A stretch of DNA of 40,176 nt from NCBI GenBank assembly GCA_964586965.1, contig CAZPJU010000001.1, positions 1 to 40,176 of the forward strand, in the 5' to 3' direction. The notes under the pieces were generated by a model that was given only the letters and a program-made list of their open reading frames with translations, had not been told where the DNA came from and did not search any database. Positions 1-40,176 of the stretch are shown here, one piece after another. The DNA is from an uncultured Lachnospiraceae bacterium (GTDB lineage Bacteria > Bacillota > Clostridia > Oscillospirales > CAG-272). Positions within the stretch are counted from its first letter, which is position 1. Each line of letters starts with the position of its first letter. The translations under genes were made by a program, and so were the position numbers.

Positions 1-242
1 AGCTGAAGCGCAAGGTACATCACGTTACGAACACGATGCTTGCCAATTCGCTTCGTGAGCTTGAGGAGGACGGACTTGTACTGCGCCATCAGTATGCGGA
101 AATGCCCGTGCGAGTTGAATATTCGTTAACGGAAACGGGAAGAAGTCTCTTGCCGATACTCACTCAGCTTCAAACCTGGGGACTTACATATTTGCCGTCT
201 GCGTCATCCGTTGATGCGGAAAAGTGCGAGGAGACGAAATGA
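1..242 (+). CDS. HxlR-family winged-helix transcriptional regulator, C-terminal part (5' end outside the window)
   Basis: The frame is open from the window edge to TGA at 240-242. The translation ...NSLRELEEDGLVLRHQYAEMPVRVEYSLTETGRSLLPILTQLQTWG matches the HxlR helix-wing signature (LxxLExDGlvxR...P.rVEYsLTexG). Confidence 0.8.
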   Translation, partial: LKRKVHHVTNTMLANSLRELEEDGLVLRHQYAEMPVRVEYSLTETGRSLLPILTQLQTWGLTYLPSASSVDAEKCEETK

Positions 243-1210
243 AAGCTCGAATAGGCGTTGATCTCGGCGGAACGAACATCGCTGCGGGGCTTGTGGATGA
301 GAGCTATAATATAATAAGAAGAATATCGCTTCCGACGCCGAAGGATTCGGCTGACCGGATCGCTGAAACAATTGCGGAAGCGATTAAAAAACTTCTCTTT
401 TCGGGCGGAATGACTCTTGCGGATATTGACGGTATAGGTATCGGCGCTCCCGGTATCGTTGATATCGAACGCGGCGTTATAGATTATGTGTGTAATCTGC
501 CGATGAGGTACTATCCTCTTGCCGCCGCCGTTGAAAAAAGCCTTGAAAATATTAACTTAGGCGCTTTCGGTTCGATCAAACTTGAAAATGACGCTTCCGC
601 AGCGGCGCTCGGAGAAATGCTTGCCGGAGCGGGCAAAGGTACGCGCGATTTCATGCTTGTTACACTCGGTACCGGAGTCGGGGGCGGCATAATTACCGGC
701 GGAAGGTTGCTTCCGTCATTCAATCATGCCGGCGGCGAAATAGGACATACCGTTATAGTTGCTGACGGAGAGCCGTGCGCGTGCGGACGTAAGGGATGCG
801 CGGAAGCGTACTGCTCCGCATCTGCGCTTGCACGTATGGGACGCGAAGCGGCGGTCACCAACGGTGAAAAGACATTATTGACCGCTTCTGTTACGGAGGC
901 TAAGGCTGTATTTGACGCTGCCGATGCCGGAGACAGTGTTGCCGAAGCGGTGCTTGAAACTTACTTCAAATACGTTGCCGTTATGCTTGCCAATTTTATT
1001 AACATATTTCAGCCGGAAGCGATTGCAATCGGTGGCGGCGTATCCGGCGCCGGAGGAAGACTGCTCACTCCGCTTAACAAGCTTATATTCCCGGATATGA
1101 TATATAATCGTAATCAGCCGAAGTCGATGTACACCAAGCTTTTGACTGCGACACTCGGCGGAGAAGCCGGTATCATCGGCGCCGCTTTTCTCGGCAGAAA
1201 GGAAAATTGA
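239..1210 (+). CDS. ROK-family sugar kinase (glucokinase-like)
   Basis: N-terminal MKARIGVDLGGTNIAAGLVD is an ATP-binding motif, and CACGRKGCAEAY is the ROK zinc motif. ATG at 239 overlaps the upstream stop (ATGA). The tracked GTG at 224 is less likely. Confidence 0.85.
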   Translation: MKARIGVDLGGTNIAAGLVDESYNIIRRISLPTPKDSADRIAETIAEAIKKLLFSGGMTLADIDGIGIGAPGIVDIERGVIDYVCNLPMRYYPLAAAVEKSLENINLGAFGSIKLENDASAAALGEMLAGAGKGTRDFMLVTLGTGVGGGIITGGRLLPSFNHAGGEIGHTVIVADGEPCACGRKGCAEAYCSASALARMGREAAVTNGEKTLLTASVTEAKAVFDAADAGDSVAEAVLETYFKYVAVMLANFINIFQPEAIAIGGGVSGAGGRLLTPLNKLIFPDMIYNRNQPKSMYTKLLTATLGGEAGIIGAAFLGRKEN

Positions 1211-1211
1211 A

Positions 1212-1793
1212 GTGAAACTGTCGTATACCGATTTACCGAGCGGATATCGCGAATTACTCGCTGTTGATCTGCAAAAAAACAAAAAGCTTGCGATACTGAT
1301 AAACGTTTCCGCTTTTGCTGTTGCGCTTGCGATGTTTGTTGTTGCGGCGTTTTTTGTCCCGATTGGGACGTTTTTCGATATGTCGGAGGGATTCGGTGCG
1401 TACCTTGCTCGTGTCGGAGCTCTCGCGGTGGGGCTTATCGTATATATCGTGCTTCATGAACTTGTCCACGGAGTAACGATGCGTATTTGCGGAACGAAAA
1501 AGATAAAGTACGGATTTACCGGTCTTTATGCTTTTGCCGGAAGCAATGATTATTACTCGAAGAAAGCGTATATTCTGATAGCACTTGCGCCGGTTGTGCT
1601 TTGGGGTGCCGTACTCGGAGCGCTGACTTTGATTTTGCCGCAAAGTTGGTTTTGGGTTGCGTATATTATTCAGATTTCAAACGTTTCGGGCGCGGCGGGG
1701 GACTTTTATGTGACATTTCGTTTTATGTCGCTGCCAAACGATATTCTCGTTAAGGATTACGGCGTGGGAATGACGGTTTATTCCGCTGAATAA
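1212..1793 (+). CDS. DUF3267-like putative zincin membrane metallopeptidase
   Basis: The protein is multi-TM with an HELVHG (HExxH) motif just after TM2, as in DUF3267 proteins. It uses a GTG start 8 nt downstream of AAAGGA. Confidence 0.65.
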   Translation: MKLSYTDLPSGYRELLAVDLQKNKKLAILINVSAFAVALAMFVVAAFFVPIGTFFDMSEGFGAYLARVGALAVGLIVYIVLHELVHGVTMRICGTKKIKYGFTGLYAFAGSNDYYSKKAYILIALAPVVLWGAVLGALTLILPQSWFWVAYIIQISNVSGAAGDFYVTFRFMSLPNDILVKDYGVGMTVYSAE

Positions 1794-1800
1794 AGAAAAA

Positions 1801-1833
1801 GAGCTGTAAAAAACATTGCGTTTTTTACAGCTC
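1801..1833. terminator. Bidirectional intrinsic terminator between convergent genes
   Basis: There is a perfect 14-bp stem: GAGCTGTAAAAAAC, loop ATTGC, GTTTTTTACAGCTC. An A-run lies upstream and a T-rich run downstream. Confidence 0.8.
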
Positions 1834-1842
1834 TTTGTTGTT

Positions 1843-3330
1843 TCAGATTACGATGACACGTCGCGGCGAACCGTTTTCACTTGTGTTTTTAGGGGATGCA
1901 ACTTTCGCGACGGGGACGCGGAATCGCTTTGCGATGTCCCACACGCGCTCGCCCGACGCAGGGTAACAGACGCGGATACAGTGCTGAGATGGTTCAACGC
2001 TGTCGTCGGTGCTTAATGCTTCAAGTATAGGCAAACGTTTGGGCGCTGTTGCGGATACAGAAATGAACAGTTCCGCGGAGACGGACAGCTCGCCGTCTGC
2101 TCTGCCTGAAACGGACAAAACCGATACGTCTGCAATGTAGTCCGGTGTCTCGCAGTCCGTGCCTTTTACGGAAACGGGGAAATCGCAGGTCCAAGGAACG
2201 CTGTACGGCACATTTTCTCGTTCTCCGTCCGCGTTTATGAGGGCGGTGCCTGTTAGTGAACCTGCCAGACGAAGTTTTTCTCCGTCTGCTTCGATGCGTG
2301 CGCTTTCGACGACGGCGGAACCTGTCAAAAGCTCGGCTCGACCTGTGCGCGAAACGGCAGTTCGTTCGTTTACCGATATCGGAGTGGATGCCGCCGTTAT
2401 TACGGTTGAATAGCAAAGCTCTCCGTATTCTGCATTTGACGGCGCCGCCGTGCTGAATGCGTCGAGCACGACTTTGCCGGAAGATGAGAAAAGCACCTCG
2501 GCAAAGAGTTCGTAGGTCACGTCTGCGGTGTCGGCTCCGTCTCCGTTTCGGATTGTGACGGAAGAAACGCTTCCGAAACCTCGGCAACAGGCGGCAAGGT
2601 CGAAACTTAAATCATCGGGGAGATCCAGCGAGACTGTCTCGTCGAACGGAATAGAGATCGCTTCGGTTCGAATGGCATCGTTTTCGACGAAAAAGCAGGT
2701 CAAAAGAATTTCTCCCGTTAATCTGCATTCGGACGGAGAGGACGGGGCGCAGGTGTCAACGCGAACTCCTCCGCGACAATAAAGCGGCGTTTCGATACCA
2801 CGTAGTTCGGTGCTTGCGTAGAGATCGCGCGAAGCTCCCGAAACGGAGACGGCGGAGTTGATTTCTTCAGTCAGCGTTTCGACTTTGTCTGAGTCGCATC
2901 CCGACGGTACTGCTGCCGTGGTGACGGAGGCGGCTTCAATACGGCTCGAAAGACGAGCACGAAGCGAAAGCTTTCTCGGCGCCGTAACACGACAAAATAC
3001 GCTTTCTACCGTTGTGACGGCACGGCAATGCGGAGTGACTCCGGGAGAAAACGCTCCGAGAACTGCGGTGTTTTCGTAATCGCAACGAAATACGGCGCCG
3101 GTTGGTGAAGAGCTCTCTCCTCCTTGCCATACTACCTCAAAAGCGACTTCTCCACTTTGTTCCGCTGTTATTCCCGATGATCCCGATGGCTTGAGGTATA
3201 AGCCGTCTGAGGTTACGGAACATTCTGCGGACAGCAATTTTTCAACTTCGGGAAGATAGTCCGGGACGGTGAATTCCCCGACGCAATCGTGTGTGAGCCT
3301 TATGTCGCGTTCGATTTTTCTTGTTTTCAT
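1843..3330 (-). CDS. DUF3794 (SPOCS)-repeat protein with C-terminal LysM-like domain; SipL/SpoVID-like spore morphogenetic protein candidate
   Basis: The start MKTRKIERD at 3330 is preceded by AAGAGG. The N-terminus has the DUF3794-type motif (EFTVPDYLPEVEKLL). The C-terminus GERVWDIAKRFRVPVAKV resembles LysM. Size and architecture resemble C. difficile SipL. Confidence 0.55.
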   Translation of the reverse strand: MKTRKIERDIRLTHDCVGEFTVPDYLPEVEKLLSAECSVTSDGLYLKPSGSSGITAEQSGEVAFEVVWQGGESSSPTGAVFRCDYENTAVLGAFSPGVTPHCRAVTTVESVFCRVTAPRKLSLRARLSSRIEAASVTTAAVPSGCDSDKVETLTEEINSAVSVSGASRDLYASTELRGIETPLYCRGGVRVDTCAPSSPSECRLTGEILLTCFFVENDAIRTEAISIPFDETVSLDLPDDLSFDLAACCRGFGSVSSVTIRNGDGADTADVTYELFAEVLFSSSGKVVLDAFSTAAPSNAEYGELCYSTVITAASTPISVNERTAVSRTGRAELLTGSAVVESARIEADGEKLRLAGSLTGTALINADGERENVPYSVPWTCDFPVSVKGTDCETPDYIADVSVLSVSGRADGELSVSAELFISVSATAPKRLPILEALSTDDSVEPSQHCIRVCYPASGERVWDIAKRFRVPVAKVASPKNTSENGSPRRVIVI

Positions 3331-3498
3331 TTTTTGAACCTCTTTTCGGTCAAGGTGTTTTTGCTTTATGTTTACGCTTTTGAACTGATAAATATGACAA
3401 ACGAACATTTTTTCGCGAAATTTGCGAAAAACGCTTTCAATTTACGACGGATGTGATACAATAATGTTGCAGAAATGAAAATTTGAACGGAGAACGTT

Positions 3499-3834
3499 AT
3501 GAAAGTTGCCGTTGTCGGATCGAGAACTATAATGAGAATAAAGCTTGAGGACTATCTTCCGGCGGAAACAGAGGAGATCGTCTCCGGCGGCGCGAGGGGT
3601 GTTGATACCTGTGCCGCAATTTATGCGCGCGCCAATGGTATCCCGCTCAAGGAGTTTTTGCCGGAGTATGATCTTTACGGGAAGGCAGCGCCGCTTGTCA
3701 GAAACGACCTTATTGTAGAATATGCGGATATGGTGCTTGCATTTTGGGACGGTAGCTCGACGGGAACTCGGTATGTGGTTCGCAGGTGCCGTCAGCTTGA
3801 AAAGCCTGTAAAAGTGTTTAAGATCATCGAGTGA
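3499..3834 (+). CDS. Stand-alone SLOG-fold protein (DUF2493-like)
   Basis: MKVAVVGSR...VSGGARGVDTCAAIYARANGIPLKEF...YGKAAPLVRNDLIVEYADMVLAFWDGSSTGTRYVV follows the DUF2493/SLOG pattern (GGAxGxD ... RN ... WDGxSxGT). An RBS (GGAG) lies upstream. Confidence 0.7.
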   Translation: MKVAVVGSRTIMRIKLEDYLPAETEEIVSGGARGVDTCAAIYARANGIPLKEFLPEYDLYGKAAPLVRNDLIVEYADMVLAFWDGSSTGTRYVVRRCRQLEKPVKVFKIIE

Positions 3835-4316
3835 TCGCTTGAATCGGAGATGTGAACAAAAACACAAAATCATACATAAAATTACATAAAAGTCTGCGAA
3901 GATACAAATTTATATAACCTCTGTAAGCAATTTTGAAAAATTTGTGCAAAACGCGCAGACGTAAAAAAATTCAGTTCGATTTTGTGCACGACGACGGAAA
4001 TGTGAATTTTTTTTGAATTTTGCAAAACGAAAATAATGATAGATGCTGTTTTAATCGTTGGTAATTTTTATTTACCCTGCTTGTGGATTCGTACTTCAAA
4101 TACTACAAAATGTGTTGAAAATGAGTGCTTGGGCACTATATTGTGGGCAACGTACCGAGCAGAGGTAACTTAAATTTACCAAGCTGACACAAAAAACGCA
4201 TCGATGAAAAACGCTTCTCAAACGTTTGTTTATTTATAATATAGTTGAAGCAAAACGAACCGTTTTTGCGCCCGTCACGCTTCGTTCATTTGGATATCAC
4301 ATCGTTTTATGAATGC

Positions 4317-4345
4317 TTGACAGATTTTTTTGCGTATGATAATAT
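4317..4345 (+). promoter_or_regulatory. Near-consensus sigmaA promoter for the transporter operon
   Basis: TTGACA (4317-4322), a 17-nt spacer, and TAATAT (4340-4345) with an extended -10 TG at 4337-4338. It lies about 200 nt upstream of the first CDS. Confidence 0.55.
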
Positions 4346-4550
4346 ATTGTTATGAAAATTTGACGTAGTTTGCCGTGGTGTCGGAAGCGGCGGCGAGGTC
4401 AACGATTAAACGGTGTTTCGCCCACCGATAAATAAGGCGCTTTTTTAGACGCCGAAAGGCGAAAACAGCGATTGTCCCCCATGGCTTACGGCTTTCGTGA
4501 GCTGAAGCCGCAAGTCGGGATGACGCCAAACCAAGGTAGGAGGAAGTTCT

Positions 4551-7500
4551 ATGAACAGAACAAAGCTTCAAAAGCTCATGGCTCTTTTTCTTGCTGTTCT
4601 GACCATTGCGGGTACATTTGCCGTGCCTGTTATGGCTGCGGATGCGGGAACTGAGACAGACAAAAACGAAGGCACGTCCTCTCGTAAGGATCTTGCGGAG
4701 ATCAGTGCGGCGCTCAATGCGATTTCGTATCTCGAATACTGCAACGAGCATAAAGACGCAGTGCGTGCTAACAAAGAAGTCACCATTGACGCTTCGGTTT
4801 ATAATAAGGAAATGACCGATGCGGCAGTTGAGGTGTACAAGGATTATGAAGGAATGGAAGGCGATTCGCTCTTTATTCCCGACTCCGGTAAAGTTACATG
4901 GGATGTTAAAGTCCCCGAAACCGGAAAATATGCGATCGAGGTCGTTTATTATCCTATCAGTAATAAAGCGAACTCTATCGAGCGTATGTTCTACATCAAC
5001 GACGAAGTTCCCTTCGCTGAAGCAAGATATCTTGCTATGACGAAGATCTGGAGAAACGACTACAAGAAGGACGAAAACGGCAATGACGTTTTCCTCAGCG
5101 ATATCAACGGTAACGATATCCGTCCCGAAACGTACGAAGATCCCGATTGGGTAACGACAACCTTTATCGACAGTAACGGATATTATTCCGATCCTTTCGA
5201 GTTCTTCTTTGAAGAAGGCGAAAACACTATCGCACTCGAAGCTGTAAGAGAACCCGTTGTGATTAAGTCTATCAGACTTTATCCTTACGAAGATCTTCCC
5301 ACCTATGAAGAAGTAAAGGCACAGTATGCCGCAAACGGCTACAAGGAAGCAACGGCGGATCCCATAAAGGTCAATGCCGAATTCACAAGCGCTACTTCTC
5401 ATCAGACGATCTACCCTATTTACGACAGAACCTCATCTATCACTGATCCTCAGGACCCGGTGCTCGTTAAGTTGAACACGATCGGTTCCGATAAGTGGCA
5501 GCAGGTCGGTCAGTGGATCGAATACGATATCGAAGTCCCAGCGGACGGTCTTTATACGATCGCGGCAAGATTCAAACAGTCTGAGCTTTCCGGTCTGTAT
5601 GTTTCGAGACGTCTCTATATCGACGGAGAAATTCCGTTTGAAGAATGTAACTATTTGCAGTTTGCATATTCGAACTCTTGGCAGTCCAAGAGATTCGGTG
5701 AAAACGAAGAAGGCGACGAGCCTTATCAGTTCTACCTTACAAAGGGTAAGCACACAATCCGACTTGAAGTAACTCTCGGTGAACTCGGAACGATCGTTCG
5801 CGACGTAAGCGATACACTTGAGGTTATCAACGATGCTTATCTTTCTATATTAAAGCTCACAGGAACAAACCCCGACTCTTACCGTGACTACGGTTTCTCG
5901 CGTGTAATCCCCGGCACGATCAAGAATCTTGTTCTTGAGTCCAGAAATCTTGAAACCATCATCAATCAGCTCGAATCAATGAACGGCGTTGCCGGCGAAA
6001 ACACCGCGACACTTTCCGAAGTTCAGAGACTTGTCGAAAAGATGGCTTCCGATGAGGACGAAATCGCTCCGAACCTTACAACGCTTAAATCTAACGTCGG
6101 TACTCTCGGTACTTGGGTAAATACAGTTACCAAGCAGCCGCTTGAGATCGACTACCTCTCCGTACAGCCCATTTCCGCAGAACTTCCTAAGGCTGAGGCT
6201 AATTTCTTCCAGGCAATCTGGTTTGAAATTCGTTCCTTCATCGGAAGCTTCTACACGGACTATAACTCGCTCGGCTCCACTGTTGAAGTTGACGAAACAA
6301 ACTCCGTTGACGTTTGGGTCGTAACCGGACGTGACCAGGCGCAGATCATCCGTAACCTTATAGATAATAACTTCACTCCTCAGAGCGGCGTAGCTGTTAA
6401 CCTCAAGCTCGTTGCCGGCGGAACACTTCTTCCTTCCGTCCTCGCAGGTGTTGGTCCCGACGTTTCGCTCTTTACCGGCGACGGTGACGTTATTAACTAC
6501 GCGATCCGCGGTGCGCTTCAGGGACTTAATGATAAACTCTGCAAGAACTGCAAGTCTAAGGGTAAGGAAACACTTAAATATGTTGACGGCGGCGATTATC
6601 ACTGCGACGAATGCGGCGCAGACGGCGCTGACAACTGGGAAATCTTCTTCGATACCTTCGAGGAGGTAACTTCGAGATTCTCCGCAGCGGCTACTATCCC
6701 GCTTACGCTTTACGGCGAAACATTCGCGATCCCCGAAACTCAGACATTCCCGATGCTCTTCTACCGCAAGGACATCCTCGCTGACCTCGGACTCGAAGTT
6801 CCCAAGACATGGGACGACGTACTTGCGATGATTCCCGTGCTTCAGTACAATAACATGGAAATCGGTCTCACCGCCGACTACCTCACATACCTCTACCAGA
6901 TGGGCGGCGATCTTTACGCCGACAACGGTATGAGAGTTAACCTCGATAATAACCTCTCCCTTGAGGCTTTCGAGATGATGTGTAATATGTTCACGATGTA
7001 TTCGCTGCCGTACTCATACGACTTCGCGAACCGCTTCAGAACAGGTGAAATTCCGATAGCTATTTCAAACTATACGTCTTATAACCAGCTCGTTGTATTC
7101 GCAACTGAAATCGCAGGTCTCTGGGAATTCACAACAATCCCCGGTATGCTCCAGGAAGACGGTTCGATCAATAATACGGCAGTTTCCGGCGTTGCCGGCG
7201 TCGTTATCATGGAAGGCAGTAAGCATAAGGAAAATGCTTGGGACTTCATTGATTGGTATACCGACTCCGAATTCCAGGCTGCGTACAGTAACGAACTCGT
7301 TGCAGTCCTCGGTGAAGCAGGTATGAACCCGACGGCTAACATCGAAGCCCTTGAAGAACTTTCATGGACATCCGACGAATATAAAGAACTCCGTGCACAG
7401 TTCGATGCTCTTACAGCAGTGCCGAACTACCCCGGTTCTTATATTATCAGCCGTTACACAGACTTCGCATTCAAGGATGCGTACAACAATAAAGCTAACC

Positions 7501-7856
7501 CGACAGAATCACTTCTCGGTTACATTAATATAATAAACAAGGAATTCTCCCGTAAGCGCGAAGAATTTAACCTCGAAACGCTTAACCTCGGTGAAAACCT
7601 TGCCGAAAAGAGAATCCGTCAGGCAAGAGAACTTATCGACGACTTCAAGGACGCCGATAAGGAAAAATATGCAAAGCAGATACTTGAGCTTAATTCCGCG
7701 ATAGATACCGCGCTCGTCGGTACTTCCGGTGTTGCCGAGTTTGATGCTCTCGCAGCAGTAGCAACCTCACTCAGAAATACGGATGCGGCGCTCTTCGGAG
7801 ACGTTGCAGACTTCATTGATGACGCTGTTGCCGCTCTCAACTCTTACCTCTATTGA
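4551..7856 (+). CDS. Giant secreted ABC solute-binding protein (CUT1-type SBP domain) fused to two N-terminal CBM-like beta-sandwich repeats
   Basis: A strong RBS (GGTAGGAGGAAG) precedes the start. The signal peptide has an AxA site (VMA/AD) and no lipobox Cys. There are two paralogous repeats (GKYAIEVVYYP...YINDEVPF and GLYTIAARFK...YIDGEIPF). The C-terminal half has SBP family-1-like sequence (FAIPETQTFPMLFYRKDILADLGLEVPKTWDD). Confidence 0.8.
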   Translation: MNRTKLQKLMALFLAVLTIAGTFAVPVMAADAGTETDKNEGTSSRKDLAEISAALNAISYLEYCNEHKDAVRANKEVTIDASVYNKEMTDAAVEVYKDYEGMEGDSLFIPDSGKVTWDVKVPETGKYAIEVVYYPISNKANSIERMFYINDEVPFAEARYLAMTKIWRNDYKKDENGNDVFLSDINGNDIRPETYEDPDWVTTTFIDSNGYYSDPFEFFFEEGENTIALEAVREPVVIKSIRLYPYEDLPTYEEVKAQYAANGYKEATADPIKVNAEFTSATSHQTIYPIYDRTSSITDPQDPVLVKLNTIGSDKWQQVGQWIEYDIEVPADGLYTIAARFKQSELSGLYVSRRLYIDGEIPFEECNYLQFAYSNSWQSKRFGENEEGDEPYQFYLTKGKHTIRLEVTLGELGTIVRDVSDTLEVINDAYLSILKLTGTNPDSYRDYGFSRVIPGTIKNLVLESRNLETIINQLESMNGVAGENTATLSEVQRLVEKMASDEDEIAPNLTTLKSNVGTLGTWVNTVTKQPLEIDYLSVQPISAELPKAEANFFQAIWFEIRSFIGSFYTDYNSLGSTVEVDETNSVDVWVVTGRDQAQIIRNLIDNNFTPQSGVAVNLKLVAGGTLLPSVLAGVGPDVSLFTGDGDVINYAIRGALQGLNDKLCKNCKSKGKETLKYVDGGDYHCDECGADGADNWEIFFDTFEEVTSRFSAAATIPLTLYGETFAIPETQTFPMLFYRKDILADLGLEVPKTWDDVLAMIPVLQYNNMEIGLTADYLTYLYQMGGDLYADNGMRVNLDNNLSLEAFEMMCNMFTMYSLPYSYDFANRFRTGEIPIAISNYTSYNQLVVFATEIAGLWEFTTIPGMLQEDGSINNTAVSGVAGVVIMEGSKHKENAWDFIDWYTDSEFQAAYSNELVAVLGEAGMNPTANIEALEELSWTSDEYKELRAQFDALTAVPNYPGSYIISRYTDFAFKDAYNNKANPTESLLGYINIINKEFSRKREEFNLETLNLGENLAEKRIRQARELIDDFKDADKEKYAKQILELNSAIDTALVGTSGVAEFDALAAVATSLRNTDAALFGDVADFIDDAVAALNSYLY

Positions 7857-7908
7857 TAAGAGCCGAATTTCTGTTAAAGTTAAGAAATCTATATAAGGAG
7901 AAACGCTC

Positions 7909-8871
7909 ATGTCAAATAAAAATGAAGCTGCTGCCGTTCAGGAACAGCGCGCGGTATCGCGTAAGGATATGACAAGAGCTCAGTGGACATGGCACGAGAT
8001 GAAGAATAACAAAACGGCGTACCTCATGGTTGCTCCGTTTATGATATTGTTCTTCGTGTTCACGGTTATTCCGGTTGTGCTCTCCATCTTCCTGAGCTTG
8101 ACATCGTTTAATATGCTTCAGATGCCGAAGTTCATTTTCCTTGATAACTATATCCGACTTTTCCTTGACGACGATATTTTTATCACGGCTATAAAGAACA
8201 CTCTCATCTTTGCAGTGGTAACAGGACCTACGTCCTACTTCCTCTCTCTGTTCATCGCGTGGTTCATTAACGAGCTTCCGCCTAAGATCAGAGCTCTCGT
8301 AACCCTCGTATTCTACGCTCCCTCCATCGGTGGTAACGTATATCTTATTTGGGGTACGCTTTTCTCAAGCGACGCATACGGTTGGGTAAACGGTTGGCTC
8401 CTCAACTGGGGTATAATCGACCAGCCCGTGCTTTGGTTCTACGATGCGACATACTGTATGCCTCTGTGTATAGTCGTCGCACTGTGGACTTCACTCGGTA
8501 CATCTTTCCTTTCGTTCATTGCAGGTCTTCAGGGCGTCGATAAGTCTCTTTACGAGGCGGGCGCTGTTGACGGTATCAAAAACCGTTGGCAGGAACTTTG
8601 GTATGTAACCCTTCCTTCAATGAAACCGCAGCTTATGTTCGGTGCGGTCATGGCTATTACAGGTTCGTTCGGCTTCGGCGGTATCGTTACCGCCCTCGCC
8701 GGCTTCCCTTCGGTAGATTACTGCTGCTGGACAATCACTCATCACCTCGATGACTACGGCGGAACACGTTGGGAAACAGGTTATGCTTCCGCAATCGCTG
8801 TTTTGCTTTTCGCAATGATGGTCGGAGCTAATATGCTCGTCCAGAAACTTCTCTCAAAGGTAGGACAATAA
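7909..8871 (+). CDS. Carbohydrate ABC transporter permease (MalF/LplB-like), pair 1
   Basis: It has six predicted TM segments and an EAA loop (LYEAGAVDGIKNRWQELWYVTLPSMKP). An AAGGAG RBS precedes the start. Confidence 0.9.
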   Translation: MSNKNEAAAVQEQRAVSRKDMTRAQWTWHEMKNNKTAYLMVAPFMILFFVFTVIPVVLSIFLSLTSFNMLQMPKFIFLDNYIRLFLDDDIFITAIKNTLIFAVVTGPTSYFLSLFIAWFINELPPKIRALVTLVFYAPSIGGNVYLIWGTLFSSDAYGWVNGWLLNWGIIDQPVLWFYDATYCMPLCIVVALWTSLGTSFLSFIAGLQGVDKSLYEAGAVDGIKNRWQELWYVTLPSMKPQLMFGAVMAITGSFGFGGIVTALAGFPSVDYCCWTITHHLDDYGGTRWETGYASAIAVLLFAMMVGANMLVQKLLSKVGQ

Positions 8872-8872
8872 A

Positions 8873-9748
8873 ATGGCAAGAAAATTAAGAACAAGAAACC
8901 ATAAAGTTGTCCTCAACCGTTCGGTGGGAGGCGACCTCGGAATCACAGTATTCCTTACAATTATGGGCGTGTTTATGTTTCTTCCCATGCTCTATGTCAT
9001 CCTTCAGGCGCTCAAGCCGCTTGACGAGCTTTGGATGTTCCCGCCCCGCTTCTATGTTATCTCTCCTACGCTCAAGAACTTCACAGACCTCTTCTCTTTG
9101 ATGTCTGACTCTTGGGTTCCGTTCTCGAGATACATATTCAACACAGTTTTCATTTCGATCGTAGGTACATTCGGTAACCTTCTGTTCGCTTCGCTCGCAG
9201 CTTACTCGCTCGCAAAGTTGAAGTACCCCGGACGTGACTTCCTCTTTAACCTCGTTGTTAAATCGCTTATGTTTACGTCCACCGTTACCGGTATCGCAAC
9301 CTTTATCACGATGTCACTCCTCGGATGGGTTGATACTTACCTTGCGGTTATCGTCCCCGCGTTCGCAACAACGCTCGGTCTTTACCTTATGAAGCAGTTC
9401 ATGGAGACAAACGTATCCGATGCGGTTCTCGAAAGTGCACGTCTTGACGGTGCATCCGAGTTCTACGCATTTTGGGTAATCGCAATGCCGATGGTTAAGC
9501 CCGCTTGGCTTACGCTGATCATTTACTCTTTCCAGGGTCTCTGGAATTCGGGTTCTTCCATCTACATTTACTCCGAACAGCTTAAAACTCTTAACTATGC
9601 AATTTCGCAGATCACCGCCGGCGGTATCGCCCGTGCAGGTGCGGCTGCGGCTTCTACCGTCATCATGATGATGGTACCGATTATCGTTTTCGTTATTTCC
9701 CAGAGTAACATCATCGAAACGATGGGCTCGAGCGGAATGAAGGACTAA
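8873..9748 (+). CDS. Carbohydrate ABC transporter permease (MalG/LplC-like), pair 1
   Basis: It has an EAA loop (LESARLDGASEFYAFWVIAMPMVKP). The start lies 1 nt after the upstream stop. Confidence 0.9.
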   Translation: MARKLRTRNHKVVLNRSVGGDLGITVFLTIMGVFMFLPMLYVILQALKPLDELWMFPPRFYVISPTLKNFTDLFSLMSDSWVPFSRYIFNTVFISIVGTFGNLLFASLAAYSLAKLKYPGRDFLFNLVVKSLMFTSTVTGIATFITMSLLGWVDTYLAVIVPAFATTLGLYLMKQFMETNVSDAVLESARLDGASEFYAFWVIAMPMVKPAWLTLIIYSFQGLWNSGSSIYIYSEQLKTLNYAISQITAGGIARAGAAAASTVIMMMVPIIVFVISQSNIIETMGSSGMKD

Positions 9749-9763
9749 GGAGGAAAGCCCAAT

Positions 9764-11890
9764 ATGAAAAGAAAACTTTTTTCCTTGCTTCTGATTGTGA
9801 TAACGGCGGTTATGCTTGCTACAACGGCAAGCGCGGCAGCATATACGACTTACACCTATTCCTACGAAGGATTTGCGCTTAAATCTCCCGATGCGTATGT
9901 GCCGGACAGAATCGTAGATTCCGATTATATCGGTCTTACAGTTCCGATCGACGAACCGAGAGATCTTGAAGTCGATGACGAAGGCAATGTCTATATCGTA
10001 GACGCAAAGAATCAGCGTGTCATCGTAACAGACCGTTACTACAAGCTGAAGTTCGAAATCTCCTCCTTCCTTAATGAGCACGGCGTGTGGGACAGCTTCG
10101 CAGATCCCTCCGGCGTTGCTATTACGGAAGATTACATCTACGTCTGCGACACGAACAATAACCGTATCGTTATGTTCGACCGCGACGGCAACTATGTAAA
10201 GATCGTACCGAAACCCGTTTCTGCGTATTTCGTAGAAGGCTCTCTCTATAAGCCGGTAGCGGTCGCAGTAGATAAGTACGGCAGACTTTTCGTTGTTTCT
10301 TCAACAACCTATCAGGGTATCATCGTTATGGACGATGATGCGAATTTCTCCGGATTTATCGGCGCACAGAAGGTTTCTATCGGTGTTTGGGAAAGAATTT
10401 GGCGTGAAATTCAGACGGAAGAACAGAGAGAATCATCTGAAGAATATATTTCGTCCGAATTTAATAACATCACAATTGATGACGACGGATTTATCTATGT
10501 AACAACGTCCTCCATCGACGAAGATGTACAGCAGAGCGCGATCAATTCGCGTTCCACAGACGGTGACTATGCTCCCGTTAAAAAGCTTAACTCCACCGGT
10601 TATGACGTTATGGGTCGTAACGGCTTCTGGCCTCCGTCCGGTGAAGTAAAAGTCTCCAATTCGTCCACTTCTTCTATCTCCGGCGCGTCTAAGATCATTG
10701 ACGTTGCGGTAGGTCCGGAAGGAACATGGTCTATCATCGACGAAAAGAGAAGCAAAACATATACGTACGATAAATACGGTAACCTCCTCTTTATCTTCGG
10801 TGACACAGGCGAACAGCTTGGTAATATTTATAATATCGAAGCTATCTCTTACAGCGGCGACGATATCATCCTTCTTGATAAATCGAAGGACAGTTTTACC
10901 GTTTATAAGAGAACAGCATACGGCGATCTCCTTATAGAGGCGCTCAGCCATCAGAACAACAGAATTTATGACGTTGCAGTCGATGACTGGACATCTATCC
11001 TCCAGCGTAACAGTAACTTTGATACCGCTTATATCGGTATCGGTGATGCAATGTACCGCGAAGCTGATTACGAAACCTCTATGGAGTATTACAAGTACGC
11101 GTACAACACTGAAGGTTATTCCGATTCTTTCCGCGAAGTTCGTAAAGAATGGGTCGCTAAGTGGATTTGGACTATCCCGATAATAGTTGTCGTTATTTGC
11201 GTTGCTCTTTCCAAGTTCTTCAAGTACGCGGATAAGGTAAATAAGGCAACGGCACTTAAAGTCGGTAAGAAAAGCTTTAAGGAAGAACTCCTTTACGGCT
11301 TCCATCTTATCTTCCATCCGTTTGACGGATTCTGGGACCTCAAGCATGAGCAGAGAGGTTCGGTTCGTGCGGGTATCGTTTATATAATCGTAACGATCGT
11401 CGCATTCTTCTATCAGTCCGTAGGTACAGGCTATATCTTTAACCCCACCGGAAACTTTATGAACATTTTCGCGCAGATCGCGTCCGTTGCTGTTCCGCTT
11501 ATCCTTTGGGTAGTAGCTAACTGGTGCCTTACAACGCTGTTCGACGGCGAAGGATCCTTTAAGGATATCTTTATCGCAACTACGTACAGCTTGCTCCCTC
11601 TCCCGATGCTCGTAATCCCGTCCGTAATTTTCTCCAATATCCTTGCTGAAAACGAAGGACAGCTTATTACGCTTCTCGTAGGCATCGCATGGGCATGGGC
11701 AGGTATGCTTATATTCTTCGGAATGATGGTTACACATGACTATTCCCTTCTCAAAAATGTCACAACGACTCTCGGTACTATCGTGGCAATGGCGTTTATC
11801 ATCTTCGTCGCAGTCCTCTTTACGAGCCTTGTTGCAAGAATGGTAAGCTTCATATCAAGTATCATAGTCGAGTTGACATATCGTACATAA
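9764..11890 (+). CDS. Secreted NHL-repeat beta-propeller fused to a C-terminal Yip1-type polytopic membrane domain
   Basis: There is a signal peptide ending ASAAAY. NHL-like blades include YIVDAKNQRVIVTD, IYVCDTNNNRIVMFDRDG and LFVVSSTTYQGIIVMD. From about aa 466 there are five or more TM helices with Yip1-like spacing. Confidence 0.7.
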   Translation: MKRKLFSLLLIVITAVMLATTASAAAYTTYTYSYEGFALKSPDAYVPDRIVDSDYIGLTVPIDEPRDLEVDDEGNVYIVDAKNQRVIVTDRYYKLKFEISSFLNEHGVWDSFADPSGVAITEDYIYVCDTNNNRIVMFDRDGNYVKIVPKPVSAYFVEGSLYKPVAVAVDKYGRLFVVSSTTYQGIIVMDDDANFSGFIGAQKVSIGVWERIWREIQTEEQRESSEEYISSEFNNITIDDDGFIYVTTSSIDEDVQQSAINSRSTDGDYAPVKKLNSTGYDVMGRNGFWPPSGEVKVSNSSTSSISGASKIIDVAVGPEGTWSIIDEKRSKTYTYDKYGNLLFIFGDTGEQLGNIYNIEAISYSGDDIILLDKSKDSFTVYKRTAYGDLLIEALSHQNNRIYDVAVDDWTSILQRNSNFDTAYIGIGDAMYREADYETSMEYYKYAYNTEGYSDSFREVRKEWVAKWIWTIPIIVVVICVALSKFFKYADKVNKATALKVGKKSFKEELLYGFHLIFHPFDGFWDLKHEQRGSVRAGIVYIIVTIVAFFYQSVGTGYIFNPTGNFMNIFAQIASVAVPLILWVVANWCLTTLFDGEGSFKDIFIATTYSLLPLPMLVIPSVIFSNILAENEGQLITLLVGIAWAWAGMLIFFGMMVTHDYSLLKNVTTTLGTIVAMAFIIFVAVLFTSLVARMVSFISSIIVELTYRT

Positions 11891-11913
11891 ACGGTTAGGA
11901 GGAAAATAAAAAT

Positions 11914-14900
11914 ATGAGAAAATCTATTAGATTAATATCAGCGCTCTTGACCGTTCTTATGGTTGTTACTTCCGTAGGCATAGGTTCGTTGCTTACGGCA
12001 AGCGCTGCAACCCCGGCGTATGAATATCTTACGACGGGAATGGAATCGCAGCTTGCAAAGCTCGAAACGATGACTCTTATGAAGTCTCAGGACGGCTATA
12101 ACCTCTACTGCGATACCTATACCGGTGAAGTTGCGTTCCAGAAGATCGCAACCGGTCAGATTCTTTTCTCGAACCCCTATGATTCGGGTTCCTCTACCGC
12201 CGCTAACGCAGATACTATCAAGGCTAAGCTCCTTTCTCAGCTGTTTGTTGAGTATGAGGACAGCGACGGTACAGTAAAAGAAATGTATAGCTATACAGAA
12301 GCATCCGAAAGAGATCAGATCATCGTAAAAAATATCAAAAACGGTATCCGTGTTGAATATACGATGGGTCGTCAGGAAGCAAGACGTCTCGTACCGAGAA
12401 TGATCCAGAAGGAACGTCTTGAAACCCTTATTCTCGATAAGATCGATAACGAATATTCTCATGACAGACTTGCAAACTTCTACGTTTTGATGGACCCGAA
12501 CGACGAAACCAAGTCCGAGCGTGCAATCGCGGAGATGAAGGCTAAGTACCCTATCACAAACAGAATGGCAGTTTATGTTTATGACTCTAAGTCATCTGAC
12601 TATGAGCTTAACTGGTGTGAATCCGTTATCAAGGCTTACTGTCCCGACTATACTTACGAAACTCTCGATGAAGACCATGCGTTGACAGAGTATGAAGGCA
12701 GCGATTCCGCACCGCCGCTCTTCCGTCTCGCACTTGAGTACACGATCGATTCTGAAGGACTTACCGCTCGCCTTGCAGCAAACGGTATCCGTTATGATGA
12801 CACCGCATACTCTCTGCTCAGCGTAACAGTTCTTCCTTATATGGGCGCTATCAGCTCCGAAAACGAAGGTTATACCTTCATGCCCGACGGCGCAGGCGCT
12901 CTGTTCACCGCTTCCGATCTTGCAGGCATAACATGGAACCGTACCGGTCAGATGTACGGCCCCGACTATGCTTACCAGGAGATCACAGGTGAGCATCAGG
13001 AAGTTTTGACAGTTCCCGTTTGGGGCGCCGTTCAGACTCTTGATTATACCAAGACAATTACTCACGAAAATGTTGTTGAAGAAGGCTACACAACAACAGA
13101 TGAGGAAACAGGCGAAACGATTGAAGTTGATCCTGTTATCGAAACAACAACCGAAAAGGTTGACGTTCACGAAAATAAGGGATACGTTGCAATCATCACC
13201 GAAGGTGACTCTCTTGCAACCATCAAGTATGAAAACGGCGGTACGCTCCATAAGTACGCAGCTATCTACGCGTCCTTCTGCCCGCGTCCTTCCGATGAAT
13301 ACAACCTTTCCGAATCAATTTCGGCAGCTTCCAACACAACATGGCGTGTTGAATCCTCCAGAAAATACGTAGACAGCTACCGTATCAAGTACATTATGCT
13401 CGATGATGAGCAGATGGCGGAGGAAGCAAACCTTGAGGATTATTATGCACCTAATTACTTCGGTATGGCTAAGGCTTACCGTGAGTATCTTGAAGGTCAG
13501 GGTGTCCTCACAAGAATCACATCTTCCGACGTAACCGAAAACATCCCGCTTTATATCGAAGTTCTCGGTACAATGGAAACAACAGAAAAGATTCTTTCTA
13601 TTCCCGTAACAGTCGATACTCCGCTTACGACTTTCGAAAACATCCAGACGATGTATGAGGAGCTTGTTGCGGCAGGTATTGATAATGTTAACTTCAAACT
13701 CACAGGCTTTGCAAACGGCGGTCTCTCCAAGTCTACTGTTCCGTATAAGCTTAAGTGGGAAAAGGCGGTCGGCGGATCTGATGGATTTGAGGCACTCGTT
13801 GCTTACGCGGCAGACAAAAACCTCGGTATCTTCCCCGACTTCGACTTCTGCTACGCTGCTCATAATAAAGCATTTGATGGCTTTACTTACAGAAAGCACG
13901 CAGTTAAAACGATCGACGACCGTTACACATCAAAGCGTTATTATAACGCTATGACACAGTCGTATTCGAGAAACTTCGAAATCGCGATTTCCCCGTCTGT
14001 GTTTACACACTTCTATGAGAAGTTCAATGAGAACTATCAGAAGTATAATCCCACGGGAATCTCTGTTTCGACTCTCGGTACAGACCTTAACTCCGACTTC
14101 GACGAGGACGATCCTTACAACCGCGAGGACAGCAAACGCTTTACAATCGAACTTCTTGATCAGATTTCCAAGGACTATGATCAGGTAATGGTTGACGGCG
14201 GTAATGCTTATTCCTTCAAGTATATTGATCATATCGTCAATATGAACCTCAATTCCAGTGAATTCTTCAATGCTTCTTATTCCGTTCCGTTTACGGGACT
14301 CGTGCTTCATGGCTACGTTCAGGGCGCAGGTACTCCCGCTAACGAGGAAGGCGACATTGAAAACGCTATTTTGAAGTCCATCGAAACAGGTACTTACCTC
14401 TACTTCACACTTGCTTATCAGAATACTTCCGATCTTAAGGAAGATGAAAACCTCAACTCTTATTATTCGATCAGATACGATATCTGGTTTGACGATATGG
14501 TTGAATACTATACATACCTTAACGGTGTCCTCAAGGATCTCCAGACTCAGCTTATCGTTGGTCACGAGTTCCTCGCAGGCGAACGTGTACCGGATGCTGA
14601 CGAGCTTGAAGCAGACAGACTGAAGGCTGAAGAAGAAGCTGCTGCTAAGGAAGAAGCTGATCGAATCCAGCAGGAAAAGGACGAAGCTGCAGCAGCACTC
14701 GCCGCACGTAAGGAAGCGGAAGCTCTTGAAGCGGAAAAGCTTACAGCTCTTGAAGACTCCGCAAAACTTATAGATACGATCAATAAGCTCCTTGCAGAAG
14801 TTGATGCAAAGAAAGTTGCGTTTAAGGATCTCGTAGCAAGCATTCCCGAACTTGAAGCGGCTATTCCCGCTGCCGAAAAGGCTCTTGAAGATGCAAATGC

Positions 14901-15570
14901 AGCTCTTGAAACTGCTACTAAGGCTAACGATGATGCTCAGGCAGCTCTTAAAGCCGGCGATTCTTCCGATGAGGACGCTTATGCGGCTCTCAAGGAAGCG
15001 GCTTCCGAAGCAAAGTCTGCTCTTGAAGACGCAACAAAGGCTGTTGAAACTGCAACAAAGGACGTTGAAACAGCTGAAAAGGCTGTAACAACAGCTCTTG
15101 AATCCATCAGAACATATAAGACCGTTATGCATGAGCTTAAGGCTGAAATCGAAGAAACAGTCGCTCTCGCAGAGCGTAAGGTAGAGATCACCGAAGGCGC
15201 AATCGCAGAAATCGTTACGAATAAGGATAAGGTATCCGCAATCGCAGCTACCGCAATCGCTAATATCGAGCCCTTCTACGCTGATTATGACGCGGCAATC
15301 GCTCTTTATGAACTCACTCCCGTTGAGGATGAGACAAAGGACGATGAAACCGACGGCGATACTGATGCCGACCCCGATCATAAGCCCGGCGCCGATGTTG
15401 AACCCGAAGAAGCAGTTGTTTCCAAGTATGCGATAGATGACGGTTCTATCGTTCACGTAACTTATGAAAACGGTACACACTTCATCCTCAACTACAACCG
15501 TTTCTCGGTAACTGTTGAATATGAAGGCACAACCTATACTATCGAAGCATTCTCGGTAGTGAAATTTTAA
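11914..15570 (+). CDS. 1218-aa secreted protein, DUF5696-like (possible TIM-barrel glycan-active domain) with coiled-coil insertion
   Basis: There is an AGGAGG RBS and a signal peptide ending LTASAATP. The central region (IPLYIEVLGT...FKLTGFANGGL...LGIFPDFDFCYA) resembles DUF5696-type proteins as I recall them. Residues ~aa 893-1130 are A/E/K-rich heptads, followed by an acidic linker and a small beta-rich C-terminal domain. Confidence 0.55.
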   Translation: MRKSIRLISALLTVLMVVTSVGIGSLLTASAATPAYEYLTTGMESQLAKLETMTLMKSQDGYNLYCDTYTGEVAFQKIATGQILFSNPYDSGSSTAANADTIKAKLLSQLFVEYEDSDGTVKEMYSYTEASERDQIIVKNIKNGIRVEYTMGRQEARRLVPRMIQKERLETLILDKIDNEYSHDRLANFYVLMDPNDETKSERAIAEMKAKYPITNRMAVYVYDSKSSDYELNWCESVIKAYCPDYTYETLDEDHALTEYEGSDSAPPLFRLALEYTIDSEGLTARLAANGIRYDDTAYSLLSVTVLPYMGAISSENEGYTFMPDGAGALFTASDLAGITWNRTGQMYGPDYAYQEITGEHQEVLTVPVWGAVQTLDYTKTITHENVVEEGYTTTDEETGETIEVDPVIETTTEKVDVHENKGYVAIITEGDSLATIKYENGGTLHKYAAIYASFCPRPSDEYNLSESISAASNTTWRVESSRKYVDSYRIKYIMLDDEQMAEEANLEDYYAPNYFGMAKAYREYLEGQGVLTRITSSDVTENIPLYIEVLGTMETTEKILSIPVTVDTPLTTFENIQTMYEELVAAGIDNVNFKLTGFANGGLSKSTVPYKLKWEKAVGGSDGFEALVAYAADKNLGIFPDFDFCYAAHNKAFDGFTYRKHAVKTIDDRYTSKRYYNAMTQSYSRNFEIAISPSVFTHFYEKFNENYQKYNPTGISVSTLGTDLNSDFDEDDPYNREDSKRFTIELLDQISKDYDQVMVDGGNAYSFKYIDHIVNMNLNSSEFFNASYSVPFTGLVLHGYVQGAGTPANEEGDIENAILKSIETGTYLYFTLAYQNTSDLKEDENLNSYYSIRYDIWFDDMVEYYTYLNGVLKDLQTQLIVGHEFLAGERVPDADELEADRLKAEEEAAAKEEADRIQQEKDEAAAALAARKEAEALEAEKLTALEDSAKLIDTINKLLAEVDAKKVAFKDLVASIPELEAAIPAAEKALEDANAALETATKANDDAQAALKAGDSSDEDAYAALKEAASEAKSALEDATKAVETATKDVETAEKAVTTALESIRTYKTVMHELKAEIEETVALAERKVEITEGAIAEIVTNKDKVSAIAATAIANIEPFYADYDAAIALYELTPVEDETKDDETDGDTDADPDHKPGADVEPEEAVVSKYAIDDGSIVHVTYENGTHFILNYNRFSVTVEYEGTTYTIEAFSVVKF

Positions 15571-15585
15571 GAGAGGAGTTTGACA

Positions 15586-16569
15586 ATGAAAACTGAAACA
15601 AAAAAGACTAAGATCAAAGTCGAGTCGGCTCCCAAAAAGCGTAAAATAGTGTCTTTGGACAAGAAAAAGGCTCGCGCGGGTTATTGGTTCGTGCTTCCCT
15701 TTATTATCGGTTTGCTTGTAATTTACATCCCGATGATATATCAGTCCATTAACTACAGCTTCCATGAAATGAATTCCGTCAGAGGCGGCGGGTACGAACT
15801 TGTACCCGTCGGCTTCGACAACTACACCGAGGCGCTTCTCGTTGATACTTCATTCGTGCAGCAGCTTACTACGGGTATCAGACAGATCATCTTCGATATC
15901 CCCGCAATCGTAATCTTCTCGCTGTTTATGGCGATCCTCCTGAACCAGGATATGGCGGGACGCGGATTCTTCCGTGCTATCTTCTTTATCCCTGTTATCA
16001 TCAGTACAGGTCTTATGAGCGATATCGACTCTGCTAACATACTTCAGGAAAGTATGGGAAGTGCCGGTTCTCAGATTGATACAGGTACAGGACAGAGTAC
16101 CGTTTCGCAGATCGTAAATGTTATGGACGTTGAGCGACTTTTTGAAAACATGAAGGTCGGTTCCGGTCTCGTTGAGTACGTAGTCGGTCTCGTAAATGAT
16201 ATTTTCGATATCGTAAACCGTTCCGGTGTACAGATGCTTATCTTCCTTGCCGGTCTTCAGTCTATCTCACCTGCGATTTATGAGTCGTGTCAGATAGACG
16301 GTGCGACAGCATGGGAAACATTCTGGAAGATCACCTTCCCGATGATCAGCCCGATGATCCTTGTTAATGCGATATATACAGTTATTGACGCACTTACACG
16401 TTCGGATAATAACGTAATGTCGTATATCAGCACGGTATATAACGGCGCAAACGGTACAACGCTTGCTTCCGCAATGTCATGGATGTACTTCCTCTTGGTA
16501 ATGCTCCTGATCGCGGCAGTATCCGGCGTCATTTCAGCATACGTCTTCTATCAGAAGCGTGACGCATAA
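15586..16569 (+). CDS. Carbohydrate ABC transporter permease (MalF-like), pair 2
   Basis: It has an EAA loop (IYESCQIDGATAWETFWKITFPMISP). ATG at 15586 lies 7 nt after GAGAGGAG. The tracked TTG at 15580 is less likely. Confidence 0.9.
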   Translation: MKTETKKTKIKVESAPKKRKIVSLDKKKARAGYWFVLPFIIGLLVIYIPMIYQSINYSFHEMNSVRGGGYELVPVGFDNYTEALLVDTSFVQQLTTGIRQIIFDIPAIVIFSLFMAILLNQDMAGRGFFRAIFFIPVIISTGLMSDIDSANILQESMGSAGSQIDTGTGQSTVSQIVNVMDVERLFENMKVGSGLVEYVVGLVNDIFDIVNRSGVQMLIFLAGLQSISPAIYESCQIDGATAWETFWKITFPMISPMILVNAIYTVIDALTRSDNNVMSYISTVYNGANGTTLASAMSWMYFLLVMLLIAAVSGVISAYVFYQKRDA

Positions 16570-16583
16570 GGAGGTGCACATAA

Positions 16584-17645
16584 ATGGATGCTAATAACGT
16601 AAAAAGTGCTCCCGTAGTCACTAAGAATACCAAAAATAAAATTAAGGTAGACTATGAAGGAAAGGTTTCCCCTTGGGAGAGATTTAAGCTTAAAGTCTTC
16701 TCAATGTACTTCCTTAAAAATGTTGTAGTTTATATTTGCAGACTTATCCTGCTCATCGGTATTTCCTACATCATTATCTTCCCGTTTATCTCAAAACTCG
16801 CTTCGTCTATCATGTGCCGTGAGGACTTCGTTGACGCAACGGTTCTTCTGATTTCAAAGAATCCTACGCTCGACACATATAAGGCGATCATAGTCGATAA
16901 CGAATATTTCAAAGCAATGCTCAATACCGCGATTTTGTCGGGTTCGACAGCGCTGATACAGACATTCATTACCTGCTGTATCGCTTACGGTTTTGCGAAG
17001 TTTAACTTCAAGGGCAATAAAGTTTTGTTCCTTTTCGTAATCCTTACGATGATCGTTCCTCATTCAACACTCCGACTTGCAATGTTTATGAAGTTCCGTT
17101 ATTTTGATATCTTCGGAATATTTAATTTGCTCGGCGGTGGTCAGTTCGAGTGGCTTGAGATACTGCCCTTTACAGAGATCCAGCTTACAAATACATACTG
17201 GCCATTCATCATTCTCTCCCTTACGGGTCTTGCGTTTAAGAACGGACTTTACATCTTTATGCTTCGTCAGTTCTTCCGCGGCGTACCGGATGAGCTTGAA
17301 GAATCTGCGTACATCGACGGAGCGGGAACTTTCAGAACTTTCGTTCAGATCATTCTTCCGCTTTCCATCCCGATGCTCGTAACAGTATTTATGTTCGCTT
17401 TCTCATGGCAGTGGACTGATAACTACTATGTTAACGTATTCTTTACGACAACAGGACCGTACACGCTGCGCGACATCATCAAGGTTCCCTCATCTCTCGA
17501 TGTAGAGTACGCGGGACAGAATATGTATACCGCAGCTATCAGAAATACCGCAGGTATCTTGATTCTCCTTCCCCTTGTTCTTATTTACTCCTTTGCTCAG
17601 AAGTATCTTGTACAGGGTATCGAGCGTTCCGGTATCGTCGGCTAA
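16584..17645 (+). CDS. Carbohydrate ABC transporter permease (MalG-like, extended N-terminus), pair 2
   Basis: It has an EAA loop (LEESAYIDGAGTFRTFVQIILPLSIP) and an AAGGAGG RBS. Confidence 0.85.
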   Translation: MDANNVKSAPVVTKNTKNKIKVDYEGKVSPWERFKLKVFSMYFLKNVVVYICRLILLIGISYIIIFPFISKLASSIMCREDFVDATVLLISKNPTLDTYKAIIVDNEYFKAMLNTAILSGSTALIQTFITCCIAYGFAKFNFKGNKVLFLFVILTMIVPHSTLRLAMFMKFRYFDIFGIFNLLGGGQFEWLEILPFTEIQLTNTYWPFIILSLTGLAFKNGLYIFMLRQFFRGVPDELEESAYIDGAGTFRTFVQIILPLSIPMLVTVFMFAFSWQWTDNYYVNVFFTTTGPYTLRDIIKVPSSLDVEYAGQNMYTAAIRNTAGILILLPLVLIYSFAQKYLVQGIERSGIVG

Positions 17646-17671
17646 TCCGATAAAAACGATAAAACAAAAGA

Positions 17672-17705
17672 AAATCCCCGTTTGCATCAGCAAACGGGGA
17701 TTTTT
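17672..17705. terminator. Bidirectional intrinsic terminator (end of transporter operon / end of GH3 gene)
   Basis: The stem is AAATCCCCGTTTGC, loop ATCA, GCAAACGGGGATTT. It is flanked by A-rich sequence upstream and T-rich sequence downstream. Confidence 0.8.
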
Positions 17706-17726
17706 GCGATATTATGTGCTGTCGGA

Positions 17727-19751
17727 TCAGTTGTTGATGAGAATTTCGGTTTCAATGTTGCCGCAGAAAATGTCAAACTTGCCTTTCGCGGGAACAACAC
17801 TGCCGTCCTCAAGTACATGAGTGAACGCGTTTTTGTCGGCTTTGAGCACGACGGTCTTTTCATCTCCTGCGTGAAGCGAAACTCTTGTAAACGCGATTAA
17901 TTTTTTGATCGGTACACGGATGTCCGCTTCTTTTTCGTGACAATAGAGTAAAACAACTTCGTCACCGTCACGATTACCTGTGTTTTTTATTCTGACCGCA
18001 AAGGTTGCACCTTCTTTAGTGTTTTTGAAAGTGAAATCGGAGTATTCAAACGTCGTGTACGATAATCCGTGACCGAACGGGTACAGCGGATCTCCGCGAT
18101 AGAATTTGTACGTGCGGTTTTCCATTGAGTAATCCTCGAACGGGGGAAGTTCATCCGTTGAACGGTAGAACGTGACGGGCAAACGTGCAGACGGAACGGT
18201 CTTTCCGAAAATAATGTCGGCAAGTGCGTTTCCGCCGTCCGATCCGCCGTAGAAAAATTGAATTACGGCGTCCGATGTCTCGTCTTGGCGGCAAAGATTC
18301 ATAGCGCTGCCGCTTACGGAGACAGTGATGATAGGCTTGCCACGTGAAAGCACCGCCTCGTAAAGCGTGCGCTGAGCTTCCGGAATTTCAATGTCCTGTT
18401 TGTCGCCGGCACCTTCCTCACCCTCAAAACGGGGAGCAAGACCGAGACAAAGCACAACAACATCGGATCTGTCGGCGGCAAGCTGCGCTTCGCGGATATA
18501 GTGCTCGTCCCAAGCGTCAACGTCACCGCGGAAATATCGTGTGCCCATCGCATAATAAACTTTGCCTTTTGCGGCGCGCTTGATACCTTCAAAGATCGTT
18601 GTGTGATCGAAAGGCGTGCCGTTGTAGTTTCCGAGAAGAACTTCGGCATCGTCTGCGTTCGGACCGATAACGGCAATTTTAAGATCACGGTTGTTGTTAA
18701 GCGGCAAAATTCCGTTATTCTTCAGCAAAACAATAGATTCGCGCGCCATTTTTGCGTTCAGCTTTTTGTGCTTGGTGCAATTCACAACGTCGTAGGGAAT
18801 GCTGTCGTATTTGCAGTCGTCGGCAAACATACCGAGACGGTATCGCGCAGTAAACAGTTTTACAGCAGCTTCGGTTATGGTTTCTTCGTCGATCAAACCC
18901 GCTTCATGTGCGGCGAGAAGCGATGCATACGCAGAACCGCAATTCAAAACGCAACCGGCCTTTACGGCAAGCGCCGAGCTTTCCGCAGGTGTTTCGGTGT
19001 AGTGATGGTGAGCGTTAATGTCGTTGATCGCGCCGCAATCGGAGAGATAATATCCGTTGAAGCCGAAAGTGTTATAGAGAATGTCGATGAGAGTCGGTGA
19101 AGCACAGCAAGGCTCGCCGTTGGTTCTGTTGTATGCGCCCATAACGGCAGACGGGTCTGATTTTTCTATGCAATAACGGAACGCTTCAAGGTATGTTTCA
19201 AACATATCCTGCTTTGTTGCAACAGCGTCAAAGCCGTGACGTAAGTTTTCCGGACCGCTGTGTACCGCATAATGCTTCAAGGTAGCGTCAAGCTTGCGAT
19301 ATTTGTAATTTGGGTCTCCTTGCAATCCGCGAACAAAAGCACTGCCCATGCGACCCGTCAAATACGGATCTTCACCGTAGGTTTCGTGACCTCTGCCCCA
19401 ACGTGGATCTCTGAAAATGTTGATGTTCGGTGACCAAAACGTCAAGCCCTGATAGATCTGCGTTCCTCCGAAACGCTTGTATTCATTGTATTTTGCACGT
19501 GCCTCATCCGAGATCGCGTCCGCGACATTATAAATAAGCTTGTCGTCGAACGAAGCCGCCATTGCGATGGCTTGAGGAAATACCGTTGCGACTCCGGAGC
19601 GTGCAACTCCGTGAAGCGCTTCGTTCCACCAGTTGTATTCGGGTACGCCGAGACGCGGGATCGCAGGTGCGTCGTATTTGAGCTGAGCGCATTTTTCGGC
19701 GATAGTCATCTTGCCGACAAGCTCACGGGCAAGCTTTTCAAATTCGTTCAT
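17727..19751 (-). CDS. Glycoside hydrolase family 3 (beta-glucosidase/beta-xylosidase type), cytoplasmic
   Basis: The N-terminus KYDAPAIPRLGVPEYNWWNEALHGVAR, the KHY motif and GYYLSDCGAI (the SD nucleophile region) are GH3 hallmarks. There is no signal peptide. A GAAAGGA RBS precedes the start. Confidence 0.9.
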   Translation of the reverse strand: MNEFEKLARELVGKMTIAEKCAQLKYDAPAIPRLGVPEYNWWNEALHGVARSGVATVFPQAIAMAASFDDKLIYNVADAISDEARAKYNEYKRFGGTQIYQGLTFWSPNINIFRDPRWGRGHETYGEDPYLTGRMGSAFVRGLQGDPNYKYRKLDATLKHYAVHSGPENLRHGFDAVATKQDMFETYLEAFRYCIEKSDPSAVMGAYNRTNGEPCCASPTLIDILYNTFGFNGYYLSDCGAINDINAHHHYTETPAESSALAVKAGCVLNCGSAYASLLAAHEAGLIDEETITEAAVKLFTARYRLGMFADDCKYDSIPYDVVNCTKHKKLNAKMARESIVLLKNNGILPLNNNRDLKIAVIGPNADDAEVLLGNYNGTPFDHTTIFEGIKRAAKGKVYYAMGTRYFRGDVDAWDEHYIREAQLAADRSDVVVLCLGLAPRFEGEEGAGDKQDIEIPEAQRTLYEAVLSRGKPIITVSVSGSAMNLCRQDETSDAVIQFFYGGSDGGNALADIIFGKTVPSARLPVTFYRSTDELPPFEDYSMENRTYKFYRGDPLYPFGHGLSYTTFEYSDFTFKNTKEGATFAVRIKNTGNRDGDEVVLLYCHEKEADIRVPIKKLIAFTRVSLHAGDEKTVVLKADKNAFTHVLEDGSVVPAKGKFDIFCGNIETEILINN

Positions 19752-19952
19752 AAAAAATCCTTTCTCGGCAACGCCGAAAGCGAAAAATAAAGCAGTGATA
19801 GGAACAATAACATTTTTCCGTGCCTTAAACAGTATATCGCATTCGAATGGTAATTGTCACCCCTCAAAAGATAATTTTCAAAAATGTGTCCGAACCTCGC
19901 CGCAAAGTGACGAATTGTAGCGCAAAAAACTAAAAAAATCATGTTTTTTTCG

Positions 19953-19981
19953 TTGACAACGGTGAGTTTATCTGTTATAAT
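19953..19981 (+). promoter_or_regulatory. Consensus sigmaA promoter of tRNA-Thr
   Basis: TTGACA (19953-19958), a 17-nt spacer and TATAAT (19976-19981), located 19 nt before the tRNA 5' end. Confidence 0.7.
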
Positions 19982-19999
19982 AAATTTCGGTCATAAAAT

Positions 20000-20072
20000 G
20001 CTGCTATGGCTCAGTTGGTAGAGCACATCCTTGGTAAGGATGAGGTCATCAGTTCGAATCTGATTAGCAGCT
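20000..20072 (+). tRNA. tRNA-Thr (anticodon GGT), no encoded CCA
   Basis: A manual cloverleaf fits. Acceptor GCTGCTA/TAGCAGC, D arm GCTC-AGTTGGTA-GAGC, anticodon arm CATCC-TTGGTAA-GGATG, T arm ATCAG-TTCGAAT-CTGAT. Confidence 0.95.
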
Positions 20073-20075
20073 TAG

Positions 20076-20109
20076 AAAACTCCTTGGGTTTCTTTCAAGG
20101 AGTTTTTTT
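20076..20109 (+). terminator. Intrinsic terminator of tRNA-Thr
   Basis: The stem is AAAACTCCTTG, a 9-nt loop, CAAGGAGTTTT, followed by additional Ts. Confidence 0.85.
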
Positions 20110-20218
20110 AATAAAGCTATCATAAACAAAAAACGAATCTGTCAGATTGTACTCTTTAAATGGTGTAATTTATCAAAATTGTCAAGTGTGCTTTTTGAAA
20201 GATTTTTCTATGTATAGC

Positions 20219-20247
20219 TTGATTTTATATTCATATAGTGATATACT
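20219..20247 (+). promoter_or_regulatory. Candidate promoter of the pilus-locus leader
   Basis: TTGATT (20219-20224), a 17-nt spacer and TATACT (20242-20247). The surrounding DNA is AT-rich, so this could be a chance match. Confidence 0.3.
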
Positions 20248-20314
20248 TACGATGTATTTTTTGGTGATAGGTACTTTCCATAGCGGAATTTCTTCACTGC
20301 ATAATGGATTATAA

Positions 20315-20344
20315 GTGCCTGACTCGGTCGGGCACGTTTTTTTT
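20315..20344 (+). terminator. Intrinsic terminator/attenuator about 24 nt upstream of the first pilus-locus CDS
   Basis: A 9-bp stem GTGCCTGAC / GTCGGGCAC (one G-U pair) with loop TCG is followed by G plus nine Ts. The RBS GGAAAGAGGA of the next gene follows immediately. Confidence 0.7.
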
Positions 20345-20367
20345 GGCAAAATGCGGAAAGAGGATGC

Positions 20368-20814
20368 ATGACTGACAGGGAACTCAGAAAGTTGAGCCGC
20401 AGAGATCTTCTTGAAATTATGCTCAGACAGAGCGAGGAGATCCGCGAACTTAAAGAAAAGTTGAATAAGGCTGAAGCCGAGCTGCGCGACAGACAGATAA
20501 AGATCGATAAGTGCGGGACGCTCGCGGAAGCTTCGTTGCAGTTGAACGGAGTTTTTGATGCAGCTCATGCCGCATCGCGTCAATATCTTGATAATATCGA
20601 AAATTTCAGTCAGCGTCAGGAAAAAATATGCGAGCGTATGATTGAGGAAAGTCAAGCCGAGGCGGATGCAATACTTAAAGCGGCGGCGAGACAGCAGGTT
20701 GAGCTTGAATATGCGACGGCAATTCAGTGCGCGAAAATGAAAGCGGAGGCAAAAGCCGAAGTGCAGGCGTATTGGGATGAGGTGCATGGAAAAAAGAATA
20801 ATGAAGCAAAATAA
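20368..20814 (+). CDS. Coiled-coil protein of unknown function (first gene of pilus locus)
   Basis: It is 148 aa with no signal peptide and is heptad-rich (ELKEKLNKAEAELRDRQIKI...). A good RBS precedes the start. I do not recognise a characterised family. Confidence 0.5.
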   Translation: MTDRELRKLSRRDLLEIMLRQSEEIRELKEKLNKAEAELRDRQIKIDKCGTLAEASLQLNGVFDAAHAASRQYLDNIENFSQRQEKICERMIEESQAEADAILKAAARQQVELEYATAIQCAKMKAEAKAEVQAYWDEVHGKKNNEAK

Positions 20815-21385
20815 AAGCATGGAAATGCCCGAAATCGAACAAATTCAAGCAGAATTGAACCGAGTTAAGTTCCGTTCACGGTATCGCGCGGTGCTGAGAA
20901 GCACGATTTATTCATTGATAGTTGTTGCGGCGGTTGCGGTGCTTGTTGCGACTGTTTGGATGCCGGTTCTGCAAATTTACGGTTCGTCTATGACGCCTAC
21001 CTTGAATGAAGGCGAAATCGTAGTGTCCTTGAAAGATTCGAAATTCGAGCAGGGAGATTTGATTGCGTTTTACATAGGAAACAAGATACTTGTGAAGCGC
21101 TGTATTGCCGGACCGGGGCAATGGGTCAATATTGACGAGGATGGAAATGTATACGTTGACGGAGAATTGATCGACGAACCGTATCTGACGGAAAAATCGT
21201 TGGGCAATTGCAATATCGAATTGCCGTATCAGGTGCCGGAGGCACGATATTTTTGCATGGGAGATCACCGTGCAACATCTGCGGACTCAAGATCTTCCGA
21301 GATCGGATGTGTGTCCGAAGAACAAATCGTAGGCAAGATAGTTTTTCGAGTTTGGCCGTTAAACAAATTCGGATCAATTGAGTAA
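20777..21385 (+). CDS. Signal peptidase I (S26, LepB/P-type)
   Basis: It has an N-terminal TM helix and boxes B (YGSSMTPTL), D (LVKRCIAGPG) and E (GDHRATSADSR). The start is ambiguous: in-frame ATGs occur at 20777, 20786, 20801 and 20819. Confidence 0.85.
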   Translation: MRCMEKRIMKQNKSMEMPEIEQIQAELNRVKFRSRYRAVLRSTIYSLIVVAAVAVLVATVWMPVLQIYGSSMTPTLNEGEIVVSLKDSKFEQGDLIAFYIGNKILVKRCIAGPGQWVNIDEDGNVYVDGELIDEPYLTEKSLGNCNIELPYQVPEARYFCMGDHRATSADSRSSEIGCVSEEQIVGKIVFRVWPLNKFGSIE

Positions 21386-21399
21386 AAAGGGGGAATTCA

Positions 21400-24108
21400 A
21401 TGACGCTGAAATCTCTGCCGGAAGCGGAGAAATATTCAAAAGCTCATCGTCGCAGGAAACATTGGCGTCGTGTGGTTACAGTACTTGCCGCCATTGTGGT
21501 ATTTTGTACGACGTATGCATTGATACTTCCTGCGATAACGATGGAAAATAAACCCGAATCGGATGCCGAAACTTATTCGAGTCCGTTTTCGTATGCCAAA
21601 GCCATAAGTACAAAGGATTTTATCAATCTTAACCTGTATAACTACGGTGACGATATAAACACTAATTATGTTTCCGATAAAATATATCCCGGATTCCAGC
21701 AGGACAGCGGAACGTTGACTGTTGGCGGATTGAAAAGCAGCAACTTCGGAAACAACATCACGCAAGACCTTGCTGCGGGAATTTCGGATGTGACAAACAA
21801 TGGCGGAGCGATAAACGCAACCAATGAAAGCGCGAATAAGCCTCTTGTCGGCGCAATGCATAACACCTTGGTTAACGGATATCCGCAAACGGCAGATGGC
21901 GCCGATCTGAAATATCTTTTTGATCATCCCGTTAATACCGAAAATGTTGACGGTTTGTTCCAATACGACGAGGAAACGGGCGAATATTGGTTTGACAGCA
22001 GACGAAACCATGCGCAATATTCAAACAATAAGTTTACGCTGTACGATCAAATAATCACGCCGAACTTTATATGGTATCCGTTCGGTAATTTTTTGCCGTT
22101 TGATGATATAACAAGCGAGGCTACGCAAACAAGTACTATCAATCGCCAATATTTTGTGGATGTCGCCAACCGTGCCGGTGAAAAAACGGGAGAGTATATA
22201 ACGCTTTCAAATGTTCTTAACGCTTGGATCAGGCTGATGGATTCATCATGCGGAACAGGCTGGACTTACGATACGGTGCTTTCGAAAGCGAGCTATACGG
22301 GCGCAACATATTCGGATTACAGTAAGTTGTATTCGCTTGATTACGATAAACCGACCGATTTTTTCTTCGGTATGGATATGAATATGAGCTTTGTACAGCC
22401 GAAGAACGGTATAACGGGACCTAAAGGTGACCGCGAGATGGTGTTCAACTTTTCTGGCGACGACGATGTGTGGGTGTACATAGACGGAAAACTTGTGCTT
22501 GATCTGTCGGGTATTCACCGTCACGTCGGGGGAAGCATCAACTTCGCAACGGGTACGGTTACGTACAGAGCCTATCAAAGCTACACAAACGCGGCTGTCG
22601 GTGAGGTTTATGAAACAAAGACCTTTGAGGAACTCGGACTTGATGTTGACGAAAACGGCAGACTTAAAGATTATTCCGTGCACGATTTTCATTTTTATTA
22701 CATGGAGCGCGGTGCCGGTTCAAGCGTTTGCGAAATCAACTTTAATTTCCCGATCCTCAAGAAAAATTCAGTAGCGGTAACGAAGGAGCTCGCCTCAGAC
22801 GCGGATATTTCCGCGCTCGGAAATCCGGACTTTAAGTTTCAAATGTTAAAGGAAAACGGAACGGAACTTTTTGTCGGTGCGTATACGTCGTTCACTATCG
22901 TCGAAAACGGAACGGAAATCGGCACGGGAATGACCGATGCCGACGGAGTTTTCACTTTGAAGGCGGGGCAGACCGCATGGTTTGAAGACATCTCGGAGGA
23001 CAGCGGAAAATATTTTGTCCGTGAACTTTTCGATTCGGGAACGTTAAGTCAGTATGGTCGGATAACTGTCAGCGGTGAGGCAATCACTGAAAGAAACAAT
23101 GTAACTGTCGGTGATGAGATATTTACAGGCGCAGACAGTCCTGTTCGGGATATTTCCGACGGAAACACACACTTTATTTTTGAGAACGAGATCTCTACGG
23201 CGGAACTCGGAAGTCTGTCGATTCAAAAGACCTTGACAAACTCTGACAAATTATTGCCGTCGTCAATTTTTACGTTTGAAGTGAAACTTGACGACGAGCT
23301 CTTGCCGGTCGGTACGAGCTATTATGTTGACGGCGTGCTGAAAACTGTCGCCGTTGCCGGAGAAGTTACCGTTGCTTCGGGACAGACCGCTGTGATTAAC
23401 AACATTCTTGCCGGGACGTCGTTTTCGTTGAAGGAGACTGAAGCGTCTGCGGACGGTTATGTTGTAAGCTATTTTTTGAACGGCGTGATGCAAGCCGAGG
23501 ACGGAGTTGCCGGAACCGTTCAAACAAAAACAACTGCGGAGGTGTCGGTCAATAATACGGAGCTTGTCGCATCAGTTGTTATTCCGGTGCATAAAACGCT
23601 CAAACTGCCGGACGGCAACGAGCACAGCTACACGATACGGCTTGAAATGATAAACGATCCGAGCAATCTGACCACTGCCGTTGACCCTGCATTCATACGC
23701 GATCTTACGATAAATATAACAAACGATCCAATCGAATCTGAGTTTGAACTCGGCTATGCGATTTCGGATTTTGACGAGTTGCCGCAGATATTGTATTACA
23801 AGATCACAGAACTAAAAAACGAAAACGATGCTGTTGAAACGGCGTATGACGAATCCGTATATGTCGTTGAGGTCACCGTGAAAAGGACGGGAAAGAACTT
23901 CGATGCCGCTGTTACCGGGGTGTGGAAAAACGGCGAAAAACAGACGGATACGGCAGCGCTTTCGTTTGAAAACAGTCTTGTCAGATATGAACTGCCGAAA
24001 ACGGGTGGTGTCGGCGGCGCTTTGTATGTACTTGCAGGTATCGCACTGACGATAAGCGCTGCGATATTGGTCTATAACAATAAAAAATGCGGAAAGGAAA
24101 ATGCGTAA
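21400..24108 (+). CDS. LPXTG-anchored pilus tip adhesin candidate with fibro-slime/PA14-like domain and isopeptide-type stalk domains
   Basis: The C-terminus is LPKTGG plus a TM helix plus KKCGKENA. The segment FNFSGDDDVWVYIDGKLVLDLSGIHRH...HDFHFYYMERGAGSSVCEINFN matches the fibro-slime/PA14 pattern. Downstream are Cna-B/SpaA-like and Spy0128-like repeat segments (YYKITELKNE...YDESVYVVEVTV). Confidence 0.8.
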   Translation: MTLKSLPEAEKYSKAHRRRKHWRRVVTVLAAIVVFCTTYALILPAITMENKPESDAETYSSPFSYAKAISTKDFINLNLYNYGDDINTNYVSDKIYPGFQQDSGTLTVGGLKSSNFGNNITQDLAAGISDVTNNGGAINATNESANKPLVGAMHNTLVNGYPQTADGADLKYLFDHPVNTENVDGLFQYDEETGEYWFDSRRNHAQYSNNKFTLYDQIITPNFIWYPFGNFLPFDDITSEATQTSTINRQYFVDVANRAGEKTGEYITLSNVLNAWIRLMDSSCGTGWTYDTVLSKASYTGATYSDYSKLYSLDYDKPTDFFFGMDMNMSFVQPKNGITGPKGDREMVFNFSGDDDVWVYIDGKLVLDLSGIHRHVGGSINFATGTVTYRAYQSYTNAAVGEVYETKTFEELGLDVDENGRLKDYSVHDFHFYYMERGAGSSVCEINFNFPILKKNSVAVTKELASDADISALGNPDFKFQMLKENGTELFVGAYTSFTIVENGTEIGTGMTDADGVFTLKAGQTAWFEDISEDSGKYFVRELFDSGTLSQYGRITVSGEAITERNNVTVGDEIFTGADSPVRDISDGNTHFIFENEISTAELGSLSIQKTLTNSDKLLPSSIFTFEVKLDDELLPVGTSYYVDGVLKTVAVAGEVTVASGQTAVINNILAGTSFSLKETEASADGYVVSYFLNGVMQAEDGVAGTVQTKTTAEVSVNNTELVASVVIPVHKTLKLPDGNEHSYTIRLEMINDPSNLTTAVDPAFIRDLTINITNDPIESEFELGYAISDFDELPQILYYKITELKNENDAVETAYDESVYVVEVTVKRTGKNFDAAVTGVWKNGEKQTDTAALSFENSLVRYELPKTGGVGGALYVLAGIALTISAAILVYNNKKCGKENA

Positions 24109-24175
24109 GCTTATCCTTTTTGCGAAAAATCATAAAAACTATTTATTCTATCTAATCCCTGAAAGGACAAACACA

Positions 24176-25600
24176 ATGAAAAAAATGAAAAAACTTTTGA
24201 GCGTGTTGCTTATGCTCGCAATGATGGTCAGCCTTGCAACAGCTTCCTTTGCCGCTGACGAAAAAGGCTCGATCACGATCAATAATGCCGTTACCGAGCA
24301 GATATACAAGGCTTATCGTATTTTGAATCTCGAAAGCTACAACTCGGAAACAAATGCTTATGCTTATAAGGCAAACTCTGCTTGGGAAACATGGCTCAAA
24401 ACTCAGCAAAATTATGTAAACATAGATGCATCCGGATATGTGACATGGGTTGAAAATGCCGACGTCAGCGAATTTGCGAAGCTTGCTCAGGTGTATGCGT
24501 CGGAAAACAGTATCGAAGCCGATGCAACTGTGACAGCAACAAGCACAACTGTTAAATTTGAAAATCTCGATCTCGGATATTATCTCGTTGACACTACACT
24601 CGGCACTATTTGTTCACTTGATACAACAAATCCCGACGTTATAATGACGGAAAAGAACGCAGCTCCCGAAAATAAAAAGGAAGTGGAAGAAGATTCTACC
24701 GGCGATTACGGTGAAGAAAACGATGCTGATCTCGGTCAGACAGTTAACTTCAAAAGCACAATTACCGCGCAGGCGGGTGCGGAGAATTATGTTTTCCACG
24801 ATAAAATGAGTGAAGGTCTTACTTATACGGGTGTTACGAGCGTTAAGCTCAACGAAACGGATGTTGCAGAAAAATACTACGAAGTAACGACAACGAATAC
24901 AGACTATACGTTTGAGATAACCTTTTCTCAGGAATTCTGCGATACTCTAAAAAAAGACGATCAAATCGTCATCTCTTATACCGCAACAGTTAACGAAAAT
25001 GCCGTTATCGGTTTGCCCGGAAACCCCAATGAAAGCAGTCTTTCTTACGGTGATTCATCCAATGTAAAGACAACTCCCGCAAGCAAAACAACAACATACG
25101 TTTGGGATCTTGATGTGCTCAAGTACGCTAACGGAGTAGAAAGCAATGTTCTTGCCGATGCAGAATTTGTCCTGCTCAACAGTAATAAAACAAAGGTCGC
25201 AACGGTTGTAAACGGTAAGTTCACCGGTTGGGTAGATATTCCTTCCGAATCAGCTGACGGATCGATTGCGTGGCCCGAAAATACAGTGCTCACAACTGGC
25301 ACAAACGGAAAAATCGAGATCGACGGTCTTGATTCCGACGACTATTACATCCGCGAGGTAAAGGCGCCCGCAGGCTTTAATAAGCTTGCAAGCGATGTGG
25401 AAGTAAGCGTAACAGGCAAAACGACAGAGGGCGATCAGGCAAAATATGATACGGTGATCGCCAAGATTAATAACCAGTCCGGAACCGAACTTCCTTCCAC
25501 CGGCGGTATCGGTACCGTAATATTCTATGTTGTGGGCGGAGTGCTCGTCCTTGCGGCAGTAGTGTTCTTTGTAACGAAAAAGCGCATGAGCGCTAAATAA
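24176..25600 (+). CDS. LPXTG major pilin (SpaA/SpaH-type backbone subunit)
   Basis: ATG at 24176 follows GAAAGGA. The signal peptide ends ASFA/AD. It has GSITINNAV...YKAYRIL, an E-box-like YYIREVKAPAGFN, and LPSTGG plus a TM helix plus KKRMSAK. Confidence 0.85.
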   Translation: MKKMKKLLSVLLMLAMMVSLATASFAADEKGSITINNAVTEQIYKAYRILNLESYNSETNAYAYKANSAWETWLKTQQNYVNIDASGYVTWVENADVSEFAKLAQVYASENSIEADATVTATSTTVKFENLDLGYYLVDTTLGTICSLDTTNPDVIMTEKNAAPENKKEVEEDSTGDYGEENDADLGQTVNFKSTITAQAGAENYVFHDKMSEGLTYTGVTSVKLNETDVAEKYYEVTTTNTDYTFEITFSQEFCDTLKKDDQIVISYTATVNENAVIGLPGNPNESSLSYGDSSNVKTTPASKTTTYVWDLDVLKYANGVESNVLADAEFVLLNSNKTKVATVVNGKFTGWVDIPSESADGSIAWPENTVLTTGTNGKIEIDGLDSDDYYIREVKAPAGFNKLASDVEVSVTGKTTEGDQAKYDTVIAKINNQSGTELPSTGGIGTVIFYVVGGVLVLAAVVFFVTKKRMSAK

Positions 25601-25624
25601 TAAGCTCAAATAATATCCGCTTTG

Positions 25625-25652
25625 CGCGGGAAAACGGAGCCGTTTTCCCGCG
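25625..25652 (+). promoter_or_regulatory. Strong intercistronic hairpin between major pilin and sortase genes (no U-tract)
   Basis: A perfect 12-bp stem CGCGGGAAAACG / CGTTTTCCCGCG with loop GAGC. It is followed by TACAGCGG rather than a T-run. Confidence 0.6.
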
Positions 25653-25675
25653 TACAGCGGTAAGGAGAATCCCGT

Positions 25676-26548
25676 ATGAAGAAAAAGCAGAACAATTTTA
25701 TAACGTTTTGCATGGTTTTGTTGCTTTTTGCGGGCTTGTCCTTGCTGCTGTATCCGACTGTGAGTAATTATTGGAACTCGAAACATTCCACTCAGGCGAT
25801 ATCCGGTTATGCCGAGCAGGTAGCCGGTTTGGATGAGAAAGAATACGAAGAACTATGGCAGTCGGCGGTGACATATAATAGGTCGCTTTTGGCGCGAGGT
25901 AATTCTTATTTGCTTTCCGAGACTCAAAAAGCGGAATACAGACAACTTTTGGACGTTTCGGGACTCGGCGTTATAGGTTACATTGAAATCCCCGTAATTG
26001 ATGTCAGCCTTCCGATATACCGCGGAACGGATGAATCTGTTTTGCAGGTTGCGGTCGGACATTTGGAGTGGTCGAGCTTGCCTGTCGGCGGCAAAAGCAC
26101 GCATTGCGTGCTTTCCGGTCACAGAGGACTTCCGAGCGCAAAGCTTTTTACGAATTTGGATAAGCTTGTCACGGGAGATGTATTTGTTTTGCGTGTGCTT
26201 GATGAGGTCTTGACATACGAGGTCGATAAGATTTCAATCGTTGAACCCGATGAAACCGAACTGCTTGAGATCGTCGACGGTATGGATTACTGTACGCTTG
26301 TGACTTGTACTCCATACGGTATAAATACTCAGCGCTTGCTTGTTCGCGGACATAGGATCGAAAACGCAGATGATGCTAAGACTGTTCGCGTAACGGCGGA
26401 GGCAATACAGATCGAGCCGTTGCTCGTAGCGCCTGTTGTGGCAACGCCTATCCTGCTTTTCCTTTTGATTATTTTGCTTTTACCGAAGAAAAAGAAACCG
26501 GCAAACAGAGGTGATTATGATGAGGACGAATGTAATAAAACGCTTTAG
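25676..26548 (+). CDS. srtC: Class C (pilin-polymerising) sortase
   Basis: It has N- and C-terminal TM segments and catalytic motifs VLSGHRG (His), TLVTCTPYG (Cys) and LLVRGHRI (Arg). An AAGGAG RBS precedes the start. Confidence 0.9.
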   Translation: MKKKQNNFITFCMVLLLFAGLSLLLYPTVSNYWNSKHSTQAISGYAEQVAGLDEKEYEELWQSAVTYNRSLLARGNSYLLSETQKAEYRQLLDVSGLGVIGYIEIPVIDVSLPIYRGTDESVLQVAVGHLEWSSLPVGGKSTHCVLSGHRGLPSAKLFTNLDKLVTGDVFVLRVLDEVLTYEVDKISIVEPDETELLEIVDGMDYCTLVTCTPYGINTQRLLVRGHRIENADDAKTVRVTAEAIQIEPLLVAPVVATPILLFLLIILLLPKKKKPANRGDYDEDECNKTL

Positions 26549-27443
26549 TTCGGCGATGATTGTCGTCCTGCTTTTGCTTGCATTGATGCCGCTGACTATC
26601 GTTTTTGCGGCTGATACGGAGTTGGAGCTTGGCGTGACGATTTCGTACAGAGACGGAGATAAGCCGATTGTCGGAGCGGAGTTTAAGCTGTTTTTTGTTG
26701 CATCTGTTGACGAAACCGGGAAATCAACTCCGACAGAAGCCTTTGAGCGGTATTTCGGGAAAATCAGCACAGACAGCGCCGCTACACTCGAAGCTTATGT
26801 TTTGCGTGATAATATCTCTCCTTGCGACAGCGGAAAAACCGACGCCAACGGCATAATTTGCTTTTCCACCGCCGAAAATAAGCTCGAACGTGGTGTTTAT
26901 TTGGTCATAGGTGAACGTCATGAGCAAAACGGTAAACGCTATGATGCCGTTCCGTTTTTTGTTGTGCTTCCGGGAAAGAGCAATACGGTAGGTGCTTCGG
27001 TAAAGTTTGAATCTACCGATGTCCCGAATGGCGATGATACTGTTAAACGTAGGGTAGTGAAGCTTTGGAAAGATGACGGACATGAAAGCGATCGTCCGAA
27101 AGAAGTAACCGTTCAACTTCTGAAAAACGGCAAGATATACGATACCGTTATTCTTAACACGGAAAATAATTGGAGATATGAGTGGGATGCGCTTGACGGC
27201 GATGCCAAATGGACTGTCACCGAAAAAGAGATCGAGGGGTATACGGTTGAGATCACACGAGAGGGCGTAAGCTTTGCGATTGCGAATACACGTACCGATG
27301 ATACTCCCGATGACACGCCTTCAAAGCCTTCGCTTCCTCAAACAGGACAGCTGTGGTGGCCCGTTCCCGTGTTTTTCTGTGCGGGATTGATTTGCCTTGT
27401 GATCGGCTTCGCTTGCCGTAGGGGTGAATACAATGAAAAATAA
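26517..27443 (+). CDS. LPXTG Cna-B-domain minor (basal) pilin candidate
   Basis: It has a signal peptide, a Cna-B repeat (VVKLWKDDGHESDRPKEVTVQLLKNGKIY...WTVTEKEIEGYTVEI), and LPQTGQLWWPVPVF plus a TM helix plus RRGEY. The start at 26517/26520 follows GAGGTG and overlaps the end of the sortase gene. Confidence 0.8.
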   Translation: MMRTNVIKRFSSAMIVVLLLLALMPLTIVFAADTELELGVTISYRDGDKPIVGAEFKLFFVASVDETGKSTPTEAFERYFGKISTDSAATLEAYVLRDNISPCDSGKTDANGIICFSTAENKLERGVYLVIGERHEQNGKRYDAVPFFVVLPGKSNTVGASVKFESTDVPNGDDTVKRRVVKLWKDDGHESDRPKEVTVQLLKNGKIYDTVILNTENNWRYEWDALDGDAKWTVTEKEIEGYTVEITREGVSFAIANTRTDDTPDDTPSKPSLPQTGQLWWPVPVFFCAGLICLVIGFACRRGEYNEK

Positions 27444-28149
27444 AAGTAATGTGTTTATTTTTGCAGGGCTGCTGCTGATCGCGGCGGCTCTGCTTCTGAC
27501 TTTGCGAAATTATTGCGAAAACGCACAAGCGGAAGATGCCTCACGCGACGCTGTGAACCGGCTTGAAGCGCTTATATCCGCTTCCGCAAATGATCGCGTA
27601 AATGCCGGCACCGGTGATTCCGGTGATGTCGATGCGAGCGATACGGGAGACAGTAAATTCGATTCAACGGGCGAAGAACCTGCCGAAACGCCGAGCGTGC
27701 CATCGCGAGATGATGAGGAGATCCCCGACTATGTGTTGAATCCCGAAATGGAGATGCCGACACAAGCTGTTGCAGGAGTTTCCTATATCGGAATTATATA
27801 TTTCCCCACGTTGAACTTGAAACTTCCCGTTATTGACGTTTGGAACTATAAAAATCTTAAAATTGCTCCGTGCCGCTATTCGGGCAGTGCATATTCGGGG
27901 AATTTTGTTGTGTGTGCACATAACTATACGTCGCATTTCGGTAAGATCGGACGTTTGCGGATAGGTGACGAGGTAGTTTTTACCGATGTTGACGGAAACG
28001 AGTTTCGCTACGAAGTCGCAGAACTCGACAGCGTTAAACCGACCGATGTCGATTCCGTAACAAACGAAGATTGGGATCTGACGCTGTTTACCTGCACAAT
28101 GTCCGGAAAACGCAGGATCACTGTCAGATGTATAAAAACAAGCGGATAA
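27433..28149 (+). CDS. Second sortase-family transpeptidase (class uncertain) with acidic linker
   Basis: It has an N-terminal TM helix and a D/S/E-rich linker. Catalytic motifs are VVCAHNY (His), LFTCT (Cys) and RRITVRC (Arg). ATG at 27433 follows AGGGGTG. Confidence 0.75.
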   Translation: MKNKSNVFIFAGLLLIAAALLLTLRNYCENAQAEDASRDAVNRLEALISASANDRVNAGTGDSGDVDASDTGDSKFDSTGEEPAETPSVPSRDDEEIPDYVLNPEMEMPTQAVAGVSYIGIIYFPTLNLKLPVIDVWNYKNLKIAPCRYSGSAYSGNFVVCAHNYTSHFGKIGRLRIGDEVVFTDVDGNEFRYEVAELDSVKPTDVDSVTNEDWDLTLFTCTMSGKRRITVRCIKTSG

Positions 28150-28160
28150 TAAATAAAAAA

Positions 28161-28189
28161 AGAAGACTCAGAGAGTCTTCTTTTTTTTA
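28161..28189. terminator. Bidirectional intrinsic terminator (pilus locus / MFS gene)
   Basis: The stem is AGAAGACTC, loop AGA, GAGTCTTCT, with an A-run upstream and a T-run downstream. The MFS stop codon lies inside the stem-loop. Confidence 0.8.
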
Positions 28190-29346
28190 TTTGAAAAAGC
28201 GGCAAAAATACCGCAGACGGCAAGCGCGACGGGAGGAATGAACATTCCGATTTCGATTCCGAATGCACCGCCGACAGCACCGATGAGGGGAGAGGCAATA
28301 CTGTTGCCGATCAGCATTGCGAGATTCATGTATGTTGACGCGCCGGTTGTGTTTCCGACCATGATCTCACAAGCAAGTGAAATTGCGATCGGAATGAATG
28401 CTCCCGCCACAAACGATGAAAGCGCCGACATAATTATGTATGCAGTTCCGTTTTGGGACAAAACGCCGACAAAAAGAAGTCCGGACGCGATGAGGGGAGC
28501 AAAAGCGAGGTATGTACGCGAGTTTAGACTGAAAAATTTTCGCAAAACGGGCATGGACAGGCGAGATGCCGTTAGTCCCAAGTAAAGCAGAGAAAGCGTG
28601 ATCACTTTTGAATCCGATGCGGACATGAGCGAGGATTCGTAGCTTTCCGTGTAGCAGATCATGCCGACAAGATAAACACCGTACAAACAGATGGAAAGTG
28701 CTAACGGAATCAACTTTTTATCGAATTTCGCGCGAGTCGAACTTACAGAGGCAGATGTAGGGGAGAACTTGCGCCCTCCGAATACAAAAAGCAAAATCAG
28801 ATACGTAAGCACACACAAAACGAAGCAACCGATCAATGTGTACGGAAACGACCATTTTGCGGAATCCGACAGAACGAAAGCGATCACGATAGGCGCGATT
28901 ATTCCGGCAGCACCGTGACTTCCGTGAAGCAGACACATCATTCCGGAGGCGCTTTCGCCGTATACGTCGGCAACGAGCGCGGATGCGAGAACATCTATTG
29001 TTCCGTATGCAAGACCTACGATTGCGAAAACGGCAACAAAAGCGACAAAAGACGGTGCCGTTCCGAGCACAAACATGGCAGCAGCCATGGCAGCCGCGGA
29101 TGCGGCAATGAGTATGAGTTTTCCGTTACCTTTCAGCTTCCCGGAGACAACCGCCAATATCAAAACAGCGATGATGCAGCCGATCTGCATTGCGGAGTTT
29201 GGATAGCCGCGGCTTGCGCTCTCTCCGTCAAGGTAATTTTCCGTGATCGGGGTCAACATCGGCCCGAAAGAGGAGTTTACAATGGCAAGTGTGATCGTTG
29301 AAAGGCAAGCCGCAATCAAAAACGGGATCTTTTTTAATGATTTCAT
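28168..29346 (-). CDS. MFS transporter
   Basis: It is 392 aa with about 12 hydrophobic segments in a typical 6+6 layout. Its start overlaps the trx stop by 1 nt (TAATG). Confidence 0.8.
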   Translation of the reverse strand: MKSLKKIPFLIAACLSTITLAIVNSSFGPMLTPITENYLDGESASRGYPNSAMQIGCIIAVLILAVVSGKLKGNGKLILIAASAAAMAAAMFVLGTAPSFVAFVAVFAIVGLAYGTIDVLASALVADVYGESASGMMCLLHGSHGAAGIIAPIVIAFVLSDSAKWSFPYTLIGCFVLCVLTYLILLFVFGGRKFSPTSASVSSTRAKFDKKLIPLALSICLYGVYLVGMICYTESYESSLMSASDSKVITLSLLYLGLTASRLSMPVLRKFFSLNSRTYLAFAPLIASGLLFVGVLSQNGTAYIIMSALSSFVAGAFIPIAISLACEIMVGNTTGASTYMNLAMLIGNSIASPLIGAVGGAFGIEIGMFIPPVALAVCGIFAAFSNKKKKTL

Positions 29347-29660
29347 TATTTTCCGAGCAACTCAAGAATAGCTGACTTGGGCTTTACGCCGAGAGCAGAC
29401 GCTTTACGCTCGCCGTTTTCAACAACAACGAAGCAGGGGATGGCGCTGATCGCGTACTGATTCGCGAGTTCGGGCTCGTCGTCAACGTTGACTGACGCAA
29501 CTTTGTAGCTGCCGTCGGATTCTTCTGCGATCTCATCGATCACGGGGGACATCATACGGCACGGGCCGCACCAAGTTGCCCAAAAGTCGATGAGCACGGG
29601 AACCGTTGATTCAAGTACCTCTTGAGTGTAGTTTTCTTTCGTTATTTTTACTACTGTCAT
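29346..29660 (-). CDS. trxA: Thioredoxin
   Basis: It is 104 aa with the WATWCGPCRMM active site. A GAAAGGA RBS precedes the start. Confidence 0.9.
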   Translation of the reverse strand: MTVVKITKENYTQEVLESTVPVLIDFWATWCGPCRMMSPVIDEIAEESDGSYKVASVNVDDEPELANQYAISAIPCFVVVENGERKASALGVKPKSAILELLGK

Positions 29661-29677
29661 AAATTTATTCCTTTCGT

Positions 29678-29884
29678 TTAAGCTTTGTCTTTTTCTTTGT
29701 AATAGAGCAAGCAGTGGCAGTATCCTTCAAAATCCGGATCCGCGATCTGTTCTCTGAATTCCTTACACATACATTTTGTATCGGGCGTTGATTCGCGTCT
29801 GCACGGACAGTATCCGCCGCGTTCGCGAAGCCCTTCTTTTATCATACGGACGATTTCGGCGTCCTCGTTGAGTCTGATAGGCAT
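29678..29884 (-). CDS. Small ferredoxin:thioredoxin-reductase catalytic-subunit-like Cys-rich protein
   Basis: It is 68 aa with CPC...CMC...CHC cysteine pairs, resembling the FTR catalytic-subunit CPC/CPC/CHC pattern. It has an AAGGAG RBS and sits immediately upstream of trxA. Confidence 0.55.
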   Translation of the reverse strand: MPIRLNEDAEIVRMIKEGLRERGGYCPCRRESTPDTKCMCKEFREQIADPDFEGYCHCLLYYKEKDKA

Positions 29885-30028
29885 AGAATCGCTCCTTTTT
29901 AAGATTTTTTCGACCTAATTATATCATCCCCGAATATTTTTTTCAATGATGTGCCGTAATATTCTGTGAAATATCGGAAATGATATCTCGGCTTAAAGAT
30001 TTTTTAAGAATTATATCATCGTCCGTAC

Positions 30029-30057
30029 TTGAAAAGCGGATTTGAATGCTATATAAT
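30029..30057 (+). promoter_or_regulatory. Candidate sigmaA promoter of ireB operon
   Basis: TTGAAA (30029-30034), a 17-nt spacer and TATAAT (30052-30057). Confidence 0.5.
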
Positions 30058-30116
30058 ATAAAAAAGACACAAAAAGCAGTGTCAGAAAAGGGATCAATAT
30101 AAGGAGGTCTGATACA

Positions 30117-30371
30117 GTGAAAAAAGCAGGCGAAGAAACCATTACCTTTTCCATTCATGAAACACCCGAAAATGAGTTGCAGCGCACTCTTGCAACAGTA
30201 TATGACGCGCTTGTGGAAAAAGGATATAATCCCATTAACCAGATAGTCGGCTATATTCTCTCCGAAGACCCGACATATATTACGAATCACAATAACGCCA
30301 GATCGCTTATAAGCAAGATCGACCGCTACGAGCTTCTTACGGAGCTTGTTAAGTGCTATCTTGATATTTGA
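30117..30371 (+). CDS. ireB: IreB-family regulatory phosphoprotein (UPF0297/DUF965)
   Basis: [55 protein letters not shown] matches the UPF0297 family. It uses a GTG start 8 nt after AAGGAGG. Confidence 0.8.
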
Positions 30372-30373
30372 TT

Positions 30374-30772
30374 ATGCCGAATCCGAAGCTTCCCGTAACC
30401 GTAACCGCGCCCGTTATGCACGGACGCGGTCTCGGTCACAGCTTAGGTGCTCCGACAATTAATCAGCCGTTGCCCGATCATGCACGTGACCTTTGCTACG
30501 GTGTTTATTTTTCACGCTGTACGATAGGCGGAAGAACGTATACCGCTGTTACAAACGTCGGCGTTAAGCCGACTGTTTCACAAAGCGGCGATCCTGTCGC
30601 GGAAACGCATATTCTTGACTGTGACGCGGATCTGTACGGTATGGAAGCGTGCACCGAGTTGCTGTTTTTTCGGCGCGAAGAAAAGAAATTTTCGTCGGAG
30701 ACGGAGCTTGCACGTACGATTGCCGAGGACGTTGCGGCTGCAAGAGAATACTTCAAATCCCAAACGGTGTAA
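30374..30772 (+). CDS. Monofunctional riboflavin kinase domain protein
   Basis: VMHGRGLGHSLGAPTIN...GVYFS...TNVGVKPT...ETHILDCDADLYG...FFRREEKKFSS matches the RibF C-terminal kinase domain. No FAD synthetase domain is present. Confidence 0.7.
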   Translation: MPNPKLPVTVTAPVMHGRGLGHSLGAPTINQPLPDHARDLCYGVYFSRCTIGGRTYTAVTNVGVKPTVSQSGDPVAETHILDCDADLYGMEACTELLFFRREEKKFSSETELARTIAEDVAAAREYFKSQTV

Positions 30773-32155
30773 ATGAGGATGAAAAATATTATTGAGAAAA
30801 AAAAACGTGCACATAGCGTTGCCGTGCGCTTGATCGCCATGATCTTCGCGGCCTTTTTTGTTTTTTCGGCACCTGTGACGGCAAGCGCGGCTTCGCAAGG
30901 GGATGTTTATGCATCCGATATCGGAATAGAAACCTCGCATATAAAGGGCGCATATCTTTACAATCTCGAAAATGATTTCACAGTGCTGTCGTATGCGGCG
31001 GAAGATACTGTTTATCCGACATCCACAGTCAAAATAATGTCCGGTATTCTCGTGCTTGAACAGCTTTCTTCGCGGATGAACGAAAATGTTACGGTCACAT
31101 CGGAAATGCTTGAAGGCGTGGGCGGAAATACCATGAAACCGTGCCTTGAGGACGGCGAAATAATTTCGATAGAAAATCTCCTGTACGCGATGTTGGTGGG
31201 CGGTGCAAACGATGCCGCTCATGTACTTGCGTGTGTTACGGCGGGATCTGTTGATGCTTTTGTTGACATGATGAACGCGCGTGCCGCCGAGCTCGGAGCC
31301 GTCGGAACGCACTATAAAAATCCGTCCGGCGTTCACGACAGCGAAATGTACACAACAGTTGCGGACACAGCCAAAATCGCGCTCCATGCGTATTCTCTGC
31401 CGAACTTCATGGAGATAACAACGACTACCAAGCACGTTATCCCGGAAACAAATAAAAACGAATACAGAAATATATATAACCGTAATTATCTTATTTCGAC
31501 CTCCAGCGTTATGAAGTATTTTTATCCGGACGCGTCCGGAATGAATGCAGGCTCAACCTCGCAGGGAGGAAGTTGCGTTGTTACAACAGCACAACGAGAC
31601 GGGTTAACGTATCTTGCAGTTGTTATGGGTGCCGATACCGACGAGGAAAATGACGTTATCTATTCTTATACCGAATGTAAAAAGCTGCTTGACTATGCAT
31701 TTGCCTCGTACGGGAATATAGAGCTTGTCAAAGAGGGGGAAATGATCTGCGAAATACCGGTGACACTCTCCGGTACGACCGATTATGTTACGCTTGTGAC
31801 AAAGAATTCAATGTCAATGTATCTCCCTACTTCAACGGATATCGAAACGGAAATCAAGCGAAGCTATAAGACTTCGTTTGACGCACTTACTGCTCCCGTT
31901 GCCGCAGGCGATGTCGCCGGCGTTATGACTGTCATGTATAACGGCGAGATTGTAGGAAATATCGAACTTGTAACGACTGTCGCCGTTGCAAGAAGCGAAT
32001 TTTTGTATACGCTTGAACAGATCAAATCTTTCGGCACAAGCAGATTTTTTATTGCTTCCGTTGTCGCGGCGTTTGTTTTGACGGTGCTATACATTATATG
32101 TAAGGCGATATACCTTCATAGAAAAAAGACTCGCAGAATTTGGCGTTCAAGATGA
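30773..32155 (+). CDS. Peptidase S11 (D-Ala-D-Ala carboxypeptidase) homolog with C-terminal membrane anchor
   Basis: It has a signal peptide and an SxxK motif (STVK) in the context YPTSTVKIMSG. The overall layout resembles PBP5/DacF, with a C-terminal TM helix. See the finding on its atypical second and third motifs. Confidence 0.7.
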   Translation: MRMKNIIEKKKRAHSVAVRLIAMIFAAFFVFSAPVTASAASQGDVYASDIGIETSHIKGAYLYNLENDFTVLSYAAEDTVYPTSTVKIMSGILVLEQLSSRMNENVTVTSEMLEGVGGNTMKPCLEDGEIISIENLLYAMLVGGANDAAHVLACVTAGSVDAFVDMMNARAAELGAVGTHYKNPSGVHDSEMYTTVADTAKIALHAYSLPNFMEITTTTKHVIPETNKNEYRNIYNRNYLISTSSVMKYFYPDASGMNAGSTSQGGSCVVTTAQRDGLTYLAVVMGADTDEENDVIYSYTECKKLLDYAFASYGNIELVKEGEMICEIPVTLSGTTDYVTLVTKNSMSMYLPTSTDIETEIKRSYKTSFDALTAPVAAGDVAGVMTVMYNGEIVGNIELVTTVAVARSEFLYTLEQIKSFGTSRFFIASVVAAFVLTVLYIICKAIYLHRKKTRRIWRSR

Positions 32156-33024
32156 AAAAACGAAATGCTTTGCTCTCGATTGCGCTTGTTTTGTCGGTTT
32201 TGCTTGTTGCCGTGATTGCCGCAGTATACGTTTGGCGCGGCACATCTCCGGAACAAAGCTTAACGGACGAGGAAAATTACGTATTTTTTATCAACGTAGG
32301 CAGAGGCGATGCGATACTTATCCGTTCGGGCGATAAATATCTGCTTATTGACGCAGGCTCTAAGGCTCATTCGGAGGAGCTTGTTTCGGCACTGAGACTT
32401 GCCGGCGTTCAAAAGCTTGACGCGCTTGTCGTAACTCATGAAAACAGCGATCATTTCGGCGGTGTCGAGCCGTTGTCGGAGCAGATACCGATCGAGCGAG
32501 TCTATTGCCCGAAATTTTCCGAGAGGGACAAAAACGGAAAAAACAAGCTGAAGAAAAAGCTTAAAAAGCTTGGATTTGATACAACTTCCGTTGCCGCCGG
32601 TGACGTAATTGAGCTGGGGGATGTTAAACTTGATGTGCTTGGCCCTGCCGAGTATCTTGAATCGAACGAAAACGATAATTCCGTTGTTTTGCGCGGAGAG
32701 ATCGGAGGAGTGACATATCTTTTTACGGGAGATATGGAGTTCGCGGAGGAAAGTTCGATTATTGCGACGGGAGCGAAGCTTGACTGTGATGTGCTCAAGG
32801 TTGCGGATCACGGTCAGGTCAAATCAACTTCGCCCGAATTTGCGGCGCTTGCTTCACCGAAGGTGTCGATTGTGATGACCTCGACAAAGGCGGATGGAAA
32901 TACAGCGTCGGTCAAAGTCCGAGATGTGCTCTCCGAGTATGGCAAAGTTTACGTTACGGAAAGTTCGGAGCACGGAATTCTTACATTCGAAAAAGACGGC
33001 GAAATAATGGTTTTGTATATATAA
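32152..33024 (+). CDS. Membrane-anchored MBL-fold hydrolase (ComEC C-terminal-domain-like)
   Basis: It has an N-terminal TM helix plus FINVGRGDAILIRSGDKYLLIDAG and VVTHENSDHFGG (an HxHxDH variant). ATG at 32152 overlaps the upstream stop (ATGA). Confidence 0.7.
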   Translation: MKKRNALLSIALVLSVLLVAVIAAVYVWRGTSPEQSLTDEENYVFFINVGRGDAILIRSGDKYLLIDAGSKAHSEELVSALRLAGVQKLDALVVTHENSDHFGGVEPLSEQIPIERVYCPKFSERDKNGKNKLKKKLKKLGFDTTSVAAGDVIELGDVKLDVLGPAEYLESNENDNSVVLRGEIGGVTYLFTGDMEFAEESSIIATGAKLDCDVLKVADHGQVKSTSPEFAALASPKVSIVMTSTKADGNTASVKVRDVLSEYGKVYVTESSEHGILTFEKDGEIMVLYI

Positions 33025-33052
33025 AAAAGCACGCAAAAGCGTGCTTTTTTGT
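33024..33052. terminator. Bidirectional intrinsic terminator
   Basis: The stem is AAGCACGC, loop AAAA, GCGTGCTT, flanked by an A-run and a T-run, between convergent genes. Confidence 0.85.
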
Positions 33053-33060
33053 TTTGATTA

Positions 33061-34443
33061 TCAGAATTTAATCGCGTTTTCGATGTACGCTCTGACCTCT
33101 GCGATGGGGAGGCGAACCTGCTCCATTGTGTCACGGTCACGGACTGTTACGCAACCGTCCGTTTCGCTTTCGAAGTCGTAGGTGATGCAGAACGGTGTGC
33201 CGATCTCATCCTCGCGGCGGTAGCGCTTGCCGATTGAGCCTGTTTCGTCGAAGTCAACCATAAAGTACTTCGAAAGCTCGTCGCGAACTTCCATTGCCTT
33301 TTCGGAAAGTTTCTTTGAAAGCGGAAGAACCGCAACTTTGTAGGGCGCAACGACGGGACTGAGGTGAAGCACAACGCGAGTGTCGTTCTTTTCAGCGTCG
33401 ATGATCTCCTCGTCGTATGCTTCGCAAAGCAGCGCGAGAACGGTTCTGTCAAGACCGTAGGTGGATTCGATGATGTAGGGTATGTATCTTTCGTTTGTAA
33501 CGGGATCGAGATAATCCATTTTCTGACCGCTGTATTCCTGGTGACGTGTAAGGTCGAAGTCCGTGCGGTTGTGAGTGCCGTTGACCTCGCCCCAACCGAG
33601 CGTCGGGAACAGGAATTCGATGTCGCACGCCGCTTTTGCGTAATGCGCGAGCTTTTCGTGGTCATGGTATCTCAAATGATCGGGAGCGATGCCGAGATCT
33701 TCGTAATATTTTTTGCCGAATGCCTTGAAGTATTCGTAAAGTTCGGAGTCGGTTCCTTCCTTGCAGAAAGTCTGGAATTCCATCTGCTCGAATTCAATCG
33801 TGCGGAACGTGAAGTTACCGGGAGTGATCTCGTTACGGAACGCCTTACCGATCTGACCGATCGAGAAGGGGAGCTTGGCGCGCATTGTGCGCTGAACGTT
33901 CAAGTAGTTTACGTATTCGCCCTGAGCGTTTTCGGGACGAAGGTAAATGACGGATTTCTTGCCGTCTGTAACACCGCGTTCGGTCTGGAACATGAGATTG
34001 AATTCGCGAATACCGGTGAAGTTGTGCTTTCCGCAATGAGGACAGGGGATGGAGTGAGCCTTGATGTACTCAAACATTTCTTCCTTTGTCATTCCGTCTG
34101 CGTGAGCGTTCGGGTCGAAATTGTCGATGAGATTGTCCGCACGGTGGCGCATTTTGCATTCCTTGCAGTCAAGCAGGGGGTCGGAGAAGCTTGCAACGTG
34201 ACCGCTTGCTTCCCAAACGCGAGGATTCATAAGAATGTCCGCGTCAACTTCGAAGCTGTTATGACGTTCCTGAATGAAGCGTTTTCTCCACGTGTCTTTG
34301 ACATTGTTTTTCAGGCGAGCGCCGAGTGGGCCGTAGTCCCAAGTGTTGGCAAGACCGCCGTAAATCTCACTGCCGGGGAAAATGAAGCCTCTGCTTTTGC
34401 AAAGCGCGATGATTTTGTCCATTGTTTTTTCTGTGTTGTTCAT
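33061..34443 (-). CDS. glyQS: Glycine--tRNA ligase (single-chain alpha2 type)
   Basis: The N-terminus is KIIALCKSRGFIFPGSEIYGGLANTWDYGPLG. Class II motifs are present, and the 460-aa length fits. Confidence 0.95.
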   Translation of the reverse strand: MNNTEKTMDKIIALCKSRGFIFPGSEIYGGLANTWDYGPLGARLKNNVKDTWRKRFIQERHNSFEVDADILMNPRVWEASGHVASFSDPLLDCKECKMRHRADNLIDNFDPNAHADGMTKEEMFEYIKAHSIPCPHCGKHNFTGIREFNLMFQTERGVTDGKKSVIYLRPENAQGEYVNYLNVQRTMRAKLPFSIGQIGKAFRNEITPGNFTFRTIEFEQMEFQTFCKEGTDSELYEYFKAFGKKYYEDLGIAPDHLRYHDHEKLAHYAKAACDIEFLFPTLGWGEVNGTHNRTDFDLTRHQEYSGQKMDYLDPVTNERYIPYIIESTYGLDRTVLALLCEAYDEEIIDAEKNDTRVVLHLSPVVAPYKVAVLPLSKKLSEKAMEVRDELSKYFMVDFDETGSIGKRYRREDEIGTPFCITYDFESETDGCVTVRDRDTMEQVRLPIAEVRAYIENAIKF

Positions 34444-34469
34444 TATTAAGAGTTCCTTTCGTCGGGGAC

Positions 34470-35555
34470 TTATTTGCTGTTGTTGACCGTTTTTTCGTTG
34501 AGTTCGCGGAATGTGGTATACGCGGCGTTGATGTCGGGGATGAAGCAGACTTCATCGTCAAGAGTCGAATAAGTGCCGGGATACGTTATCGTAGATACGG
34601 TAAATTCATCGTAAGCACGGAAAATTCCGAGGTTTGATGTAAGGTCGGAGACCTTCATGTTTGTTGTTGTATACGCAAGGGCGCGTTCGAAAAGCTCGGC
34701 TGCGTTGGAAAGATATTTTTCACTGACGGCTTTTTTGAGAGTTGCGCGAGCAAGCTCCGAAAGTACCGATTCATGCTCGCCGGATGTGACGGAGCTTGTC
34801 CTGTAATGGAGCAAAGCAAACAGATTCGACGAATTTATTTCAGCCGAGCCTGCGGGGATCATGATTTTTGTTGAAAGATCGTATCCGTCCATATCGGGTT
34901 CGCGATTGAGCTTGTAATAGGGGTTATAAATATCCGTTGGGACATTGACGGTAACTCCGTCGATCAAATTGAGAATCTTTCCCGCTTCGGTGATGTTGGC
35001 GGAGATGTAATAGTCGATCGGAGTCGCGGTGAGGTAATTGACGAAACTGACAATCGCGTCCGTTCCGTACTTGTCGTAGACTGTTCCGAGAAGCTTATAG
35101 TCTCCGTTGACGGAAACTCTTGTGGATGCCGGGATACAGGTGATGGTTATCTTACGTGTTTCCTCTCTGACGGATATAAGCATCATCATATCTGCGTTTT
35201 TTGTTCTGATCGGAGTTGTGAGCAGACCGAGGGTGGCGGGGGACTTTTTGAAGTCCTCGATGTAATCGTCGAAATAATCGGGACGGTAGTCTGTTCCGAT
35301 GAGAAGAAGATTAAAAGATTCACCTTCAAGATCCGGGAATGATGGGGAGGAATCACCGTCGGGAGAGTCGGTATCGGAGGATGTATCGGGCGGAACGGCA
35401 CCGCTGTCCGCGATATCTCCTGTTGTTTCCTCCGGTGAATCTGCGATTCCGATGATGTTTTCTTCGAGGAAGTCGGTAATAAAATATGCAATTGTGCCGA
35501 AAACGAGGGCGGCGATCAAGAAGCCCACGACGAAATTTCTGACAGCAGCGAGCAT
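34470..35555 (-). CDS. LytR-CpsA-Psr (LCP) family protein
   Basis: It has an N-terminal TM helix and an acidic/Ser-rich linker. LCP core motifs are FNLLLIGTDYR and DMMMLISV...ITITCIPASTRV. The start at 35555 lies 9 nt after GAAAGGA; the tracked ORF extends to 35600. Confidence 0.75.
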   Translation of the reverse strand: MLAAVRNFVVGFLIAALVFGTIAYFITDFLEENIIGIADSPEETTGDIADSGAVPPDTSSDTDSPDGDSSPSFPDLEGESFNLLLIGTDYRPDYFDDYIEDFKKSPATLGLLTTPIRTKNADMMMLISVREETRKITITCIPASTRVSVNGDYKLLGTVYDKYGTDAIVSFVNYLTATPIDYYISANITEAGKILNLIDGVTVNVPTDIYNPYYKLNREPDMDGYDLSTKIMIPAGSAEINSSNLFALLHYRTSSVTSGEHESVLSELARATLKKAVSEKYLSNAAELFERALAYTTTNMKVSDLTSNLGIFRAYDEFTVSTITYPGTYSTLDDEVCFIPDINAAYTTFRELNEKTVNNSK

Positions 35556-35619
35556 TTTGAACATCCTTTCTTGTGAAAAACGCGGTTCAGCCGACGGCAA
35601 AGCCGCTTATAATCAAATT

Positions 35620-35648
35620 ATTATACCCCATTTTTGCCGAACTTGCAA
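35620..35648 (-). promoter_or_regulatory. Candidate sigmaA promoter for the LCP-glyQS unit
   Basis: On the minus strand: TTGCAA (35648-35643), a 17-nt spacer and TATAAT (35625-35620). Confidence 0.5.
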
Positions 35649-35675
35649 GGCTTTTTTGCGCCTGAGGGGTTTTCG

Positions 35676-36551
35676 TCAATCGAGCCTGTCCGAAAGCTCC
35701 GCAAACTGCGAAACGGACAGCGCTTCTCCGCGAACGCGCGGGTCGAGATTCATCTCACCAAGCGCGGAAAGCAGTTTTTCCTTGTTAAGATCGGGAATTC
35801 CGGCGCAAAGCGCATTCGGCAGAGTTTTTCTTCGCTGACCGAACGCGGCTGAGATCAAACGGAACATCAGTTTTTCGTTTTTCGGATGCAGAGGACGTAA
35901 ATCTTCGGGGTAAATGTCGATTTTTATAACGGTTGAGGAAACTTTCGGAGCCGGCAAAAAGCTTCCGGGCGAAACGGAAAACAGCTTTTTCGCCTGACCG
36001 TAATAAGCAAGTGACGCCGTGATCGCGCCGTATTCGGCGCTTCCCGCTTTGGCGACGAGCCGATCCGCCACTTCGGTTTGAATCATAACCGTAACCGAAC
36101 GCAAACGGGAGCAGCCGCATTCGAGAAGCTTCATTATTATCGGCGTTGTGATGTAGTAAGGCAAATTCGCGCAGACTGCGAAATCGCGGTCGCCGAAATG
36201 CTCGCGAGCGAGAGTATCTATGTCGATTGCCATTATGTCGGAATTGATAACGGTGACGTTTTCTTTGTCAGAAAGCGTTTTTTCAAGCACGGGGATAAGA
36301 TCTCTGTCAATCTCAACGGCAACGACTTTCTCGAAGCGTTCGGACAGCTCACGAGTCATCGTTCCGATACCGGGACCGATCTCAAGTACACACGGTACCT
36401 CCGTTTCGGCGGAAGAATCCGCAATGCGCTTCGGGATAGCATCGTTTATGAGAAAATTTTGACCGTAACGCTTTTGCGGTGCGATTGAAAACTCGTCCAT
36501 TAATTCGCGCACATAACGCGGCGAGCAAAGGTTTATCGAAGAATCGTTCAT
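35676..36551 (-). CDS. rsmA: 16S rRNA (adenine1518/1519-N6)-dimethyltransferase
   Basis: It has KRYGQNFLINDAI, the SAM motif LEIGPGIGTMT, and ANLPYYITTPI. Confidence 0.92.
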   Translation of the reverse strand: MNDSSINLCSPRYVRELMDEFSIAPQKRYGQNFLINDAIPKRIADSSAETEVPCVLEIGPGIGTMTRELSERFEKVVAVEIDRDLIPVLEKTLSDKENVTVINSDIMAIDIDTLAREHFGDRDFAVCANLPYYITTPIIMKLLECGCSRLRSVTVMIQTEVADRLVAKAGSAEYGAITASLAYYGQAKKLFSVSPGSFLPAPKVSSTVIKIDIYPEDLRPLHPKNEKLMFRLISAAFGQRRKTLPNALCAGIPDLNKEKLLSALGEMNLDPRVRGEALSVSQFAELSDRLD

Positions 36552-37858
36552 ATTTTTTCGGTTACTCCGTTCGGGTAATATTCGCGGAAGTTTTTTTGCG
36601 GGTCAAGCAAAGCCGCGAGGGAGGACAGCGCCGGCTCGCGTGAGATCAGCTCCGCAACGGCGCCTGCGAAGATGAGCGCGCCGCGCCGCTGAAGATGCGT
36701 CGAATCGGTGCTGCCGTTTTTGTATGCGCCGGAATATTTGCCGGCTTCCGTCCATAAAAACAGCGATTTTGAGGCATCACAGCCGATTTCGGTGCAAATT
36801 TCATGGCTTCGTTTTCCGAGATCAAGCAAAATCGCGGATTCTTCCTCCGCGAGCTCGATCATGGCGTTTCTGTGATCGGGAAATGAAAGATTGAAAGTTC
36901 CGCGCTCCTCATCGCAGCTTCTTCGCATAACGGGCGTGACTAATACGGCGATAGCGCCTCTTGCGCGAATTGCGCGGATGAATGATCGCAGACATTCCTT
37001 GTATTTCGCAATGGATACGTATCTGTTCGGGCGAGCTTTTGTCGCATCGTTGTGACCGAACTGAATAAGCACGGTGTCCCCGCGTTTGACACGGAGAAGC
37101 AGCTCCGCGAATTTTCCTTCCAAATAGAAGGAAAGCGAGCTTCTTCCGCCGATTGCACGGTTTTCAACGATTATTTGCGGAAGCTCGTATGCTCGGCAGT
37201 GCGAGTATGAACTGCCCTCCGGCTTATATTCGCATACAAAATCGGGATTTTTGAAATATTTGTACAGCACTTCACCCCAGCCCGTCTGCGGATAATAATA
37301 CGGGTCGTAGGTTTGAACCGTCGAATCGGAAGCGAGAAACAGCGTCGGCTTGCATGATGCTTCGCGGATCGGTAAAATTTCGACATCAAGCGAACGTAGA
37401 ATCAATTCATGGGTCTGTGCCGAATCGCGCTCGGAAACATTTTCGTTTGGCACGAAAAATACGAGCCTTGATTCTTCAAATATTGATGCCGTTGTAAACG
37501 AAAGCTCTGTTTCCGTGCACGGAAGAAGCACTCCGTCATGAATCACGGTGACATCGTTTGCAAGAGCTCGAACGTGTATTTCCGTATCCGTGGGATTATA
37601 AAACAGCGCTCTTACGGTATGATCCGAAAGCCCGGAAGAAAAAGAAAATTCGGGAGCCTCAATGTAATCGAATACGCCCCAACCGGATTCTTCCTTTTCG
37701 CGCCAGTGACGGCACGGAAGCACAATTCCGTCAAGATCGTAGGGGATAACATCCGCACGCACACGCGTGGGAATTCGTTTATGATAAACGCCGTCCGTCC
37801 AGCCTTCCGCTTTTGTCGGGTAACGGATCGAAGCGACGGAAAAACCGCAAAAATTCAC
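36548..37858 (-). CDS. SGNH/GDSL hydrolase (CE12 rhamnogalacturonan-acetylesterase-like) with unassigned ~170-aa N-terminal domain
   Basis: The SGNH blocks are LASDSTV (I), GGRSS (II), FGHNDA (III) and DSTHL (V). It uses a GTG start after GAGGTG, and its stop overlaps the rsmA start by 4 nt. Confidence 0.75.
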   Translation of the reverse strand: MNFCGFSVASIRYPTKAEGWTDGVYHKRIPTRVRADVIPYDLDGIVLPCRHWREKEESGWGVFDYIEAPEFSFSSGLSDHTVRALFYNPTDTEIHVRALANDVTVIHDGVLLPCTETELSFTTASIFEESRLVFFVPNENVSERDSAQTHELILRSLDVEILPIREASCKPTLFLASDSTVQTYDPYYYPQTGWGEVLYKYFKNPDFVCEYKPEGSSYSHCRAYELPQIIVENRAIGGRSSLSFYLEGKFAELLLRVKRGDTVLIQFGHNDATKARPNRYVSIAKYKECLRSFIRAIRARGAIAVLVTPVMRRSCDEERGTFNLSFPDHRNAMIELAEEESAILLDLGKRSHEICTEIGCDASKSLFLWTEAGKYSGAYKNGSTDSTHLQRRGALIFAGAVAELISREPALSSLAALLDPQKNFREYYPNGVTEKI

Positions 37859-37939
37859 GGGACACCTCGGAAAAAATGACTTTTCTTAAGTGTAACATAA
37901 ATCGCAGGGTTTTACAATCGAAATTTAATCAGACAAAGA

Positions 37940-38824
37940 TCATTTTTTCAAAAACGTTGAAAAAAGCGCCTTTGACTCCGAATCGGAAAGAGGAGAAAGC
38001 GGCAGACGCAGTATGTTTTCGCAAAATCCGAGTTCCGACATAAGCGCTTTTATCGGTATCGGATTGGATTCTCGGAAAAGAGCGTTCGTTACTCTGTAAA
38101 GACTCTTTGAGATTCGCCTTGCTTCATCGAGGTTGCCGTCGAAAACAGCGCGGCACATAAGTGAAACATCGGACGGAAATGCATTTGACACGACGGAGAT
38201 AACGCCGTCTGCACCGAGCGACAGCATAGGCAAATTGAGAGAGTCCGTACCCGAATAAACACCGAGCGCGCCGTCAAGCTCGGTGATGCAAAATTCCGCG
38301 AGCGAAAGCGAACCGGATGCCTCCTTGACGGCAACAATATTTCCGTGACCGGCAAGCTTGCGGCAAAGCGAATGTGTGAGTGCGGAGCCAGTTCGCGACG
38401 GAACATTGTACGCGATAACGGGTATGTCAACGGCGTCGGCAACCGATGCGAAATGGCAATAAAGACCTTCTTCCGGAGGTCGGGAATAATATGGGGTGAC
38501 TGTCATTATTGCGTCGGCGCCAAGGTTCGCAGCTGTCCTTGCCGCTTTGACGGAGCTTTCCGTGTCCGCGCAGCCCGCCCCGACAATGACGGGAAGATCG
38601 CCGTTTGCCTGCTCGACTGCGAACGAAATGACAGCGGCGATCTCATCGGCGCTCAGTGTCGGAGCTTCTCCTGTTGTACCGCAGACGACGATTGCGTCAA
38701 TTCCTGAGGCTTTTTGAAATTCGATAAGTCGTGCGAATGCGTCAAAATCAATTCCCGATTCGGAAAACGGTGTGATGATTGCCGTTGCCGCACCGTGAAA
38801 CGGAAGAACTTTTTGTTTTTTCAT
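37940..38824 (-). CDS. dapA: 4-hydroxy-tetrahydrodipicolinate synthase
   Basis: It has GAATAIITPF, VVCGTTGEAPTLS, and the Schiff-base lysine context VAVKEASG. Confidence 0.92.
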   Translation of the reverse strand: MKKQKVLPFHGAATAIITPFSESGIDFDAFARLIEFQKASGIDAIVVCGTTGEAPTLSADEIAAVISFAVEQANGDLPVIVGAGCADTESSVKAARTAANLGADAIMTVTPYYSRPPEEGLYCHFASVADAVDIPVIAYNVPSRTGSALTHSLCRKLAGHGNIVAVKEASGSLSLAEFCITELDGALGVYSGTDSLNLPMLSLGADGVISVVSNAFPSDVSLMCRAVFDGNLDEARRISKSLYRVTNALFRESNPIPIKALMSELGFCENILRLPLSPLSDSESKALFSTFLKK

Positions 38825-39036
38825 AATTTACCTTTCCCGCTTGAGTGAAAAATATTGAAATCGGGAAGCAAATATATTATAATATATTGATACTCCCCTC
38901 TTTATTTATGTTATGAGCGAAAATACCGCGGTGCTACACCGCGTGGGAGTAAGAGTGAAAATTACAGGCTCGGTGTGAACGGTCGGTTCGTGCCTGTGCC
39001 TGCTGTGTGCCGCCATCGGCGGAATGGAGATGCAAA

Positions 39037-40119
39037 ATGGTAATAAGAAATACGCTCCCTGAAACGGAGCTTAAAACAAGCGACTTTTATTATGATTTGC
39101 CGGAAGAACTGATCGCGCAAACGCCGATATTTCCGCGTGATTCGTCGCGCTTGCTTTGCCTCGGCAGAAAGACGGGGGATGTGTCGCATCACATCTTTCG
39201 GGATATAGAAAATATGCTGCGTGAGGGGGATACTCTCGTAATAAACGATTCGAAAGTCATTCCGGCACGCCTTTACGGAAACAAACTTTCAGATGACGGT
39301 ACGCTCGGCGGAGATGTTGAACTGCTCTTGTTGCGCCGTTACGCAGAAACGGAATGGGAATGTCTCGTTAAGCCGGGAAAACGTGCAAGACCGGGACATA
39401 AACTCAGCTTCGGCGGCGGAATATTGACGGCAGACGTTGGAGATATCGTTGACGACGGTTGCCGTAAGGTCAAATTTTCGTATGATACGGGAAAATATAC
39501 CGATGTGCTTGCGGTGCTTGACGAAATCGGCGTTATGCCGCTTCCGCCGTACATAACGGCAAAGCTTGAGGATAAGGAGCGCTATCAGACGGTGTACGCT
39601 CGCGATGCCGGCTCTGCCGCCGCTCCGACAGCGGGGCTTCACTTCACCCCCGAACTTATGGAGAGACTCGAAGCCAAGGGAGTCAAATTTGCAAGAGTGC
39701 AGCTTCATGTCGGGCTCGGAACCTTCCGCCCCGTCAAGGAAGAAAACATAACGGATCACGTTATGCACACCGAATACATAACGGTTACGCCGGAAACGGC
39801 GGAACTTATAAATTCACGCCGTGCGGCGGGAGGCAGAACGATCGCGGTCGGAACAACGTCATGCCGAACGCTCGAATCCGTCGCGGACGAAAACGGAAAC
39901 ATCGTGCCGATGTCGGGCGACACGGGAATATTTATTTATCCCGGATATAAATTCCGCGCCATAGACGGACTTGTAACGAATTTTCACCTTCCCGAATCGA
40001 CGCTTATCATGCTTGTTTCGGCTTTTGCGGGCAAGGAAAACGTGATGAATGCGTACAAAATCGCGGTTGAGGATAAATACCGCTTCTTTTCGTTCGGTGA
40101 TGCTATGTTGATACTGTGA
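39037..40119 (+). CDS. queA: S-adenosylmethionine:tRNA ribosyltransferase-isomerase
   Basis: [29 protein letters not shown] and the C-terminal [11 protein letters not shown] are QueA hallmarks. ATG at 39037 lies 7 nt after GGAG; the tracked GTG at 39007 is unlikely. Confidence 0.92.
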
Positions 40120-40124
40120 GAGGT

Positions 40125-40176
40125 ATGAATCAAGAGGTGAAACCGGATAATATGACCATTGCGGTCTGCGGAGCTA
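40125..40176 (+). CDS. 5' end of an unidentified ORF running off the window
   Basis: An open frame runs from ATG 40125 (with an in-frame ATG at 40152) to the window edge. It is too short to identify and does not look like a tgt N-terminus. Confidence 0.2.
   Translation, partial: MNQEVKPDNMTIAVCGA

Follow-up and report, generated by a model that had tools for sequence, protein, structure and literature searches.

The operon within positions 4317–17705 of the window, i.e., the 40-kb stretch of DNA from an uncultured Lachnospiraceae bacterium that was analyzed here, raises the question of what is achieved by a system that combines an oversized binding protein and four ABC permeases with an NHL-Yip1 protein and a protein of the DUF5696 family. 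The reading we consider likely is that the operon serves the ATP-driven uptake of a complex carbohydrate, most likely plant-hemicellulose oligosaccharides, through capture, trimming and import. The seven forward-strand (+) genes described in the first-pass annotation were confirmed as open reading frames at the same coordinates, spanning 4551–17645 with intergenic gaps of 1–52 nt, and a Shine-Dalgarno sequence lies upstream of each of the seven start codons. The Pfam search suggested in that annotation identified SBP_bac_1/8, BPD_transp_1, NHL/SGL/Yip1 and DUF5696 among the operon proteins. Neither an ABC ATPase nor a regulator gene was found anywhere in the window, in line with what had been claimed for the operon. 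CUT1 importers of Firmicutes use a shared MsmX/MsmK ATPase; an operon that lacks one, earlier presented as an oddity, is normal for this transporter class.

The first-pass annotation had suggested that this gene set recurs in Firmicutes, and comparison of gene neighborhoods substantiated it. Three metagenomic contexts had a layout identical to that of the window. In the window's clade, g1 to g7 occurred in order at ~80 Oscillospirales loci, i.e., at every one long enough, and the same order was kept at 20–45% identity in 14 Paenibacillaceae and in Butyrivibrio fibrisolvens, where each window protein best matched its positional counterpart. The best 80 relatives of g2 in species genomes (Lachnospiraceae, Bacilli) were all located in the module, which was complete in 70 and cut by contig ends in the remaining 10. 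Among ~170 loci the only exception to the gene order was one circular permutation. Because the same seven genes recur in the same order in every long-enough locus, the arrangement is not due to chance, and these comparisons show that the seven genes are one conserved unit from Clostridia to Bacilli. Two independent scans each found more than 580 species among the ~600 matches listed; the carriers are gut and soil Firmicutes and include cultured Paenibacillus as well as abundant, uncultured Oscillospirales/Lachnospiraceae from the guts of ruminants, rabbits, poultry and humans. Full-text searches of the literature returned nothing relevant on DUF5696, or on Yip1 combined with binding proteins, and the operon appears to have been neither described nor tested before.

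The trimming step would be the task of g5 (11914–15570, + strand), a 1218-aa protein that matches DUF5696 with E 5e-136 in Pfam. The AF2 model (pLDDT 82, pTM 0.80) and its comparisons delimit a signal/anchor (aa 1–32), a GH129-like β-sandwich (aa ~33–530), a (β/α)8 barrel (aa ~545–880) and an inserted coiled coil (aa ~893–1160), followed by a C-terminal β segment (aa ~1165–1218) that is conserved in sequence and lies outside the model. The coiled coil, an insertion of 260 aa, is missing in distant homologues. As modelled, g5 shares its fold of three domains with retaining α-glycosidases of the GH129/GH101 type. In the Foldseek search, which had been proposed for this product, GH129 ranked first (E 2e-24), followed by GH101, GH36 and GH31 α-glycosidases, and the best PDB matches, ZgGH129 and NagBb, extended over the whole chain with TM 0.64–0.68 on target length at an identity of ~10%. 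A single-sequence search with g5 for GH129 similarity found nothing, and a profile built from 50 sequences gave E 0.089; a nine-sequence cross-clade profile matched NagBb with E 2.6e-6, over only ~130 residues that end before barrel strand 4. NagBb-like GH129 fragments themselves match the Pfam model of DUF5696 (PF18952). By its fold, DUF5696 is a distant relative of GH129 and not an orphan family, and to call the function of this protein unknown, as was done before, was too strong. The earlier idea that it processes a glycan is plausible, since g5 has a glycoside-hydrolase fold.

Across 138 sequences from three clades, which share an overall identity of only 20–30%, six residues of g5 are conserved: D351 in the N-domain, D728 just after barrel strand 4, and E824, R737, N810 and H884. 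The catalytic Asp nucleophiles of GH129 are D435 in NagBb and D486 in DagB. Sequence similarity ends before strand 4, and no alignment of the g5 catalytic residues with the GH129 catalytic region was obtained. GH129-like DagB requires one N-domain Asp together with a barrel Asp and Glu (PMC5698469). The conserved D351, D728 and E824 of g5 parallel this set by location, not by alignment: a single carboxylate belongs to the N-domain, and the barrel contributes the other two. We propose that g5 is a putative surface α-glycosidase or transglycosidase that would remove an α-linked decoration or linkage from the products of endo-enzymes, with D728 as the likely nucleophile and D351 and E824 as the other conserved carboxylates. 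An unlikely alternative to this step is that the system is an importer only, in which g5 has retained the GH129 fold without catalysis, serving to bind glycan or as a structural protein, and the oligosaccharides are made entirely by other secreted enzymes. Position 720, at the end of strand 4, is commonly Asp in the other two clades and is Thr in the window's clade, no acid/base residue can be assigned from sequence comparison, and endo-enzymes are already encoded at neighboring loci, all of which would suit a protein without activity. However, retention of the six residues at such low overall identity is a pattern typical of an active site.

The class of substrate was assessed from the genomic context, by counting neighbors within four ORFs of the module at 71 loci. 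GH26+CBM35 was present within this distance in 17 of these, and GH10 (14/71), a triple-CBM65 protein (12/71), GH43 (11/71) and AraC or LacI regulators (39/71) were found near it; the DUF5696 subfamilies track the type of locus. In cultured relatives the module is located amid GH26 mannanases, GH10 xylanases, GH43 enzymes and AraC or LacI regulators. Because the window's own clade is flanked mostly by housekeeping genes (cysteine desulfurase, NifU, ROK kinase, AlaRS, ATP synthase), with hemicellulases rare around the module, the link to hemicellulose is taken from the sister clades. Relative to the definition of a Gram-positive polysaccharide-utilization locus (PUL), the sister-clade loci have every part (transporter, enzymes and regulator), and the window has a transporter and a GH-fold protein, no regulator gene, and only a conserved upstream palindrome pair. 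The gene convergent with the operon encodes a GH3 domain (Pfam) in a cytoplasmic, Xyl3A-like protein, which had been thought to finish degradation as part of the system; as it is found only in the two closest relatives of the window, it is not a member of the conserved module. Its presence next to the window's copy counts in favor of hemicellulose as the substrate class.

The same housekeeping context, stable and at most loci of the window's clade without hemicellulases, would also fit the recycling of the cell's own envelope glycopolymers, or the uptake of a host α-linked glycan (mucin O-glycan), in place of hemicellulose in this clade. In addition, mucin α-GalNAc is the target of GH129 and GH101, the families to which the enzyme is most closely related, the coiled-coil insertion of g5 is long enough to extend into the wall, and every carrier in this clade comes from the gut or from a digester. 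We nevertheless regard this substrate as quite improbable, since the sister clades are clearly linked to mannan and xylan loci and a xylosidase-like GH3 lies beside the operon in the window's nearest relatives.

We further analyzed g1 (4551–7856, + strand), the 1101-aa extracytoplasmic binding protein, with Pfam, AF2 and Foldseek. Its signal peptide (aa 1–29) is without a lipobox Cys; a lipobox is present in many g1 orthologues. The model (pLDDT 83) resolves two β-sandwiches (aa 77–244 and 272–408), a four-helix bundle (aa 412–527), a CUT1-type solute-binding domain (aa 532–1000) and a helical C-terminal domain (aa 1017–1098), of which the SBP_bac_1/8 match in Pfam is limited to aa 626–914 (E 4.6e-18). 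Foldseek aligned g1 with oligosaccharide-binding proteins (E 3e-18, TM ~0.75; matches ranging from E 1e-18 to 1e-15), among them the bifidobacterial binding protein GltA, and the sequence matches in the PDB are MalE-type proteins. The β-sandwiches form a tandem repeat (E 1e-7) and gave only sub-threshold matches, to CBM_6, CBM_35, Golvesin_C and GH115_C, as they did in nine of nine homologues scanned. These results identify g1 as an oligosaccharide-binding protein of the CUT1 type, with two CBM6/35-like β-sandwiches in front of its binding domain; the earlier label of a CBM-fused binding protein is borne out only in part, by modelled sandwiches whose CBM family matches lie below threshold.

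The permeases form two complete MalF/MalG-type pairs, each with an ATPase-docking loop: the first consists of g2 (7909–8871, +; 320 aa, MalF/UgpA-like) and g3 (8873–9748, +; 291 aa, MalG/UgpE-like), and the second of g6 (15580–16569, +; 329 aa from TTG, MalF-like) and g7 (16584–17645, +; 353 aa, MalG-like). BPD_transp_1 was matched by all four (E 2e-17 for g7); g2, which has an EAA loop and six hydrophobic segments, is below the Pfam cut-off for this family (22.4 vs 26.4 bits), yet matches the UgpA and PotB models. Each of the four sequences shows a motif of the type EAA-x2-DG-x9-(I/L)P, i.e., the ATPase-coupling loop. No protein of the module is better conserved than g3, which is mostly 70–86% identical across the window's clade. 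Translation of g6 probably begins at the ATG at 15586, because its spacing to GGAG is better than that of the TTG at 15580. Since g6 shares less than 32% identity with g2, and this over short stretches only, it is not a recent duplicate. Because 60 of the 71 wider-family loci encode, alongside the module, a further binding protein of ordinary type, the two pairs are probably two transporters with two receptors, and the earlier picture of one giant receptor feeding two channels was revised; no second binding protein was found with the module in the window's clade.

Transport in the inward direction is strongly favored because of the EAA loops, the fold of the binding protein, the setting in mannan and xylan loci and the presence in one clade of an MsmX-type ATPase, i.e., a UgpC/MsmX-like gene (369–392 aa) that immediately precedes the module in 13 of the 14 loci from a Paenibacillaceae clade. 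Export or assembly of a surface polymer, a role the first-pass annotation had left possible, has in its favor that the accessory proteins are unusual and that the window contains no ATPase, and nothing else; we judge it very improbable, given four BPD_transp_1-type membrane proteins with EAA loops, a class that is not known outside importers dependent on a binding protein, the constant presence of one or two binding proteins, and a catabolic context of glycoside hydrolases and LacI or AraC regulators. That two ordinary sugar transporters and two unrelated genes came together by accident is scarcely credible, for although the permease pairs are very divergent from one another, the reading is already contradicted by a gene order conserved across two bacterial classes at 20–45% identity with a single permutation, and by the location of all 80 best g2 relatives inside the module.

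Between the permease pairs lies g4 (9764–11890, + strand), a 708-aa membrane protein delimited by Pfam, PDB sequence matches and hydropathy. It consists of a signal peptide, an NHL β-propeller predicted to be six-bladed (aa ~30–395), TPR-like helices (aa 400–460), a single transmembrane helix and a Yip1 membrane domain of five helices (aa 514–683). The Yip1 match (PF04893) covers the entire model with E 3e-16 (60.2 bits vs a cut-off of 28.6), and hydropathy resolves five hydrophobic segments at aa 536–691 plus one helix before them. The propeller matches NHL (E 1.6e-10) and SGL in Pfam, and in the PDB it matches, in several stretches, the propellers of TRIM71, Thin, Brat and PknD with E down to 3.5e-15; TPR proteins were also matched. 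In Butyrivibrio fibrisolvens the counterpart of g4 is annotated as two genes (NHL and YIP1).

In the hemicellulose-uptake reading that we favor, the extracytoplasmic parts would all be held at the membrane. The g1 β-sandwiches would capture the glycan and g1 would pass an oligosaccharide to permease pair 1, and a second product would enter through pair 2, for which, in the window's clade, either g1 or a binding protein from another locus may act as receptor. Both pairs would be driven by a shared MsmX/MsmK-type ATPase whose gene likewise lies elsewhere. The coiled-coil insertion of g5 may be a hairpin stalk that reaches into the cell wall, and g4 may be a membrane scaffold or receptor that holds enzyme and transporters together. 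A bolder version, which we put forward as a tentative possibility, is that the seven proteins form one membrane complex, a Gram-positive 'utilisome', in which NHL-Yip1 joins two ABC translocators, the GH129-like enzyme and the CBM-bearing receptor, so that an oligosaccharide would be bound, debranched and imported as two products without leaving the surface.

Compared to known systems, the module is best read as a variant of the Gram-positive PULs that appears to be new. It shares with CUT1 importers (MalEFGK2, MsmEFGK, UgpABCE type) the binding-protein fold, MalF/MalG-like permeases with EAA loops and an ATPase that is often elsewhere; it differs in its two permease pairs, in a g1 that is 2.5 times the normal size through added β-sandwiches, helical bundle and helical tail, and in the NHL-Yip1 and GH129-like proteins always placed between the pairs. 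With GH129 (NagBb, an α-N-acetylgalactosaminidase of Bifidobacterium bifidum; DagB of Zobellia galactanivorans) and GH101, g5 shares the three-part architecture (Foldseek E 2e-24 to 1e-18). It differs from them in that the identity is only ~10%, in being extracytoplasmic and membrane-tethered, in the coiled coil of the window's clade, and in a genomic neighborhood that suggests plant hemicellulose and not mucin or carrageenan. In Gram-positive PULs, such as the β-mannan locus of Roseburia intestinalis, an extracellular enzyme likewise supplies a binding protein, ABC permeases and cytoplasmic exo-enzymes, with LacI or AraC proteins as regulators. The GNB/LNB pathway of bifidobacteria, with GH101 outside and a binding protein and ABC importer, follows the same logic; none of these loci is known to have Yip1, an NHL propeller, four permeases or DUF5696. 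YknWXYZ of Bacillus subtilis, in which a Yip1-family membrane protein works with an ABC transporter, is a bacterial precedent for a Yip1-domain accessory subunit, whereas YknXYZ belongs to the MacB-type exporters, includes a membrane-fusion protein and lacks a binding protein, a propeller and any link to sugars. The Sus-type 'utilisome' of Bacteroidota, in which one genetic unit encodes a transporter together with glycan binding and an enzyme at the surface, is a functional analogue only, as its proteins are unrelated and act in an outer-membrane setting; a physical complex of the module's proteins is hypothetical.

If the favored reading is true, Pfam DUF5696 would gain a function and a probable enzyme class, the role of a bacterial Yip1 protein would be explained, Gram-positive fiber degraders would be seen to possess dedicated surface machinery that goes further than a secreted enzyme combined with an ABC importer, and the module would serve as a marker for mannan/xylan utilization loci in metagenomes. 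If the complex exists, bacterial Yip1 domains would be organizers of ABC transporters. The module occurs in many hundreds of species, and its cultured, genetically tractable Paenibacillus carriers make the steps testable.

The upstream control region is conserved as well. Two perfect palindromes, GGTAA-N7-TTACC, at 4060–4076 and 4164–4180 (+ strand) are the only matches in the window, against 0.68 expected by chance with one mismatch allowed, and both are kept in five related genomes; they are probably an operator pair for a regulator encoded elsewhere. The near-consensus promoter reported earlier at 4317–4345 (+ strand; sigma-70-type, TTGACA, 17 nt, TAATAT, with TG before the –10) matches at 10 of 12 positions, which alone is not unusual in a region with 35 promoter-like sites observed and 22.9 expected, and it held up as almost invariant in five related genomes (L007–L011). 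A 5' leader of ~205 nt with conserved hairpins follows (4346–4550, + strand), and six genomes show hardly any variation in its final ~75 nt upstream of the ATG; its consensus fold has only two compensatory pairs, and no Rfam family was matched. At the end of the operon, where a terminator had been placed, the strongest stem of the region (15 pairs) lies at 17671–17704, and because an A-run and a T-run flank it, this intrinsic terminator can work in both directions, for the operon and for the convergent GH3 gene.

We compared the predicted operon with profile libraries. Seven forward-strand ORFs lie exactly where the first-pass annotation had placed them, spaced by 1–52 nt and each preceded by a Shine-Dalgarno sequence; for the sixth, g6, which could start at a TTG (15580) or an ATG (15586), the ATG is the better fit to the ribosome-binding site. 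Searches with Pfam and NCBIfam models recovered the following components: an oversized solute-binding protein (g1, 4551–7856, 1101 aa) with its solute-binding domain confined to aa 626–914; four BPD_transp_1 permeases, two MalF/UgpA-like and two MalG/UgpE-like, arranged as a first pair (g2, 7909–8871; g3, 8873–9748) and a second (g6, 15580–16569; g7, 16584–17645); a 708-aa protein (g4, 9764–11890) in which NHL repeats are followed by a full-length Yip1 domain; and a 1218-aa DUF5696 protein (g5, 11914–15570; E 5e-136). The promoter-like site at 4317–4345 matches at 10 of 12 positions, and such sites are frequent in the operon region (35 found versus 22.9 expected), but this one is nearly invariant across five related genomes. 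The terminator, at 17671–17704, is the strongest stem of the region and is able to act in both directions. Neither ABC ATPase genes nor regulator genes were found anywhere in the 40-kb window; a 370-aa ORF (39007–40119), considered as a concealed ATPase, is QueA. Elsewhere the window is unremarkable Firmicute chromosome, carrying a sortase-pilus locus and housekeeping genes. The pilus locus (21400–28149) encodes LPXTG proteins with Cna-B, SpaA and pilin domains and two sortases, and is preceded by a signal peptidase gene.

The earlier statement that this gene combination recurs in Firmicutes proved well founded, in that g1–g7 are co-conserved as one unit across Clostridia and Bacilli. Three metagenomic contigs, with DUF5696 proteins 51–63% identical to g5, carry the same seven genes in the same sizes and order. 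A scan with g5, taking one genome per species, found relatives in at least 581 species, and among the best 80 of these loci all that were sufficiently long carry g1–g7 in order on a single strand. With the g2 permease as query, at least 589 species were recovered; the whole module in the same order was present in 70 of the best 80 loci, the other 10 being cut off by a contig edge. One of these 80 loci, L109, has the only circularly permuted module, g4-g5-g6-g7 followed by g1-g2-g3. In a protein search of annotated plasmids, the gene order was also found in Butyrivibrio fibrisolvens D1 (DUF5696 26% identical; NHL and YIP1 annotated as separate genes) and in Paenibacillus cellulosilyticus (21% identical), and the layout of the latter recurs in 13 more Paenibacillaceae. 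Locus searches with single queries gave no match for the Butyrivibrio protein and one locus only for P0378. The permeases are the best-conserved parts (mostly 60–86% identity) and the two large extracytoplasmic proteins the least (mostly 40–55%). None of the four permeases is a recent copy of another, and a recent duplication of the two pairs was rejected, at less than 32% identity over short stretches only. We conclude that the module is of old origin, keeps strict collinearity and extends across both Clostridia and Bacilli. Module contigs filed in Methanocorpusculum, Candidatus Udaeobacter and Akkermansia muciniphila bins (L028, L135 and L174) are probably binning contaminants from Firmicutes. 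The convergent downstream gene for a GH3 enzyme of Xyl3A type, which lacks a signal peptide, had been proposed to finish degradation; it is found only in the window's two nearest relatives (L007 and L009), and so lies outside the conserved unit.

The DUF5696 protein had been proposed to process a glycan, and its predicted structure is in line with this. Searched alone against the PDB, the g5 sequence matched nothing but WD40 and helical proteins, and these matches were spurious. An AlphaFold model of aa 33–900 (pLDDT 82, pTM 0.80) matched, over its whole length, the GH129-like 3,6-anhydro-D-galactosidase of Zobellia as top hit (E 2e-24) and the GH129 α-N-acetylgalactosaminidase NagBb (E 1e-18), with GH101, GH36 and GH31 enzymes ranked lower; all of these are retaining α-glycosidases or transglycosidases. 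A weak but real link between DUF5696 and GH129 also appears at the sequence level: a DUF5696 profile built from three clades aligned with NagBb (E 2.6e-6) over approximately 130 residues, from the end of the N-domain to barrel strand 2, and for NagBb-like fragments in a protein collection the precomputed Pfam matches include the GH101 and the DUF5696 models alike. A search for GH129 homologues with a 141-aa NagBb fragment returned short fragments only. Across 138 sequences from three clades, only 20–30% identical, residues D351, D728, E824, R737, N810, H884 and W858 are essentially invariant, with D351 located in the N-domain and D728 just past barrel strand 4; at the end of that strand, Asp is common in other clades and Thr is found in the window's clade. 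The GH129-like enzyme DagB requires one N-domain Asp together with a barrel Asp and Glu (D202, D486 and E517; PMC5698469), a set paralleled by the conserved D351, D728 and E824 of g5. The profile-to-PDB alignment ends before strand 4, so that catalytic residues could not be mapped through GH129; as the catalytic regions of g5 and GH129 are not directly aligned, we infer D728 only as a putative nucleophile. An alanine-, glutamate- and lysine-rich coiled coil (aa ~893–1160) is an insertion that follows the last barrel helix and precedes a conserved C-terminal β segment; it is missing from distant homologues. A family search, clustered at 50% identity, gave 4019 clusters at E ≤1e-3 and 1518 at E ≤1e-30; the lengths of family members lie between 763 and 2545 aa.

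The model of g1 (pLDDT 83) comprises, in order, a signal peptide and flexible tether, two β-sandwiches forming a tandem repeat, a four-helix bundle, a standard two-lobed binding domain and a helical tail. In structure, the binding domain is similar to receptors for cycloisomalto-, sophoro-, malto- and cycloalternan-oligosaccharides. Of the earlier description of g1 as a CBM-fused binding protein, the two β-sandwiches thus stand in the model, while a CBM family is indicated only by sub-threshold matches (CBM35, CBM6, Golvesin_C and GH115_C), which are consistent in g1 and nine homologues. A lipoprotein signal (L-x-G-C) occurs in many orthologues and is absent from the window's g1. Within the extracytoplasmic binding domain lies a CxxC-x17-CxxC insertion (CKNC...CDEC; 6555–6617, aa 669–689) resembling a zinc ribbon; it is present in only 9 of 58 aligned orthologues, and at the same place the others have no insert or an acidic one of ~23 aa.

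Neighbouring genes were compared between clades of the module. In the clade containing Butyrivibrio, many Lachnospiraceae and many Paenibacillus (71 loci analyzed), a second, normal-size binding protein (SBP2) directly precedes g1 or follows g7 in 60 loci, and regulators of AraC type (22) or LacI type (17) lie nearby. Neighbours include GH26 with CBM35 (17/71), GH10 (14/71), a triple-CBM65 protein (12/71) and GH43 (11/71), and recurrent layouts are LacI-SBP2-module-GH26, GH43-module-SBP2-GH10, GH26-module-CBM65-SBP2 and AraC-SBP2-module-GH10; carriers of the LacI-SBP2-module-GH26 type include Paenibacillus amylolyticus and P. illinoisensis. DUF5696 subfamilies track these layouts: Lachnospiraceae proteins of GH26 type are nearer to the GH26-type of Paenibacillus than to the xylan-type of Lachnospiraceae. 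In 13 of the 14 loci of the P. cellulosilyticus clade, the module is directly preceded by a gene for an MsmX/UgpC-like ATPase. Downstream of the module in these Paenibacillaceae (L088–L102), several LLM-class flavin monooxygenases and extra binding proteins occur in 12–13 of 14 loci, and an NADPH-dependent oxidoreductase also in L088, the sole annotated locus; this gene set looks like one for organosulfur utilisation.

We propose that the module would act as an ABC import system for a complex carbohydrate, with g1 as a receptor carrying predicted extra glycan-binding modules and g5 as a membrane-tethered α-glycosidase-like enzyme; the imported substrate is most likely hemicellulose-derived oligosaccharides. 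In the window's own clade the module is flanked mostly by housekeeping genes, and there a different α-linked substrate, a host or self glycan, is possible. With permeases of this class, export is very unlikely. For the proposed import system, the two permease pairs, together with two binding proteins in most clades, suggest two transporters for two products. To the NHL-Yip1 protein no activity could be assigned; that it may be a scaffold or receptor is a guess prompted solely by its fixed position in the module and the precedent of Bacillus YknW. Each part comes from a known family, and the logic matches that of Gram-positive utilisation loci. Literature searches found no paper on DUF5696, and nothing relevant on Yip1 with ABC transporters, binding proteins or hemicellulases; in these searches no description was found of the invariant set formed by four permeases, an NHL-Yip1 protein, an oversized receptor and a DUF5696 enzyme of GH129-like type. 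The module is widespread, and its carriers include cultured Paenibacillus, in which it can be tested directly.

Upstream of the operon promoter, two perfect GGTAA-N7-TTACC palindromes (4060–4076 and 4164–4180) lie 104 nt apart, with no further copies in the window. The pair is kept in five related genomes, adjoining conserved CTACAAAATGTG and CTATATTGTGGG blocks, and looks like a putative operator pair for a regulator. The 5' leader (4346–4550) is ~205 nt long, and six genomes with 10–17% difference between their coding sequences show almost no variation in its final ~75 nt. An Rfam search of the window found tRNA only, with no family match to this long leader; hairpins are predicted, and the claim of a riboswitch was dropped because compensatory changes are too few. 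An ORF at 3442–3873 (reverse strand, 143 aa) was rejected as a divergent regulator, its Arg-, Cys- and His-rich translation being non-coding-looking and without a family match; should this ORF be spurious, ~1.1 kb of intergenic DNA would lie upstream of the operon. Beyond it, 1843–3408 (reverse strand) encodes a 521-aa protein without any Pfam match, with a LysM-like C-terminus and an 'LPDYLPEV' motif that is reminiscent of the SPOCS domains of the spore coat. Relatives of this protein adjoin the module in 17 loci, on varying sides and in varying orientations.

Follow-up and report, generated by a model that had tools for sequence, protein, structure and literature searches.

The window, a stretch of DNA of 40,176 nucleotides, carries on its plus strand a cassette of seven genes: a giant solute-binding protein (SBP), two ABC permeases (PermA and PermB), the NHL-TPR-Yip1 protein, a secreted DUF5696 protein, and two further permeases (PermC and PermD). 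The open reading frame (ORF) of the NHL-TPR-Yip1 protein (9764..11890, +) begins with an ATG, has a GGAGG 9 nt upstream of the start, and encodes 708 amino acids. The ORF is real, and its architecture is confirmed as a type-I signal peptide, a six-bladed NHL propeller, a TPR-like stalk, a first transmembrane helix (TM1), a K/R-rich linker, and a five-TM Yip1 domain, in that order. Antisense ORFs at 10433-11737, 13930-15765, and 4350-5402 (all on the minus strand) were rejected as spurious, the plus-strand genes having strong homology support.

The signal peptide (9764..9835, +, aa 1-24) was recognized by hydropathy and motif, with an initial MKRK, a hydrophobic core, and the cleavage sequence ASA|AA; A24 is the sole invariant position of this segment among the orthologues. 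It is followed by an extracellular six-bladed NHL β-propeller (9836..10915, +, aa 25-384), for which Pfam, profile matches to the PDB, an AF2 model, and Foldseek agree. The Pfam NHL profile (PF01436) matches aa 112-136, the YIYVCDTNNNRIVMFD blade seen by the earlier reader, at 1.6e-10 (40.9 bits vs. a cut-off of 20), and the family profile matches the NHL propellers of Thin, TRIM71, Brat, and the PknD sensor over aa 54-206 (E 1e-17 to 4e-09). The AF2 model (pLDDT 74) contains six four-stranded blades at aa 29-383, and Foldseek superimposes the propeller on the NHL domains of TRIM71, TRIM2, and Brat (E 1e-13 to 1e-10, TM 0.72-0.79). A profile score above the cut-off and six closed blades both place the domain among the NHL-repeat β-propellers. 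Blades 3-4 carry insertions with low AF2 confidence, and a helical hairpin is inserted at aa ~206-232. The loop at aa 270-295 is conserved yet modelled at low confidence.

A TPR-like helical stalk of five helices follows (10916..11152, +, aa 385-463; AF2 helices at 385-467). The stretch READYETSMEYYKYAYN, which had been read as TPR-like, falls short of the Pfam cut-offs when this protein is taken by itself (TPR_2 E 0.023, TPR_16 E 0.04), but the family profile strongly matches designed and natural TPR proteins at aa 398-455, and many homologues carry Pfam TPR matches. “TPR-like stalk” is a safe description for a segment predicted to hold at most one to two repeats (aa ~398-455).

TM1 (11153..11221, +, aa 464-486; hydropathy peak 2.39 at aa 464-482, AF2 helix 470-498) joins the ectodomain to a cytoplasmic K/R-rich linker that includes the N-terminal segment of the Yip1 domain (11222..11368, +, aa 487-535; 11 K/R in the 53 residues from aa 483). 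The five-TM Yip1 bundle, together with the stop codon, occupies 11369..11890 (+, aa 536-708). The Pfam Yip1 profile (PF04893) matches aa 514-683 at 3e-16 (60.2 bits vs. a gathering score of 28.6) over positions 2-172 of its 173, a full-domain match that was reproduced with the isolated C-terminal fragment. Hydropathy peaks at aa 536-559, 566-584, 604-628, 634-652, and 673-705, with which the AF2 helices agree, predict five TM helices after the K/R-rich segment (aa 483-535), as in the Yip1 layout, and six in total with TM1. The hallmark of eukaryotic Yip1 proteins is interaction with Rab/Ypt GTPases in vesicle traffic, which is not applicable to bacteria. Yip1 membership is assigned here at the level of domain homology only.

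Over 80 orthologues, K+R amounted to 12.7 in predicted inside loops vs. 1.6 in outside loops, with a mean of 10.8 in the linker segment, and the mean net charge of the ectodomain was -23. These positive-inside statistics, together with the signal peptide, therefore place the propeller outside the cell. The ectodomain consists of the N-terminal 440 residues, the propeller and the short stalk. The initial annotation, made from the letters alone, had described a cleavable signal peptide ahead of an N-terminal ~400 aa with NHL-type blades and a Yip1 membrane block from about nt 11160, and all of these were borne out. It had also made its reading depend on an extracellular propeller and on profile support for both domains; the propeller lies outside, and NHL and Yip1 both exceed the Pfam curated cut-offs.

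The strongest conservation of the protein lies in the cytoplasm-facing segments of the Yip1 domain. The linker (aa 487-535) has the most invariant positions of any segment (14 of 49, ~29%), including the motif HPFDGxWDLKHExRG (aa 518-532), and the cytoplasm-facing loops of the bundle contain the conserved NWxxTxLxxGxG (aa 586-597) and H658..K664. Within the bundle, conservation is lowest in the outside loops. A role confined to the cell exterior would leave this pattern unexplained, and a regulatory or coupling role fits it at least as well as an extracellular scaffold.

The gene directly downstream encodes a secreted DUF5696 protein of 1218 aa with a type-I signal peptide (11914..15570, +; Pfam DUF5696 5e-136). 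Its AF2 model (pLDDT 81) comprises an N-terminal domain, a β-sandwich, and a (β/α)8 barrel, followed by a coiled-coil insertion of ~240 aa and a small C-terminal β domain. The closest folds found by Foldseek were those of GH129 enzymes (5opq, E 2e-24; 5wzn, E 4e-17; TM 0.62-0.68), followed by GH101 and GH31/36, and the model has the β-sandwich and catalytic-type (β/α)8 barrel that define the GH129 fold. This fold is shared by the ZgGH129 3,6-anhydro-D-galactosidase (5opq), Bifidobacterium bifidum NagBb (5wzn), and Streptococcus pneumoniae GH101, to which DUF5696 adds the N-terminal domain, the coiled coil of 240 aa, and the C-terminal β domain. Sequence similarity to these enzymes is marginal: an hmmsearch of the PDB with the DUF5696 profile gave NagBb at E 0.27, over a non-catalytic stretch, and otherwise spurious WD40 and coiled-coil matches, so that the glycosidase link came from the fold search. 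The barrel region contains the invariant acidic residues D613, D697, E707, D708, and E793 (mature numbering). Judged by its predicted fold, the protein is best called GH129/GH101-like rather than a member of GH129. Our literature search found no paper that mentions DUF5696.

Upstream, the cassette opens with the giant SBP of 1101 aa (4551..7856, +), which matches Pfam SBP_bac_1 (4.6e-18) and SBP_bac_8 and, in the PDB, maltose and oligosaccharide SBPs. It has a type-I signal peptide without a lipobox Cys, an N-terminal region of ~590 aa, a CUT1 sugar-SBP domain at aa ~620-915, and a helical C-terminal extension. We considered that it might be a fusion of two SBPs, one protein serving two permease pairs, and rejected this: comparison of its N-terminal half with its C-terminal half and with the small SBPs of remote cassettes (hhalign, blastp) gave an overlap of 20 residues only. 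Two permease genes follow, PermA (MalF/UgpA-like, 7909..8871, +; Pfam BPD_transp_1, NCBIfam UgpA/PotB-like, EAA-type loop YEAGAVDG) and PermB (MalG/UgpE-like, 8873..9748, +; BPD_transp_1 3.9e-08, NCBIfam UgpE/MalG-like, EAA loop ESARLDGA). Beyond DUF5696 lie PermC (MalF-like, 15580..16569, +; BPD_transp_1 6e-08 over the C-terminal part only, EAA loop YESCQIDGA), whose loop between TM3 and TM4 is enlarged by hydropathy (aa ~148-215), and PermD (MalG-like, 353 aa, 16584..17645, +; BPD_transp_1 2e-17, NCBIfam MalG-like, EAA loop ESAYIDGA). The NHL-TPR-Yip1 gene thus sits between two BPD_transp_1 pairs, as the initial annotation had said, with the SBP upstream and DUF5696 downstream. It is separated on the same strand by 15 bp from permB and by 23 bp from DUF5696, within an intergenic range of 9-23 bp.

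Four BPD_transp_1 permeases with EAA loops and an SBP matching SBP_bac_1/SBP_bac_8 identify the transporter as a CUT1 importer. No ABC ATPase was found anywhere in the 40-kb window. CUT1 importers often share an ATPase encoded elsewhere (MsmK type), and four EAA-loop permeases with no ATPase in the window correspond to this shared-ATPase pattern.

After permD, a GC-rich palindromic hairpin of 15 bp flanked by A/T runs (17671..17704, no strand assigned) is the best terminator-like site of the region by consensus match only (15 pairs, 7 GC, T-run). Lying between permD and a convergent GH3 gene, it resembles an intrinsic terminator acting in both directions, which would close the operon. The GH3 glycosidase (17727..19751, -) has both Pfam GH3 domains (N and C) and an Fn3-like domain, and its best NCBIfam match is the xylan 1,4-β-xylosidase Xyl3A, at 761 bits under a cut-off of 1250. 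It is without a signal peptide, is likely a cytoplasmic processor of the imported oligosaccharides, and is kept in the closest relatives only (L001, L053). The other flank contains a hypothetical protein (hyp521, 1843-3408, -) with no match in Pfam, NCBIfam, or the PDB sequences. In two metatranscriptomes, contigs of relatives (~90% identical, range 85-95%) span the whole cassette; they give weak support for transcription across it and no operon boundaries.

The NHL-TPR-Yip1 protein belongs to a family of at least 1510 clusters at 50% identity (E<1e-30), of fixed architecture, across Bacillota. The gene order is identical throughout the 79 genome loci of sufficient length, which extend down to 44% identity, and the same order or the same neighbours recur at 31-33% identity among six remote loci examined, which reach down to 31%. 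DUF5696 lies directly downstream in every examined locus whose contig reaches far enough. In the reverse direction, among 80 metagenome loci seeded with DUF5696, the NHL-TPR-Yip1 gene is directly upstream in 56 of the 56 with upstream room, and none lacks it. Adjacency to DUF5696 and permeases extends over Clostridia, Bacilli, Halanaerobiales, and Limnochordia to ~30% identity, rearranged cassettes included, and in split or reduced cassettes (L077, L165) NHL-Yip1, DUF5696, and two permeases remain contiguous. A cultured Paenibacillus (Paenibacillus sp. J2TS4) carries the same cassette, and a permuted form is present in Halanaerobiaceae; the sources comprise Clostridia of rumen, rabbit, yak, and human gut, Paenibacillus, Halanaerobiales, and Limnochordia. 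Neighbouring regulators vary (AraC, GntR/LacI, ROK), and no cognate regulator is conserved beside the cassette. The protein is an obligate component, of fixed architecture, of a glycan-utilization cassette across Bacillota.

Distance-matrix correlations across 84 loci link the NHL-TPR-Yip1 protein most tightly to DUF5696 (r=0.95), PermC (0.93), and PermD (0.90), and less tightly to the SBP, PermA, and PermB (0.83 to 0.74). The bootstrap difference between the two groups is 0.136 (95% interval 0.083-0.181, 70 non-redundant loci), and such correlations can also arise without contact, through shared inheritance or transfer of the genes as a block. The cassette comprises two modules: module 1 is the giant sugar SBP with PermA/PermB, and module 2 is the NHL-TPR-Yip1 protein, DUF5696, and PermC/PermD. 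Co-occurrence with transporter and DUF5696 genes, on which the initial annotation had staked its reading, was found in the 79 genome, 80 metagenome, and six remote loci wherever the contig reaches. Among the membrane components to which it had suggested a coupling, the downstream pair PermC/PermD, together with DUF5696, is the tight partner, and not all four permeases equally. Length co-variation among the DUF5696 coiled-coil insert, the SBP extension, and the NHL-TPR-Yip1 protein gave no signal in the 13 loci that met the full-length criteria.

Bacterial Yip1-domain proteins, said in the initial annotation to have essentially no assigned function, do have a precedent: in Bacillus subtilis, the Yip1-family protein YknW is an accessory subunit of the ABC system YknXYZ, and it changes how this partner oligomerizes or assembles while transporting nothing itself (PMC4338810). 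Both proteins are polytopic membrane proteins of the Yip1 family encoded inside an ABC-transporter operon. YknW is described as small, with four TM helices and no ectodomain, whereas the NHL-TPR-Yip1 protein adds a signal peptide, a propeller of 360 aa, a TPR stalk, and an extra TM helix. The partners also differ: a MacB-type exporter and a membrane-fusion protein in peptide-toxin resistance for YknW, and here a CUT1 sugar importer and a glycosidase. The NHL-TPR-Yip1 protein is a widespread uncharacterized component akin to ABC accessory subunits such as YknW. An NHL propeller held outside the membrane on a TM anchor is found likewise in the six-bladed PknD sensor of Mycobacterium tuberculosis (PDB 1rwi; family profile E 3.7e-09), where a single TM helix leads to a cytoplasmic Ser/Thr kinase; here the anchor is a Yip1 bundle without an enzymatic output domain. 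Our literature search found no paper linking NHL with Yip1 in bacteria.

The cassette apparently occurs also in Caldicellulosiruptor. The Athe_0174-0181 operon of C. bescii, which is induced by xylan and Avicel and is assigned to the XynR/AraR regulons, has the same order of SBP, permease, permease, NHL protein, GH129-like enzyme, permease, and permease, and its middle gene was left as “X” with no function given (PMC8579813). Athe_0177 is a putative homologue of the NHL-TPR-Yip1 protein by annotation and position only, and it may carry the Yip1 domain. A homologue search seeded from a remote protein (L077) reached Paenibacillus, Halanaerobiaceae, and Limnochordia but no Caldicellulosiruptor, and our literature search found Athe_0177/0178 and Csac_2415/2416 named in the main text of no paper. 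The C. bescii operon ends in a second SBP (AxoE) and runs on into xylanase genes, whereas the clade of the window has no second SBP nearby. Together with such context, the β-xylosidase-like GH3 neighbour hints at a xylan-type substrate, and the substrates are likely hemicellulose-derived oligosaccharides of the xylan or arabinoxylan type.

We propose, at a probability of roughly 0.45 and with the mechanism inferred, that the NHL-TPR-Yip1 protein serves as an accessory or docking subunit without catalytic activity of its own, linking the PermC/PermD importer to the extracellular glycosidase and to the products of this enzyme. As an accessory subunit of module 2, it would present its ectodomain as a docking platform for the large secreted glycosidase, the oligosaccharide products, and possibly the non-lipidated SBP, beside the translocator. 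Within the membrane, the permeases would be bound from the side by the Yip1 bundle, whose invariant cytoplasmic loops would contact the cytoplasmic face of the permeases or the shared MsmK-type ATPase. Its action would resemble that of YknW, which associates with and modulates YknXYZ. The initial annotation had suggested a surface module coupled to the membrane components; architecture, topology, and linkage fit such coupling, but not to all four permeases equally and not as a purely extracellular function. We know of no NHL propeller that binds glycans or GHs.

Retention of the secreted partners is a related matter. The signal peptides of the clade are type-I, with a lipobox in at most 5 of 66 SBPs and in none of 49 DUF5696 proteins, so a monoderm cell would need other means to retain both. 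A role of the NHL-TPR-Yip1 protein as a pure membrane anchor for non-lipidated DUF5696 is weakened by three remote loci (L080, L082, L083) in which DUF5696 bears its own lipobox and the NHL-TPR-Yip1 gene is still kept. Simple anchoring cannot be its universal function.

It is also conceivable, although we hold it unlikely, that the protein is a surface glycan receptor in which the propeller, with or without the stalk, binds poly- or oligosaccharide like a tethered lectin and passes it to PermC/PermD. The propeller is extracellular and acidic, and the low model confidence of the conserved loop at aa 270-295 is what a loop that depends on a ligand or partner would show. Such a receptor might replace a second SBP in the clade of the window: an extra SBP (446-517 aa) is encoded in remote cassettes (L077, L082, L083, L165, L166), as is AxoE in C. 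bescii, and neither the window nor its clade has one within 8-10 kb. However, the NHL-TPR-Yip1 protein is kept unchanged beside a second SBP where there is one, which argues against simple replacement, Pfam gave no match to a carbohydrate-binding family in it, and the strongly conserved cytoplasmic loops would be left unexplained.

Those loops would fit a sensor or regulator. The ectodomain would sense substrate, product, or SBP occupancy, and the Yip1 domain would pass this on through its invariant loops to gate or assemble the transporter–ATPase complex, much as YknW alters its partner without transporting (PMC4338810); the extracellular domain of PknD, thought to sense, is likewise an NHL propeller. 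We nonetheless regard this as quite unlikely, since Pfam recognizes no cytoplasmic output domain and no cognate regulator accompanies the cassette. It overlaps with the docking-subunit reading and is hard to tell apart from it by sequence.

A bolder form of the docking-subunit reading, improbable as it stands, would unite the NHL-TPR-Yip1 protein, DUF5696, and PermC/PermD in one enzyme-coupled import machine, a Gram-positive “utilisome” in which the docked glycosidase passes products directly to the translocator, the NHL-TPR-Yip1 protein acts as organizer, and no dedicated classical binding protein serves in the clade of the window. The Sus-like utilisomes of Bacteroidota and Gram-positive PULs follow the same logic, co-encoding surface glycosidase, binding proteins, and transporter for capture, cleavage, and import. 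In contrast to the Sus-like systems, the cassette involves no outer membrane, SusC/SusD, or TonB and has CUT1 ABC permeases instead, and the proposed organizer has no counterpart in described systems. If true, type-I ABC importers would receive substrate in a new way, and a bacterial Yip1 domain would for the first time have a mechanistic part in nutrient uptake.

Enzymes exist among related six-bladed propellers, and the propeller could in principle be a membrane-tethered lactonase, lyase, or esterase (cf. SGL/SMP-30, Vgb, PAL) acting on glycan decorations alongside DUF5696. A weak Pfam SGL match (E 8e-06), virginiamycin B lyase among the lower-ranked Foldseek matches, and the name “gluconolactonase” given by some sources to fragments of family members point this way. 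The SGL score of 26.0 bits, however, falls under the curated cut-off of 26.3 and spans just two to three blades, and Foldseek ranks NHL domains without catalytic function highest. Invariant Asp, Arg, and Gly residues belong to the canonical structural blade motif, and the sequence of the propeller shows no evident metal-binding constellation, all of which makes catalysis decidedly improbable. That the protein is a general envelope protein hitch-hiking in the operon, with no link to transport, is scarcely credible given its strict adjacency to DUF5696 and permeases across four lineages, rearranged cassettes included, and the short intergenic gaps.

Widespread as the cassette is, no member has been characterized for two of its seven genes. 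If the proposed role is true, bacterial Yip1 domains would gain a function open to testing, CUT1 sugar importers a new accessory architecture, and hemicellulose use in fibre-degrading gut bacteria and biomass-degrading thermophiles a new GH129/GH101-like enzyme family. Paenibacillus and, apparently, C. bescii are genetically tractable hosts that carry such a cassette. Members of the NHL-TPR-Yip1 family are annotated inconsistently, as YIP1, DUF1282, NHL, TPR, YncE, or gluconolactonase.

The plus-strand gene at 9764–11890 is a genuine open reading frame, with an ATG start and GGAGG 9 nt upstream, and encodes a 708-aa protein (NHL-TPR-Yip1). The initial annotation had described an NHL propeller fused to a Yip1 domain, and Pfam recovers both: NHL (PF01436) at aa 112–136, E 1.6e-10 and above the cut-off, and full-length Yip1 (PF04893) at aa 514–683, E 3e-16 and 60.2 bits vs. 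a cut-off of 28.6. A family profile built from 41 homologues and run against solved structures matched aa 54–206 to the NHL propellers of Thin, TRIM71, Brat, and the PknD sensor (1rwi), and aa 398–455 to TPR proteins. The TPR-like stretch proposed earlier is therefore recovered by the family profile but is sub-threshold in the single protein (TPR_2, E 0.023), so that "TPR-like stalk" is the proper wording. The AlphaFold2 model (pLDDT 74) runs from an N-terminal signal-peptide helix through a propeller of six four-stranded blades (aa 29–383) and a stalk of five helices (aa 385–467) to a long transmembrane helix and the Yip1 helices. In Foldseek searches, the modelled ectodomain resembled the six-bladed NHL domains of TRIM71, TRIM2, TRIM3, Thin, and Brat (E 1e-13 to 1e-10, TM 0.72–0.79).

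Hydropathy analysis showed a signal peptide (MKRK, a hydrophobic core, then ASA|AA) and a first transmembrane helix at aa 464–486, followed by five more. Across 80 orthologues, Lys and Arg residues average 12.7 in the predicted inside loops vs. 1.6 in the predicted outside loops, and the ectodomain carries a mean net charge of –23, which argues for a propeller and stalk located outside the cell, as first proposed, and not in the cytoplasm. One propeller loop (aa 270–295) is near-invariant yet modelled with low confidence, behaving as a partner- or ligand-dependent loop would.

A word-indexed search returned 3869 homologues, all of ~705–720 aa and with identical domain content. An exhaustive search of 50%-identity representatives gave 22,515 proteins at E < 1e-3 and at least 1510 at E < 1e-30, and nearly all of its best 150 homologues aligned end to end at 30–53% identity. 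The gene is thus one of a very large family that is catalogued but not understood, with database names ("YIP1 family protein", "DUF1282 family protein", "NHL repeat-containing protein", "TPR repeat protein", "YncE", "gluconolactonase") and no characterised member. Members were found in uncultured gut and rumen Clostridia, Halanaerobiaceae, Limnochordia, and cultured Paenibacillus species (WP_249730586.1, WP_223829787.1), and related cassettes in human-gut and bioreactor metagenomes. One homologue, P0386 (576 aa), has an N-terminal DUF4988 in place of the propeller and keeps a 54% identical TPR-Yip1 part; this reflects either a real exchange of the ectodomain or a chimeric assembly.

In the window, the gene lies in a plus-strand run encoding a giant SBP (1101 aa), PermA, PermB, NHL-TPR-Yip1, DUF5696 (1218 aa), PermC, and PermD, with gaps of 9–52 bp. 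The run is closed by a strong terminator-like palindromic hairpin (17671–17704), common to it and a convergent GH3 gene whose best NCBIfam match is the beta-xylosidase Xyl3A. EAA loops are present in all four permeases, which therefore form two ordinary MalF/MalG-type pairs. The 40-kb window contains no ABC ATPase gene; CUT1 systems that share an MsmK-type ATPase usually have none of their own.

The giant SBP (4551–7856, +) is ~2.5 times the normal size. Its N-terminal ~590 aa (aa 30–620) match no family except for a faint Golvesin_C hit, and are conserved in a Halanaerobiaceae SBP (SBP863) at 35% identity; that this region is a second SBP domain was rejected on sequence comparison. Residues 915–1101 form a helical C-terminal extension. 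PermC (15580–16569, +) has an enlarged ~70-aa loop between TM3 and TM4 (aa ~148–215), in the place that the SBP-docking P2 loop occupies in E. coli MalF. Pfam recognises only the C-terminal third of PermC, and finds no match in its equivalents at two remote loci, L080 and L082.

In 79 loci from species-representative genomes, every contig of sufficient length keeps the seven-gene order, at identities as low as 44%. In a second locus set, seeded from DUF5696 in metagenomes and independent of the propeller-Yip1 search, the propeller-Yip1 gene lies directly upstream of DUF5696 in all 56 loci with upstream room, and its 3′ part is visible in 18 more; no locus of this set lacks it. The proposed co-occurrence with transporter and DUF5696 genes is borne out in both sets. 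The remote loci L080, L082, and L083 (31–33% identity) retain the same seven genes. Other loci are rearranged or reduced: L084 has a permease, NHL-Yip1, and DUF5696, then GH5, GH3, and GH5; L077 has just NHL-Yip1, DUF5696, two permeases, and a 480-aa SBP; the Halanaerobiaceae locus begins with GH1, NHL-Yip1, DUF5696, and two permeases, with a giant SBP and a permease downstream; and Paenibacillus sp. J2TS4 has a complete cassette plus an additional 446-aa SBP. The invariant core is therefore NHL-Yip1, DUF5696, and a permease pair.

Distance-matrix correlation (Kimura distances, 84 complete loci) split the seven proteins into two blocks, in agreement with the rearranged loci. SBP, PermA, and PermB (module 1) correlate mutually at r 0.84–0.88, and NHL-Yip1, DUF5696, PermC, and PermD (module 2) at r 0.90–0.95, values that show shared evolutionary history and rate, not contact. 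NHL-Yip1 correlates with DUF5696 at 0.95, PermC at 0.93, and PermD at 0.90, and less with SBP (0.83), PermA (0.77), and PermB (0.74). The between-group difference was 0.136 (95% interval 0.083–0.181, bootstrap over 70 non-redundant loci).

DUF5696 is not mentioned in the literature searched, and sequence comparison with the PDB gave only a marginal GH129 hint. The AlphaFold2 model of the mature protein (pLDDT 81) comprises an N-terminal domain, a beta-sandwich, a (beta/alpha)8 barrel, a three-helix coiled coil, and a small C-terminal beta domain. Foldseek matched it to the GH129 enzymes 3,6-anhydro-D-galactosidase (5opq, E 2e-24) and alpha-N-acetylgalactosaminidase (5wzn, E 4e-17), followed by GH101, GH31, and GH36. 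Invariant acidic residues, among them D697, E707, and D708 in mature numbering, lie in the barrel region. The model identifies DUF5696 as a predicted secreted GH129/GH101-like glycosidase, probably alpha-retaining. Most family members are 840–1050 aa; the coiled coil, an insertion of ~240 aa (aa ~895–1131; modelled helices 864–1100 in mature numbering) with an SMC-like NCBIfam match, occurs only in the window's near relatives.

A cultured counterpart is the Caldicellulosiruptor bescii xylan degradation locus xloEFG-X-GH129-axoFGE-xynF... (Athe_0174–0185), known from a regulon reconstruction (PMC8579813). There, X (Athe_0177) and GH129 separate two CUT1 transporters whose predicted substrates are xylan and arabinoxylan oligosaccharides and for which a shared MsmK-type ATPase is stated; expression of the locus genes rises on xylan and Avicel (PMC8579813). 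The order of genes is the same as in the window, the likeness of Athe_0177 being one of annotation and synteny only; unlike the window's clade, the C. bescii operon also has a normal-sized SBP (PMC8579813). The cassette was previously seen only as this unnamed X in the regulon table. Together with the Xyl3A-like GH3 neighbour in the window and GH5, GH3, or GH1 neighbours in remote loci, such gene content points to hemicellulose-derived substrates, perhaps different between lineages. Metatranscriptome contigs of ~90% identical relatives cover all seven genes, one crossing the DUF5696–PermC junction; these come from related organisms and may contain DNA, and give weak support for transcription across the cassette.

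We regard NHL-TPR-Yip1 as an accessory subunit dedicated to module 2. To the claim that its propeller is extracellular, sits on a Yip1 bundle, and has a functional tie to the glycosidase and importer we assign a probability of about 0.8. In Bacillus subtilis, YknW of the Yip1 family is a fourth component of the YknXYZ ABC system, whose assembly it affects (PMC4338810). NHL-TPR-Yip1 resembles YknW as an ABC accessory subunit but differs in its large extracellular propeller, its attachment to a sugar importer, and its locking to a new GH129-like enzyme family. The system is not categorically new. The full docking mechanism we infer is tentative, at slightly under even odds: the ectodomain would serve as a dock for the SBP, the glycosidase, or the glycosidase products, while the Yip1 bundle would touch the permeases and the cytoplasmic loops would reach either the ATPase or the inner face of the transporter. 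The cassette is common among gut bacteria that degrade fibre and lends itself readily to testing.

Membrane retention bears on docking. In the window's clade, SBP and DUF5696 carry type-I signal peptides, and a lipobox-like motif was found in 5 of 66 SBPs and none of 49 DUF5696 proteins. Gram-positive SBPs are normally lipoproteins, and other means of retention are therefore expected. By contrast, lipoboxes occur in DUF5696 proteins from remote loci (L080, LCGC; L082, LVGC; L083, GAGC), which rules out DUF5696 anchoring as a universal function of propeller-Yip1.

Other readings are not mutually exclusive with an accessory subunit. A lectin-like glycan receptor, possibly making up for an absent second SBP, is unlikely overall; a second normal-sized SBP (446–517 aa) lies near module 2 in the remote cassettes L077, L082, L083, L165 (Halanaerobiaceae), and L166 (Paenibacillus sp. 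J2TS4), and none was found within 8–10 kb in the window's clade (L001–L076, L085–L164). The L165 match (17009–18340) has no called gene and may be broken. Somewhat less probable is a sensor or regulator working through conserved cytoplasmic loops. Conservation of the Yip1 domain does peak in its cytoplasm-facing parts (HPFDGxWDLKHExRG, aa 518–532; NWxxTxLxxGxG, aa 586–597; H658..K664) and is minimal in the outside loops. A membrane-tethered enzyme is improbable; the protein has weak Pfam matches to the SGL and SBBP propellers. An unrelated passenger is very improbable.

Several neighbouring genes recur. In two distant lineages the cassette is closely preceded by a gene for a PF12831 FAD-dependent oxidoreductase, which may be a recurring accessory enzyme: at 8541–9881 in L077, a Bacillota MAG from an anaerobic digester, and at 790–2367 in L166, Paenibacillus sp. 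J2TS4, where a GHL10 protein adjoins it. A 521-aa ORF beside the cassette (1843–3408, –) has no Pfam, NCBIfam, or PDB sequence match. It recurs in L001–L003, L008–L010, L012, L015, L017, L025, and L053, as a rule a short way upstream but in some cases inverted or downstream, and L080 has an unannotated 503-aa gene at its position. The ORF could encode a regulator or a loosely linked eighth component. At 224–1793 (+), a gene for a ROK-family protein is followed by one for a putative zincin membrane peptidase (DUF3267). With 328 aa, the ROK protein has no room for an N-terminal HTH and is probably a sugar kinase; ROK genes of either orientation recur close to the cassette in several related loci. 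Three long antisense ORFs, 4350–5402 (–, 350 aa; no Pfam match, the only one scanned), 10433–11737 (–, 434 aa), and 13930–15765 (–, 611 aa), sit inside well-supported plus-strand genes and are probably codon-composition artefacts. A sortase-dependent pilus locus (20777–28149, +) encodes two sortases and an S26 signal peptidase (20777–21385, +), together with two predicted pilins, one the backbone subunit (GramPos_pilinBB, SpaA, LPXTG) and the other minor (Cna_B/pilinD1). Its remaining product is an LPXTG protein of 902 aa in which DUF7601 and PA14-like parts are recognised. The locus confirms a monoderm Gram-positive host.
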